Source: an uncultured bacterium
Lineage (GTDB): Bacteria; Patescibacteriota; Gracilibacteria; UBA1369; PNNO01
DNA length: 32,000 bases
NCBI GenBank assembly: GCA_963704705.1
Contig: OY969931.1
Location: forward strand, 810,001 to 842,000
Direction of reading: 5' to 3'
How positions within the stretch are numbered: the stretch's first letter is position 1; each line of letters opens with the position of its first letter. Both the position numbers and the translations under genes were made by a program. Of this stretch, positions 1 through 32,000 are shown piece by piece. The notes below the pieces were generated by a model. It was not told where the DNA came from. It worked only from the letters and a program-made list of their open reading frames with translations, and ran no database searches.

Positions 1-164
1 TGAGTGCTGCTTTCCTCTGCAGTTGCAGAAATATGATCATTTTTCTTATCATTCTCTTTAAAGAAGTTTTTCAAAAATTCACAAAAAGGTGGGTAATAAG
101 TTCTTTCAGTGCCAATATCTTTAATTTTTTTAATTTCCTGTTGAAATTGTTGTAAAGAATTCAT
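1..164 (-). CDS. Partial CDS (N-terminal ~54 codons; gene continues past window start); possibly the N-terminus of a fused restriction/DNA-methyltransferase (type IIG-like) enzyme
   Basis: ATG at 164..162, open to position 1: MNSLQQFQQEIKKIKDIGTERTYYPPFCEFLKNFFKENDKKNDHISATAEESST. The segment G-T-E-R-T-Y-Y-P-P-F-x-x-F-L resembles, from memory, the E-H-S-Y-R-P-A-L-x-x-L-L N-terminal motif of class I SAM-dependent DNA methyltransferase/type IIG enzymes. Not verifiable here. Confidence 0.35.
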   Translation of the reverse strand, partial: MNSLQQFQQEIKKIKDIGTERTYYPPFCEFLKNFFKENDKKNDHISATAEESST

Positions 165-363
165 CAAATATAATAAATATAAAACATTTCATTTATATCA
201 CGAAAAACTTATATGCTCAATTTATTGAATGATTATTTAATATGTTCTTTTATTTTCTTTTTCAATTTCTGAACACTTCTATTATTTACTAATTTTTGAC
301 CTATACTAAGTAATTCATAATAAACAGCATCTTTCTCTGCAGAGCTTTTCTTTCGCGAATACT

Positions 364-891
364 TTATCCCAAAATTACAAACTTTGTTTCTTTGGATTTA
401 CGCGAAGTATCATAATGCGCTCCACCGAGTTTATTACAAACATATTTAATAACATCTTCAGGATAAATAATCTGACCATGAATAATAAAACTAGGTTGTT
501 TCAAATATTCACTAAGCTTTATAGGCCTATTTTTCTGTTTCTTACTTAGCTTATACATTTTTTTTGCTTCTTCATTTGAAGTTTCTTTATTTAATTCTTG
601 AAATTTGGAAATTTTAAGACCTTTATATTTTGCTCCACCAGCTTGATAAAAAGTAGTATTTCCAACGGAATCTAAACTATCTTTTCTATTAGAATCATGA
701 AGAAGAATCTTGATTTCAATATTCATCATTTTTGCCGCCTTCAATAATTTCCCATAAACAATTAAATTTCTAAGGACATTACTTGATCTTCGTAGAGAAT
801 CATCAGCAATAACTTGATTCCATTCTTTGGTGATATATTCAATATCCTCAGCAACAAGTTGCAACAAATCATTGTCCATATTTAAAACCAT
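364..891 (-). CDS. Hypothetical protein, 175 aa, no family recognised
   Basis: ORF track ATG..TAA. It sits directly downstream of the structured region/small ORF on the same strand and upstream of the partial gene at 1-164. Contains ...CNKLGGAHYDTSRK... but no motif I can assign. Confidence 0.6.
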   Translation of the reverse strand: MVLNMDNDLLQLVAEDIEYITKEWNQVIADDSLRRSSNVLRNLIVYGKLLKAAKMMNIEIKILLHDSNRKDSLDSVGNTTFYQAGGAKYKGLKISKFQELNKETSNEEAKKMYKLSKKQKNRPIKLSEYLKQPSFIIHGQIIYPEDVIKYVCNKLGGAHYDTSRKSKETKFVILG

Positions 892-915
892 ATATTTATA
901 CTTAATTTTACTAAA

Positions 916-1228
916 ACAGAGGCATAAGAGTTCACCTAACTAATATTAATTAGGTGTGGATTTCCGGTGTCGCGGTACACGAACCGTCTTTCCACTAGGC
1001 AAGCGTTTAGTATACGGTTTCACCGGTACTATTTTCTTACCTTTGGCTGTTTTAGCCATAGTAGAATGGGTTAAGAATAATAATGAGCGTAGGTTTAGTG
1101 TACGCCCAAGTTCAGCTACTACTTTTGTAATAACCAAACGGGGCGACTAAACTCTAGCCATTAATTCAACCCATTCTTTTGGGCTCAACCTTGCTTATGC
1201 CTCCATTTCAAAGAGCTAAAAATTAGCA
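916..1228 (-). ncRNA. Candidate structured RNA or long structured 5' leader (~290 nt), family unknown
   Basis: The complementary segments are fully nested (plus-strand coordinates). 916-928/1194-1206 gives 13 bp as minus-strand RNA, with core GAGGCATAAG/CTTATGCCTC. 1063-1072/1168-1177 is AGAATGGGTT/AACCCATTCT (10 bp). 1093-1099+1103-1107 pairs with 1141-1152 (7+5 bp, 3-nt bulge). Further pairs are 1044-1048/1054-1058, 964-969/1021-1026 (CCGGTG/CACCGG), 982-987/1014-1019, and the palindrome 933-944/945-956. The region is locally GC-richer than its flanks, and a canonical promoter lies immediately upstream. Confidence 0.4.
946..1059 (-). CDS. Possible small basic protein, 37 aa from the ATG (the track gives a 63-aa TTG-start version, 946..1137)
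   Basis: MAKTAKGKKIVPVKPYTKRLPSGKTVRVPRHRKSTPN. The ATG at 1059..1057 sits inside a 5-bp hairpin (1044-1048/1054-1058). No clear Shine-Dalgarno. It overlaps the structured-RNA candidate, so it may be either a real micro-protein or a chance ORF. Confidence 0.3.
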   Translation of the reverse strand: MAKTAKGKKIVPVKPYTKRLPSGKTVRVPRHRKSTPN

Positions 1229-1249
1229 CTTGGTATTATAGAGTGCTAA
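1223..1249. promoter_or_regulatory. 8-bp perfect inverted repeat bracketing the -10 box (candidate operator)
   Basis: TTAGCACT (1223-1230) and AGTGCTAA (1242-1249). The 11-nt spacer contains the TATAAT hexamer. Confidence 0.4.
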
Positions 1250-1262
1250 TTTAAAAAGTCAA
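1235..1262 (-). promoter_or_regulatory. Sigma70-type promoter TTGACT-N16-TATAAT reading toward 1228 and lower coordinates
   Basis: The minus strand has -35 TTGACT (1262..1257), a 16-nt spacer and -10 TATAAT (1240..1235). Confidence 0.5.
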
Positions 1263-1290
1263 TTATAATTTGTGTTAAAATAAATTATAA

Positions 1291-1380
1291 TTCGGCTATC
1301 CACCGGATCAACAAAAGCTCGCTACTGAAAACATATTGAAACAGGCAGAGCTACTTGCTGATGAATGGGTGGAGAAATAA
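1291..1380 (+). pseudogene. Start-less ORF fragment, possibly a relic of a type I specificity-subunit (HsdS)-like C-terminus
   Basis: Open frame without a Met: FGYPPDQQKLATENILKQAELLADEWVEK*. The P-P-x-x-Q-x-x-[LI]-A pattern loosely recalls the conserved P-P-L-x-E-Q-x-x-I motif of HsdS. Weak, memory-based. Confidence 0.15.
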
Positions 1381-1520
1381 ATAGAAGTTGCCAACGTTAA
1401 AAAAGCGATTCCAATAGAAATTATCGCAACAATCATAGATTTTTTACTAAAACTCTCGTGCTTCTTGTAATTCAATATATTCTAAATAATTAAAATACGC
1501 ACCCGGTGTTACACGGATAC

Positions 1521-1730
1521 CTATTTCACCATGGGTTTCATAAGGATTAACATCAAAAACATAAATGATAACGAAATTAAATCATCATAATCGTTTATTT
1601 TTTTATTTTTATCATAATTAAAACCTTTAGATATCAAATATTCATATAACTCATCAAATTTGATACCCTTATTTACATTTTCAACTGCATATTCTAAAAC
1701 TGTTATATAAAGGTCCTTGTCGTTTTTCAT
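1521..1730 (-). CDS. Hypothetical small protein, 69 aa
   Basis: ORF track. It starts 19 nt after the stop of the nuclease-like gene on the same strand. The N-terminal 45 aa look protein-like and the hydrophobic tail is uncertain. Confidence 0.4.
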   Translation of the reverse strand: MKNDKDLYITVLEYAVENVNKGIKFDELYEYLISKGFNYDKNKKINDYDDLISLSFMFLMLILMKPMVK

Positions 1731-1749
1731 TTTTCATTATTATTTATAT

Positions 1750-2673
1750 CTACTTCTCAAACTTTTCAAATACCTGCCTTATCAAAAACATGGCATAAGC
1801 AATATCATCATTTGAATGAACATCAAAAAGAGTAATGTGCTTATTATAATATTTATAGCTATTTTTCATATAACGTGCTCTTTTCTCGGGGTCTTTTAAA
1901 TCTTTGGGCTGAGTTCTATTTAAACCTACTTCAACTTTTGACTTATAAATTCTTAAGCTTACTACAACAGATTTCCCTATTTTATAACCTATATATTGCT
2001 TCTGTGGACTTTCTTCTATTGAAGGCCCTAAAGCAAACAACTCATTACTTAAAGCTTCATATAATTCACGTGATTCCTCCCACCCTTCCTTAAAATGATC
2101 TTCAACCGAGTATTTTTTAACTTCTTTGCTGACTTTTTCAATTGTTTTGTCTTTGGTTACTGTTTTTATTGATTCACTTGCCTCATGCGACTTAATTTGA
2201 TTGTAAAGAATTGTATTGTTGTCGTACTTTTTAACTTCCCACAGCTCAATTGGAAGATCTTTGAAATTTATTGAATTTCTTTGATAAGGCGTGAAACCGT
2301 TTGCAACAAAAAGAACTCTCGACTGAGACCAATCAACATCTTCTCTTTTTAAATTATCTTTCATCCGTTCGTTATATTCTAAAATAAAATCCGCCTTATT
2401 GTTTAACATCAGAGACAAATAAGCGAACCCCTGATCTACAACACTAAAACTGCGATCACGCTTATATTCAATTATTACAAAAGATTTAGTTTCAGTATCA
2501 AATGCAAGCGTATCAATGCGAAAATTCTGCAACTTAAATTCAGTTGCAATAAAATCCAGCCCAAAAACAGTATCAAGATTATCTTCAGTCAATTTTTGCA
2601 AATCTTTCTCCAACTTTATTTTTAATTCCTTTATTGAAATGAGTTTGTTTTTGTTGATTTGAAAAATTGGCAT
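1750..2673 (-). CDS. PD-(D/E)xK nuclease-fold protein (NucS/DUF91-like N-terminal part) with a DUF5655-like C-terminal domain
   Basis: N-terminal ...EKDLQKLTEDNLDTVFGLDFIATEFKLQNFRIDTLAFDTETKSFVIIEYKRD...VDQGFAYLSLM fits the D...(E/I)-E-x-K core typical of NucS/DUF91-type nucleases. C-terminal ...KQYIGYKIGKSVVVSLRIYKSKVEVGL... resembles DUF5655. Confidence 0.7.
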   Translation of the reverse strand: MPIFQINKNKLISIKELKIKLEKDLQKLTEDNLDTVFGLDFIATEFKLQNFRIDTLAFDTETKSFVIIEYKRDRSFSVVDQGFAYLSLMLNNKADFILEYNERMKDNLKREDVDWSQSRVLFVANGFTPYQRNSINFKDLPIELWEVKKYDNNTILYNQIKSHEASESIKTVTKDKTIEKVSKEVKKYSVEDHFKEGWEESRELYEALSNELFALGPSIEESPQKQYIGYKIGKSVVVSLRIYKSKVEVGLNRTQPKDLKDPEKRARYMKNSYKYYNKHITLFDVHSNDDIAYAMFLIRQVFEKFEK

Positions 2674-2756
2674 TTTAAAAATTTAATGATAAACATATAC
2701 TGATATAGCATAAAAAAGCCAAATTCTCAATAAAGATCAGGCTTGTCACCAAAATT

Positions 2757-2897
2757 TCACATACTCTCCCAAACCTCTATCGCATCATCATAATCAATGC
2801 CAAGTTCCTCAGACAATTCAATCACTTCTTCGGCATCTTCTTTGTCCAAATCATAATCATTCATAACGTTAATTGTTTCTTCTTCATCATCAATCAT
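2757..2897 (-). CDS. Possible 46-aa hyper-acidic protein (below the ORF-track size cutoff)
   Basis: Manual translation: MIDDEEETINVMNDYDLDKEDAEEVIELSEELGIDYDDAIEVWESM*. It has 20 D/E and 1 K. ATG at 2897..2895, TGA at 2759..2757, 84 nt upstream of the nuclease-like gene on the same strand. Confidence 0.4.
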   Translation of the reverse strand: MIDDEEETINVMNDYDLDKEDAEEVIELSEELGIDYDDAIEVWESM

Positions 2898-2954
2898 AAA
2901 AATTTGATATAATTACAGCATAATAATAATCAATATTAATCAAAATTTCCACTC

Positions 2955-3401
2955 ATGCACCTCCCCACCGCCATCAAACAGCTCTGCAAAATCACTGCGC
3001 AGCTAAAGAAGTCTCACAAGTCAAAGCACTTCACGCTTGATGGAAGGCTTGTTGGTGATCTTGGCGAGGTTTTGGCCGAGCAAAACTATAAGCTCACGCT
3101 GTTTGAGAAACTGGAAAAGGATTACGATGCAATTACATCCGATAACAAAAAGGTCCAGATAAAAGCCACTTTTAAGGATCATATCACCTACCCTGCCAAT
3201 TATACTCCTGAAATGCTTCTTGCTATTAAAATCAACCCGGACGGCACCTTTGAAGAGATATATAACGGTCCGGGCAAATACGTGGGAGAGCTGATCAAAG
3301 GGCGGAAAGCACCATATAACAGGCTGCACAGGCTTGCGGTGAAGAAACTGCGGGAGATAAATAAGCGGGTTAAGGGGAAAGAGAGGGTGGAGAGGAGATA
3401 A
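2955..3401 (+). CDS. Small PD-(D/E)xK-like protein (resembles DUF6998-type proteins), 148 aa
   Basis: ...FTLDGRLVGDLGEVLAEQNYKLTL...YDAITSDNKKVQIKATFKD... gives a D...Q-I-K core. The gene is visibly GC-richer than its neighbours. Confidence 0.6.
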   Translation: MHLPTAIKQLCKITAQLKKSHKSKHFTLDGRLVGDLGEVLAEQNYKLTLFEKLEKDYDAITSDNKKVQIKATFKDHITYPANYTPEMLLAIKINPDGTFEEIYNGPGKYVGELIKGRKAPYNRLHRLAVKKLREINKRVKGKERVERR

Positions 3402-3407
3402 ATCTTT

Positions 3408-3469
3408 CCGCTCCACTTCGCTCCAAAAGAGCCTCCGCTCGCTAACGCTCGCTGCGGCTCCGGAGGCTC
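3408..3469 (+). repeat. GC-rich intergenic repeat element, copy A (R1 + R2 motifs)
   Basis: R1 is CGCTCC-A-CTT-CGCTCC-AAAA (3409-3428). R2 is CTCGCTGCGGCTCCGG (3448-3463). A 9-bp stem GAGCCTCCG (3429-3437)/CGGAGGCTC (3461-3469) is also present. The element starts 7 nt after the stop of 2955..3401. Confidence 0.7.
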
Positions 3470-3505
3470 GAGAATGTTAATGATGACCGTTGACGTAATT
3501 CTAGC

Positions 3506-3511
3506 TATAAT
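3506..3511 (+). promoter_or_regulatory. Perfect TATAAT -10 box upstream of 3538..4380 (the -35 is only aTGACc)
   Basis: TATAAT at 3506-3511 and ATGACC at 3483-3488 with a 17-nt spacer. Confidence 0.3.
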
Positions 3512-3537
3512 GAAATTGAATCAATAACCACTATTAT

Positions 3538-4380
3538 ATGTCATTTTTTAAATCTTTGTTTGGCGGAAACCAAACTTCTCAACAAAACGATCAGGATCAG
3601 CTTGAGAACTATTTTAAAGAACTTCAGAAAGAGGTTACTAATGATTTAGAACAACTTTATGTTGATAGTTTAAAAGATATTAAAAAAGTTAAACCATTTT
3701 TTGATTTATTTAAAGTTACTGATTTTTATTTTGCTGGGTCTATAGAGGGTGATGTGGAAAAAATTGAAGATGGTTCAGTAAAATCAACTGAAAACACAAA
3801 ATTATCCTTTAATATGTTCCCTATTCAAGGCAAACCAATGTGTCCGTTTTTTACAAGTTACGAAAAAATGCAGGAATCACTTGGTAAAACCGGAACTCCA
3901 AATTATATAAAAATAAAATTTAAGGATTTCTACCATCCAAAAAGCAAAGATACTTTTATTATGAATCCGGGCTTTGTAATGGTTAAAATTTTCCCTCCTG
4001 AAACCATTATGGGAATTCTTGATGATAGTCTGATCAAATCAATGGCCCCAGAACTTGAAAAAGGCACTAAATTGCAAATCGGAATCCCCAAAGAGGTACC
4101 TGAAGAATTTTTTAAAGAACTTGTTCTTTATGCCTCAAAACAAAAAGCAATTAAAGAAATTTATTATGCACTTGTAATAGATTCTCAGCATGGTCAAAGA
4201 ATAGCTTTGGCAATTAAATTTGATGATGTTTCAGAAGGAACGAGTGTATATTTTGGTGATATTCAAGAGCTGGTTGAAAAAAATGATGTTGGCTATGGCG
4301 GATTTGTAGATATGGCTGAATTAAAAGATTCAAATCAATTGGCTCAGGGTATTAAAGAGTCCGGAGAAAGATTGTATTAA
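3538..4380 (+). CDS. SseB family protein (N- and C-terminal SseB-like regions), 280 aa
   Basis: ...GKPMCPFFTSYEKMQESL... matches the P-F-F-T-S-x-E motif of E. coli SseB (VIPFFTSLEALQ). The C-terminal ...AIKEIYYALVIDSQHGQRIALAIKFDD... parallels the SseB C-terminal region. Confidence 0.55.
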   Translation: MSFFKSLFGGNQTSQQNDQDQLENYFKELQKEVTNDLEQLYVDSLKDIKKVKPFFDLFKVTDFYFAGSIEGDVEKIEDGSVKSTENTKLSFNMFPIQGKPMCPFFTSYEKMQESLGKTGTPNYIKIKFKDFYHPKSKDTFIMNPGFVMVKIFPPETIMGILDDSLIKSMAPELEKGTKLQIGIPKEVPEEFFKELVLYASKQKAIKEIYYALVIDSQHGQRIALAIKFDDVSEGTSVYFGDIQELVEKNDVGYGGFVDMAELKDSNQLAQGIKESGERLY

Positions 4381-4455
4381 TTCTCACATCACCTTTGTTT
4401 AGAGAGTTTGTCGGTGTATCCTATGGAAAGCGATTTGATTATAGATCCTTAGCAG

Positions 4456-4490
4456 CCGTCCCGGGACGGAATTTTGTTTAAATTTTTTTA
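4456..4490 (+). terminator. Intrinsic terminator candidate: perfect 14-nt palindrome CCGTCCCGGGACGG followed by a T-rich tract
   Basis: CCGTCCCGGGACGG (4456-4469) followed by AATTTTGTTTAAATTTTTTT. It lies 76 nt downstream of the 3538..4380 stop. Confidence 0.55.
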
Positions 4491-4496
4491 GATTTT

Positions 4497-4518
4497 TTTA
4501 ATCAAAATTTAATAATTG
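4497..4518 (+). repeat. AT-rich conserved box TTTAATCAAAATTTAATAATTG (copy 1)
   Basis: 21/22 identical to 6651-6672. A shorter TTAATCAAAATTT is also present at about 2936-2949. In both full copies it follows a terminator hairpin and precedes a TTGAC -35-like box. Confidence 0.6.
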
Positions 4519-4534
4519 TCAGCTAATATTAATC

Positions 4535-4563
4535 TTGACCTCCAACTAATAACGCGATACAAT
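4535..4563 (+). promoter_or_regulatory. higBA promoter TTGACC-N17-TACAAT
   Basis: -35 at 4535-4540, a 17-nt spacer, -10 at 4558-4563. The ATG of higB is at 4593. Confidence 0.6.
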
Positions 4564-4584
4564 ATTAACGGAGGGCGTTAATAT
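4562..4584. promoter_or_regulatory. Perfect 9-bp inverted repeat (candidate HigA operator) overlapping the -10 end and the RBS
   Basis: ATATTAACG (4562-4570), GAGGG, then CGTTAATAT (4576-4584). The central GGAGGG doubles as a Shine-Dalgarno. Confidence 0.55.
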
Positions 4585-4592
4585 CCTGCCAG

Positions 4593-4874
4593 ATGATAAA
4601 AACCTTTAACTGCAAAGAGACTCAAAGGCTCTTCCACAGAATCAAATCACTCAAACTTCCCGGCGACATACAAAAAACAGCGCTGCGAAAGCTTAATATG
4701 ATACATGCTGCTGCAAACATAAATGACCTGCGCATTCCTCCATCGAACCATCTGGAATTGCTGAAAGGCGAACGCAAAGGAAAGCACAGCATAAGAATAA
4801 ATGATCAATGGCGGATAATATTCAATTGGCAGCAGGGCAACGCTTACGAAGTTGAAATAACCGATTACCACTAA
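4593..4874 (+). CDS. higB: Type II toxin HigB (RelE/ParE superfamily, 'plasmid maintenance system killer' type)
   Basis: MIKTFNCKETQRLF...LRIPPSNHLELLKGERKGKHSIRINDQWRIIFNWQQGNAYEVEITDYH is the canonical HigB-type layout and ending (..V.I.DYH). It is followed 5 nt later by higA. Confidence 0.9.
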   Translation: MIKTFNCKETQRLFHRIKSLKLPGDIQKTALRKLNMIHAAANINDLRIPPSNHLELLKGERKGKHSIRINDQWRIIFNWQQGNAYEVEITDYH

Positions 4875-4879
4875 TCAAT

Positions 4880-5191
4880 ATGACTAAAAGAGGACGGCTA
4901 AAACCCACACATCCCGGTGAAATTCTCATGGAGGAATTTCTAAAACCCATGAAGATTTCGCAATATCGTCTTGCAAAAGACATAAATGTGCCGCCAAGGC
5001 GCATAAATGAGATAGTCAAGGGCATCCGCTCAATAACTGCTGACACAGCTTTAAGATTTGCCAAGTTTTTCGGGAACTCACCTGAATTCTGGCTTAATCT
5101 TCAATCTCACTATGCATTAGAGGTCGAATCAGATAAATTAGAAAACATTCTTGAAAAAGAAGTAAAAGTGTTTTCTTTGAATACTGCATAA
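4880..5191 (+). CDS. higA: Antitoxin HigA (XRE-type HTH)
   Basis: HPGEILMEEFLKPMKISQYRLAKDINVPPRRINEIVKGIRSITADTALRFAKFFGNSPEFWLNLQSHYAL is the canonical HigA sequence pattern. Confidence 0.9.
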   Translation: MTKRGRLKPTHPGEILMEEFLKPMKISQYRLAKDINVPPRRINEIVKGIRSITADTALRFAKFFGNSPEFWLNLQSHYALEVESDKLENILEKEVKVFSLNTA

Positions 5192-5214
5192 AATAAACCC
5201 ATGAAAGACAAATT

Positions 5215-5303
5215 CGCTCCGCTTCGCTCCAAACGCTTCATGCGCTATCGCGCATTCCATAGATCCTTCGCTCGCCGCTAATCGCGGCTCGCTGCGGCTC
5301 CGG
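5215..5303 (+). repeat. GC-rich intergenic repeat element, copy B (R1 + hairpin + R2)
   Basis: R1 is CGCTCC-G-CTT-CGCTCC-AAACG (5215-5235). The hairpin is ATGCGC-tatc-GCGCAT (5240-5255). CATAGATCCTT is shared with 4439-4450. R2 is CTCGCTGCGGCTCCGG (5288-5303), identical to copy A. Confidence 0.7.
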
Positions 5304-5353
5304 TATTATGAGGGAAGGGATGAGGTTTTACATTAAAGAAAAAATGGATTTTA

Positions 5354-5362
5354 TGGTATAAT
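5354..5362 (+). promoter_or_regulatory. Extended -10 promoter element TGgTATAAT upstream of 5385..6473
   Basis: TG at 5354-5355 and TATAAT at 5357-5362, 22 nt before the ATG. No good -35. Confidence 0.35.
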
Positions 5363-5384
5363 AATATGATATATAAAACAAAAA

Positions 5385-6473
5385 ATGCCAGAAGTCCGTC
5401 AGACAAATCCCGAAGCAATAAAAGAACAATTAACTCAGCTTAAACCAAAACAAGCTGCCCGTATTTATAAAGGCACAAAAGAAGCAATTCAGAGAGTCGC
5501 TGATAAATTGCAACAAAACATTCCAAAAAATGATTTTTCTACAATAAAAACTGCTTTAGCTGCTTTAAAACCACAGGCCAGGAATTTTGAAACTTATATA
5601 AGAAGCAAATTGAACGGTTCAAATGAAACTATTCCGCTTTCAAGGATGCAGTTTTTAAGACGCTTAGTTCAATATAAAAATTCTCTCAAACAAAAATATC
5701 TTCCTTACAGATTGGCTGAAGAAAAACGCTTAAAAGAATCCTATAAAGAAACTTCAATTGAAAATATCAAATTCAGAAAATGGCAAAAATCAGACCTGGC
5801 GGCATTCTCGCAATTTTTAAAACAAAATGCCGGCGACAACAAAACTTTTCAGGCATACATACAAAAAAATCTTCACGTATGGAATCCAAAAGGTAATCCA
5901 AAATTATATTATCAACAGCAATGCGTTGAGATGTCTTTAATACTATTAATTGAGTTTTGTTATAAAAATCACATTGATCTGGCTTTACCGGCATCAAACA
6001 GCTATCTTAAAATGTCAAAATATAAAACACTCGAAAGTTTTATGAAAAATTTGTACCCCAAGCTTTCTGCATCGCATTTATACTCAGGTGCCGGCGGACT
6101 TGTAACAGAAATCCGGGAAAAAGATTTAAAAGCCGGAGATTGGATATCAATTAAACGTCCTCACGGCGGCTATCATGCATTAATCGTTACCGGAAATTAC
6201 GGCCAAGGACAATTGAGCGTAATGGCAGGCAGCCAAATGAATAAAGATTTCAGAAAATCAGCAGAAGTAAGAGAAGAAGTTGAAGAAATTTATCCAAAAG
6301 GATTTGTTAAAATCCAGTCAAAAGCCAAGCCAAATCAGGTAAAGATGCGTTATGGAGGATATGCCATTGATCCAATGGTAAATAGAGGTAAGGTTGAACA
6401 GAAAAATGGCACATATAAATTTTACAGATTGAATGTGGACAGGATGAATCAGGTTTTAAGCAGAATTAAATAG
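5385..6473 (+). CDS. Hypothetical protein, 362 aa, with a C-terminal NlpC/P60-like (papain-fold) Cys/His pattern
   Basis: ...YYQQQCVEMSLILLIEFCYKNHIDLALP... and ...LKAGDWISIKRPHGGYHALIVTG... match the NlpC/P60 layout (catalytic C, then G-D-hydrophobic...H-hydrophobic-hydrophobic). No signal peptide seen. Assignment is tentative. Confidence 0.6.
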   Translation: MPEVRQTNPEAIKEQLTQLKPKQAARIYKGTKEAIQRVADKLQQNIPKNDFSTIKTALAALKPQARNFETYIRSKLNGSNETIPLSRMQFLRRLVQYKNSLKQKYLPYRLAEEKRLKESYKETSIENIKFRKWQKSDLAAFSQFLKQNAGDNKTFQAYIQKNLHVWNPKGNPKLYYQQQCVEMSLILLIEFCYKNHIDLALPASNSYLKMSKYKTLESFMKNLYPKLSASHLYSGAGGLVTEIREKDLKAGDWISIKRPHGGYHALIVTGNYGQGQLSVMAGSQMNKDFRKSAEVREEVEEIYPKGFVKIQSKAKPNQVKMRYGGYAIDPMVNRGKVEQKNGTYKFYRLNVDRMNQVLSRIK

Positions 6474-6476
6474 ATT

Positions 6477-6526
6477 TGCTGCGGCTCTACTCCGCTTCGC
6501 TCCAGACGTTTCCTCCCGAGAGGAGA
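6477..6526 (+). repeat. GC-rich intergenic repeat element, copy C (R2 then R1, plus a small hairpin)
   Basis: TTGCTGCGGCTCT (6477-6489) followed by CTCCGCTTCGCTCCAGACG (6490-6508). A 7-bp stem TTTCCTC-ccga-GAGGAGA spans 6509-6526. The element starts 4 nt after the stop of 5385..6473. Confidence 0.65.
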
Positions 6527-6578
6527 TTTGACTTAGTGCGATTTTTCTTGCGCAGTGGGTATACCTGGCCCGGGCTGG
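6525..6578 (+). repeat. Intergenic repeat R3, copy a
   Basis: GATTTGAC...GATTTTTCTTGCGCAGTGGGTATACC-TGG-CCCGGG-CTGG. The 17-nt run GATTTTTCTTGCGCAGT (6540-6556) is identical to 10300-10316. Confidence 0.7.
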
Positions 6579-6620
6579 CATATTTGACCTCGATCCATTT
6601 TAATTGCGCTGTATGCGAAA

Positions 6621-6643
6621 GTGGTCACGTGACCACTTTTTTT
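6621..6643. terminator. Intrinsic terminator: perfect 16-nt palindrome GTGGTCACGTGACCAC + T7, between convergent genes
   Basis: GTGGTCACGTGACCAC (6621-6636) followed by TTTTTTT (6637-6643), preceded by GCGAAA. Confidence 0.7.
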
Positions 6644-6650
6644 AGAAAAA

Positions 6651-6672
6651 TTTAATCAAAATTTAATGATTG
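6651..6672 (+). repeat. AT-rich conserved box TTTAATCAAAATTTAATGATTG (copy 2)
   Basis: See 4497-4518. It is followed by TTGACA (6685-6690), a 16-nt spacer and TAACTT (6707-6712), a promoter-like arrangement with no plus-strand gene behind it. Confidence 0.6.
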
Positions 6673-6747
6673 GTTGATATACTTTTGACACCTAGGCAAA
6701 TATTATTAACTTGAATGGGATTGAGAAAAATCCCGGAAACAGCTTTT

Positions 6748-7863
6748 TTACTGCCTCGGCACATGACTTCCGCCACTGCTCATATTTAATATCTTAGCTA
6801 AAATTTCTTTCAAATTCGGTGTTTCGCCTCTTTCTTTTACAGCTTTCACTTCAACTTCAAATGAAACCATTACACTGTGGAATCCCTGCCTTAAAGCATT
6901 TTCATGAAAACTTCTTGGTTTCTCAGGTGAAACAACCTGATTCAAATCTTCAAATGAATGCTCGCGATTAGTTGCAAGGTATTTTTTTACATCATCAAGG
7001 CTATTTAAATTATTTCTCTTAATTAATTCCGGAAGTTCTTTTGAATATCGACCATTGGTTAAGTGATCAACGAGAACTTTTTCAACAAAATATGCCCGGA
7101 GTTCGCCATGCAAATATTGATCTCTGTTTGGTTTACGCGGTTCAAGCTTAAAAACCATGTCATGTAAATGCGATAGTTCATGTGTCTGAAAAATCCCTGC
7201 CCAGGTTTCTGTTACTTCAAATGGTCTGATTAAAAGAGCAACTATTCCATCAGGACTGCTGGTATCAATCACCAAAGCTTCCTTTTGAGTATGGTAACTT
7301 GCGCTTTCCGGAGTCAAAACAACCATCCAGCCTCCACTTTTATGACCGGTTTCAAGAGAAATAAATGCACGTCCTTTAAGTTCCGCCCATCTTACCATTT
7401 TTGTTCTAAAGGCTTTAATCGCGCTGAGCATTTGCATTTGTGGAGTTTTGGCATCTGCAAGCGCCAACGGCACATCTTTAAAATCCTTTTCAAAACCTCT
7501 GTCAAGAATTCCACGCATTTGTGCTCCTGTTGGGTGATTTTCAGGACTTTGAAAAATATTTGGAATTTGTTCTGAAGGATAATTCGATGTGTGGGGATTT
7601 TCCGGTGATTTTTTATCAGGTAAGCAGCCTAATTTTTCTTTATTTGAAACTCCTAAATATGCTCCTGCAGCCATAGTTGCAGTTACAGCAAGCGCTTGTT
7701 GCAAAAACTTTCTGCGTTCAAGCAAAATTTCTTCAGCTGCGCGTTTATCTTTTTTATCTCTTCCTGTGAGCTTTTGTTTTTCTTCAAGTGTTGATACGGT
7801 TTTTTTGGCTTCAGCATATTCACCGGCACCAAATAACTTATCTAAACCTTTTCTAAATCCCAT
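6748..7863 (-). CDS. Putative secreted zinc metalloprotease-like protein (HExxH) with a twin-arginine signal motif
   Basis: The Tat-like ...ERRKFLQQALAVTATMAAGAYLG... begins at residue 50, and THELSHLHD supplies HExxH. An alternative TTG start at 7725 would give MLERRKFL... (326 aa). Confidence 0.65.
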   Translation of the reverse strand: MGFRKGLDKLFGAGEYAEAKKTVSTLEEKQKLTGRDKKDKRAAEEILLERRKFLQQALAVTATMAAGAYLGVSNKEKLGCLPDKKSPENPHTSNYPSEQIPNIFQSPENHPTGAQMRGILDRGFEKDFKDVPLALADAKTPQMQMLSAIKAFRTKMVRWAELKGRAFISLETGHKSGGWMVVLTPESASYHTQKEALVIDTSSPDGIVALLIRPFEVTETWAGIFQTHELSHLHDMVFKLEPRKPNRDQYLHGELRAYFVEKVLVDHLTNGRYSKELPELIKRNNLNSLDDVKKYLATNREHSFEDLNQVVSPEKPRSFHENALRQGFHSVMVSFEVEVKAVKERGETPNLKEILAKILNMSSGGSHVPRQ

Positions 7864-7888
7864 AATAATAATTTAAAAGTAAGAGGAT

Positions 7889-7917
7889 ATTAAAACATTT
7901 ATATACAAAAAAGTCAA
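7889..7917 (-). promoter_or_regulatory. Possible promoter TTGACT-N17-TTTAAT for 6748..7863
   Basis: The minus strand has -35 TTGACT (7917..7912) and -10 TTTAAT (7894..7889). The -10 is weak. Confidence 0.3.
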
Positions 7918-7964
7918 GTATATTAAAAATCCCGGGAATTATATTTTATTTTCGCTCCGTTCCG

Positions 7965-10184
7965 CTAGTCTATCTTCACAAACATCAATCCCCCTGCAAA
8001 ATCAGTGAAGTCTTTTTCTGCGCCAACTATGTATTTAATTGGTGCTAAGTAATCCATAAATTCAGTGTATCCGGCTTTTTCATCTGCCGGCATTGGCTGT
8101 GTTTTTTCGATTTCCGCAACTATTGAGTCCACATATCCTAAAATATTCTCAACTGATAAAAAGCTAAATGCATTTGGATAACCTGATAAATAACTCATTC
8201 CAACTTTTACATCCGCATTTTCACTAACTGACGCTACTTTGCCGTAAACATTGTTATATCCAGAATAAAGAGCCAACGTTACGTAATTATCACTGTTTAT
8301 TCCGTAATATAATTCAATTGGATCAGTAAATGTGTCGCCGAACATCGCAAGGTCACCAAGTTCAGAAGGAGGAAGCATACTAAAATCAATTTTAATTCTG
8401 TTCATTGATTTTCCGTCTACCATTGCCGTATCTTTAACGATCACATTAGGATAATCAGTGTTTTCCGCTTTAATCTGATCAATCATTTCAACAATCAACG
8501 CATCTAAATTATCAATATCCTGCTGCGCCTGATCAGTGTATCCGGTTGCGTCAAAATATAATGAAATTCCAGGGATAATAGTCCCGGTATCCTGCAATAC
8601 AGATGCATAACCCTGATTAAGCCAATCCCCTCCTGAAACAATCACTCCTGATTCCTTAAGGCCGGCAAGAAGATCTGCGCCTGTTGCATCCAAAATATTA
8701 ATCAAACCATAACTTTCTCCGTACGATAAAAGGTTATTACCCGGAAGATTCTTATACATATATGGAGCCTTGCCGTTAAGGCTGTTTAATCCATCTACTC
8801 TGTAATGAACATTAAGTCCGCTAATGCTTGGAATTACTGCAAAAACACCTGACCCTTCAACCGCTGATCCAAAATAAATCATACCAACATTAGGAGTAGG
8901 AACACTTGCTATCAAATCATTGTAACTTTTGTTTTGTAAAAGGTTTTCACCGCCATTTTTAATTTTCTGAAGCGCTAAATATCGGTCTCCGAAAGAAGGC
9001 CATGCCAATAATGAGTCGTCTGTATATGCTAAATATAAATGCTGTTTTTCATTTGTGAATGTTTTGAATCCAAATAACGATGCCCTTGTGTAACCATTTA
9101 ACGCAGACATTTTATTAAACACATTTGTTAATTTTGCAGAGTCATCAACGGTAATTAACAAAGTCTGCCTCGGAACAAAACTGCTTGATTCACCCACTGC
9201 GTACATAACTTTAAATCCGTCACCAAATGAAGGCAGTAAATCACTATCGTAACTTAATCCAACTTTCGAAAGATCCGTTGCGAAATCTTTTAATATATCT
9301 TTAACAAAACCATCAACGTTACCTGCCGGTGATTTGCTTAAAAATCCGTTTAAAAGAGTTGTTTGATTTTTATCCTGCGTATCTAAAACCGCAAGTAACG
9401 ACGTATCATAATCAAAAAATTCTTCTTGTTCTAAATTGTAGGTTTTAAGAGGAGTTTTAATTACATTTTGAGGGCCGTAAGCGTCGTCATAACTTGTTAA
9501 ATTGTTATCCTGAAGGGTTTTTAATCTGTACAACATTTCTGCGACTTCTTCTCTGGTCATTGATTCGCCCGGCAAGTAATTCATTGAATTATTATCAAAT
9601 GAATACTGTATATGTTTTAGCCCAACCAAAAAATTACCAAGCGCGTAACTTACATATTGATAATACCACTCGCTTGAAGGTACATCAGAGTAATCTTCAA
9701 CCGGTGTATTTGTTGGATTGATATTTGGGAATTCAAGTAGCGCCATTTTTAAAGCCTCTGCCCTGTTTACGCACTGTGCCGGTTTAAATGTGCCGTCTTC
9801 GTAACCTCTAATAGTGTTTCGTTCACGTGCTTTTTTCACAAAAGGCGCATACCACTGGTCTGCGTATGTATCTGCGAAAAGCTGTGCCTGCGAATCTGCA
9901 GTATCAATCTGCAAAACATTATAAAGCATTTTTATAATTTCAGCTCTTTTAACACAATCGGTTTCTCTAAGGTCACCGGTTGTACCATCGCCTGTTAAAA
10001 TATTGTTTTCAAAAGCCCATGCCATTGCTGTGTCGTAATTGCTCATGTACTTAGACATTATAGGGCTGCTTAAAGGGTTGTTTAGAGTTGAAGGCTGATC
10101 TTCCGGGCTGATCAATTGCGCGCTTGCTGTAGAACTTGTTAGGAACAGTGCAAATGTTAGAAGGATTGCTGCGAACTTTTTCAT
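7965..10184 (-). CDS. Secreted surface protein with three N-terminal SLH (S-layer homology) domains and a large uncharacterised C-terminal region, 739 aa
   Basis: Signal peptide MKKFAAILLTFALFLTSSTASA. SLH-type segments include ...FADTYADQWYAPFVKKARERNTIRGYEDGTFKPAQCVNRAEALKMAL... and ...YSDVPSSEWYYQYVSYAL...MTREEVAEMLYRL. Confidence 0.8.
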   Translation of the reverse strand: MKKFAAILLTFALFLTSSTASAQLISPEDQPSTLNNPLSSPIMSKYMSNYDTAMAWAFENNILTGDGTTGDLRETDCVKRAEIIKMLYNVLQIDTADSQAQLFADTYADQWYAPFVKKARERNTIRGYEDGTFKPAQCVNRAEALKMALLEFPNINPTNTPVEDYSDVPSSEWYYQYVSYALGNFLVGLKHIQYSFDNNSMNYLPGESMTREEVAEMLYRLKTLQDNNLTSYDDAYGPQNVIKTPLKTYNLEQEEFFDYDTSLLAVLDTQDKNQTTLLNGFLSKSPAGNVDGFVKDILKDFATDLSKVGLSYDSDLLPSFGDGFKVMYAVGESSSFVPRQTLLITVDDSAKLTNVFNKMSALNGYTRASLFGFKTFTNEKQHLYLAYTDDSLLAWPSFGDRYLALQKIKNGGENLLQNKSYNDLIASVPTPNVGMIYFGSAVEGSGVFAVIPSISGLNVHYRVDGLNSLNGKAPYMYKNLPGNNLLSYGESYGLINILDATGADLLAGLKESGVIVSGGDWLNQGYASVLQDTGTIIPGISLYFDATGYTDQAQQDIDNLDALIVEMIDQIKAENTDYPNVIVKDTAMVDGKSMNRIKIDFSMLPPSELGDLAMFGDTFTDPIELYYGINSDNYVTLALYSGYNNVYGKVASVSENADVKVGMSYLSGYPNAFSFLSVENILGYVDSIVAEIEKTQPMPADEKAGYTEFMDYLAPIKYIVGAEKDFTDFAGGLMFVKID

Positions 10185-10271
10185 TTGGGGTGGGTTAAAT
10201 TTGATAATTTGCTATACCAATATACCGTTTTTTTTTAGAAATGTGAATTTTTGGTGCGCCATAGGTTTACT

Positions 10272-10283
10272 ATGCCCGGGCAT
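10272..10283. repeat. CCCGGG-centred palindrome ATGCCCGGGCAT
   Basis: Perfect 12-nt palindrome. It belongs to the family listed in the findings. Confidence 0.6.
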
Positions 10284-10285
10284 GG

Positions 10286-10351
10286 GATTTGACACCGGAG
10301 ATTTTTCTTGCGCAGTAGATATACCGATCCCGGGATCTCGTCACATGACGA
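10286..10351 (+). repeat. Intergenic repeat R3, copy b, plus a GTCACATGAC hairpin
   Basis: GATTTGAC...GATTTTTCTTGCGCAGTAGATATACC-GATCCCGGGATC (palindrome 10326-10337), then TCGTCACATGACGA (10338-10351) + CTTTTCTT. Compare 6525-6643. Confidence 0.7.
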
Positions 10352-10357
10352 CTTTTC

Positions 10358-10386
10358 TTGACTTACCACTATTTATGCAGTATAGT
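10358..10386 (+). promoter_or_regulatory. Promoter TTGACT-N17-TATAGT upstream of 10440..10652
   Basis: -35 at 10358-10363 and -10 at 10381-10386. Confidence 0.5.
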
Positions 10387-10424
10387 TACATTCTTGAAGT
10401 CGAGTCAGACAAAAAAGAGATATT

Positions 10425-10655
10425 TAACCCAATTCAACAATGAACGATAAAAAGCCAAATATGATCCAAAGTGTAAACGACTTAACCACTAAGCTAAAAA
10501 TGAAATTTGATAAACAACATTATGGCAAATGGGTGGCAATCAAAAACAAGAAAATACTTATGTCCAATACGGATCTTAAAATACTTATGGCTGAAGTGAA
10601 GGAAGTTGATAAAAGCGAAAATATTAATTATATGCTTGTGCCAATGGCTTAGGTT
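10425..10655 (+). repeat. 231-bp direct repeat, copy 1 (covers gene 10440..10652 plus 15 nt upstream)
   Basis: My manual alignment to 11138-11368 gives 12 substitutions in the 213-nt coding part, 6 synonymous and 6 non-synonymous, with the non-synonymous ones clustered at the termini. Confidence 0.85.
10440..10652 (+). CDS. Small protein, 70 aa, DUF5678-like (copy 1 of a duplicated gene)
   Basis: MNDKKPNMIQSVNDLTTKLKMKFDKQHYGKWVAIKNKKILMSNTDLKILMAEVKEVDKSENINYMLVP. The H-Y-G-K-W-V-A-I...(short beta-rich) layout recalls DUF5678/antitoxin-like small proteins. It has a paralog at 11153..11365. Confidence 0.7.
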   Translation: MNDKKPNMIQSVNDLTTKLKMKFDKQHYGKWVAIKNKKILMSNTDLKILMAEVKEVDKSENINYMLVPMA

Positions 10656-10664
10656 TTTAACTTA

Positions 10665-10732
10665 CGCTCACTCCATAGAGCCACCGCATTAAGGCTGCGG
10701 CTCTGACTTGGCGAACTTCGATACCGGGATCG
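10665..10732 (+). repeat. GC-rich intergenic repeat element, copy D (degenerate R1, R2, CGAT-ACCGGG-ATCG hairpin)
   Basis: CGCTCACTCCATAGAGCC (10665-10682), GGCTGCGGCTCTGAC (10693-10707), and TTCGATACCGGGATCGG, which is near-identical to 30725-30741. Confidence 0.55.
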
Positions 10733-10768
10733 GGAAAAATTCTTCCGCAACCTCTGCACAACCAACTG

Positions 10769-10797
10769 TTGACAATCGTGCTATTTGTTGTTAAAGT
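10769..10797 (+). promoter_or_regulatory. Promoter-like TTGACA-N17-TAAAGT upstream of the 104-aa ORF
   Basis: -35 at 10769-10774 and -10 at 10792-10797. If it is used, the ATG at 10824 is the likely start. Confidence 0.35.
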
Positions 10798-10799
10798 AT

Positions 10800-11099
10800 A
10801 TGACTAATAATAACCTACAAATAATGGATAAAGAAAAAACAAGAATCTATGAACATCAATGTAGACTGCTCGATAAGCAATGGCAGATATTAAGAAATTT
10901 CTGCATGGGTCCTGATAATATTGAGTCGATCATTGCGCTATTAATTGATCTTAAAAATATCAATGATGATGAAATAGAAGCTGTTTCATACTTTGCTTCA
11001 AAAATTAGAGAAGGAAAAATTTGTAAGCCAAAATCATCCGCAGAAGAAATTATTAGCGACATTAAAGAGGTAGTTGGTAAATTAGATAGTTTTAAATAA
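10800..11099 (+). CDS. Hypothetical helical protein (about 91-104 aa, start ambiguous: TTG 10785, ATG 10800, ATG 10824)
   Basis: The ORF track gives 10785..11099. No family recognised. It is sandwiched between the two copies of the duplicated 70-aa gene. Confidence 0.5.
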   Translation: MTNNNLQIMDKEKTRIYEHQCRLLDKQWQILRNFCMGPDNIESIIALLIDLKNINDDEIEAVSYFASKIREGKICKPKSSAEEIISDIKEVVGKLDSFK

Positions 11100-11137
11100 G
11101 AAAAATAATATTTGAAAAATTTGGCTCGCCAAATCGA

Positions 11138-11368
11138 TAACCAAATTCAACCATGAAGAATAAAAAGCAAAATATGATCCAAAGTGTAAACGACCTAACC
11201 ACTAAGCTAAAAATGAAGTTTGCTAAACAACATTATGGCAAATGGGTGGCAATCAAAAACAAAAAAATACTCATGTCCAATACGGATCTTAAAATACTTA
11301 TGGCTGAAGTGAAGGAGGTTGATAAAAGCGAAAATATTAATTACATGCTTGTGCCAACGGATTAGGTT
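11138..11368 (+). repeat. 231-bp direct repeat, copy 2
   Basis: See 10425-10655. Confidence 0.85.
11153..11365 (+). CDS. Small protein, 70 aa, DUF5678-like (copy 2)
   Basis: MKNKKQNMIQSVNDLTTKLKMKFAKQHYGKWVAIKNKKILMSNTDLKILMAEVKEVDKSENINYMLVPTD. It is followed by the R1-type CCTCGCTCCAAACC (11372-11385). Confidence 0.7.
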   Translation: MKNKKQNMIQSVNDLTTKLKMKFAKQHYGKWVAIKNKKILMSNTDLKILMAEVKEVDKSENINYMLVPTD

Positions 11369-11451
11369 GGGCCTCGCTCCAAACCTTTACCAATTTTAAT
11401 ATTGGTGTAACATAATGACAGTGTTTTTTTGCAGTAATAATATTTTTTCTT

Positions 11452-13326
11452 TTGAAATCAAAATTTTTATCTAAAAAATCAAACATCGAAGCGATATTTT
11501 ATTCATTGGTGTTTTTTTTACCTTTAATTATAAATCCTTTTGGCCAGACTCCTTATGAAATACCGAAAGTTGCCATTTTAATAATATTTGTAAGCCTTGG
11601 ATTGGTGCTTACATATATTTATTCTGTTTTCATAAAGAAAGAACTTTTTGTAAATAAATTTGCATTAATCGCAGTATCGCTCTGGTTTGGATCAGCATTA
11701 ATTTCAACACTTCTTTCAAAAGCTCCTCTGGAAAGTTTTTGGGGAAGTTATGAGCGCATGCAGGGCTTATTGCAATTAATATATTATTTGGTGCATTTTA
11801 TTTTATGTATACATTTAATTCAAAATGAGAAATTTAAAAAATTCGCATTTTTATTCACTAATATTGCGGGCGGTATTATTTCGATTTATGCGATATTACA
11901 ATATTTTTCTATCGATCCTCTCCAAATAGGAAACATCGATATTTTCAGCGGAAGAACATATTCAACAATCGGCCAACCGAACATGCTTGCCCAATGGCTG
12001 ATATTCCCCTTTTTTATAAATTTATTTTCAATACTTAAAGAAAAAAAGAAATTAATATACGGTATTTTGCTCGGCATTAATTTAGCAGCGCTTATAACCA
12101 CATTCAGCAAAGCTGCATTTATTGGGATATTTATAGCTTTATTGCTGTTTTTCATTCATTCAATTGCAACAAAAAAAATAAACAAAAAATTAAAAGTATT
12201 AGTAATATTCAGTTTATTATTATTTATTATAATAACAGCTGGAACAATACTTAAAACAGGCACACGCTCATCATTCTCCCGAATTGTACTTTGGGAAGAA
12301 TCTTTACCCTTAGTCCAGAATAACTATATTTTTGGGAATGGCACTGAAACATATTATCAAAACGTACAAAAAGTTCTTACATCCGAAATCTATGAAACTG
12401 AAAATCTTTACGGATTCCCAACAAGAGTTCACTCGGAAGCTTATCAAATCCTCATAGATCAGGGATTTTTCGGTTTAATTCAATATTTATTTTTGTTAGG
12501 ATTTATTGGTTATATTTATTTTAAAAAAGAGATTAAAGAAAAGCATATATTAATAGCTTTTTATTCGATTGTAGCCAGTTATATTGCGGTTCAATTCAGT
12601 TTTTCATTTTCAGCGCAAATTATTTTTCTGGCATTTTGTTTAGCGATTTTAATTAACCAATATCTGCCTATCACAAAATTAAAATTCAAAAAACGTGCAA
12701 AATGGCTAAAATTAGGTATTTTAATACCTTTGATATTATTTTTTGGATGGTCAGCAAAATATGCCTACGGTCTGATTATGTCGGATTATTATTATCAACA
12801 AACTTTATCAAGCTATTTTGATGACAAAAAAGTTTCATGGGAATTTGCAAAGAATACAATCAATTCAAATCCGCACAGCACATATTATTATTCAAAAATA
12901 ATAGGTTTATTTGCTAAAAATAATTATCAGGAAATTCCAAACTACCTTGATGCCCTGGGTATAATGAGCGGAAACAGTTTTCAGTATTACATAGCTGCTG
13001 CACAGCTTTATGCTGCACAAGACAATTTTGAAAAAACAAATAACGCATTTAATCAGGCTACTGAATTAGCTCCTTCTTGGACTTTGGGATGGCAGCAATG
13101 GGGTGATTTTCTTGCGGAAAATAACAAAATATATGAAGCGATTGATAAATATGAGCACGTACTGAATCTTGCGCCTGCATATTTATGGGAACCGCAAAAT
13201 GAAAAGAAAAGAATTTTTAAAAAAACAACACCTTTGTTAGACTTTTTAGTGCAAAGACTTCGAAGTCTTTATATTGAAACCGGCCAAAATGATAAAGCCG
13301 ATGAATTACTTTTAATTCTAAATTAA
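11452..13326 (+). CDS. O-antigen ligase-like (Wzy_C/O-antigen polymerase family) polytopic membrane protein with C-terminal TPR repeats
   Basis: More than 10 predicted TM segments. The central ...LAALITTFSKAAFIGIFIALLLFF... and loop ...RVHSEAYQILIDQGFFGL... are typical of the family. The C-terminal ...AAAQLYAAQDNFEKTNNAFNQATELAP...YEAIDKYEHVLNLAP is TPR-like. The TTG start is uncertain. Confidence 0.75.
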   Translation: MKSKFLSKKSNIEAIFYSLVFFLPLIINPFGQTPYEIPKVAILIIFVSLGLVLTYIYSVFIKKELFVNKFALIAVSLWFGSALISTLLSKAPLESFWGSYERMQGLLQLIYYLVHFILCIHLIQNEKFKKFAFLFTNIAGGIISIYAILQYFSIDPLQIGNIDIFSGRTYSTIGQPNMLAQWLIFPFFINLFSILKEKKKLIYGILLGINLAALITTFSKAAFIGIFIALLLFFIHSIATKKINKKLKVLVIFSLLLFIIITAGTILKTGTRSSFSRIVLWEESLPLVQNNYIFGNGTETYYQNVQKVLTSEIYETENLYGFPTRVHSEAYQILIDQGFFGLIQYLFLLGFIGYIYFKKEIKEKHILIAFYSIVASYIAVQFSFSFSAQIIFLAFCLAILINQYLPITKLKFKKRAKWLKLGILIPLILFFGWSAKYAYGLIMSDYYYQQTLSSYFDDKKVSWEFAKNTINSNPHSTYYYSKIIGLFAKNNYQEIPNYLDALGIMSGNSFQYYIAAAQLYAAQDNFEKTNNAFNQATELAPSWTLGWQQWGDFLAENNKIYEAIDKYEHVLNLAPAYLWEPQNEKKRIFKKTTPLLDFLVQRLRSLYIETGQNDKADELLLILN

Positions 13327-13358
13327 AAGGGCTGCTCCGTTTTGGAACAACCCTTTTT
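13327..13358. terminator. Bidirectional terminator hairpin between convergent genes
   Basis: AAGGGCTGCTCC-gtttt-GGAACAACCCTT (13327-13355), flanked by an A-run upstream and TTTTT downstream. Confidence 0.6.
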
Positions 13359-13374
13359 AAAATGTTGATTTAAA

Positions 13375-14340
13375 TTATTGATACCAAGAGCTTCCTAGCA
13401 AATTACTGCAATATTGGCTATCATCACTTGTTAAATTAATTACCTGCATCCAGTTGCTAAGTGCAGCTACGCCATATGCAACCAAATAATCATGTAACAT
13501 TTCACATTGCTCTGTTGATGGATTAAACCAGTTTTGAGGATTCGAAGTATCCGCGCAATATTCCGAATCATCTGCGCTTAAGTTATTTGATTGCATCCAA
13601 ACGCTTAATGCATTCACACCATTAGCAACTAAATAATTATACATGCTTGTACATTCTAGGTTTGTAGGATAATACCAATATTGTCCAATTCTGCTAGCAC
13701 AATATTCAGAGTCTGATCGTGTATAATTATTTGTTATCATCCAATTGCTAAGTGCAACCAATCCGTTTTGTTTAAGATATGAATACATATTATTACATTC
13801 CTGATTTGATGGATAATCCCAAGTAATAGGATAATATGTTAGTTTACAATAAGTAGCAGAACCTTGCGGATAGCCGTTATTAATCATCCAGCTTGTAAAA
13901 TCACCTGTATTTTGTTGCCAATAATTATAAATATCCTCACATTGATTAGCTGATGGATTTCCTGAACCCCACTGAGTTGCGCCGATTACATTGACGCTGC
14001 AATAAATTGCATCAGCTGAAGTATATGGAGGAGTTTGCTGGCTCATCCATTGACTTAATGATCCGGCATCATGAGTAACAAGATATTCATACATTTCCCA
14101 GCATTGTTCTGAAGTTGGATTAACAGTTGGTTCTGGATTTGGCGGAGGAGGTAATGGAGTCGGCTTTGTTGTTTCTTTAACAACTTCTTTTGAAATAGGA
14201 GAAGTAACCGTAACGCGATTCTTCCCTATCAACATTCCCTGAAAATTTTCTCCAAATACACCAGTACTTGCCAGTGCAATGACTACAATTGCAATCCCAA
14301 GAACTGAGATCACACCATAGGTCATTTTTTTGTTTTTCAT
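13375..14340 (-). CDS. Membrane-anchored extracytoplasmic protein with a Pro-rich linker and five tandem ~35-40-aa Cys-bracketed repeats
   Basis: N-terminal TM segment YGVISVLGIAIVVIALA and linker KPTPLPPPPNPEPTV. The repeats have the form (E/Q)C-x2-(M/I)(Y/H)-x-Y(L/W)...(L/F)(S/T)-x-WM...YC, for example NQECNNMYSYLKQNGLVALSNWMITNNYTRSDSEYC and NLECTSMYNYLVANGVNALSVWMQSNNLSADDSEYC. Confidence 0.75.
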   Translation of the reverse strand: MKNKKMTYGVISVLGIAIVVIALASTGVFGENFQGMLIGKNRVTVTSPISKEVVKETTKPTPLPPPPNPEPTVNPTSEQCWEMYEYLVTHDAGSLSQWMSQQTPPYTSADAIYCSVNVIGATQWGSGNPSANQCEDIYNYWQQNTGDFTSWMINNGYPQGSATYCKLTYYPITWDYPSNQECNNMYSYLKQNGLVALSNWMITNNYTRSDSEYCASRIGQYWYYPTNLECTSMYNYLVANGVNALSVWMQSNNLSADDSEYCADTSNPQNWFNPSTEQCEMLHDYLVAYGVAALSNWMQVINLTSDDSQYCSNLLGSSWYQ

Positions 14341-14401
14341 GTTGTTTATTTTTAATTTTAATTCCTTTTATTTTACACTAAAACTGAACTTTTTTCAAGT
14401 G

Positions 14402-14478
14402 TGGTGGGTCAGGCGGGACTCGAACCCGCGACCAATTGCTTAAGAGGCAACTGCTCTAACCAACTGAGCTACTGACCC
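14402..14478 (-). tRNA. tRNA-Lys (anticodon CTT) with genomically encoded CCA
   Basis: Minus strand: GGGTCAGTAGCTCAGTTGGTTAGAGCAGTTGCCTCTTAAGCAATTGGTCGCGGGTTCGAGTCCCGCCTGACCCACCA. It has a 7-bp acceptor stem GGGTCAG/CTGACCC, anticodon stem GTTGC/GCAAT with loop CTCTTAA, and T-arm GCGGG-TTCGAGT-CCCGC. Confidence 0.95.
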
Positions 14479-14491
14479 ATGCGCACGAACA

Positions 14492-14521
14492 AATGTACCA
14501 TAAGCTTAACTCCCCTTTCAA
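14492..14521 (-). promoter_or_regulatory. Possible tRNA promoter TTGAAA-N18-TACATT
   Basis: The minus strand has -35 at 14521..14516 and -10 at 14497..14492, about 14 nt before the tRNA 5' end. Confidence 0.35.
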
Positions 14522-14565
14522 GCTTTGGTTTTTTTGGGTAGAATAGGCGTGCCTATAACCTAACT

Positions 14566-15714
14566 ATGAATAATCCAAATCACAAAAAGATCCTTTTTTA
14601 TACTGATACTCCTTATGTTGGGGGCGCAGAAAATCAGATGTATCTTCTTGCCAAATTCCTAAATAAAGAAAAATACGAAGTAATTTTGGTTTGCTCCGAT
14701 TATAAAAAACTTGAGGATTGGGCTGCCCGTTTTGAACGTGAAGGAGTTCGTATAATAAAATTAACAGTGGCGCATAAACATGATCCGCGTCATTACTTTC
14801 AACTTAAAGAAATTTTAAAAACCGAGATTCCGGACATTATTCATTTGCATGTGTGGAATCCTGCAAGTTGCCGGTATGCGTTTATGGCTGCAAATAAATA
14901 TAAATTCCCTATCGTGGTCACAGAACACGACCCTTTTGAGTTATCAAAATTAAAGAAATATATTAAGAACAAATTAATGAAACGTGTTCAAAAAATTATT
15001 ACAGTTTCAGATTCCAATCACGAACTTATGCAAAGCCTTTTCCCTGAACAAAAAAATAGAACAATAACTATACATAACGGAATCGATACAACATGGTTTG
15101 AATCACAGCTTTTAAACTTCTCAAAAAACAAACGAACAGAATTTAGAGGTAAAGAGTTCGAAGCTGATAACGAAACAAAGGTAATCTTAAGCGTTGCTGA
15201 ACTTCACGAACGAAAAGGTCTTAAACATTTAATCAAAGCGCTTCCTAAAGTACTGGCTAAAAACGCTAATGTTCGCCTGGTCATTGCAGGTGATGGTCCT
15301 CATAAAAAAGACCTTATAAAACTTATAAACGACGAAAAGCTTTCAGGCTATGTGCGTCTGCTTGGTCACAGAAAAGACATCCCACAGATAATGGCTTCAA
15401 GCGATGTATTTGTTTTGCCGAGCGAAAAAGAAGCTTTTGGCCTTGTTCTGCTTGAAGCAATGACAGCAAAACTTCCAATAGTCGCGAGTAATGTAGGCGG
15501 GATTCCCGAGATAATTCAGGATGGTATTAACGGAGACCTTGTTGATCCATTTAACCACGATGTAATGGCTGAGAAAATTTTAGAATTTTTTAATGATAAT
15601 TTTAAAATTCGTGAGTATACTGATGCAGGATACGATCTGCTCAAGTTTAAATTTGATGCCAAATCAATGGCAAAAAACTACGAAGATGTATATGACCAAA
15701 TAATAAATGGCTAA
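14566..15714 (+). CDS. Glycosyltransferase family 4 (GT-B, RfaG-like)
   Basis: ...VGGAENQMYLLAKFL... at the N-terminus and the C-terminal E-x7-E region ...SEKEAFGLVLLEAMTAKLPIVASNVGGIPEIIQDGINGDLV. Confidence 0.9.
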   Translation: MNNPNHKKILFYTDTPYVGGAENQMYLLAKFLNKEKYEVILVCSDYKKLEDWAARFEREGVRIIKLTVAHKHDPRHYFQLKEILKTEIPDIIHLHVWNPASCRYAFMAANKYKFPIVVTEHDPFELSKLKKYIKNKLMKRVQKIITVSDSNHELMQSLFPEQKNRTITIHNGIDTTWFESQLLNFSKNKRTEFRGKEFEADNETKVILSVAELHERKGLKHLIKALPKVLAKNANVRLVIAGDGPHKKDLIKLINDEKLSGYVRLLGHRKDIPQIMASSDVFVLPSEKEAFGLVLLEAMTAKLPIVASNVGGIPEIIQDGINGDLVDPFNHDVMAEKILEFFNDNFKIREYTDAGYDLLKFKFDAKSMAKNYEDVYDQIING

Positions 15715-17026
15715 AGTTAAATCAAATTTTGTTTGTGCGCAGTGCGGCTATCAAAGCCCAAAATGGACAGGTAAATGTCCTGACTGTGAAGCCTGGAACT
15801 CATTTAGTGAACAAAAAATTGAATCAAAATCCAGCTCTTCAAAAATCAAGGCACATGCCCGTGAAGTGTCCCCTCTTATTCTTACAGATGTTAAAGAAAA
15901 ACGAATCCCATTAAAAATGGAAGAAATAAATCGCGTACTTGGCGGCGGAATCATGGAGGGCTCGCTAATACTGCTCACCGGCGAACCAGGAATCGGCAAA
16001 TCAACACTTACCTTGCAAATCTGCGACCAGCTAACAGACGGTTCAGCAAAAATTCTATATATTTCAGGAGAAGAATCCCAAAATCAAATCGCGTCGCGTG
16101 CTATACGCCTTGGAATTAAAAGCGAACGCATATCGTTTTTGGCTGAAACAAGCCTCGATACAATAATGGAAACCGTACGCACTTTTAAACCTGACTTTAT
16201 AGTTGTGGACTCGGTTCAGGTTATGCAATCAGCTGATCTCACAAGTTTTGCGGGCAGCATAGGTCAAATACGTTACACTGCAGAACAATTCATGGAGTAC
16301 GCAAAAACACGCAATGTACCGGTTCTTCTTATCGGACATGTTACAAAAGACGGTAATATTGCAGGCCCACGTGTTTTGGAACATTTAGTCGACACTGTAT
16401 TATATTTGGAAGGTGACCGATATAAACAATTCCGCATACTGCGCTCACAAAAAAACCGCTTCGGCTCAACAAACGAGATAGGAATCTTTGAAATGGCAAG
16501 CGACGGCTTAAGAGAAGTTAGCAATCCTTCGGCAGGCTTTTTGGAGGGACGAAAACTTGACGCCATAGGCTCTGCGATAACAGTTACAATGGAAGGAACA
16601 AGACCTCTACTCGTAGAAGTTCAGGCGCTTTCGAACTTAACGCCCTTTGGCTATCCAAAGCGAACATCAACAGGATTTGACGTTAATAGAGCTCAACTTC
16701 TAATTTCTGTTCTTCAAAAGTACGCAAAAATAAATCTTTCAAATCAGGATATTTTCGTTAATGTTGTTGGCGGAATGAGGCTTAAAGATCCCTCTTGTGA
16801 CCTTGGTGTTTTAATGGCGATCGCAAGCAGCTTTCTTCAAAAATCAATACCTTCAGATACGTGCTTCATAGGCGAAGTAGGCCTTTCAGGCGAAATTCGC
16901 ACAGTTGCGAATATCGACAAACGAATTAAAGAAGCAAAAAAACTCGGGTTCAAAAAAGTGATTACCCCTGAGGAAGTCAAAAATATTGTTGATGCAATTA
17001 AAGCACTTGGTAACCGCTTGACTTAA
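15707..17026 (+). CDS. radA: DNA repair protein RadA/Sms
   Basis: Zinc finger FVCAQCGYQSPKWTGKCPDCEAWNSF, Walker A GEPGIGKSTL, the KNRFG motif (QKNRFGSTNEIGIFEM) and a Lon-like C-terminal domain. It overlaps the upstream GT4 gene by 8 nt. Confidence 0.95.
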   Translation: MAKVKSNFVCAQCGYQSPKWTGKCPDCEAWNSFSEQKIESKSSSSKIKAHAREVSPLILTDVKEKRIPLKMEEINRVLGGGIMEGSLILLTGEPGIGKSTLTLQICDQLTDGSAKILYISGEESQNQIASRAIRLGIKSERISFLAETSLDTIMETVRTFKPDFIVVDSVQVMQSADLTSFAGSIGQIRYTAEQFMEYAKTRNVPVLLIGHVTKDGNIAGPRVLEHLVDTVLYLEGDRYKQFRILRSQKNRFGSTNEIGIFEMASDGLREVSNPSAGFLEGRKLDAIGSAITVTMEGTRPLLVEVQALSNLTPFGYPKRTSTGFDVNRAQLLISVLQKYAKINLSNQDIFVNVVGGMRLKDPSCDLGVLMAIASSFLQKSIPSDTCFIGEVGLSGEIRTVANIDKRIKEAKKLGFKKVITPEEVKNIVDAIKALGNRLT

Positions 17027-17038
17027 TGCTCATTTTAA

Positions 17039-17068
17039 GTATAGTATTGATGTAATTTAATACTATAC
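17039..17068. repeat. AT-only 10-bp inverted repeat between radA and the next gene
   Basis: GTATAGTATT (17039-17048)/AATACTATAC (17059-17068). Possibly a weak terminator or regulatory hairpin. Confidence 0.3.
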
Positions 17069-17072
17069 ATTT

Positions 17073-17483
17073 ATGAATAATAACAACCCAGAAAAAACAA
17101 GTTCAGGTGCTGAACAATCTCCTGAAGAAATAGGTCGGGAAATTATACAATTATTCAAAGATAATGGTTTTGTTGATTGCAAAAGTGCTGCTGTTACTGA
17201 GGGCGTGATAGCTCTACACAAAGGCTCTTTATTAGTACGCATTGCTCCATGGAAACAAGCATCATCAGGTTGGGAACTTTCTTTTGAACATTGGATGAAT
17301 ATTGCTGAGCCGGATGGATTGATGCTAACAATAAGAAAAAAACTAGGTTTAGAATCCAGGGGTATTTATAATCAGGAAAAAACAAATCCTATCGCAGTAC
17401 TTGAATCGACAGGCAGATTCAAAAAAGGAAAATCTGCAGGAATATGTAGTACAGGACTTACTTTTTCTATTGAAATGGCTTAA
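17073..17483 (+). CDS. Hypothetical protein, 136 aa
   Basis: ORF track, no family recognised. It converges on and overlaps 17467..17739 by 17 nt. Confidence 0.55.
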   Translation: MNNNNPEKTSSGAEQSPEEIGREIIQLFKDNGFVDCKSAAVTEGVIALHKGSLLVRIAPWKQASSGWELSFEHWMNIAEPDGLMLTIRKKLGLESRGIYNQEKTNPIAVLESTGRFKKGKSAGICSTGLTFSIEMA

Positions 17484-17739
17484 AACATTCTTTTTTTTCA
17501 ACTGCCTTTCCAATTTCAGTTAATTCTTTCCATGGAACAACCTTAACAGCTACTGTTTTGCTTATATCAGGAGCATTTCCCAAAACTCCAATTGTACCTT
17601 CAACACCTAAATCAATAAATTTTTGAACTGTGCGTTCAATAACAGATTCAACTGGTTCACCAGGAGTAACTCTTGTAACGTCAGATATGACTTCCAAACC
17701 TTCATTCAGAAATCTTTTTGCCATATTTATATTTTCCAT
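17467..17739 (-). CDS. Hypothetical small protein, 90 aa (possibly starting at Met6, MAKRFLNEG...)
   Basis: ORF track. Third gene of a tightly packed trio on the minus strand. Confidence 0.55.
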   Translation of the reverse strand: MENINMAKRFLNEGLEVISDVTRVTPGEPVESVIERTVQKFIDLGVEGTIGVLGNAPDISKTVAVKVVPWKELTEIGKAVEKKECFKPFQ

Positions 17740-17755
17740 AAATACTTTTAATTAA

Positions 17756-18013
17756 TTATAAAACTGCTACCCCCAGATCAGTTAAAATATCAATCATTGC
17801 ATGCTTGAATTCCTCTTTTGTAAAACCTTTACGTAATATTACAAACGTGAATTTAAATCCCTTATTAGTTAATTCACAAAATAATTTATCCCGGGTTGAT
17901 GGTCCATCATCCACCTCTATTCTTACGGGATTAGCTCTTAATTTTTCTAATGACTCCATATGTTCTCTAAAAAAGCTGCCGATGTGTGTTTCTGAATAAA
18001 AATTGACTTCCAT
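17756..18013 (-). CDS. Hypothetical small protein, 85 aa
   Basis: ORF track. Its start is 1 nt after the stop of 18015..18251. Confidence 0.55.
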   Translation of the reverse strand: MEVNFYSETHIGSFFREHMESLEKLRANPVRIEVDDGPSTRDKLFCELTNKGFKFTFVILRKGFTKEEFKHAMIDILTDLGVAVL

Positions 18014-18014
18014 A

Positions 18015-18251
18015 TTATTTGGATTTATTTCTTATTAATAAAATAAAAAATTTTTTTGGATCATCAATGGCTTCAAAGCAATCTACTATAACCTGCATTC
18101 CGCGTTTTCTAAATATTTCCTGATATTTACTCACCACTTCTTCGGGAGGCTGAAACATACCTTCTTTTGCAACTTGTAAGCTTGCTTCGCCTTGTATTTC
18201 AATCATTCTTTTTACGTATTTAGCTACATTTTCATTTGAATATAAAGACAT
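18015..18251 (-). CDS. Hypothetical small protein, 78 aa
   Basis: ORF track. Preceded by its own promoter-like element. Confidence 0.55.
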   Translation of the reverse strand: MSLYSNENVAKYVKRMIEIQGEASLQVAKEGMFQPPEEVVSKYQEIFRKRGMQVIVDCFEAIDDPKKFFILLIRNKSK

Positions 18252-18271
18252 TTAAAAAATTTATGGAGTTT

Positions 18272-18299
18272 ATAATAACAAAAACTCCAAAATTGTCAA
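18272..18299 (-). promoter_or_regulatory. Promoter TTGACA-N16-TATTAT for the three-gene small-protein cluster, overlapping a 7-bp hairpin
   Basis: The minus strand has -35 at 18299..18294 and -10 at 18277..18272. The inverted repeat GGAGTTT (18265-18271)/AAACTCC (18282-18288) may also terminate tatD. Confidence 0.45.
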
Positions 18300-18303
18300 C
18301 AGC

Positions 18304-19062
18304 TTAAATTTTAAAGAATCGCTCAGCATTCTGCGTTGTGATTTTTGCAACGTCTTCAAAACTCATGCTTTTAAGATAAGCTATTTCATTTGCCACCTCT
18401 TTAACAAAAGCAGGCTCATTTGTTTGCTTTCTGAACTTTTGGGGCGTTAAGTACGGGCAATCCGTCTCAACCATCATTGCATCTGGCGGACACTCGCCTA
18501 CAACTTCTCGCAACATATGAGCATTTGGATAAGTAATATTGCCTGTAAATGAAGTAAAAAATCCAGCCATCCAAACTTCGCGCGCAAATTGCACATTGCT
18601 TCCGAAACAATGAAAAACAACATCTTTAATCCCCTGCTCCTTAAGCACTTGCAGACTATCCTTATCAGCTTCCCTGTTATGAACGATTAACGGCTTATTT
18701 AATTGCTTAGCAAGATCAATATGCTTTATAAAAACCTCTTTTTGGATATCCCGCGGACTGAAATCTCGATAATAATCCAAACCTGTCTCGCCTATCCCAA
18801 CAACTTTTTCATTCTGAGCAAGTTCACATAGATCGCGCCAGATTTGATCAGTCATTTCTTTGGCATCATGTGGATGAAATCCAACAGTCGCATAAACACC
18901 GTCATTTTGCTCGGCAATCTCAATTGCCTGACGCGTTGACTCCAAATCACAGCCAACAACAATCATTTTTGCAACTTTGGCTTCATGGGCACGATGAATT
19001 ACACCTTTTACATCAAGGTTAAGGGGCTTAAACTGAATATGACAATGTGTATCAATTAGCAT
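18304..19062 (-). CDS. tatD: TatD family metal-dependent hydrolase/DNase
   Basis: MLIDTHCHIQF..., ...GETGLDYYRD..., ...VHNREA..., ...VFHCFGS... and ...VETDCPYL are the canonical TatD/YcfH motifs. Confidence 0.9.
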   Translation of the reverse strand: MLIDTHCHIQFKPLNLDVKGVIHRAHEAKVAKMIVVGCDLESTRQAIEIAEQNDGVYATVGFHPHDAKEMTDQIWRDLCELAQNEKVVGIGETGLDYYRDFSPRDIQKEVFIKHIDLAKQLNKPLIVHNREADKDSLQVLKEQGIKDVVFHCFGSNVQFAREVWMAGFFTSFTGNITYPNAHMLREVVGECPPDAMMVETDCPYLTPQKFRKQTNEPAFVKEVANEIAYLKSMSFEDVAKITTQNAERFFKI

Positions 19063-19101
19063 AAATTTAATGTATCATATTTCTCGCAATAAATTAATGA
19101 T

Positions 19102-21204
19102 ATGAAAGCCAGTATTTTAATTGTACATTTTGGGGACGCAAAGCCGACTTTAAAGTGTATTAAGTCGATTAATAAGTCAGGTGCAAAGGATTATGAAATT
19201 ATATTGGTTGATAATAATTTAACTGACCGCGATCGCGAGAGGTTTAAAAATGTACGATATTTTAAAAGTGACCTGAACAATTACTGTCATGCCTTAAATA
19301 TTGGCTTCAAAAAAGCTAAAAATGACATTGTAGTTGTTCTGAACCCTGACACTGAAGTTCGTAAAGACTGGTTAAAAGAAATTATGCGCCCTTTTTCAAA
19401 CAAAAAAATCGCAGGAGTTTCTTCAAAAATCCTCTTCAAAAAAACAGGTAAAATAAACAGCCTTGGAATCGAAGAAATAAATAATTACTACTACCGAGAT
19501 CTTGCATTCAACGAAGAAGACGATCCTGATCTAAAAATAATAAATATTAAATATGCGAGCGGATGCTCAGTGGCATACAGAAAATCAGCAATTAAAAAAG
19601 TCGGCGGTTTTGATGAAGATTTTGTTATGTACGTTGAAGATGTTGATATGGGAATAAAACTGCGTGAAGCCGGATATCAATTGGTTGTTAATCCTAAAAG
19701 CATTGTTTATCACGCGTATCACGGCACTTCAAAAGGAGCTGATTTACCCTGGTATTTCTGCAACAGAAACCGCTTTTTGATAATCGCAAAATATTATCCT
19801 GAAAAGTTCGCAAAGCAAATTCAAAAATCCCATCCATACATAAATAAACAATTCAATTATCTATATGAATTTATCAAAGTCGGAATTCTAAAATTAATAA
19901 AAGAAGGTAAACATGAAAAATATCTGCCAAAAATACTTGAAGAAGTAAGTGATATTTTTCCGCTTGATAGAGTGCAAAACATGATTAATGAAATCGAACT
20001 TTATCTTAGACTTCGCAAACCGCGAGTATGTTTATACGACCATGCGCTTCACTTTATTGGAGGCGGACAAAAATACGGTGCAACAATTGCAGAAGGCTTG
20101 CAAAAGGATTTTGATGTAACTTTTATTACAAATAAGCCGGTTACAATAAAAAATATTGAAGATTGGTATGACCTTTCGTTATCAAAATGTAAATTAAAAA
20201 TTATTGAGTTGCCAATATGTAAAAAAGAAAAACTCATAAATCCGAGCAAAGCCGAAACAATGGCGGAAAATCCATTTGCTAAAGTTGAAGATGAAGTTTT
20301 AAATTACGATGTTTTGATAAATGTGAATATGGTTCCGCATGTAAATGCTTTGGCACTGAGGAATTTATTTTTATGTCATTTTCCGGATGTAAATCGCTTA
20401 AATCACTTTTATGTCGCTGAATACGATACAATTATCGCAAATTCAAAATATACAGAAGGCTGGATAAAAAAACGCTGGAAACTGGATGCTGATGAAATAG
20501 TTTATCCTCCTGTTGATATGGAATACAAAGGCAAACCCGTTAAAAAAGAAAATATTATTTTAAGTGTTTCACGTTTTGAAGAAACCGGTTCAAAAAAACA
20601 GCTTGAAATGATAAAGGAATTTAAAAAACTTAAGCCTGGTAAAAACTGGAAGCTTATTTTAGCTGGCGGAGCACTCAAAAACAGCAAATATCTTGAAAGA
20701 GTTCGTGAGCTTATTAAAATGCTTGGTGTAAATGCAGAAGTTTATGAAAACATTTCAAACAACGAACTAAAAAAACTATATGCACGAGCCAAAATATTTT
20801 GGCATGCATGCGGGCTTGGAGTTGATGAAGCAAAATATCCTCATTTAATAGAACATTTTGGCATGACCACTGTTGAAGCAATGCAAAACGGCTGCGTGCC
20901 TGTGGTAATAAACGGCGGAGGCCAGCGCGAAATCATTGAACATAGAAAAAACGGCTTTAAATTCAAAAACGAGAAAGAGCTGCGCAAGTGGACCCTTCGG
21001 CTGATAGCTTCAGAAAAATTGCGTGAAGAAATAAGTAAAATGGCGCAAAAAACAGCTAAAAAGTATGCTAAAGCAAACTTCCAGTCACATTTAAATACAT
21101 TAATAAGTTCGCACATACAGCAAATTACGCACAGTAAAAACTTTATTCCGCAGGGGCACGAAGCTTATAAACGAATTACTTCTTCTTCTGAGACAATTTT
21201 TTAA
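19102..21204 (+). CDS. Bifunctional glycosyltransferase: N-terminal GT2 (GT-A) fused to C-terminal GT4 (GT-B), 700 aa
   Basis: The N-terminal part ...ILIVHFGDAKPTLKCIKSI...YEIILVDNN...NPDTEV...YVEDVDMGIKLREAGY is GT2-like. The C-terminal part ...LSVSRFEETGSKKQLEMI...EHFGMTTVEAMQNGCVPVVINGGGQREII is GT4-like. Confidence 0.85.
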   Translation: MKASILIVHFGDAKPTLKCIKSINKSGAKDYEIILVDNNLTDRDRERFKNVRYFKSDLNNYCHALNIGFKKAKNDIVVVLNPDTEVRKDWLKEIMRPFSNKKIAGVSSKILFKKTGKINSLGIEEINNYYYRDLAFNEEDDPDLKIINIKYASGCSVAYRKSAIKKVGGFDEDFVMYVEDVDMGIKLREAGYQLVVNPKSIVYHAYHGTSKGADLPWYFCNRNRFLIIAKYYPEKFAKQIQKSHPYINKQFNYLYEFIKVGILKLIKEGKHEKYLPKILEEVSDIFPLDRVQNMINEIELYLRLRKPRVCLYDHALHFIGGGQKYGATIAEGLQKDFDVTFITNKPVTIKNIEDWYDLSLSKCKLKIIELPICKKEKLINPSKAETMAENPFAKVEDEVLNYDVLINVNMVPHVNALALRNLFLCHFPDVNRLNHFYVAEYDTIIANSKYTEGWIKKRWKLDADEIVYPPVDMEYKGKPVKKENIILSVSRFEETGSKKQLEMIKEFKKLKPGKNWKLILAGGALKNSKYLERVRELIKMLGVNAEVYENISNNELKKLYARAKIFWHACGLGVDEAKYPHLIEHFGMTTVEAMQNGCVPVVINGGGQREIIEHRKNGFKFKNEKELRKWTLRLIASEKLREEISKMAQKTAKKYAKANFQSHLNTLISSHIQQITHSKNFIPQGHEAYKRITSSSETIF

Positions 21205-21514
21205 TTTCGTTCTCCAGTTTTTCAATATATTTGATTGTTTCTTCATTGAATCTTTCCTGACGTTGCACGATTTCACCAATAAAATACTCGGTTTCGTAAT
21301 AAAACTTATTTTTTGCTTTATCAATAATCTTGCCGGTAACAATTCGCGGCGATTTAAACTTTCTGTAAAACTGCGTTAAATGCGCATTCTCCTTTAAGAG
21401 CTTTGTGCTGCGCTTTTCCCCTACTCTTTTTCGGTGAATCACAGCTATGTCTTTTGACAGCTTTTCTAAAAATTTTAAAATGTTTTTTTTCCGGGTTTCT
21501 GATAGACTGTTCAT
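21176..21514 (-). CDS. Hypothetical Lys-rich protein, 112 aa
   Basis: ORF track. It fills the gap of roughly 330 nt between two GT genes and overlaps the upstream GT 3' end by 29 nt. No family recognised. Confidence 0.4.
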   Translation of the reverse strand: MNSLSETRKKNILKFLEKLSKDIAVIHRKRVGEKRSTKLLKENAHLTQFYRKFKSPRIVTGKIIDKAKNKFYYETEYFIGEIVQRQERFNEETIKYIEKLENEIKKLSQKKK

Positions 21515-21536
21515 ACCATTATATTACAACAAGCGC

Positions 21537-22622
21537 GTGAAAATTGGAATTGATGTTACATGCCTTTCAATGCCAAAAACAGGTATCGGCCAGTACCAGT
21601 ACAATTTGCTTAACGCACTTTTAAAAATAGATAAAAAGAACGAATATCATCCTTATGCTTTTAATCTGCGCGATAATGCTAAGTATACTGATATTGATTT
21701 TCCAATTAGGGCGCATAAAATACCGCAGCGTTTAATAACTGCATGGTGGCTTGCTGTCCGATATCCCCGTCTCGAACAAATAACTGATGAATGCGATGTT
21801 TATCAAATAAGCGAGATCTGCCAGCAGCCTACGCGCAAAAAAACAGTGGCTTTTATTCACGATTTAACAACTGTTTTATACCCTGAGTATCATTTGTTTA
21901 AAAATAAATTCTTATATAAACACAGATTCGCGAATATAAAACGGTACGCTGATGTTGTCTTAACGAACTCTGAATATACAAAAAGCGATATTGTGCGGCA
22001 TTTGGGAATCTCGGAGAATATGATTGAAGTTACACCTTTTGGTGTTGAAGAGCGATTTAAGCCAACTAAAGGTTCGCCAATACAGCAGCCATATATTTGT
22101 TATCTCGGAACAATTGAGCCCCGAAAAAACTTAACGAACTTATTTAAGGCTTTTAAACGTCTTAAAGATAATGAAGCTATTCCGCATAAACTGGTTTTAA
22201 TAGGAAAAGACGGATGGTTTTACGAACAAATTTATAAAGAAATGAATAAACTTAATTTACAGGATGATGTAGTGCGTCTCGGCTTTGTTCCAGACAAAGA
22301 TTTGCCTGCTATCTTAAGCGGCGCAGACCTTTTTATATATCCTTCGTTTTATGAAGGATTCGGTTTGCCTGTTCTTGAAGCAATGGCATGCGGTGTGCCA
22401 GTTGTTACATCAAATGTTTCGTCTTTACCTGAAGTTGGCGGAAATGCCGTTAAGTACTGCAATCCAAATTCATTTGAAGATATCAGCGCAAAGATGTTTG
22501 AGTTTATAAAATCTCCTGAAGAAAGAGCGCGATTTAGCGCTTTGGGGCTCGAACGCGCAAAAAACTACACTTGGGAAAAGTGCGCACAAAAACACTTGGA
22601 TGTTTATGAAAGATTGGCCTGA
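21537..22622 (+). CDS. Glycosyltransferase family 4 (start revised to the GTG at 21537; the track start is 21447)
   Basis: The in-frame GTG at 21537 gives (M)KIGIDVTCL..., the usual GT4 N-terminus, and removes the overlap with 21176..21514. C-terminal ...PSFYEGFGLPVLEAMACGVPVVTSNVSSLPEVGG. Confidence 0.85.
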   Translation: MKIGIDVTCLSMPKTGIGQYQYNLLNALLKIDKKNEYHPYAFNLRDNAKYTDIDFPIRAHKIPQRLITAWWLAVRYPRLEQITDECDVYQISEICQQPTRKKTVAFIHDLTTVLYPEYHLFKNKFLYKHRFANIKRYADVVLTNSEYTKSDIVRHLGISENMIEVTPFGVEERFKPTKGSPIQQPYICYLGTIEPRKNLTNLFKAFKRLKDNEAIPHKLVLIGKDGWFYEQIYKEMNKLNLQDDVVRLGFVPDKDLPAILSGADLFIYPSFYEGFGLPVLEAMACGVPVVTSNVSSLPEVGGNAVKYCNPNSFEDISAKMFEFIKSPEERARFSALGLERAKNYTWEKCAQKHLDVYERLA

Positions 22623-23335
22623 AGATAAGCATCCACCACTTCATCAGTATGCCCTTCTTTAACTATGCGCCCTTTTTGAAGTAAATATGTTTTAGTACAG
22701 AATTGTTTTATTGTATCAAGATCGTGGCTTACAAATATTATGGTTTTTCCGGCAAGTTTTAGTTCTTTGAATGTTTTTAAGCATTTTTTTTGAAAGTCGA
22801 TGTCCCCTACCGCGAGTACTTCATCACATAAATAAATATCCGCATCAACAATACTTGCTATTGAGAATGCTAGACGTACCTGCATCCCGCTTGAAAAGTT
22901 TTTCAACTTCATTTCCATGAAATCTTCAAGTTCAGCAAATTGTACAATTTTTTTATACAGACTATCAATTTGGGGTCTGCTTAAGCCTAAAATAACGCCA
23001 TTCAAATAAACATTCTCTCTTGCTGAAAGCTCTCCGTTAAATCCAATTCCAAGTTCCAAAAAAGGACTAATCAAACCATTGGTTACTATGCGCCCTTTGG
23101 TTGGAGTATAAATATTTGCCATTATTTTTAACAATGTGGACTTGCCGCTTCCATTCTTTCCTATTATTCCAACAAACTCACCTTTATTTACTTCTAAATT
23201 TATATCGTTAAGTGCTTCAAATTTCTCCATATGAACACGGCGATGAAAATTAACGAACTTTTCCTTCAAAGTATCCTGCCTCTCGCGCGGGATATTAAAA
23301 GTTTTGTGAACATTTGTGAGTTTTATCGCTGTCAT
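22604..23335 (-). CDS. wzt: ABC transporter ATP-binding protein, polysaccharide/teichoic-acid exporter type (Wzt/TagH-like)
   Basis: Walker A GKNGSGKSTLLK, signature FSSGMQVRLAF and Walker B IYLCDEVLAVGD. It is paired with an ABC-2 permease. Confidence 0.9.
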   Translation of the reverse strand: MTAIKLTNVHKTFNIPRERQDTLKEKFVNFHRRVHMEKFEALNDINLEVNKGEFVGIIGKNGSGKSTLLKIMANIYTPTKGRIVTNGLISPFLELGIGFNGELSARENVYLNGVILGLSRPQIDSLYKKIVQFAELEDFMEMKLKNFSSGMQVRLAFSIASIVDADIYLCDEVLAVGDIDFQKKCLKTFKELKLAGKTIIFVSHDLDTIKQFCTKTYLLQKGRIVKEGHTDEVVDAYLQANLS

Positions 23336-23337
23336 AA

Positions 23338-24114
23338 TTATACGTTTTCAGGAATTCGTTTTTCAAACTTCAGGAAAATAAATATACCTAAAATAAGCGT
23401 AACAGTCACCATCAAAAGCAAAGCAACATTTAACTGAAAAGCAGGTATATCATTAAGAATAAAAACCGCTCTTGAATATTCAATTAGTCTTGCCAGCGGA
23501 TTCAAATAAATAAGTCTGTGATAAGCCTCCGGCACCAAAGTTATCGGATATATGATAGGCGTCATCCAAAAACCAATCTGTAAAAGGACTTCCCAAATAT
23601 GGCTGAAATCACGAAACTTAATATACAAAACCGATAAAATCAAAGACACTCCCAGAATCACAAAATAAAGCTCAATCACATAAAATATAAAAAAGAAAAA
23701 GTTCATGCTAAAGCCAACATCACTGAATGCAAGAAACACAAAAAACACGATCATGTTTAGGAGAAACGTGAGAAAACTAGTTAAAGTAGAGGCGATCACA
23801 ATAATAATCCTGGGAAAATAAATCTTGGTTATTAAAGACTGCTTTGTTTCAAAACTTCGCAAGGCAATCGAAGTAGCTTCAGCGAAAAAATTCCAAATCA
23901 CAACACCGAGCAGCAAATAAAGCTGATAATTTTCAACCGGAAACCGCATAAAAATGCTAAAAACAACATAGAGAACAGCAAACAATAAAAGGGGTTTAAT
24001 TAATGTCCAAAAATACCCGAGCAAAGAGTTCTGATAGCGCACCTTAAAGTCGGAAATCGCTATTTCTTTGAGGATTCTTAAATTTTTTTTTGTGAAGAGG
24101 CTTTCTTTTTTCAT
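23338..24114 (-). CDS. wzm: ABC-2 type transporter permease (Wzm/TagG-like); start revised to the ATG at 24114
   Basis: MKKESLFTKKNLRILKEIAISDFKVRYQNSLLGYFWTLIKPLL... is the typical ABC-2 N-terminus. The track's longer form (to 24243) would overlap the aroF start. Confidence 0.85.
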   Translation of the reverse strand: MKKESLFTKKNLRILKEIAISDFKVRYQNSLLGYFWTLIKPLLLFAVLYVVFSIFMRFPVENYQLYLLLGVVIWNFFAEATSIALRSFETKQSLITKIYFPRIIIVIASTLTSFLTFLLNMIVFFVFLAFSDVGFSMNFFFFIFYVIELYFVILGVSLILSVLYIKFRDFSHIWEVLLQIGFWMTPIIYPITLVPEAYHRLIYLNPLARLIEYSRAVFILNDIPAFQLNVALLLMVTVTLILGIFIFLKFEKRIPENV

Positions 24115-24187
24115 GATGAATTTAATATAGCATAGGCTTAAGGTTTCTGGTAATGTATTTCGGCATATACATATAACAAAACTTGCA

Positions 24188-25204
24188 ATGATTATAGTAA
24201 TGAGAAAGTCGGCTACCAAGGAACAAACCGAGTCGATTATCAAAGAAATTGAAGATAAAGGTTTAAAACCAATGCCGCTTTACGGTACTGAACGTACAGT
24301 TATCGCAGTTATCGGGGATGAACGAATTCTCGATCGTCATCATATGGCTTCAAAACCCGGAGTAAGTGATGTAATGCTTGTTTTGCCGCCTTACAAACTT
24401 GTTTCACGTGAAACAAAACACGAAGATACAATTGTAAAAGTTAGAGACGGCGTTGAAATAGGAGGAAAAGAGATTCAGATTATGGCAGGGCCATGCGCAG
24501 TTGAAAATTATGAGTTTGTTAGCCAGGCAGCTAAAGCAGTTAAAAAAGCAGGTGCAAAAATTTTACGAGGCGGAGCATTCAAACCGAGAACAGGACCATA
24601 TTCGTTTCAGGGTCTGGGTGAAGAAGGTCTTAAAATATTGCAACAGGTTGGAAAAGAAGAAAACATGGCAGTTGTTACAGAGGTTTTGAATACCCGTGAC
24701 TTACCTTTGGTTGTTGAATATGCTGATATTTTGCAAATAGGTGCGCGCAACATGCAAAACTTTAATTTATTGGAAGAAGTGGGAAAAACCAAAAAACCTG
24801 TTTTATTAAAACGCGGATTATCTGCAAAAATCAAAGAATGGTTACTTGCCGCTGAATACATAATGTCGAACGGTAATCCGAATGTAATTTTGTGCGAACG
24901 CGGAATAAGAACTTTTGAAGTTGAAATCAGATCAACTCTTGCTTTGCAATCCGTACCTTTAATTAAAGAACTTTCTCACCTTCCTATTATTGTTGATCCT
25001 TCACATGCAGCAGGAAAACCTTCAATAATTCCTGCAATGTGCAAAGCTGCAATTGCTGCGGGTGCTGATGGATTAATCGTTGAAGTTCACCCAAAACCTG
25101 AAGAAGCTCTTTGCGACGGACAGCAGGCGTTAACTCCTGAAATGTTCTCAGAAATGATGGAACAAATAAAGCCTGTTGCTAAAGCAGTGGGAAAAATCCT
25201 ATAA
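24188..25204 (+). CDS. aroF: 3-deoxy-7-phosphoheptulonate (DAHP) synthase, type I-beta, with an N-terminal ferredoxin-like regulatory domain
   Basis: Colinear from residue 1 with the Thermotoga maritima enzyme as I recall it: MIIVMRK...ERTVIAVIGDE...PYKLVSRE...MAGPCAVE...LRGGAFKPRTGPYSFQGLGEEGL...LQIGARNMQNF...PVLLKRG...CERGIRTFE...DPSH. Confidence 0.9.
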   Translation: MIIVMRKSATKEQTESIIKEIEDKGLKPMPLYGTERTVIAVIGDERILDRHHMASKPGVSDVMLVLPPYKLVSRETKHEDTIVKVRDGVEIGGKEIQIMAGPCAVENYEFVSQAAKAVKKAGAKILRGGAFKPRTGPYSFQGLGEEGLKILQQVGKEENMAVVTEVLNTRDLPLVVEYADILQIGARNMQNFNLLEEVGKTKKPVLLKRGLSAKIKEWLLAAEYIMSNGNPNVILCERGIRTFEVEIRSTLALQSVPLIKELSHLPIIVDPSHAAGKPSIIPAMCKAAIAAGADGLIVEVHPKPEEALCDGQQALTPEMFSEMMEQIKPVAKAVGKIL

Positions 25205-25226
25205 TGGACTCGTAAACTCGTCTCTG

Positions 25227-26315
25227 ATGAAAAGTTTCTACGTTCACTTAAAAAAGAAAGTCGATGATTCTTATGACATCTGTTTTAAAACAGATTATCT
25301 TAAACGTTTGGCAGTTGATTTAAAAAAACAAAAGTGGGGCGTAAAGTACGCATTAATTTGTGATTCAAAAGTTCGTAAATTATACGGAGATGACTTAGCG
25401 AAAAAGTTAAAAGCAGCAGGTGTGGAAGTTGAAGTCTTCAGTTTTATGCATGGTGAAAAAAACAAGACTTTACGAACTGCTGAGCGCTTACTTAGCGGCC
25501 TTTCTAAAAGTGGATTTTACAGAGATGATGCCGTGATTGCTTTGGGCGGCGGTGTAACCGGAGATTTGGCTTCATTTGTTGCTTCAATTTATATGCGAGG
25601 AATTCCATACATTCAAATTCCAACAACTGTTCTTTCAATGGTGGATTCTTCTGTTGGCGGAAAAACAGGTGTTGATACAAATTTTGGAAAGAATCTGGTT
25701 GGAACTTTTTATCAGCCAAAAAAAGTTTATATAAATATAGATTTTTTAAAAACTCTTCCAAAACGACAAATTTTAAATGGAATTGCTGAAGCCATAAAGT
25801 ACGGCGTGATAGCTGATAAAAAAATACTTAAGCTACTTGGCAGAAAACATAAAGAAATTATGAACCTAAAACCGCGCACAATTGAAAACCTGATTTCGCG
25901 CTGCATTAAAGTTAAAGCACGTATTGTTGAAATGGATGAAAAAGAAGATGATTTTAGAAAAATCTTAAATTACGGACACACTTTTGGTCATGCAATTGAA
26001 AAAATCTCTAACTTCACTGTTCAGCACGGCGAAGCTGTTGCAATTGGAATGTCCATAATCAATACAATCGGTGTAAATTTAAAATGGCTTAAGAAAAAGC
26101 ACGCGGACCTTATAAAAAGGATTATAAAACTATACGAACTTCCTTATAAATATCCTAAACTGAACGCCAAAAAATTAATGGAAGCAATGAAGCTGGATAA
26201 AAAAGTCAAAGACGGCAAAATTTTATATATTGTTCCATACAGAATCGGCAAAGTTCTGTTAACTGAAAAAATTTCCAAAAGAGATATAATCAAAGCATGC
26301 AAAAAGCACTCATAA
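25227..26315 (+). CDS. aroB: 3-dehydroquinate synthase (start revised to the ATG at 25227; the track start 25176 overlaps aroF)
   Basis: ...GGGVTGDLASFVASIYMRGIPYIQIPTTVLSMVDSSVGGKTGVDTNFGKNLVGTFYQP...NYGHTFGHAIE... are the canonical AroB motifs. Confidence 0.9.
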   Translation: MKSFYVHLKKKVDDSYDICFKTDYLKRLAVDLKKQKWGVKYALICDSKVRKLYGDDLAKKLKAAGVEVEVFSFMHGEKNKTLRTAERLLSGLSKSGFYRDDAVIALGGGVTGDLASFVASIYMRGIPYIQIPTTVLSMVDSSVGGKTGVDTNFGKNLVGTFYQPKKVYINIDFLKTLPKRQILNGIAEAIKYGVIADKKILKLLGRKHKEIMNLKPRTIENLISRCIKVKARIVEMDEKEDDFRKILNYGHTFGHAIEKISNFTVQHGEAVAIGMSIINTIGVNLKWLKKKHADLIKRIIKLYELPYKYPKLNAKKLMEAMKLDKKVKDGKILYIVPYRIGKVLLTEKISKRDIIKACKKHS

Positions 26316-28045
26316 CTCCTTCAAAACTTCAGGCCGGCGCTATTGTAAATGTGCCAGGGTCCAAAAGCTACACAAACAGGGCTTTGGTTCTTGCGGCTTT
26401 GGCTGAAGGCAAAAGTGTGCTTCACAATCCCCTTTTTAGCGATGATACAAAGGTTGCAATTAAGGCATTAGGCGAACTCGGAGTGCGTATAGAACGCAAA
26501 GGTGATGACTTAACGGTATACGGACGAGGCGGCGAATTTGATGAACCCCGCGAAACTTTATTTTTAGGAAATGCCGGCACAGCAGTGCGATTTTTCACAG
26601 CGTTATTGTGTGTGACCGGATTCAAATCCAAAATCACAGGAAATAAACGAATGCAGGAGCGCCCTCTTCGCGACTTAATTTCAGCACTTCACGACCTTGG
26701 CGCAAAACTCGAAAGCATCAACAAAAACGGATGCCCTCCAATCAAAATCAGCGGCAATGGAATAAAAGGCGGCACAGTTGAACTTAGCGGCAAAATCAGC
26801 AGCCAATATTTATCAGCGCTTTTAATGATCGCGCCCTACGCAGAGTCAGACGTTGAAATAATAATTAGCGACGAACTAGTCTCAAAGCCATACATCGATA
26901 TGACTTTACAGATAATGAAAGACTTTGGGATACAGATAAAGAACAAGGACTATTCGCGGTTTGTGATTGCGAGCGGCCAGCGCTATAAGGCGTGCGACTA
27001 CCAAGTTGAGGGCGACGCTTCGTCAGCTTCGTACTTTTACGCTCTTGAAAAACTACACGACGTTAAACTTGATATACAAAACATAAACCCTGATTCGCTA
27101 CAGGCGGATATGGGGTTTTTGGACTTGCTTAGCAAGAGGACTTTGCTTAGCAAGCTCGACTTGAATCACATGCCCGACGCTGCAATGACCGTTGCGATTT
27201 TAGCTGCTTTCACAAAAGGGAAAACGCAGCTCACAAATATCGCAAACTTAAGACATAAAGAGACCGACCGCATAAAAGCACTTGTTACTGAACTTAAAAA
27301 AGTGGGCTGTGACGCTAAAGAACTTAAAGACGGAATTGAGATAAATGGTGATCCTGAAAAACTAAAAGGGCCTGCGCTTATTAAAACCTACGACGATCAT
27401 CGCATGGCAATGTGTTTTGCTGTACTCGCCAGCAAAATTCCTGATGTTCAAATCCTTGACCCTGATTGTACCTCAAAAACATATCCACAATTTTTTGAAG
27501 ATCTTGCAAAAACAGGAATAAAAGTTGAAAAACGCAAAATCCCGAATATTTATTTAACTGGTATGCGTGGCTCAGGAAAATCAGCGATCGGCAAAGAACT
27601 GGCTAAAACCCTGAAATTTGATTTTGTTGATTCAGATAAGGAAATCGAGCGACAGGAAAAATCAAAAATCGCTAAAATTGTTAAAGAAAAATCATGGTTT
27701 TATTTCAGGAAAAAAGAAAAATATGTCATAAGAAAGCTAGCTCGCTTAACCAACACCGTGATTGCAACCGGCGGAGGCGTGATTTTAGATAAAGAAAACG
27801 TAAGCACGCTTAAAAAGTCAGGCAAAATTGTTGTACTAACTGCGCCTATCGAGATTTTAGAAGCCCGAATTAAAAACGACACCAACCGCCCTCCCCTAAC
27901 AAATCAAAAAACTTTAAAAAAAGAATTAGAAGAACTTTGGGCTAAGCGCAAAGAAAAATACGAGAATTCTGCTGACTTTGAATTTGATTCATCGGGCGAT
28001 TTAAGCTTAAATGAAAAAGCACAGCAAATAATCCAAATGCTATGA
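26297..28045 (+). CDS. aroA: Fusion protein: EPSP synthase (AroA) with C-terminal shikimate kinase (AroK), 582 aa
   Basis: The AroA part has ...VPGSKSYTNRALVLAALAEG..., LGNAGTAVRF and DDHRMAMCFAVLA. From about residue 417 the AroK part has IYLTGMRGSGKSAIGKELAKTLKFDFVDSD...ATGGGVI. It overlaps aroB by 19 nt. Confidence 0.9.
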   Translation: MQKALITPSKLQAGAIVNVPGSKSYTNRALVLAALAEGKSVLHNPLFSDDTKVAIKALGELGVRIERKGDDLTVYGRGGEFDEPRETLFLGNAGTAVRFFTALLCVTGFKSKITGNKRMQERPLRDLISALHDLGAKLESINKNGCPPIKISGNGIKGGTVELSGKISSQYLSALLMIAPYAESDVEIIISDELVSKPYIDMTLQIMKDFGIQIKNKDYSRFVIASGQRYKACDYQVEGDASSASYFYALEKLHDVKLDIQNINPDSLQADMGFLDLLSKRTLLSKLDLNHMPDAAMTVAILAAFTKGKTQLTNIANLRHKETDRIKALVTELKKVGCDAKELKDGIEINGDPEKLKGPALIKTYDDHRMAMCFAVLASKIPDVQILDPDCTSKTYPQFFEDLAKTGIKVEKRKIPNIYLTGMRGSGKSAIGKELAKTLKFDFVDSDKEIERQEKSKIAKIVKEKSWFYFRKKEKYVIRKLARLTNTVIATGGGVILDKENVSTLKKSGKIVVLTAPIEILEARIKNDTNRPPLTNQKTLKKELEELWAKRKEKYENSADFEFDSSGDLSLNEKAQQIIQML

Positions 28046-28308
28046 GCGAAGAAATCAAAGAACTTTTAGAAAAAAACAACGCGCTATTGGAAGAACTCGT
28101 GAAATTTCAGCGAAAAGAACACCGCGCGCAGACATGGCGCTGGGTTTTGCAGTTATTAATTCAACTATTACCTTTTATAATTCTTGTACTTCTAGGTTGG
28201 TGGATGTTCAATTTGATTAACGATAACATCCATGCACTTCAGGCAAATGTTGATGCGCTCAAAGAAGGCTTTGCGAATGCGTGGGATAATGTGACATTCT
28301 GGGATTAA
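28042..28308 (+). CDS. Small single-pass membrane protein, 88 aa
   Basis: Its ATG overlaps the aroA-aroK stop (ATGA). TM segment WVLQLLIQLLPFIILVLLGWWMF flanked by helical segments. Confidence 0.55.
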   Translation: MSEEIKELLEKNNALLEELVKFQRKEHRAQTWRWVLQLLIQLLPFIILVLLGWWMFNLINDNIHALQANVDALKEGFANAWDNVTFWD

Positions 28309-28337
28309 TCGCGATACAAAAATGAATTTGCGGAAAA

Positions 28338-28389
28338 GGGGGAACGAATCGAAACGACTTGTTGTCGTTGATCGCACCCCCTTGTTCCC
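28338..28389. terminator. GC-rich compound hairpin between convergent genes (bidirectional terminator candidate)
   Basis: GGGGG (28338-28342) pairs with CCCCC (28377-28381). GGGAAC and GTTCCC give an alternative pairing. An inner AACGAC-ttgtt-GTCGTT hairpin is also present. Confidence 0.5.
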
Positions 28390-28410
28390 TTGTCTTCAGT
28401 GGTTCACCTC

Positions 28411-29250
28411 CTAGCGTTTTTCGAGCTTGCAGCTCGCGCTGCAGCCGTCGCCGTTAACCTCGTTGCCGTCGTCGCACTGCTCTCCGGTCTGCAGGATGCC
28501 GTCTCCGCAGTACTCGTGCTGGCAATAGGAATTGCAACCGTCGTTGTCCAAGTTGTTGCCGTCGTCGCACTGCTCGCCGAGGGATGCTTGAATGACGAAG
28601 TCGCCGCAAAATAAATTGCTCTCTTTGGCGAACTCTAATAGATGAATGAAATATCTATAGAGCTTCAAAACGGTCAACTTTGCATCAGAGAGCATCCATT
28701 TGCACTCCTTACAGTACTCACTGTTCTCGTCGCACTCCTCGCCCGGATCCACGACACCATTGCCGCAGAACTCCCGACGACATATGGGGGAACAGCCATC
28801 GCCTTTCTTGTCGTTGCCGTCATCGCACTCTTCGCCCGAATCCACGACACCATTGCCGCAGATTTCCCGGCGACACATGGGTGAACAGCCGTCACCAGCG
28901 AAACGATTACCATCCCAGCACTGCTCACCGTGAGAAATAAACACATCACCATCAAAGTCTTTAGACGGCCTAGGCAGGACATCATTTGGACCAGTAAGAG
29001 CGCAATATGCAGGGTTGCGCAGTTTGGGATGCTTTTTGAAAAAAGCCTCTCTCAACTCTTGATAGTTTTTTTCATCCTCCTCTTCTCTTTGTTGATTGAT
29101 CCTGTTCCTGATAGACTCCCCGAAGTTTGGGGGATCAGGCATTCCGCTTACTCTCATGCTCCATGACATGTGATCGTTAGTCATAGAGTTTCCACAGGAA
29201 ACGCTGGTGACCAACATACACACGAACAAGATATACTCAAACGTCGACAT
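28411..29250 (-). CDS. Putative lipoprotein with Myxococcus-type cysteine-rich repeats (TIGR02232/DUF4215-like); start revised to the ATG at 29250
   Basis: GGAGG lies 6 nt upstream of the ATG at 29250. Signal/lipobox-like [21 protein letters not shown]. Repeats include [30 protein letters not shown] and [30 protein letters not shown]. By eye the repeat part is much GC-richer (roughly 55-60%) than the flanks. Confidence 0.8.
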
Positions 29251-29297
29251 AATACACCTCCGGCGCATTGCGCCATCTGTTGGGTTGAACCATTAAA

Positions 29298-29324
29298 GCT
29301 GACAAGGGACAAATCCCTGTCAGC
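29298..29324 (-). promoter_or_regulatory. Strong hairpin (11 bp, 1 bulge) + TTTAAT, either in the 5' region of the lipoprotein gene or as a distal terminator of the U32 gene
   Basis: Minus strand: GCTGACAGGGA-tttg-TCCCTTGTCAGC followed by TTTAATGG. Confidence 0.45.
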
Positions 29325-29389
29325 CTTTCATACAAATATGTAAAAAGGCCGTACAGGCACTTGTTATTGCCAGCTTAATTTAAGCCAAA

Positions 29390-29443
29390 TTGACAAAGGG
29401 CATAATGAACTATATTTATATCATTTTATACCCTTTTTGTCAA
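29390..29443. promoter_or_regulatory. Inverted repeat TTGACAAAGGG / CCCTTTTTGTCAA, which places a TTGACA -35 box on each strand
   Basis: On the minus strand: TTGACA (29443..29438), N17, TATAAA (29420..29415), pointing at the lipoprotein gene. The same repeat could instead form a long-loop hairpin after the U32 gene. Confidence 0.4.
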
Positions 29444-29467
29444 GCTATCTTATAAGTACATTCGTTC

Positions 29468-30667
29468 TCATAGTTTTATTCGTATTAAAGAGTTGATTGG
29501 AACGTTTTTATCAAATTTGAATGTGCGTTCCCCTGCTCCTCCATGTGCAGAATCAAGGCTCTCACCTTTTTCATCAAAAATATCTTCAATTTTTACTTCG
29601 AATGTTTCGGTTGGAGTGAAAACTTCAACTTTATCGCCTTTTTTAATTCGATTTCGAACTTCAACAAGCCCTTTGTGATCTCTCACAACCCCGATAAATT
29701 TATGACTCTGTTTTGGTTCGTTTTTTTCATAATGGATATCTTCGTTTGTGAAAGTTCCTTTTAAAAAGCCGGGTGAATATCCACGGTTAGCTGTTTTTAG
29801 AAGTTCTGTCATTAAATTTGGATCATACGGCTGGCCCTTAACCATCGCATCAATCGCCCTTCGGTAAACATTAGTAACTGTTGATAGATAGTAGATTGAT
29901 TTGCTTCTGCCTTCAACTTTAAATCCAACAACTCCGGCATCGACAAGTTCGCGAAGATATGGAAGTGCACAAATATCGCGAGAATTAAACAAATAAGTTC
30001 CGTGCTCGTCTTCTTCAATCGGCATAAATTCACCGGGACGCTTTTCTTCTTCAAGATAAGCCGTGTATTTCCAACGGCAACTTTGTGCGCAAATTCCCTG
30101 ATTGGCATCACGATTGGTCATGTATTGTGACATAAGGCATCTTCCTGAATAAGCAACACAAATTGCACCATGAACAAATGCTTCAAGTTCCATTTCCGGT
30201 ACTTTTTCATGGATTTCTTTGATTTCGTTAAGGCTGAGCTCTCGCGGCAAAACAACTCGTTTTGCTCCAAGCTTATGCCAGAACTCAACGTCTTTATAGT
30301 TAACTGAATTCGCCTGCACAGAAATATGAATTTTCGCATCGTGATACTCCTCTTTAATCAAACTAAACACACCGGGATTCGCAACAATAAGTGCATCGGG
30401 CTTAATCTCACTTAAATATTTAATGTGCTGCCTGAACACATCAATTTTTGAATTATGAGGATAAATGTTTACTGTAACATAAACTTTTTTTCCCAGTTTA
30501 TGCGCTTTATCGATCGACTCTTTTAACTTTTCCTTATCAAATTCATTAACGCGGCTTCGCATACTAAAACCGGTTAGGCCCATATACACGACATCAGCAC
30601 CATATTCGAAAGCAAAATCCATTTTTTCCGGAGATCCCCCCGGTACGATTAATTCTGGTTTTAACAT
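29468..30667 (-). CDS. Peptidase U32 family protein (collagenase-like/RlhA-TrhP-type)
   Basis: MLKPELIVPGGSPEKMDFAFEYGADVVYMGLTGFSMRSR... and the Cys-rich ...HGAICVAYSGRCLMSQY...ANQGICAQSCRW... are hallmark U32 motifs. Confidence 0.85.
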   Translation of the reverse strand: MLKPELIVPGGSPEKMDFAFEYGADVVYMGLTGFSMRSRVNEFDKEKLKESIDKAHKLGKKVYVTVNIYPHNSKIDVFRQHIKYLSEIKPDALIVANPGVFSLIKEEYHDAKIHISVQANSVNYKDVEFWHKLGAKRVVLPRELSLNEIKEIHEKVPEMELEAFVHGAICVAYSGRCLMSQYMTNRDANQGICAQSCRWKYTAYLEEEKRPGEFMPIEEDEHGTYLFNSRDICALPYLRELVDAGVVGFKVEGRSKSIYYLSTVTNVYRRAIDAMVKGQPYDPNLMTELLKTANRGYSPGFLKGTFTNEDIHYEKNEPKQSHKFIGVVRDHKGLVEVRNRIKKGDKVEVFTPTETFEVKIEDIFDEKGESLDSAHGGAGERTFKFDKNVPINSLIRIKL

Positions 30668-30726
30668 CTAATTCCAAGTTAAATGCGGAGGTAACTTTAG
30701 CAGAAAACCTTTAAACTGACAAATTT

Positions 30727-30740
30727 CGATCACGGGATCG
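30727..30740. repeat. Hairpin CGATC-acgg-GATCG, a copy of the dispersed CCGGG-hairpin family
   Basis: TTCGATCACGGGATCGG (30725-30741) versus TTCGATACCGGGATCGG (10717-10733). Confidence 0.55.
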
Positions 30741-30862
30741 GCATTGCAAAGTCAGAAAAATTTCACAAGCAAGCCAAAAAACAAAGCTATAAATAACCTC
30801 CGAAAACAACTAATATGTCAACTTTTTAGCAATTCACCTCTTTTTGTGCTATTAAATTAAAT

Positions 30863-32000
30863 ATGAAACATTTCGACTTTATTGTTATCGGTTCGGGAAT
30901 CTCCGGACTCAACTTCTCGCTTAGTGCTTCCAAAAAAGGCAAAGTTTTAATTGTTACAAAAAAGAAAATTATTGAAGGAGCAACAAACTATGCACAGGGC
31001 GGAATCGCTGCGGTTCTCGACCAACTCGACAACTTCCAAAAACACATAAACGATACATTAAAAGCCGGCGCATATCACAACAACAAAAAAGCGGTCGAAT
31101 ATATGGTTACAAACGGACCAAAAGAAATCCAAAAACTTCAAAATATAGGAGTGAATTTCGCTGAAAATCGCACACACAAACTCGAACTGGCCAAAGAAGG
31201 CGGCCACTCTCACAGACGCATAGCCTTTGTTGGCGACAGAACCGGCCACTCAATCGAAAAATCGCTCATAAAAGCCGTGCGCTCAAATCCGAATATCGAA
31301 ATCTGGGAGGATACTTTTGCTGTGGACCTACTCGGTAAGCCGCCCTTACTCGGTAAGACCTGCTATGGCATAACCATCCTAAAAAAAGGCAAACTCCATA
31401 ACATTTACGCGTCTGCGGTAATACTGGCTACGGGCGGGCTTGGACAAATCTATAAATACACAACAAATCCAAAAATTTCAACTGGTGATGGAATTGGAAT
31501 GGCGGCTAGAGCTGGCGCAAAAATGCAGGATCTCGAATTTATTCAGTTTCATCCAACAGCATTAAATGTACCTAGAAAAAACAAATTTCTGCTTTCTGAA
31601 GCGCTACGTGGAGAAGGCGCAAAACTTCTAAACCATAAAGGCGAAAGATTTATAGACGAACTCAAACCCCGTGATATAGTTGCGCGCGCAATTTACCAAG
31701 AATTAAAGTCAGGTCCGGTTTATCTTGATATTTCGCATAAACCCGCAAACGAAATACGCAAAAGATTCCCGCATATTTACAAAGAACTTAAAAAACGCGG
31801 ATTCGATTTAACCCGCCAAAAGATCCCTATATCCCCTGCTGCCCATTATTCTTGCGGCGGTGTAAAAGTTAACCTTAAAGGAGAAACGTCTATTAAAAAT
31901 CTTTATGCCTTCGGTGAAGTTGCTTGTACCGGTGTGCATGGGGCAAACAGACTCGCAAGCAACTCGTTGCTCGAAGCGGTTGTTTTCAGTGAAGTTATAA
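30863..32000 (+). CDS. nadB: L-aspartate oxidase (partial; continues past the window end)
   Basis: ATG at 30863. MKHFDFIVIGSGISGL...ATNYAQGGIAAV...KEGGHSHRRI...ATGG...FIQFHPTAL...RGEGA...CGG... are canonical NadB/FAD-flavoprotein motifs. There is no stop before 32000, which is why it is absent from the ORF track. Confidence 0.9.
   Translation, partial: MKHFDFIVIGSGISGLNFSLSASKKGKVLIVTKKKIIEGATNYAQGGIAAVLDQLDNFQKHINDTLKAGAYHNNKKAVEYMVTNGPKEIQKLQNIGVNFAENRTHKLELAKEGGHSHRRIAFVGDRTGHSIEKSLIKAVRSNPNIEIWEDTFAVDLLGKPPLLGKTCYGITILKKGKLHNIYASAVILATGGLGQIYKYTTNPKISTGDGIGMAARAGAKMQDLEFIQFHPTALNVPRKNKFLLSEALRGEGAKLLNHKGERFIDELKPRDIVARAIYQELKSGPVYLDISHKPANEIRKRFPHIYKELKKRGFDLTRQKIPISPAAHYSCGGVKVNLKGETSIKNLYAFGEVACTGVHGANRLASNSLLEAVVFSEVI

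Follow-up and report, generated by a model that had tools for sequence, protein, structure and literature searches.

A mobile module encoding a conserved basic peptide, probably on an mRNA with clamped ends

The determinants by which type I toxin mRNAs are defined are 5′ stem-loops, SD/anti-SD pairing, and a long-distance interaction between the 5′ and 3′ ends (PMC8594479). Those of hok, aapA1, and tisB (T1TAdb, PMC8594479; PMC5416894) carry a short ORF on a structured mRNA of ∼200-400 nt, pair their extreme 5′ end with a segment past the stop codon, and form autonomous loci that often reside on mobile DNA. The module described here shares the features named for hok, aapA1, and tisB, and by this comparison type I toxin mRNAs are its closest known analogue. 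It departs from them in four respects: its peptide is strongly hydrophilic and basic and does not belong to the membrane peptides, an antisense RNA gene is not seen as a general feature, sequestration of the SD is not clearly above that of ordinary genes, and the peptide is conserved across phyla, unlike the narrow type I toxin families. Autoregulatory leaders of ribosomal proteins are similar in that a structured 5′ UTR precedes the gene of a small and very basic protein. In contrast to these, the module gene is accessory and patchily distributed, its UTR is not conserved together with the protein, and the structure closes around the whole ORF. As for the passenger genes of IS elements (transporter IS; IS1595, IS1), relatives of the module likewise lie with a transposase inside terminal repeats and target-site duplications, whereas the copy studied here is found outside any recognizable transposon. 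The peptide itself corresponds to phrog_21154, a PHROGs entry without function, RNA structure, or transposon link.

We analyzed a 32,000-nt stretch of DNA, termed the window, together with related loci from other genomes (numbered with the prefix L). All features of the module and its downstream neighbor lie on the minus strand of the window:

1235-1262, minus strand: σ70-type promoter, TTGACT (1262-1257), 16-nt spacer, TATAAT (1240-1235); 11/12 matches
1223-1249, minus strand: operator-like inverted repeat, TTAGCACT (1249-1242), 11 nt, AGTGCTAA (1230-1223), flanking the –10 box
1194-1210, minus strand: 5′ strand of the P1 clamp, UGAAAUGGAGGCAUAAG; the alignment carries the helix outward to ∼1222
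1063-1177, minus strand: long imperfect hairpin in the 5′ UTR (minimum-free-energy fold), specific to the window's clade
946-1059, minus strand: gene for a 37-residue basic protein, MAKTAKGKKIVPVKPYTKRLPSGKTVRVPRHRKSTPN; ATG 1059-1057, stop codon TAA 948-946; recognized by homologues, codon periodicity, and phrog_21154
934-955, minus strand: hairpin over the stop codon, ACCUAAUUA / UAGUUAGGU; 9 bp, 955-947 / 942-934
912-928, minus strand: 3′ strand of the P1 clamp, CUUAUGCCUCUGUUUUA; begins 17 nt past the stop codon; reaches ∼901 in the alignment
364-891, minus strand: downstream neighbor (the “175-aa gene”), a copy shortened by a frameshift, from a rare ∼220-aa family without a Pfam domain

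A first-pass annotation of the window had described the promoter, TTGACT-N16-TATAAT on the minus strand, and an 8-bp inverted repeat bracketing its –10 box; both are present and can be read directly from the sequence. The position of the promoter places the inferred transcription start near 1228. The same promoter precedes the module in two relatives, L007 (11/12) and L067 (10/12). The repeat arms in L007 are identical to those of the window, and L067 keeps the TTAGCA half-sites. A small RNA hairpin that this repeat could form shows no conservation, and we read the repeat around the –10 box as a putative DNA site for a repressor. In the 22 loci with a promoter score of at least 9/12, a median of ∼7 nt separates the end of the –10 box from P1.

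The nested helices proposed in the first-pass annotation all recur on the minus strand in the minimum-free-energy fold. The closing stem that it placed at 916-928 / 1194-1206 is contained in a 17-bp stem, 1210-1194 / 928-912, with three G-U pairs. The 5′ UTR hairpin includes a 10-bp helix (1177-1168 / 1072-1063), a bulged helix (1152-1141 / 1107-1093), and an apical stem (1139-1127 / 1122-1110), and the interior of the ORF folds into two three-part hairpins, with conserved domains at 1042-997 and 995-956. The comparison with shuffled controls that had been suggested as a check gave a clear result: the minus strand folds at –127.3 kcal/mol compared with –74.3 ± 5.2 kcal/mol for dinucleotide shuffles (z = –10.1), and none of 100 shuffles was as good. 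The segment 916-1206 contains 41.9% G+C compared with 27-30% in its flanks, in agreement with the GC-richer region reported before.

Covariation, another check proposed at that stage, also supports the helices. The structure model for the window's clade rests on an alignment of three sequences; support for the fold comes from four related sequences. In this alignment, 93.7% of the pair cells hold standard pairs, compared with 34-44% when the partners are slid by 1-3 columns. Compensatory changes, on both sides of a pair, occur in 23 pairs compared with 0-4 after sliding, and none of 500 shuffles reached these values. Helix 1, which is P1, comprises 25 pairs with seven changed on both sides. 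Helices 2-4 of the 5′ UTR hairpin comprise 42 pairs, ten of them changed on both sides, with 85-100% of the cells paired. The cores of this hairpin (GUUUAGUCG / GGGCG..ACUAAAC) are invariant in the clade while their flanks covary. In helix 10, the stop-codon hairpin, 100% of the cells are paired, and one pair is compensatory.

The RNA is absent from Rfam, whose families include tmRNA, 6S, SRP, RNase P, riboswitches, and motifs such as HEARO, raiA, and OLE. A search of the whole window with Rfam 15 at gathering score returned a single match, a tRNA at 14405-14478. At E ≤10, nothing in 700-1500 came close to the gathering score of any family, and no match overlapped the module in 18 related loci. 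ARAGORN found neither a tRNA nor a tmRNA in 600-1600, and a tmRNA identity was rejected on the Rfam and ARAGORN results. Phage and plasmid collections, searched with the RNA by blastn, contained nothing that matched it. Retron ncRNAs have an adjacent reverse transcriptase gene, a closing a1/a2 stem, and msr hairpins located 5′ of the long msd hairpin. We rejected this identity as well: the neighboring ORFs scanned (window 1-5200) contain no reverse-transcriptase domain, and on the transcribed strand the long hairpin precedes the short ones, the reverse of the retron order.

The 37-residue ORF noticed in the first-pass annotation is real, with its positions corrected to those listed above. The gene carries no annotation in the window, and a collection of 15 billion proteins does not contain the exact sequence of its peptide. 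We collected 99 distinct homologous peptides from more than eight bacterial phyla, encoded by ORFs of 33-42 residues, with the consensus MAKTxxGKKIVPVKPYxRKxxGKxVxVxxHRRSTPN. Among 104 unique ORFs, the entropy at the three codon positions is 0.63, 0.52, and 1.63 bits, the third position varying about threefold more than the first two. Pairs of ORFs within the window's clade differ by 13-17 synonymous and 5-8 nonsynonymous codons; these counts leave out the near-identical pair formed by the window and L007 (six vs. two). Purifying selection at the protein level is clear for the 37-codon ORF, and the RNA is therefore not non-coding, contrary to one of the earlier suggestions. Codon-periodic conservation had been named beforehand as a sign that the region is simply a protein-coding gene. 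The periodicity was found and the RNA structure is real as well, so that the two signals coexist: a real coding gene lies within a real RNA structure.

All 19 peptides tested, the window's and those of 18 relatives, match phrog_21154 (best E = 3.3e-14), so that the family already existed as a protein cluster. The window peptide aligns over residues 1-37 with profile positions 11-46 of 47 (E = 1.6e-09). Neither Pfam nor NCBIfam holds a model for the family, and the peptide profile matched nothing there. Sequence searches of Pfam, NCBIfam, and PDB returned merely insignificant KOW/Sm-like similarity, Foldseek searches with the peptide model gave only noise, and a full-text literature search for the peptide strings found no papers. 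AlphaFold2 predicts a β-hairpin (mean pLDDT 81.6).

The feature of the RNA that is conserved in the module is the 5′-3′ clamp P1, in which the first transcribed bases pair with a segment 3′ of the stop codon and thereby enclose the 5′ UTR hairpins and the ORF. The sequence of P1 varies from clade to clade while the pairing is preserved, and in an alignment of 26 distant sequences all nine P1 pairs show compensatory changes. We scored the clamp by a strict helix score, since RNAduplex with cross-locus controls allows long internal loops and was too noisy. Of 108 loci, 48 score higher for complementarity between the upstream and downstream segments than the 95th percentile of cross-locus controls, and 26 score higher than the 99th. 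The clamp is not universal: P1 is not significant in about half of the loci, and in the Algoriphagus subgroup the 5′ UTR is of another kind and the terminator is an ordinary one. RNAs reaching from one P1 strand to the other have a mean z of –6.7 (n = 44). The stop codon and P1 are separated by 9-14 nt in 26 of 49 loci. P1 is not an intrinsic terminator because no T enrichment follows it, and no U-rich tract was found downstream. The SD has an unpaired probability of 0.27 compared with 0.36 in neighboring genes, a marginal difference (p = 0.053). No SD is recognizable in the window's clade, and occlusion of the SD or AUG is marginal or absent across the loci.

The module is autonomous and horizontally mobile, occurring as a transposon passenger, as a prophage moron, and also among defense genes. 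In five loci (L027, L077, L122, L099, and L144), a transposase and the module lie together between terminal inverted repeats flanked by target-site duplications of 7-8 bp; three of these insertions belong to the IS1595 family and two to the IS1 family. In all five, the module is a passenger at the right end. In the transposons, the terminal repeat follows directly after it, outside of and separate from P1. We know of no earlier report of a single passenger that occupies this same position in IS families unrelated to each other, as it does here in two. The module also occurs in Marinitoga camini viruses 1 and 2, where it forms an oppositely oriented two-gene moron and retains P1. Around the window copy, we found no flanking inverted repeat and no transposase among the nearby ORFs scanned.

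Based on these observations, we consider it probable that the module is a conserved mRNA for a basic peptide with a 5′-3′ clamp, that is, a stabilized or gated message within a tightly controlled, mobile small gene. The σ70-type promoter, under an operator-like palindrome, would give rise to a transcript of ∼300 nt, which encodes a conserved, very basic protein of 36-40 residues with a predicted β-hairpin. Judged from the spacing to the stop codon, the footprint of a ribosome that terminates there would end just short of P1, and translation of the ORF would be possible with both mRNA ends still paired. The clamp may shield the 5′ and 3′ ends from RNases and/or keep the message in a controlled state. 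The 5′-3′ long-distance interaction of type I toxin mRNAs offers a parallel, and by this analogy we infer that the clamp stabilizes or gates the mRNA. Expression seems to be tightly controlled by three interchangeable devices: an operator in the window's clade, divergent regulators (XRE-HTH and M78 peptidase) in other clades, and, in most, the structure of the RNA. Such tight control suggests that the peptide does harm or is required only during stress, and the near invariance of its sequence from phylum to phylum points to a universal target, either nucleic acid or the ribosome.

A more far-reaching proposal, which we regard as doubtful, is that the module represents an unrecognized class of selfish or defensive micro-gene. 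Here, the peptide would attack a universal machine (the ribosome, nucleic acid, or a nuclease), and the end-clamped, RNase-resistant mRNA would serve as a long-lived store released only on stress or infection, either through derepression at the operator or of XRE-M78 or when the clamp opens. For addiction or abortive infection, the module would have been recruited by two IS families that are unrelated, by prophages, and by defense islands. If so, it would be a toxin module without an antisense antitoxin or a new transposon accessory factor.

Other explanations differ in where they place the function. In a type I toxin-antitoxin system, the peptide would be a toxin, its mRNA would be kept inert through fold-back of the 5′ end onto the 3′ end, and an antisense RNA would act as the antitoxin. 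The mRNA architecture fits the determinants of such systems (PMC8594479), the ORF is small, the module is autonomous and rides IS elements and a prophage, and strong antisense promoters adjoin the 3′ strand of P1 in L052 and L074. Yet no antisense promoter is conserved in the window's clade, and across loci a general one is not supported: a score of at least 9/12 beside P1 is reached in just 6 of 44 loci, compared with one and three in two controls. Occlusion of the SD is marginal, as described above. The known type I toxins are, with few exceptions, membrane peptides, whereas the window peptide has a GRAVY of –1.08 (family mean –1.29) and a net charge of +12, and the longest hydrophobic run anywhere in the family is four residues. 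We therefore judge such a system unlikely. The pI of ∼12 and the predicted β-ribbon shape would also suit an autoregulatory ribonucleoprotein, in which the peptide binds hairpins of its own mRNA or RNA and peptide form a dual-function particle. In favor of this idea, the 5′ UTR hairpin has invariant cores between covarying flanks, and module RNAs are far more paired than the 5′ regions of neighboring mRNAs (unpaired fraction 0.33 vs. 0.44, p = 2e-19). However, both sequence and shape of the 5′ UTR are wholly different between clades while the peptide hardly changes, which is unexpected for a specific peptide-RNA contact and makes this idea rather improbable.

The first-pass annotation had also offered a cis-regulatory leader of a downstream defense-type operon. 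In the window and L007, the next gene lies on the same strand ∼20-45 nt past P1 with no terminator found between them in our scan, and the window's neighbor is probably cotranscribed with the module. Same-strand genes at other loci encode an OLD/AriA/GajA-like ATPase, an AbiH/SIR2-like protein, and a DUF3800 protein. The 175-aa gene reported downstream is present but proved to be a truncated copy; a 219-aa member shares a 90% cluster with it. A link to the RNA was rejected because other members of this family have no such RNA upstream, and the gene lies outside the conserved module. Moreover, only 31 of 80 related loci have a same-strand gene within 200 nt, of varying identity, and in 35 the next gene is convergent; intrinsic terminators end L008 and the Algoriphagus loci, and in the transposons the terminal repeat comes directly after the module. 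We consider a leader highly improbable, and only marginally less so that P1 is an RNase III stem that cuts the small mRNA from longer transcripts. The flanking stems of rRNAs are processed in this way, P1 reaches 17-25 bp in the window's clade, and the module follows another same-strand gene in L008, L019, and L046, the first of which, when examined, had no strong promoter of its own. But many P1 helices measure merely 9-14 bp, and where promoters are clear they place the transcription start at P1 itself, making 5′ excision unnecessary. Finally, a DNA-level inverted repeat (the ends of a miniature transposable element) or a non-coding RNA with an incidental ORF is largely refuted and hardly credible. 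The plus strand folds well too (–102.2 kcal/mol, z = –7.1), and the module is associated with transposons. Against a DNA-level repeat, the sense strand folds 25 kcal/mol better, the true terminal repeats are distinct from P1, P1 begins at the transcription start, and G-U pairs on the sense strand of P1 outnumber A-C mismatches about 2 to 1 (42 vs. 22, p = 0.017, with stricter scoring). Against an incidental ORF stands the strong codon periodicity.

Under the preferred reading of a clamped mRNA for a basic peptide, a z of –10, which looks ncRNA-like, can come from an mRNA with its ends clamped around a translated ORF. The peptide family is among the most tightly conserved micro-protein families found across bacterial phyla, and the RNA architecture is new to Rfam. 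The ∼300-nt module offers a compact test case for how 5′-3′ pairing governs the fate of a bacterial mRNA, for what is bound by a basic hairpin of 37 residues with universal conservation, and for why one passenger is found at the same end of two transposon families that are unrelated. Should the peptide turn out to be a toxin or to act in transposition or defense, the repertoire of small toxins would gain a non-membrane type that is independent of antisense RNA.

Defense-type genes surround the module in the window, in line with the first-pass annotation, and at other loci. XRE/M78-like regulators are encoded within 1.5 kb in 17 loci.

The module lies on the minus strand of the window, where the promoter TTGACT-16-nt spacer-TATAAT matches the consensus at 11 of 12 positions and carries its –10 box inside an inverted repeat, as the first-pass annotation had described. 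The minus-strand RNA from 916 to 1230 has a folding energy of –127.3 kcal/mol, compared with –74.3 ± 5.2 kcal/mol for dinucleotide-shuffled controls (z = –10.1), and none of 100 shuffles equalled it. The plus-strand fold reaches only –102.2 kcal/mol, a gap consistent with G-U pairs on the minus-strand transcript. All nested helices proposed earlier recur in the predicted fold, and the expected GC enrichment is present as well (41.9% G+C in the element vs 27–30% in the flanks).

Features of the element (minus strand; boxes and repeat arms read from the sequence, helices from the predicted fold)
1262-1257: promoter –35 box, TTGACT
1249-1242 and 1230-1223: inverted-repeat arms TTAGCACT and AGTGCTAA, bracketing the –10 box
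1240-1235: promoter –10 box, TATAAT
1210-1194 with 928-912: closing stem (P1, the helix joining the 5′ end of the transcript to a segment past the stop codon), 17 bp
1177-1168 with 1072-1063: helix, 10 bp
1152-1141 with 1107-1093: helix, 7 + 5 bp
1139-1127 with 1122-1110: apical stem
within the 37-codon ORF: two compound hairpins
across the stop codon: hairpin

As suspected, the element falls outside the recognised RNA classes. No family's Rfam threshold was approached around it at E ≤ 10, no Rfam match overlapped the module across 18 related loci, and ARAGORN found no tRNA or tmRNA at the element. The sole Rfam 15 match in the window is a tRNA gene elsewhere (14405-14478, minus strand, 76.8 bits). 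A Saccharibacteria contig (L039) carries a LOOT RNA (RF03000, 72 bits; 2595-2720, plus strand), which lies upstream of the module at a distance of ∼1.3 kb.

The element had been proposed to be a noncoding RNA, a dual-function RNA or a regulatory leader. Its structure stands; a non-coding nature does not, because the ORF is codon-periodic over 104 unique sequences. Searched exhaustively with HMMER, the 37-aa peptide yielded 21 cluster representatives, which are either 36–41 aa long or C-terminal portions of over-extended ORF calls. Homologous loci were then collected in three sets by pattern scans and confirmed by tblastn: 58 species genomes (Chloroflexota, Bacteroidota, Bacillota, Cyanobacteria, Actinomycetota, Patescibacteria, Desulfobacterota, WOR-3 and Dormiibacterota), metagenomes (169 loci recovered, 80 kept) and three viral contigs. 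Mean column entropy at codon positions 1/2/3 is 0.63/0.52/1.63 bits (104 unique ORFs, 99 distinct peptides), and third positions are near saturation in the codons for invariant residues, which include A2, K3, T4, G8, K9, K10, V14, S38 and T39. ORF pairs within the window's clade differ by 13–17 synonymous vs 5–8 non-synonymous codons; the near-identical pair of the window and L007 differs by six and two. Judged by this conservation pattern, the 37-codon ORF is a real gene.

The peptide consensus is MAKTxxGKKIVPVKPYxRKxxGKxVxVxxHRRSTPN. Pfam and NCBIfam hold no model for it, and every peptide tested matches phrog_21154, a family of unknown function. The family is hydrophilic (mean GRAVY –1.29), with a net charge of +6 to +16 and a pI of about 11. 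From a shallow alignment, AlphaFold2 predicts a β-hairpin of two strands (8–19 and 25–33; mean pLDDT 81.6); fold and sequence searches of the PDB were uninformative.

The whole element is kept in three relatives, L007, L008 and L067 (identical in sequence to L068), with peptide identities to the window of 95% for L007 and 84% for L008. For the four distinct sequences, RNAalifold predicts 104 pairs. Standard pairs fill 93.7% of the pair cells of this structure, vs 34–44% when partners are slid by 1–3 columns, and both sides have changed in 23 pairs, vs 0–4 when slid; none of 500 shuffles matches the pairing values of the real alignment. The compensatory changes are located in P1, the long 5′ UTR hairpin and the ORF hairpins; like the ORF, the RNA fold is conserved.

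Outside this clade the 5′ UTR is not alignable. The feature that recurs is a segment 70–115 nt 5′ of the ATG complementary to one just past the stop codon. Scored strictly as helices between the upstream (–260 to –15) and downstream (stop to +70) regions, this complementarity puts 48 of 108 loci above the 95th percentile of cross-locus controls and 26 above the 99th. When 26 distant members are aligned, compensatory changes affect every one of the nine P1 pairs; in one column, A-U occurs 13 times, G-C nine times and G-U twice. RNAs spanning from one P1 strand to the other have a mean z of –6.7 (n = 44), which partly reflects the choice of loci for having P1, compared with –1.5 for the ORFs alone. 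Within P1, 42 G-U pairs vs 22 A-C mismatches (p = 0.017) favour selection on the sense RNA over a DNA inverted repeat. At the 22 loci with σ70 promoters scoring at least 9/12, the –10 box ends a median of ∼7 nt before P1, which therefore uses the extreme 5′ end of the transcript. Marinitoga camini virus 1 provides an example: GGGAGUGCAG, six nucleotides past the TATAAT box, pairs with CUGCACUCCC, six nucleotides past the stop. The clamp is not universal. The Algoriphagus subgroup differs in its conserved 5′ UTR and ends in a canonical terminator, and leaders are short at loci with a divergent regulator.

We considered several roles for P1. It is ruled out as a general intrinsic terminator because no T-rich tract follows it (3.8 T per 12 nt vs 3.3 expected). 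Occlusion of the ribosome-binding site is marginal: the Shine-Dalgarno sequence has an unpaired probability of 0.27 vs 0.36 in control genes (p = 0.053), and pairing of the AUG does not exceed that in these genes. Antisense promoters of at least 9/12 beside P1 are rare (6/44 loci vs 1 and 3 in controls), and the promoter scan found none in the window's clade. Strong antisense σ70 promoters (10–11/12) aim into the module from just past the P1 3′ strand in L052 and L074, and also in L057, L086 and L142. Though not general, such promoters could produce a 3′-overlapping antisense RNA in some lineages.

The spacing of P1 suggests another role. Among 49 non-redundant loci, 26 have the 3′ strand of P1 starting 9–14 nt after the stop and 37 have it starting 6–20 nt after; in the window the distance is 17 nt. 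A terminating bacterial ribosome covers ∼9–12 nt beyond the A-site codon. The favoured gap would match this reach, and P1 could therefore persist during translation, with both RNA ends shielded and held adjacent.

Among described systems, the closest is the 5′-3′ long-distance interaction in type I toxin mRNAs (PMC8594479; PMC5416894). The peptide, unlike nearly all known type I toxins, is not hydrophobic and in this respect falls outside the type I toxin-antitoxin class; an antisense RNA antitoxin is at most putative. At the sequence level, our comparisons show a module of promoter, operator-like repeat, end-clamped structured mRNA, mobility and a basic micro-protein that is conserved. The finding thus holds up and goes beyond an isolated group of hairpins, although the element is a structured mRNA rather than a noncoding RNA. 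Small-ORF mRNAs closed by 5′-3′ pairing were known already; this one stands out by an uncharacterised micro-protein conserved over many phyla and by recruitment into two IS families.

By its RadA, the window belongs to Patescibacteria, close to Peregrinibacteria. The module's neighbors there have the usual make-up of a defence or toxin-antitoxin island, in line with the defence-type surroundings noted initially.

Genes near the module in the window
364-891, minus: frameshift-truncated 175-aa ORF, directly downstream of the module
1750-2673, minus: 307-aa protein, end-to-end match to the PADLOC candidate PDC-S18 (E = 2e-110)
2955-5191, plus: restriction-like DUF6998 protein, SseB-like gene and HigB/HigA toxin-antitoxin pair

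The DUF6998 protein weakly resembles a methyl-directed restriction enzyme. The PDC-S18 protein further contains a DUF5655 domain and is weakly similar to NucS/HsdR-N. The frameshift truncating the 175-aa ORF involves the segments 364-891 and 235-366 (both minus); homologs of this ORF have 216–252 aa, and a 219-aa protein shares its 90% cluster. This ∼220-aa family is rare (17 matches) and lacks a Pfam domain; in other genomes it adjoins housekeeping genes, without the RNA element. In the window, a gene that by eye resembles a methyltransferase N-terminus follows the truncated ORF. At 1308-1730 (minus), 69- and 55-aa ORFs and the intervening frame resemble one gene frameshifted near A-runs, either a pseudogene or a homopolymer sequencing error.

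Module neighbors differ widely among loci, including an OLD/AriA/GajA-like ATPase downstream (L007), HsdM (L008), an AbiH/SIR2-like gene (L099) and a DUF3800 gene (L066). L012, L016 and L033 each have an XRE-HTH + M78 peptidase fusion regulator as divergent neighbor, and members of this protein cluster are found within 1.5 kb of the module in 17 loci. Two copies of a 13-nt direct repeat, ATGTTAGATCTAG, lie between the divergent XRE-M78 regulator gene of L016 and its peptide gene (∼3880-3960), each copy holding the palindrome TAGATCTA; the repeat is probably the operator. Tight control seems to take several interchangeable forms: operator, XRE-M78 regulators or RNA structure. Such control and a near-invariant peptide suggest that the product is dose-sensitive and that it acts on a universal target. 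Ribonucleotide reductase genes (class Ia nrdBA or class II) adjoin the peptide gene in L019, L033, L034 (= L121) and L046, from four species of Bacteroidota and relatives (Catalinimonas, Balneolaceae) and Chloroflexota (Anaerolineales). A rough estimate puts this far above chance, a hint that the peptide gene may be connected with DNA damage or dNTP supply.

The module is an autonomous, horizontally mobile unit, hence its patchy distribution across phyla. Five loci have module and transposase together between terminal inverted repeats, with target-site duplications on either side.

Transposons carrying the module (locus, coordinates, length, family, target-site duplication)
L027, 545-2713, 2169 bp, IS1595, TTTTATTT
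L077, 994-3219, 2226 bp, IS1595, TTAGCATA
L122, 1042-3166, 2125 bp, IS1595, ATCTCATT
L099, 205-3170, 2966 bp, IS1, AAAGTTT
L144, 140-3031, 2892 bp, IS1, GACGAGTA

The IS1595 transposases contain a DDE_Tnp_IS1595 domain and a zinc ribbon; in the IS1-family elements the terminal repeats begin with GGTAGTG and DDE_Tnp_IS1 matches are weak. The module is the last gene in all five, 0–73 nt inside the right-hand repeat (8–17 nt in L099 and L122), and is co-oriented with the transposase in four, the L144 transposase ORF being on the opposite strand. A P63C-domain protein (∼290–370 aa) directly precedes the module in L010, L027, L077 and L144, an arrangement found in both transposon families. The two may form a two-gene cassette, and PADLOC PDC-M69A/B matches among the neighbors may be this protein. 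In Marinitoga camini viruses 1 and 2, the module is present as an oppositely oriented two-gene insert beside RecT recombination genes. In Algoriphagus (L013, L015, L023, L026, L028 and L031), the peptide gene stays in place and the next downstream gene varies by species (385 + 760 aa, 408 aa or 225 aa, none with a Pfam domain), so that the adjacent site looks like a variable hotspot.

Follow-up and report, generated by a model that had tools for sequence, protein, structure and literature searches.

The 32,000-nt stretch analyzed here (the window) contains a hypervariable defence/toxin-antitoxin island 3′ of a tRNA-Lys gene, without synteny in congeners (Table 1). Its genes are organized as self-contained promoter-to-stop units. 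The DUF6998 gene is rare, being present in 2 out of 301 genomes of the class; the SseB-like gene was not found in four congeners, and the 362-aa gene was neither found in congeners nor matched by Pfam or PADLOC. The minus-strand gene pair is flanked by two direct copies of a GATTTTTCTTGCGCAGT repeat, and the DUF5678 region carries promoters at 10358-10386 and 10769-10797. No repeat of the tRNA-Lys 3′ end was detected within the island, and the genes observed are consistent with the first-pass annotation in that no integrase or transposase is located in the window.

Table 1. Genes, repeat copies and intergenic modules of the island (window positions).
Feature	Position	Strand	Remarks
DUF6998 gene	2955..3401	+	GC-rich, 43-53% GC
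Copy A	3406..3469	-	Complete; antisense to DUF6998 (stop 3399-3401) and SseB-like gene
Promoter (ATGACC-17-TATAAT) and SseB-like gene	3483..4380	+	
higBA unit	4456..5191	+	CCCGGG-centred hairpin, T-tract, AT-rich upstream box, promoter, higB, higA
Copy B	5213..5303	-	Composite; antisense to higBA and 362-aa gene
Promoter-bearing unit, 362-aa gene of unknown function	5304..6476	+	Bracketed by GCTGCGGCTC
Hairpin 5′-arm fragment	6478..6489	-	GCTGCGGCTCTA on plus strand; 4 nt past stop of 5385-6473
Copy C/X	6490..6527	-	Small, complete; hairpin TCCTC/GAGGA, then GTCTGGAGCGAAGCGGAG
Composite intergenic module, ~165 nt	6511..6689	+	CCCGGG-type hairpins, GGTCACGTGACC hairpin, T-tract, TTTAATCAAAATTTAAT
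Two minus-strand genes	6748..10184	-	371-aa protein of unknown function and 739-aa SLH-domain protein
Tail-only fragment	7951..7964	-	CGGAACGGAGCGAA on minus strand; abuts stop of SLH-domain gene 7965-10184 (-); sense
Two DUF5678-like genes flanking 104-aa gene	10425..11368	+	DUF5678-like genes 94% identical
Copy D	10665..10704	-	Hairpin AGAGCCGC/GCGGTGGCTCT, then ATGGAGTGAGCG
Fragment E	11372..11385	-	Core TTTGGAGCGAGG only; 6 nt past stop of second DUF5678 copy
tRNA-Lys(ctt)	14402..14478	-	Variable island on 3′ side (window 1-14400)

The GC-rich elements A to E (C comprising 6478-6527), first noticed as co-oriented blocks shortly past gene ends, were recovered in a single orientation and 3-21 nt past the stops of 2955-3401, higBA, 5385-6473, 10440-10652 and 11153-11365. 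The generalization that every plus-strand accessory gene is trailed by such an element holds for these five genes or operons but fails for 3538-4380, which is followed by another, CCCGGG-centred hairpin type, and for 10785-11099, 3′ of which no GC-rich element was noted. The motifs within the elements are non-random, since no shuffle reached the window count of TTCGCTCC (five, all on the plus strand, vs 0.74 expected) or of GCTGCGGCTC (four vs 0.02 expected). The latter 10-mer, termed R2, has five sites genome-wide, four of them in the window, and an identical 17-mer is common to A and B. A further motif, CATAGATCCTT, ascribed initially to several elements, occurs exactly in B only and is the reverse complement of the element core (hairpin 3′ arm plus ATGG).

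A second intergenic module, consisting of hairpin, T-tract, TTTAATCAAAATTTAAT and -35 box, was confirmed at 4456-4563 and 6621-6712 by repeat family and promoter calls and also recurs elsewhere in the genome. The composite module of ~165 nt has further copies in the genome (positions 794822, 798709, 801472) and a partial one inside the window (10246-10360).

R2 and the repeated-hexamer block R1 had been regarded as separate building blocks. Sequence comparison instead identified them as hairpin arm and tail, the two ends of a single element, and the reverse complement of R1+R2 is found directly 3′ of ~12 tRNA genes and also of several stop codons. Read on its own strand, the canonical element is GC-rich, ~40-90 nt in size and composed of a GC-rich hairpin, WTGGAGYG, an optional second hairpin and a GAGCGRAGCG tail. 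Its hairpin arms are typically (C)AGAGC..GCTCT, with AGACC..GGTCT as a rarer type. Compensated changes of the arm pair (AGAGC/GCTCT, AGACC/GGTCT, GAGCC/GGCTC, ACAGC/GCTGT, AGTGC/GCACT, GACAC/GTGTC) were observed, the control of this pairing test being lenient, as a 5-bp partner was also found in 49% of shuffles. Folding energies of the window copies were not better than those of shuffles (z from -0.1 to -2.1, with -2.1 for copy D), and the element has no match in Rfam. As judged from sequence, the window modules are copies and fragments of this one small hairpin repeat, dispersed in a Peregrinibacteria-type CPR genome and its congeners.

In copy A, read on the minus strand, a 9-bp stem GAGCCTCCG/CGGAGGCTC is followed by TTTTGGAGCG and the tail AAGTGGAGCGGAAAG. 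Copy B starts with a long hairpin, continues with ATGGAATG and a second hairpin ATGCGC/GCGCAT, and ends in the tail TTTGGAGCGAAGCGGAGCGAA. Element C represents the small complete copy C/X together with the 5′-arm fragment of another copy; C/X is located downstream of the minus-strand operon 10184-6748, with which a sense orientation is compatible. The two GCTGCGGCTC sites 5291-5300 and 6478-6487 form an exact 10-nt direct repeat around the promoter and 362-aa-gene unit 5304-6476. Copy D is antisense to a DUF5678 gene and the 104-aa gene, and fragment E, with 11-14 nt and 70% identity, is weak if taken alone.

A profile whose seed excluded the window copies was run over the 1.37-Mb genome (threshold E<=1) and returned 32 matches, among them copies B (815266-815234, minus strand) and D (820683-820661, minus strand); overall, the genome contains ~35 copies. 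The family is thus not confined to the locus, and together with its presence in three out of four congeners searched, this census bears out the initial suggestion of dispersed REP-like sites. The 30 profile copies located outside the window all run in the same direction as their host transcript: nine follow tRNA CCA ends, seven abut stops (-4 to +5 nt from the stop codon), and 14 lie in frame within 11 genes, in disordered protein tails. The intergenic ones begin 0-5 nt past a CCA end or stop codon. Replication direction cannot account for this orientation, because the genome has only a weak GC skew and a weak gene-strand bias. Within 8.5 kb of the window, six copies or fragments are assembled, four of which (A, B, D and E) are antisense to their flanking genes and carry the local signature GCTGCGGCTC; the antisense orientation of these four has a probability of ~3e-4 by a hypergeometric count of copies that are not independent. 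Upstream of A, B and D, neither a gene nor an open reading frame was detected on the minus strand.

The core 12-mer was counted 9, 8, 5, 4 and 0 times in genomes G000 to G004 (control counts 0); its matches in other families turned out to be chance. One orthologous copy was located in another genus within the ribosomal-protein operon. The tail of ribosomal protein S3 shows insertion polymorphism: G000 and G003 each have a copy there, at different positions, and G002 has a remnant, whereas G004 and eight genomes from other genera have none. This gain and loss between congeners indicates that the element is or was mobile. In-gene copies of congeners are open on the element strand. Homologues of copy A lie between different genes in G004 (G004:C42:403-477, 82% identity, compensated stem GACAC/GTGTC) and G001, a B-like copy is found at G001:C41:1158-1226, and homology of these A- and B-type copies is restricted to the element itself. 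In G004:C42 the whole higBA unit, hairpin through stop, is conserved at 81-84% identity with no element following; likewise, DUF5678 in G001 is devoid of element D. Most junctions of the G004 and G001 accessory arrays, as well as the syntenic islands beside tRNA-Lys in both genomes, are without copies, and antisense copies were seen exclusively in accessory arrays (three genomes). Judging by these comparisons, the window copies are not obligatory unit boundaries.

Elsewhere, the genome encodes four RAYT-like Y1 transposases, for which NF047646 is the best NCBIfam match (E 1e-18 to 1e-22), and two tyrosine recombinases (132.7 kb and 1182.4 kb), both distant from the window. One RAYT-like gene is flanked by classical GTAG-type REP clusters with arms AGACC/GGTCT, i.e., the minority hairpin arm of the element. 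No copy of the element flanks any RAYT gene, and no mobilizing enzyme is linked to it. We consider it probable that a dispersed hairpin repeat family has contributed passenger copies to a variable island, where they spread locally. The likeliest route of spread would be mobilization of a single-stranded hairpin in trans, with the four RAYT-like HUH/Y1 transposases as candidate enzymes. In an island of autonomous promoter-to-stop units, six copies or fragments may have accumulated at junctions, the GCTGCGGCTC-bearing antisense copies being propagated by duplication and recombination during island assembly. The window copies would then act as passengers and short homology patches rather than as sites of a dedicated cassette recombinase. 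Passenger status by itself accounts neither for the strict sense orientation elsewhere nor for the antisense orientation of A, B, D and E, and the 10-nt direct repeat around 5304-6476 and the A-type copies at variable congener junctions would fit a recombination-site role equally well.

Such a role is the core of the cassette insertion or shuffling originally proposed, which the hypervariable island, the autonomous units and the A homologue between different genes support weakly. The antisense copies with core GCTGCGGCTC would represent joints at which promoter-bearing units are inserted, exchanged or lost by site-specific or homology-facilitated recombination, rendering the locus a non-integron cassette array. 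We regard this as rather unlikely. Co-orientation at junctions of unrelated accessory units, the direct repeat whose truncated arm abuts a gene's stop, the element-only homology in G004 and G001 and the restriction of antisense copies to accessory arrays argue for it, as does an orientation relative to open reading frames equal to that of GAGCG-type words in the attC bottom strand (54 vs 5 words); two of the genome's own attC sites carry a bipartite GGAGCG..GGAGCGGAA motif. Against it stand the element-free higBA and DUF5678 units, the mostly empty junctions and copy-free tRNA-Lys islands, and the distance of both tyrosine recombinases. The 10-nt repeat is moreover explicable as two arms of the same subfamily, one of them truncated. 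Integron attC sites proper were rejected, as a profile of the genome's own attC sites gave no match in the window at E<=10 and neither R′′/R′ boxes nor L′′/L′ pairing were present.

We rate a function of the copies as RNA or transcription signals as improbable. Sense copies would then serve as 3′-end-forming or stabilizing hairpins, and window copies either as insulators halting minus-strand antisense transcription before it enters the accessory genes of the plus strand or, being C-rich, as Rho-loading stretches past stops. The strict co-orientation and placement outside the window, the copy at an orthologous position in another genus and the position of copy C downstream of a minus-strand operon would agree with this, as would a short T-run after the hairpin (TCTTTTGG in A) and the canonical terminator after tRNA-Ser(gct), in which the same hairpin (AGAGCGAG..CGAGCTCT) is joined to a full T-tract. 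However, sense copies also occur between co-transcribed ribosomal-protein genes or within coding regions, positions at which termination would be detrimental, and a consensus terminator scan flagged none of the copies. Confinement of the family to one genus, differing same-gene copies among congeners, the missing upstream minus-strand frames at A, B and D and the lack of an Rfam match likewise speak against signals. Simple local duplication or chance GC-rich similarity without a wider family is scarcely credible: the exact R2 10-mer and the A/B 17-mer are almost confined to the locus, but the independently seeded profile, the tRNA-adjacent and congener copies and the shuffled motif counts refute it.

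Several known systems resemble the dispersed hairpin family in part. The same genome contains an integron-like array (~1,183,975-1,208,463). With attC sites and with CALINs (integrase-less attC clusters), the window copies share hairpin formation, a uniform orientation and a location just past the stop codons of small accessory genes and toxin-antitoxin genes; GAGCG-type words are common to both, and the strand on which the element is read matches the bottom strand of attC. Besides lacking core boxes, arm pairing, a profile match and a nearby integrase, the copies differ in that the window units carry their own promoters and that the element also follows tRNAs and lies in housekeeping genes. 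Yeast mitochondrial GC clusters, likewise palindromic, GC-rich and mobile, are scattered through a very AT-rich genome, for the most part 3′ of genes and now and then within open reading frames; they are organellar and unrelated in sequence. REP/BIME repeats of Proteobacteria are imperfect GC-rich palindromes mostly positioned just 3′ of genes and sometimes clustered, and the RAYT-like genes and GTAG-type cluster family with the shared minority arm extend this likeness, whereas the element is without a conserved 5′ GTAG, has a long non-palindromic tail, enters coding regions and flanks no RAYT gene. Rickettsia palindromic elements (RPEs), reportedly described by Ogata et al. in 2000, measure roughly 100-150 nt compared with 40-90 nt for the markedly GC-rich element, which, unlike RPEs, is strictly co-oriented outside the window and begins at tRNA CCA ends or stops; the sequences are unrelated. 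Features common to both are a short palindromic structure, residence in the small, AT-rich genome of a host-dependent bacterium, placement in intergenic regions as well as in frame within protein-coding genes, and variable presence among related genomes. By analogy, the element family may thus be compared with REP/BIME repeats and RPEs, which it resembles.

The intergenic modules of the island (window 1-14400, a hypervariable defence/toxin-antitoxin region) are copies of a REP/RPE-like hairpin repeat specific to this lineage, and the cassette-like look of this region arises from the island's make-up of autonomous gene units, among which such copies accumulated locally. The strand and architecture of the element were defined from all genomic TTCGCTCC contexts, a profile search, and the sequences 3' of every tRNA gene. 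At approximately 12 tRNA genes, the reverse complement of R1 plus R2, the two motifs that the first-pass annotation had proposed as building blocks, stands directly 3' of the encoded CCA; consequently, the element strand of the window copies is the minus strand. Read in this direction, the element consists of a GC-rich hairpin ((C)AGAGC, loop, GCTCT, sometimes AGACC..GGTCT), the core WTGGAGYG, an optional second small hairpin, and a tail of GAGCGRAGCG words. R1 corresponds to tail plus core, R2 to the 5' arm of the hairpin, and CATAGA to the reverse complement of the hairpin 3' arm plus ATGG. Both proposed sequences are thus real, but they are parts of a single element instead of separate blocks.

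Direct reading of the region showed the GC-rich stretches to stand in AT-rich surroundings (genome GC 35.5%), with A-E starting 3-21 nt 3' of plus-strand stop codons. The motifs greatly exceed chance expectation: TTCGCTCC occurs five times in the window, always on the plus strand, versus 0.74 expected, and GCTGCGGCTC four times versus 0.02 expected, with no shuffle reaching either count. The statement that an element follows every plus-strand gene holds for the five stops named but was overstated, failing after 3538-4380 and 10785-11099. The former, an SseB-like gene, has a different, CCCGGG-centred hairpin downstream; at the junction after the latter, a 104-aa gene, no such element was noted. 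CATAGATCCTT, described as present in several elements, was matched exactly only once, in B, while the second shared series of hairpin, T-tract, TTTAATCAAAATTTAAT, and -35 box could be confirmed.

Folding yielded stems of 9 bp in A and ~10 bp in D, with energies not clearly better than those of shuffles in this GC-rich sequence (z -0.1 to -2.1). Compensated changes of the basal arms are seen among 43 copies in four genomes (AGAGC/GCTCT, AGACC/GGTCT, GAGCC/GGCTC, and further ACAGC/GCTGT, AGTGC/GCACT, GACAC/GTGTC), the arm-pairing test being lenient, since 49% of the shuffles also pair. We regard the hairpin as genuine, without treating it as evidence enough for an RNA function. In the Rfam search only tRNA passed the gathering threshold and the permissive matches within 2900-11500 do not overlap the elements; a consensus terminator scan flagged none of the copies.

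Positions of the element copies and of further features of the window and the genome (contig G000:C1)
Feature	Position	Strand	Context
Copy A	window 3406-3469	element strand minus	3' of DUF6998 gene stop
Copy B	window 5213-5303	element strand minus	3' of higA stop
Copy C	window 6478-6527	element strand minus	3' of 362-aa gene stop
Copy D	window 10665-10704	element strand minus	3' of DUF5678-like gene stop
Fragment E	window 11372-11385	element strand minus	3' of second DUF5678-like gene stop; 11-14 nt only
Tail fragment	window 7951-7964	element strand minus	adjoins stop of minus-strand SLH gene, sense
Composite module	window 6511-6689; genome 794822, 798709, 801472		
Composite module, partial	window 10246-10360		
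Integron-like array (L001, L002)	genome 1,183,975-1,208,463		~340 kb downstream of window
RAYT-like gene	genome 35114-35452	-	
RAYT-like gene	genome 85532-85879	+	
RAYT-like gene	genome 1267038-1267382	-	
RAYT-like gene	genome 1347549-1347896	+	
GTAG-type TAGACCAGGTCTG clusters	genome 35.05-35.6 kb, 563.8 kb, ~1126.9 kb, 1218.3 kb		

For the genome census, a first list from a strand-symmetric word-density scan was complemented by a profile of 22 copies, from which the window copies were left out on purpose (threshold E<=1). This profile gave 32 matches in the genome, two of them inside the window (B and D). All 30 matches outside are co-oriented with their host: nine are tRNA-associated, seven adjoin stop codons (-4 to +5 nt), and 14 lie in frame on the coding strand of 11 genes, including ribosomal protein S3 and several Lys/Ala/Glu-rich tails. 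The genome scan suggested by the first-pass annotation hence reveals a family dispersed genome-wide and tied to tRNA ends, stops, and coding frames. Within the window, B and D (by profile) are antisense to both flanking genes and A and E are also antisense (by eye); C lies downstream of a minus-strand operon, making a sense orientation possible. Six of the ~36 copies cluster here within 0.6% of the genome, and all four antisense copies are among these six, for which a hypergeometric probability of ~3e-4 is merely indicative, as neighbouring copies are not independent. Replication direction is ruled out as the source of the orientation rule by weak GC skew, weak gene-strand bias, and the interleaving of plus and minus copies on the chromosome. 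A search upstream of A, B, and D for hidden genes on the minus strand revealed no convincing candidate. It is the antisense orientation, together with the common local signature of the window copies, that leaves a low probability for a role as recombination joints.

The element is restricted to a narrow lineage. Core 12-mer counts amounted to 9 in the host genome and 8, 5, 4, and 0 in its four congeners (G001-G004), with reversed-pattern controls at 0. The congener matches are true copies, located after tRNA-Leu, tRNA-Met, and tRNA-Ile, after stops, and within genes, whose reading frames stay open through the copies. A spread across the order was rejected, 20 of 20 inspected matches from other genera and families being chance occurrences in coding DNA; three of four family-level matches inspected next were likewise chance, and G008, from another genus of the same family, has one copy at an orthologous site in a ribosomal-protein operon. 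The S3 tail carries a full copy in the host genome, a copy elsewhere in the tail in G003, and a remnant of the tail part in G002, with no copy in G004 or in eight genomes from other genera. These differences show that copies were gained and lost within the genus, also in frame in an essential gene; such in-frame gain and loss among relatives is a hallmark of Rickettsia palindromic elements (RPEs). In metagenomes, a gapped pattern of R1..R2 had six matches, all chance, on contigs of 53-57% GC, and exact-protein look-ups for strain variants found none on record.

The island lies 3' of a minus-strand tRNA-Lys(ctt) gene; from that gene onward there is synteny with the congeners, comprising glycosyltransferase, radA-like, and tatD genes. 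Of the island genes, the matching flanks of G001 and G004 contain none, except that G001 has a DUF5678 gene together with a fragment of higA. These genes are rare or confined to the species: DUF6998 is present in 2 of the 301 genomes of the class, and neither the SseB-like nor the 362-aa gene was detected in any of the four congeners. The gene at 1750-2673 (minus) matches the PADLOC candidate defence model PDC-S18 (E 2e-110) and DUF6998 (2955-3401, plus) weakly matches a type II methyl-directed restriction enzyme model (E 5e-5), so that, judged from these matches, the left part of the island looks defence-related. Promoter matches score best ahead of the SseB-like gene, higB, DUF5678, and the 104-aa gene, and the higBA unit of G004 shares 81-84% identity from the upstream hairpin to the stop codon and no further; the gene units of the island are autonomous. 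An origin by serial integration at tRNA-Lys was rejected, as no repeat of the tRNA 3' end occurs in the island; nor is an element copy present beside tRNA-Lys in G001, G002, or G004.

Several further observations concern the same region and comparable loci. The 362-aa protein (5385-6473, plus) has no Pfam or PADLOC match, and its C-terminus shows, by eye, a Cys..His arrangement (QQQCVEM ... GGYHALIV) recalling papain-like/NlpC-type hydrolases. A composite intergenic module of ~165 nt, comprising CCCGGG-centred hairpins, a GGTCACGTGACC hairpin, a T-tract, an AT-rich box, and a promoter, is repeated 4-5 times within 794-821 kb; in the window, its plus-strand promoter faces into the 3' end of a gene on the minus strand, and two direct copies of its core GATTTTTCTTGCGCAGT flank the minus-strand gene pair 6748-10184. 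At locus L012 of G001 (G001:C1), ~28-nt direct repeats GAGGAGGCGGTRGAGGAGATAATG (7741-7800, 8187-8240) surround a ~400-bp unit of promoter, higA 3' fragment, and DUF5678 gene, which looks like an insertion footprint or a gene-end duplication. Downstream of tRNA-Gly(tcc) (genome 354495-355560 and 399610-399690), further copies of its final 10-20 nt stand at 354717 and 355556, a pattern that would fit tandem island insertion at that tRNA.

Whether the copies act as joints between cassettes can be weighed against the integron of the same genome. Hallmarks of attC sites are the R'' RYYYAAC ... R' GTTRRRY core boxes and paired L''/L' arms around a variable centre, and the genome's own attC-like sites show GCCTAACA ... 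CGTTRNRYG boxes with paired arms. A profile built from 10 sites of the array at 1.18-1.21 Mb recovers ~33 array sites and gives no match at E<=10 in the window, where core-box flanks are lacking as well; the copies were accordingly rejected as attC sites or as a CALIN (attC cluster lacking integrase), in line with the first-pass statement that integron-type core sites are absent. The search for a recombinase elsewhere, likewise proposed there, found two tyrosine recombinases, the only ones in the genome, at 132.7 kb and 1182.4 kb. In an integron array, sites of one orientation stand between all cassettes; the window copies share one orientation, and the two window junctions after 3538-4380 and 10785-11099 have no copy. 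GAGCG-type words on attC sites fall 54 times on the bottom and five times on the top strand, their strand relation to open reading frames is identical in attC sites and window, and two attC sites carry the full GGAGCG..GGAGCGGAA motif. This likeness is to be taken as resemblance, not membership. The attC bottom strands also display a one-sided bulge of ~28 nt (GTTCCGCTCC..TCGCTMCRCCCA) beside an inner hairpin.

That the copies serve as recombination joints appears unlikely. It would account for a homologue of A in G004 (82% identical, with compensated stem) and a B-like copy in G001 which are both antisense, immediately precede the same PD-(D/E)XK-like gene, and follow different genes, homology being limited to the element. 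Likewise, identical 10-nt hairpin-arm sequences stand on both sides of the promoter plus 362-aa unit (5304-6476), with a truncated hairpin arm 4 nt from the 362-aa gene stop; this repeat, however, is explicable as one subfamily arm present twice, once in truncated form. Moreover, no copy follows higBA in G004 or DUF5678 in G001, and the related arrays in both genomes hold one copy each, leaving the other junctions without. The idea that B lacks a hairpin 5' arm, having been split by the 362-aa unit with target duplication, was discarded: B has its own arm, GGAGCC, which makes a split possible, not required. In a more specific version, which we consider rather improbable, a REP/RPE-like repeat would have been co-opted as a joint for swapping promoter-bearing units in CPR defence islands. 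The antisense copies with core GCTGCGGCTC would then serve as recombination or homology anchors, akin to the central module of the lineage's unusual integron attC sites, and would make up another cassette system, independent of an integrase, in addition to the integron. The antisense cluster is the one feature that could hint at such repeat-guided shuffling of gene units.

Candidate mobilisers were sought among transposase-like genes. Four PF01797 genes above cut-off, without TnpB, are present in the genome, with the REP-associated tyrosine transposase (RAYT) model NF047646 as best NCBIfam match (67-79 bits versus a cut-off of 80). All four have hairpin repeats of their own in front, in one case a classical GTAG-type REP cluster, TAGACCAGGTCTG, present again at three further sites, and no element copy was found in the flanks of the four. 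The TAGACCAGGTCTG REP arms, AGACC/GGTCT, are the same as the less frequent hairpin arm of the element, an identity that is a lead, not evidence, for the RAYT-like proteins as possible mobilisers. A long tandem array of ATCACCGAGTGAT hairpins lies downstream of the 85.9-kb RAYT-like gene. From its sequence, this is a CPR genome with a classical-looking REP/RAYT system.

CPR/Patescibacteria genomes are regarded as streamlined, and small dispersed repeats have, to our knowledge, hardly been described in them; judged by title or abstract, a full-text literature search on Peregrinibacteria gave no paper on such repeats. A genus-restricted, GC-rich hairpin repeat located 3' of tRNAs, at stops, and in frame within ribosomal and surface proteins shows that selfish or semi-selfish DNA is active in CPR. 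Its copies offer strain-typing markers and raw material for disordered protein tails, and in annotation they should not be confused with attC sites, terminators, or small-RNA genes. In comparison with MITEs, defined by terminal inverted repeats and target-site duplication, the element is asymmetric (hairpin plus tail); no flanking duplications were seen at copies after CCA or stop codons, the sole flanking repeat being the 10-mer around unit 5304-6476, itself element sequence. REPs/BIMEs possess a conserved 5' GTAG, whereas the element, though having a hairpin, shows the 5' context (C/T)AGAGC and no GTAG. They are extragenic and mostly 3' of genes, as are 16 of the 30 copies here, but 14 of 30 lie in coding frames; and their RAYT gene is flanked by cognate REPs, the four RAYT-like genes of this genome by their own hairpins and none by the element. 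With host phylum and base composition differing, the likeness to RPEs is a functional analogy only, and it comprises two traits: copies in frame, as in the 14 in-gene matches, and a presence that differs among relatives, as in the S3 tail.

Follow-up and report, generated by a model that had tools for sequence, protein, structure and literature searches.

A GC-rich gene for a lipoprotein-like cysteine-repeat protein and its conserved leader in a marine Peregrinibacteria genome

The cysteine-repeat gene and its composition

The stretch of DNA analysed here (the window, 32,000 nucleotides) belongs to a genome of the marine Peregrinibacteria, members of the CPR, which consists of a single 1.37-Mb contig, has a completeness of 99.4% and is 90% coding. 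Between a gene for an 88-aa protein and a gene for a U32 peptidase the window carries, on the minus strand, a coding sequence for a lipoprotein-like product in which a signal peptide and an orphan linker are followed by cysteine-rich repeats (Table 1). This cysteine-repeat gene is real and intact, as had been read from the letters of the DNA, and the whole protein scored 148.2 bits against the TIGR02232 profile (cut-off 20.8), in five stretches of which one is truncated, and 84.7 bits against PF13948 (DUF4215; cut-off 27). The full open frame covers 28411..29268 and the ATG at 29250 is preceded 6 nt upstream by GGAGG, while a second in-frame ATG at 29268 represents an alternative start that would add the residues MRRRCI.

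The lipobox consensus [LVI][ASTVI][GAS]C is expected to follow a hydrophobic stretch and a positively charged N-terminus. The N-terminal sequence ...MLVTSVSC(19)G fits it at positions -1 (S) and -2 (V) but is atypical at position -3, with S rather than L, V or I; no K or R is supplied from the ATG that is linked to the ribosome site, and the upstream ATG would add RRR. The genome holds three matches above cut-off to Lgt (PF01790) and one to the signal peptidase II LspA (PF01252). The product is probably a surface-anchored, disulfide-rich repeat protein, which may be exposed at the surface and may serve in adhesion or in contact with a partner.

An abrupt change of GC content at the gene, previously judged by eye, was borne out by measurement in 200-bp windows, with values of 0.54-0.59 at 28300-28600 and 28700-28900 and of 0.31-0.41 in the flanks. 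The coding sequence has a GC content of 0.51 and a GC3 of 0.619 (0.707 for the repeats alone) as compared to a genomic GC3 mean of 0.264 (sd 0.083), which corresponds to a z of 4.3, a robust z of 6.8 and rank 17 among 1164 crude ORFs. Overlapping spurious ORFs, which had been linked to this composition, are present on both strands of the region, and strong hairpins were recovered on both sides of the gene, the downstream one with z -3.1 and the upstream one (29298-29324, dG -21.7) with z -4.2. Amino-acid composition was rejected as the cause of the GC-richness because the same repeat is encoded at a GC3 of 0.13-0.34 in eight other ORFs of the genome, and ordinary translational selection was rejected as the set of GC3-rich genes is not the ribosomal and housekeeping set.

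Table 1. Features of the predicted expression unit, in window coordinates
Feature	Position	Strand	Remarks
Promoter	29415..29443	-	TTGACA 29443-29438, 17-nt spacer, TATAAA 29420-29415; read from sequence
Putative structured 5' leader, ~150 nt, AT-rich	29263..29410	-	whole-leader fold z -5.65
Long leader stem P1	29296..29376	-	basal 20 bp around variable apex
Shine-Dalgarno GGAGG	29257..29261	-	6 nt ahead of ATG; within 15-nt block 29248-29262
Coding sequence	28411..29250	-	279 aa + TAG
Signal peptide, lipobox-like S-V-S-C (Cys19)	29194..29250	-	read from translation; predicted helix residues 3-17
Orphan linker, residues 23-100	28951..29184	-	charged predicted helix at residues 43-73
Repeats 1-3, residues 101-181	28708..28950	-	profile matches; repeats 2 and 3 form a 93-bp tandem duplication
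AT-rich 81-bp in-frame patch, residues 182-208	28627..28707	-	GC 0.395; takes the place of the end of repeat 3
Repeats 4-5, residues 209-279	28414..28626	-	longer-loop type, as in giant paralogue; GC3 0.73-0.85
Conserved 3' block	28368..28415	-	stop region (TAG; CAG in G007), then GGAGGTGAAC, then 5' arm of terminator
Terminator-like hairpin, then UUUU	28332..28388	-	dG -32.9, z -3.1

The repeat 2 and repeat 3 units share 87% identity over 77 bp, the latter being cut short, and repeats 4-5 are up to 79% (DNA) and 71% (protein) identical to repeats of genes located at 600779-607037 of the same genome (G000). The AT-rich patch has no similar DNA elsewhere in the genome and is predicted to be helical (helix at residues 190-211, block-mean pLDDT 74-81). 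With its shortened repeat, its AT-rich patch and a TAG where the relative G007 reads CAG, the coding sequence is a mosaic that could be decaying.

The repeat module and a native class of GC-rich genes

TIGR02232 (myxo_disulf_rpt), PF13948 and IPR011936 describe the same four-cysteine module of ~31-35 aa with C-D-D-G-N and G-D-G-C motifs, which occurs in tandem in secreted proteins. The modules found here follow the four-cysteine spacing C-G-x-G ... E-x-C-D-D-G-N ... D-G-C-x3-C, and alignment of the repeats of this gene with paralogous ones gave invariant columns at C3, G4, E12, C14, D15, D16, G17, N18, D23, G24, C25 and C29. The first cysteine is absent from repeat 1 and repeat 3 is truncated, while every full repeat retains all four cysteines and the repeats are modelled at a block-mean pLDDT of ~70-92. 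Myxococcus repeat proteins differ in that the array described here is short (4.5 modules), with one truncated module followed by the AT-rich helical patch, and is attached to an orphan N-terminal linker in a CPR host, with a GC-rich codon style and a family-specific leader.

A direct sequence search of the full-length protein against solved structures returned no match and a profile of the repeat was needed, which identified pappalysin-1 (E = 1e-10) and pappalysin-2 (4e-9). The predicted model could be superposed on the pappalysin-1 module over 31-33 residues with an rmsd of 0.8-1.3 A, a probability of 0.97-0.99 and 52-67% identity; over so short a match the Foldseek E-values are weak. Human pappalysin-1 (PAPP-A) and pappalysin-2 (cryo-EM structures such as 8a7d, 8a7e, 7ufg and 8sl1) each contain a single module of this type, at residues ~865-898 of the solved pappalysin-1 chains, and the modules of the lipoprotein-like product are disulfide-knotted and probably calcium-binding. 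In pappalysin, however, one module lies inside a 1,500-aa metalloprotease, whereas here a tandem array accounts for all of the functional portion of a small lipoprotein-like protein, and the likeness implies no shared function.

The sequence-only reading had described the repeat as known mainly from the Myxococcota and some eukaryotes and had taken the gene for a relatively recent horizontal acquisition. Proteins of Myxococcales, Polyangiaceae and Bdellovibrionales are indeed among the named matches of a whole-protein search, but the best matches reach at most 50% identity, cover the repeats only and come from many phyla including the CPR. For residues 1-105 a search of 1.84 billion representative proteins returned only the query itself and a search of 150 genomes of the order gave chance-level matches only, while a scan of viral contigs found no relative. 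When the segments were searched one by one with BLAST, paralogues in the same genome, sister genomes and global matches were inseparable, all at ~60-70%. On these sequence comparisons the Myxococcota are not identifiable as a donor. The repeat is native to the lineage: it was found in all 12 of 12 genomes of the same family and has 83 matches at 13 ORFs of this genome, where it is encoded in two codon styles, with a GC3 of 0.13-0.34 in eight ORFs and of 0.71-0.81 in five. The Myxococcus of the family name overstates the link, since the matches are spread over many phyla and this family of Peregrinibacteria has the repeat as a native module.

Many similarly GC-rich genes in the genome, or such genes with the same composition in close relatives, had been named beforehand as findings that would speak against a foreign origin, and both were observed. 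There are 23 ORFs with a GC3 above 0.5, a count that leaves out three ORFs of the rRNA operon, and besides the cysteine-repeat gene four more of them carry the repeat, or three if the two pieces of a giant gene are merged. Another GC-rich gene, at position 1320790, has orthologues in G001, G004 and G007 that keep a GC3 of 0.66-0.79 at only 46-60% protein identity, and the GC-rich codon style, as judged from such orthologues, is old in the lineage. Ribosome sites precede 13 of the 23 GC-rich ORFs (57%) as compared to 125 of 1130 others (11%, the chance level; Fisher p = 2.4e-7), the 3' end of the 16S rRNA contains CCTCC, and a signal peptide, a lipobox or a membrane anchor stands at the start of most real GC-rich ORFs. 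The GGAGG, which had been taken as host-like, is therefore not so, given its occurrence ahead of 11% of ordinary genes, while the AT-rich promoter, regarded in the same way, does prove native to the family. GC-ending codons together with a ribosome site mark a native class of genes for secreted or surface proteins, ~20 in this genome, and not a recent foreign origin.

A conserved leader at a variable site

Upstream of the coding sequence lies an AT-rich region (GC 0.38 over the 217 nt of 29251-29467) in which transcription would start near 29408-29410. TTGACA, usually as TTGACAAA, is present upstream of all nine leader copies inspected, and the region from the -10 hexamer to the start, TATAAATATAGTTCA, is common to G000, G004 and G007; a generic promoter scan missed the TATAAA promoter because its rule for the second hexamer demands T at position 6. 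The leader is 83% identical over 147 nt to that found at the same site in G007, as compared to 72.6% at the DNA level for the flanking U32 gene, its conservation thus exceeding that of the flanking housekeeping genes, and the 15-nt block 29248-29262 including GGAGG is identical in G007. Such conservation points both to transcription from this promoter and to integrity of the assembly.

Among nine distinct copies 96.7% of the cells of stem P1 are paired, as opposed to 32-46% when the partners are slid, and changes on both sides occur at eight pairs as opposed to 0-2 when slid; many of the pairs are G-U on the sense strand. With this covariation the leader is a real structured element. The hairpin at 29298-29324, which had been interpreted as one boundary of a foreign island, corresponds to the 3' half of P1 folded locally and belongs to the larger conserved leader, so that the hairpin itself stands and its role as a boundary does not. 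A 5' helper hairpin that would compete with the long stem is 83% paired, with covariation not beyond that of controls. Other candidate roles were considered: an intrinsic terminator or attenuator is unlikely, as only 2-4 U follow the stem and a terminator scan was empty; a conserved leader peptide was rejected as the short ORFs in the leader of G000 are, by eye, unlike those of G007; and pairing of a conserved UUCCUC in the 3' arm with the ribosome site was rejected as the registers misfit across copies (by eye).

A scan of 28200-29600 against Rfam 15 gave only a chance-level snoRNA match in the coding region (E = 0.77, 17.5 bits versus 50). The leader is present in eight of 13 family genomes at 1-3 copies each and in three metagenome copies, while its covariance model found no match in 138 other genomes of the order or in 148 others sampled from the class, and no second copy in G000. 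By these searches it matches no leader class known to Rfam and has been found only in one family of the Peregrinibacteria. Downstream of every copy a small anchored protein is encoded, in most cases one rich in cysteine and of high GC content, the exception being G005, whose leader-linked cargo is neither cysteine-rich nor very GC-rich.

Sister genomes were examined for presence or absence of the gene, as the earlier reading had proposed, and the site is empty in most of them. The insert amounts to 1,159 bp; gaps of 0-76 bp are found in its place in G002, G003, G006, L059 and L064-L066, gaps of ~110-210 bp in L061 and L068, and 233 bp of unrelated sequence in G001. In G007 and G004 the same promoter, leader and ribosome site occur at the same site in front of unrelated cysteine-rich cargo, which in G004 is a 36-aa peptide. 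Conservation of the 3' end is clear in G007 and partial in G004: the 3' block is 83% identical to G007 over 48 nt, the G007 frame reads on for six codons past the position of the TAG stop, and its terminator counterpart has a different 3' arm that pairs and is followed by UUUUU (by eye). By sequence comparison the coding sequence is new at the site and lineage-specific. As the unit is known at this exact site in three genomes only, ancestral presence with several clean losses and site-directed insertion would both fit the pattern.

Origin and significance of the proposed expression unit

We consider it probable, though not assured, that a native expression unit for variable surface proteins, specific to this family, carries the gene as its current cargo in this marine Peregrinibacteria genome, a reading that draws on the family membership of the modules, the composition, the site polymorphism, the conserved ends with unrelated cargo and the leader covariation observed here. 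Such a unit would comprise a near-consensus promoter, an AT-rich leader of ~130-150 nt, a strong extended Shine-Dalgarno sequence, a GC-rich coding sequence and a terminator, with the long covarying stem acting at the RNA level, most likely in mRNA stabilisation or as a regulator-binding site. Its outer parts would be kept between genera while the coding sequence is replaced from start to stop, possibly by recombination at the conserved ends, the cargo being of the type of a small membrane-anchored, cysteine- and acid-rich protein. In the present case that cargo would be a 279-aa lipoprotein-like product that joins an orphan helical linker to 4.5 DUF4215/TIGR02232 modules, and at least part of it was probably drawn from GC-rich repeat genes that the lineage already possessed.

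A recent horizontal transfer that brought in the entire gene from an outside donor rich in GC, the Myxococcota or similar, with a composition not yet adjusted, would agree with the atypical GC3, the empty site in the closest relatives and the names of some database matches. It is nevertheless very improbable, given that those matches are limited to the repeats and scattered over phyla, that residues 1-105 match nothing, that the repeats are as near to paralogues in the same genome as to any outside match, that the 23 ORFs share a GC-rich style conserved in orthologues of relatives, and that the composition switch tracks the ends of the coding sequence behind a promoter and leader native to the family. 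Viewed as a candidate genomic island, the gene is absent from the site in most close relatives and the ends of its unit are present in G004 and G007, but its composition is not distinct from that of the same gene class in its own genome and in relatives, and no donor lineage, mobility genes, tRNA or border direct repeats were found. What survives of the acquisition claim is a lineage-specific coding sequence at a mostly empty site; GC-richness as a mark of foreign DNA does not. That a GC-rich fragment of another organism was joined into the contig during assembly has a next to negligible probability, with only the abrupt composition change in its favour, since the insert shows homology at either end to the same site in the independently assembled G007 (the 5' end also in G004), the genome is one nearly complete contig and the switch tracks the start and stop of one ORF.

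That the unit is present or absent at two loci or more, where the empty sites are clean, that a genome has 1-3 copies and that identical copies are shared by two bins placed in different genera would also suit a small mobile cassette running from promoter to terminator, in which the leader hairpin is a site of single-strand DNA recombination, resembling attC or a transposon end that is recognised by its hairpin, and not an RNA element. This is unlikely: no recombinase or transposase adjoins any copy inspected and the insert has no room for one, no target duplication was seen at the site, the covariance model found a single copy in G000, and the hairpin has a conserved promoter on one side and the ribosome site on the other, a position that suits an element of the transcript. 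Integron cassettes are likewise small single-gene units that are bounded on one side by a folded element and may occupy a fixed site or be missing from it, yet the unit described here has its own promoter and a hairpin 5' of the gene inside the transcribed leader, with no integrase nearby; attC-like hairpins were rejected, as the core motifs (RYYYAAC/GTTRRRY) are absent by eye and there is no likeness to other loci of the genome. Improbable, too, is that illegitimate recombination has left behind a gene patched together from pieces of repeats, without function and heading for deletion. The truncated third repeat, the AT-rich patch, the recent 93-bp duplication, the orphan N-terminus, a TAG where the G007 counterpart continues for six codons and the shrunken G004 counterpart would all be expected of such a gene, but its frame is open over 279 aa in a densely coding genome, each full repeat has its four cysteines, the repeats are modelled at the pLDDT values given above, GC3 is still high, and there is an intact promoter, ribosome site, signal peptide and terminator.

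The preferred reading, that of a native unit with exchangeable cargo, places the locus beside variable surface loci such as those for O-antigen, S-layer, capsule and pilE/pilS and the replacement flexible genomic islands, where a fixed position and conserved boundaries likewise enclose unrelated surface coding sequences in relatives. It differs from these in being tiny (~0.5-1.2 kb, one gene), in that the conserved parts are its own promoter, putative structured leader, ribosome site and terminator, and in that the start and stop codons are the boundaries of exchange; silent copies that could serve as donors were not identified. A bolder and more doubtful proposal is that the family possesses a dedicated RNA-leader-controlled 'socket', made up of the conserved promoter, structured leader, extended ribosome site and terminator, into which unrelated GC-rich cysteine- and acid-rich cargo is swapped exactly at start and stop codons, its leader representing a new class of cis-regulatory RNA tied to a GC-rich, ribosome-site-dependent 'second dialect' of surface genes. 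If true, the exchange of cargo in such a socket would vary the cell surface in a way that has not been described in CPR bacteria.

For scans of CPR genomes the locus illustrates that a sharp GC and codon anomaly with a patchy distribution is not by itself evidence of foreign DNA, as the anomaly here marks native surface genes with ribosome sites that the rest of the genome has mostly given up. CPR bacteria live attached to other cells, and to our knowledge almost none of their contact proteins have been described. The leader and promoter may flag small, variable, disulfide-rich surface proteins across the family and thereby provide a handle on contact with partner cells, opening to experiment the questions of how this surface varies and of why so tiny a genome keeps two coding 'dialects' side by side.

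The cysteine-repeat gene and its host genome

The abrupt switch in composition that the sequence-only reading had described between two hairpins was confirmed, with a local GC content of 0.54-0.59 as compared to 0.31-0.41 in the flanks, and both hairpins proved significant (3' z -3.1, 5' z -4.2). The repeat gene proposed there is equally real: within a single long ORF the ATG at 29250, with GGAGG 6 nt upstream, yields a 279-aa product that matches NCBIfam TIGR02232 in five stretches (148 bits, cut-off 20.8) and Pfam PF13948/DUF4215 at 84.7 bits (cut-off 27). Repeats 2 and 3 represent a recent 93-bp tandem duplication (87% identity across 77 bp), and the mature protein contains 21 cysteines and 50 acidic as compared to 28 basic residues. 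The host genome (G000) is a single contig of 1,374,545 bp with a GC content of 35.5% and an estimated completeness of 99.4%, in which a tRNA scan found a minimal set of 34 tRNA genes. The named records with the closest genes for the flanking U32 peptidase (71-91% identity) are Candidatus Peregrinibacteria and Peribacteria metagenome-assembled genomes (MAGs), one unclassified bacterial MAG and one Patescibacteria-group single-cell genome.

Coordinates of the focal gene, its protein segments and other loci discussed in the text
Feature	Coordinates	Remarks
Long ORF	window 28411-29268, minus strand	
Signal sequence	focal protein residues 1-19	hydrophobic; S-V-S-C at its end
Orphan segment	residues 23-100	charged helix predicted at 43-73
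Repeat 1	residues 101-128	first cysteine missing
Repeat 2	residues 129-159	
Repeat 3	residues 160-181	cut short
In-frame patch	residues 182-208	81 bp, AT-rich; predicted helical
Repeats 4 and 5	residues 209-279	
Inverted repeat	window 29390-29443	z -4.2; pairs -35 hexamer with downstream copy of its complement
3' GGAGGTGA, G000	window 28399-28412	ATG absent
3' GGAGGTGA, G007	L137:2228-2250	ATG at right distance
168-aa ORF, G004	L014:943-1449, minus strand	AT-rich; family unassigned; between U32 and leader unit
Giant repeat gene	G000 600779-607037	two ORFs
927-aa gene	G000 1320790	GC-rich
Ser/Thr protein kinase	G000:C1:1309186-1311030 (L039)	GC3 0.60
GHKL-type ATPase	406685-408724 (L034)	GC3 0.70
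318-aa membrane-anchored protein	G000:C1:637398-638357 (L026)	GC3 0.87; behind AGGAGG
Two adjoining small lipoprotein genes	G000:C1:186675-187874 (L027, L028)	GC3 0.83 and 0.66
Prolipoprotein diacylglyceryl transferase (Lgt) paralogues	G000:C1:116017-116748, 339351-340088, 897277-898020	
Identical leader copies	G010:C26:47004-47142 (L145); G001:C2:33980-34118 (L148)	139 nt

Codon style and the search for a donor

Mean GC3 in G000 is 0.264 (sd 0.083; 1164 crude ORFs), which places the focal gene (0.619) at z 4.3. The sequence-only reading took this composition as the signature of a recent import; however, the genome holds many similarly GC-rich genes, with GC3 above 0.5 in 23 ORFs (rRNA operon excluded), the repeat is native and the style is conserved in the orthologues of relatives, and a foreign origin of the GC-richness is not borne out. 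The repeat occurs in all 12 other family genomes and in 4/4 of the genus, and its 83 matches in G000 are spread over 13 ORFs, eight of which are AT-rich (GC3 0.13-0.34) and five GC-rich (GC3 0.71-0.81), the latter being the focal gene, the two ORFs of the giant gene and two genes of ~900 aa. As the same repeat is written in two codon styles, amino-acid content can be ruled out as the source of the high GC. Both styles also recur among the repeat genes of relatives. The 927-aa gene has orthologues in two congeneric genomes and in one from a different genus, which share only 46-60% protein identity and yet all have a GC3 of 0.66-0.79; the GC-rich style is thus old.

The GGAGG site, previously described as host-like, in fact marks the GC-rich class, as a Shine-Dalgarno motif precedes the candidate start of 13 of the 23 GC-rich ORFs (57%) as compared to 125 of 1130 others (11%; Fisher p = 2.4e-7), the latter rate being about the motif background. 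CCTCC is retained in the 16S rRNA, and the organisms that a published survey lists as poor in Shine-Dalgarno sites include one Peregrinibacteria genome (PMC10783764). In most of the real GC-rich ORFs the N-terminus is a signal peptide, lipobox or membrane anchor, and the ORFs with Pfam matches include M23 peptidases and repeat proteins, in addition to the kinase and the GHKL-type ATPase, owing to which the class is not purely one of surface proteins. The top codon outlier, L026, matches no Pfam family and lacks a homologue in five relatives. The adjoining L027 and L028 each have a ribosome site and a clear lipobox (LNGC and SNGC), and one of them gives a weak bacterial TSP3 calcium-repeat match. 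Dedicated C34 tRNAs are kept for GAG (CUC), CAG (CUG), AAG (CUU) and AGG (CCU), codons which ordinary genes use rarely and the GC-rich class often; the retention of separate tRNAs for GAG, CAG and AAG makes the dialect readable and does not explain it.

No donor was found: the best full-length matches among 5.8 billion clustered proteins reach at most 50% identity, mostly cover the repeats only, and come from many lineages (Bdellovibrionales, Myxococcales, Altimarinota, a gammaproteobacterial symbiont and contigs of CPR-like size). The N-terminal 105 aa matched only itself among 1.84 billion representatives and had no significant match across 150 genomes of the order, and a viral contig search returned no relative. 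Compared one segment at a time, the repeats share 59-71% identity with the giant gene of G000, 57-65% with sister genomes and 60-68% with the best matches elsewhere, values which single out no source; the best DNA match of repeats 4-5 is that giant gene (up to 79% across 154 bp). The composition of the focal gene is a native second dialect of the lineage's surface genes.

The expression unit and its cargo

The U32 gene is convergent to an 88-aa gene and an aroA::aroK fusion, an order kept through the family and beyond. The intervening gap is 1,159 bp in G000, where it holds the focal gene. It measures 16 bp in G002, the closest relative, whose U32 gene is 91% identical, 5 bp in G003, 76 bp in G006, 0-29 bp in four more distant genomes and ~110-210 bp in two further distant ones (lengths only); in G001 the interval consists of 233 bp of AT-rich, unrelated sequence. 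As a coding sequence the focal gene is lineage-specific here, unique to G000 and new at this site, but its promoter and leader are shared there by G004 and G007.

G007, a genome of another genus (100% complete in 5 contigs), carries the unit at exactly this site, with a common promoter (TTGACAAA, 17 nt, TATAAATATAGTTCA), a leader 83% identical across 147 nt including a 27-nt hairpin that is 100% identical, an identical 15-nt block from ribosome site to ATG, and a 3' end 83% identical across 48 nt that comprises the last codons and the 5' arm of the terminator. The flanking genes share 72.6% (U32) and 68% (88-aa gene) DNA identity, so that the leader, though non-coding, exceeds its housekeeping neighbours in conservation. 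Similarity ends at the start codon and returns at the stop region; the 179-aa G007 cargo bears no relation to the focal protein (BLASTP E = 0.21) and, in place of DUF4215, has a weak MopE-like metal-binding motif (PF11617) that at 25.6 bits falls short of the 27-bit cut-off. In G004, of the same genus, a more diverged promoter and leader precede GGAGGTG and a 36-aa peptide gene; the additional 168-aa ORF there indicates that the site has accepted more than one kind of insert. The expression unit that houses the focal gene is old and conserved, and relatives differ in the cargo that it carries. GGAGGTG is present at both cargo junctions, and in some relatives two cargo genes follow each other in tandem; recombination between repeated ribosome-site blocks would allow precise exchange or deletion of coding sequences. 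A second perfect GGAGGTGA lies within the conserved 3' block, and the ATG that follows it in G007 is perhaps a relic of a lost second cargo gene.

A covariance model of three syntenic leader copies found further copies in 6/12 family genomes as compared to 0/138 other genomes of the order. A model of nine distinct copies found 1-3 copies in 8/13 family genomes (a single one in G000), and a sample of 148 other genomes from the class yielded none. Rfam gave no match, and a gapped pattern search added three copies in metagenome contigs. Every copy has a TTGACA -35 hexamer upstream, and most are followed by a GGAGG- or AAGGAG-type ribosome site (weaker AAAGG in some). The small ORF that comes after encodes a membrane anchor or lipobox; as a rule it is GC-rich (GC3 0.49-0.91) and its product is rich in cysteine and acidic residues. 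The cargoes comprise 63-67-aa lipoproteins, proteins with C-D-G-x-D-N-D-C-N-G or repeated D-D-D-G-D-G-x-x-D-C motifs, short peptides and one 2-TM protein without the usual GC- and cysteine-richness; among those seen, only the focal gene encodes DUF4215. The inverted repeat involving the -35 hexamer seems specific to G000, not being seen as such in other copies. Another unit site, downstream of a penicillin-binding-protein gene, is occupied in G001, G003 and G004 and empty in G000. L145 and L148, in bins assigned to different genera, are identical over the stretch compared (45 nt upstream, the leader and 120 nt downstream, including a 43-aa cargo ORF), reflecting either a contig binned twice or wrongly or a very recent transfer between lineages.

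On an alignment made with MAFFT independently of any structure, RNAalifold predicted a 20-bp basal stem around a variable apex, in which 96.7% of cells were paired as compared to 32-46% with slid partners, and eight pairs had changes on both sides as compared to 0-2. The frequent G-U pairs on the sense strand argue that the stem acts in the transcript or, failing that, on this strand. With only 2-4 U after the stem a terminator is unlikely; our preferred reading is that it stabilises the mRNA, takes part in its processing or binds a regulator.

A putative surface protein

Lipidation of the focal protein is possible since G000 encodes Lgt and one signal peptidase II, though at position -3 its lipobox departs from the norm. 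The presence of three Lgt paralogues is an unusual redundancy for a reduced 1.37-Mb genome and fits heavy investment in lipoproteins. In the AlphaFold model (mean pLDDT 71) the repeats form confident small modules (block-mean ~70-92), which Foldseek superposes on a single module of human pappalysin-1 and pappalysin-2 (rmsd 0.8-1.3 A across 31-33 residues at 52-67% identity); a profile of the G000 repeats matches the same segment (E = 1e-10). A diatom adhesive-trail protein has twelve such repeats (bioRxiv 10.1101/2023.03.06.531300), a likeness that is in line with, and not proof of, an extracellular structural or adhesive role. We infer that the protein is a rigid surface stalk stabilised by disulfides and probably by calcium. 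The finding made at this gene is real, and its explanation shifts from recent import to a native dialect in a conserved unit.
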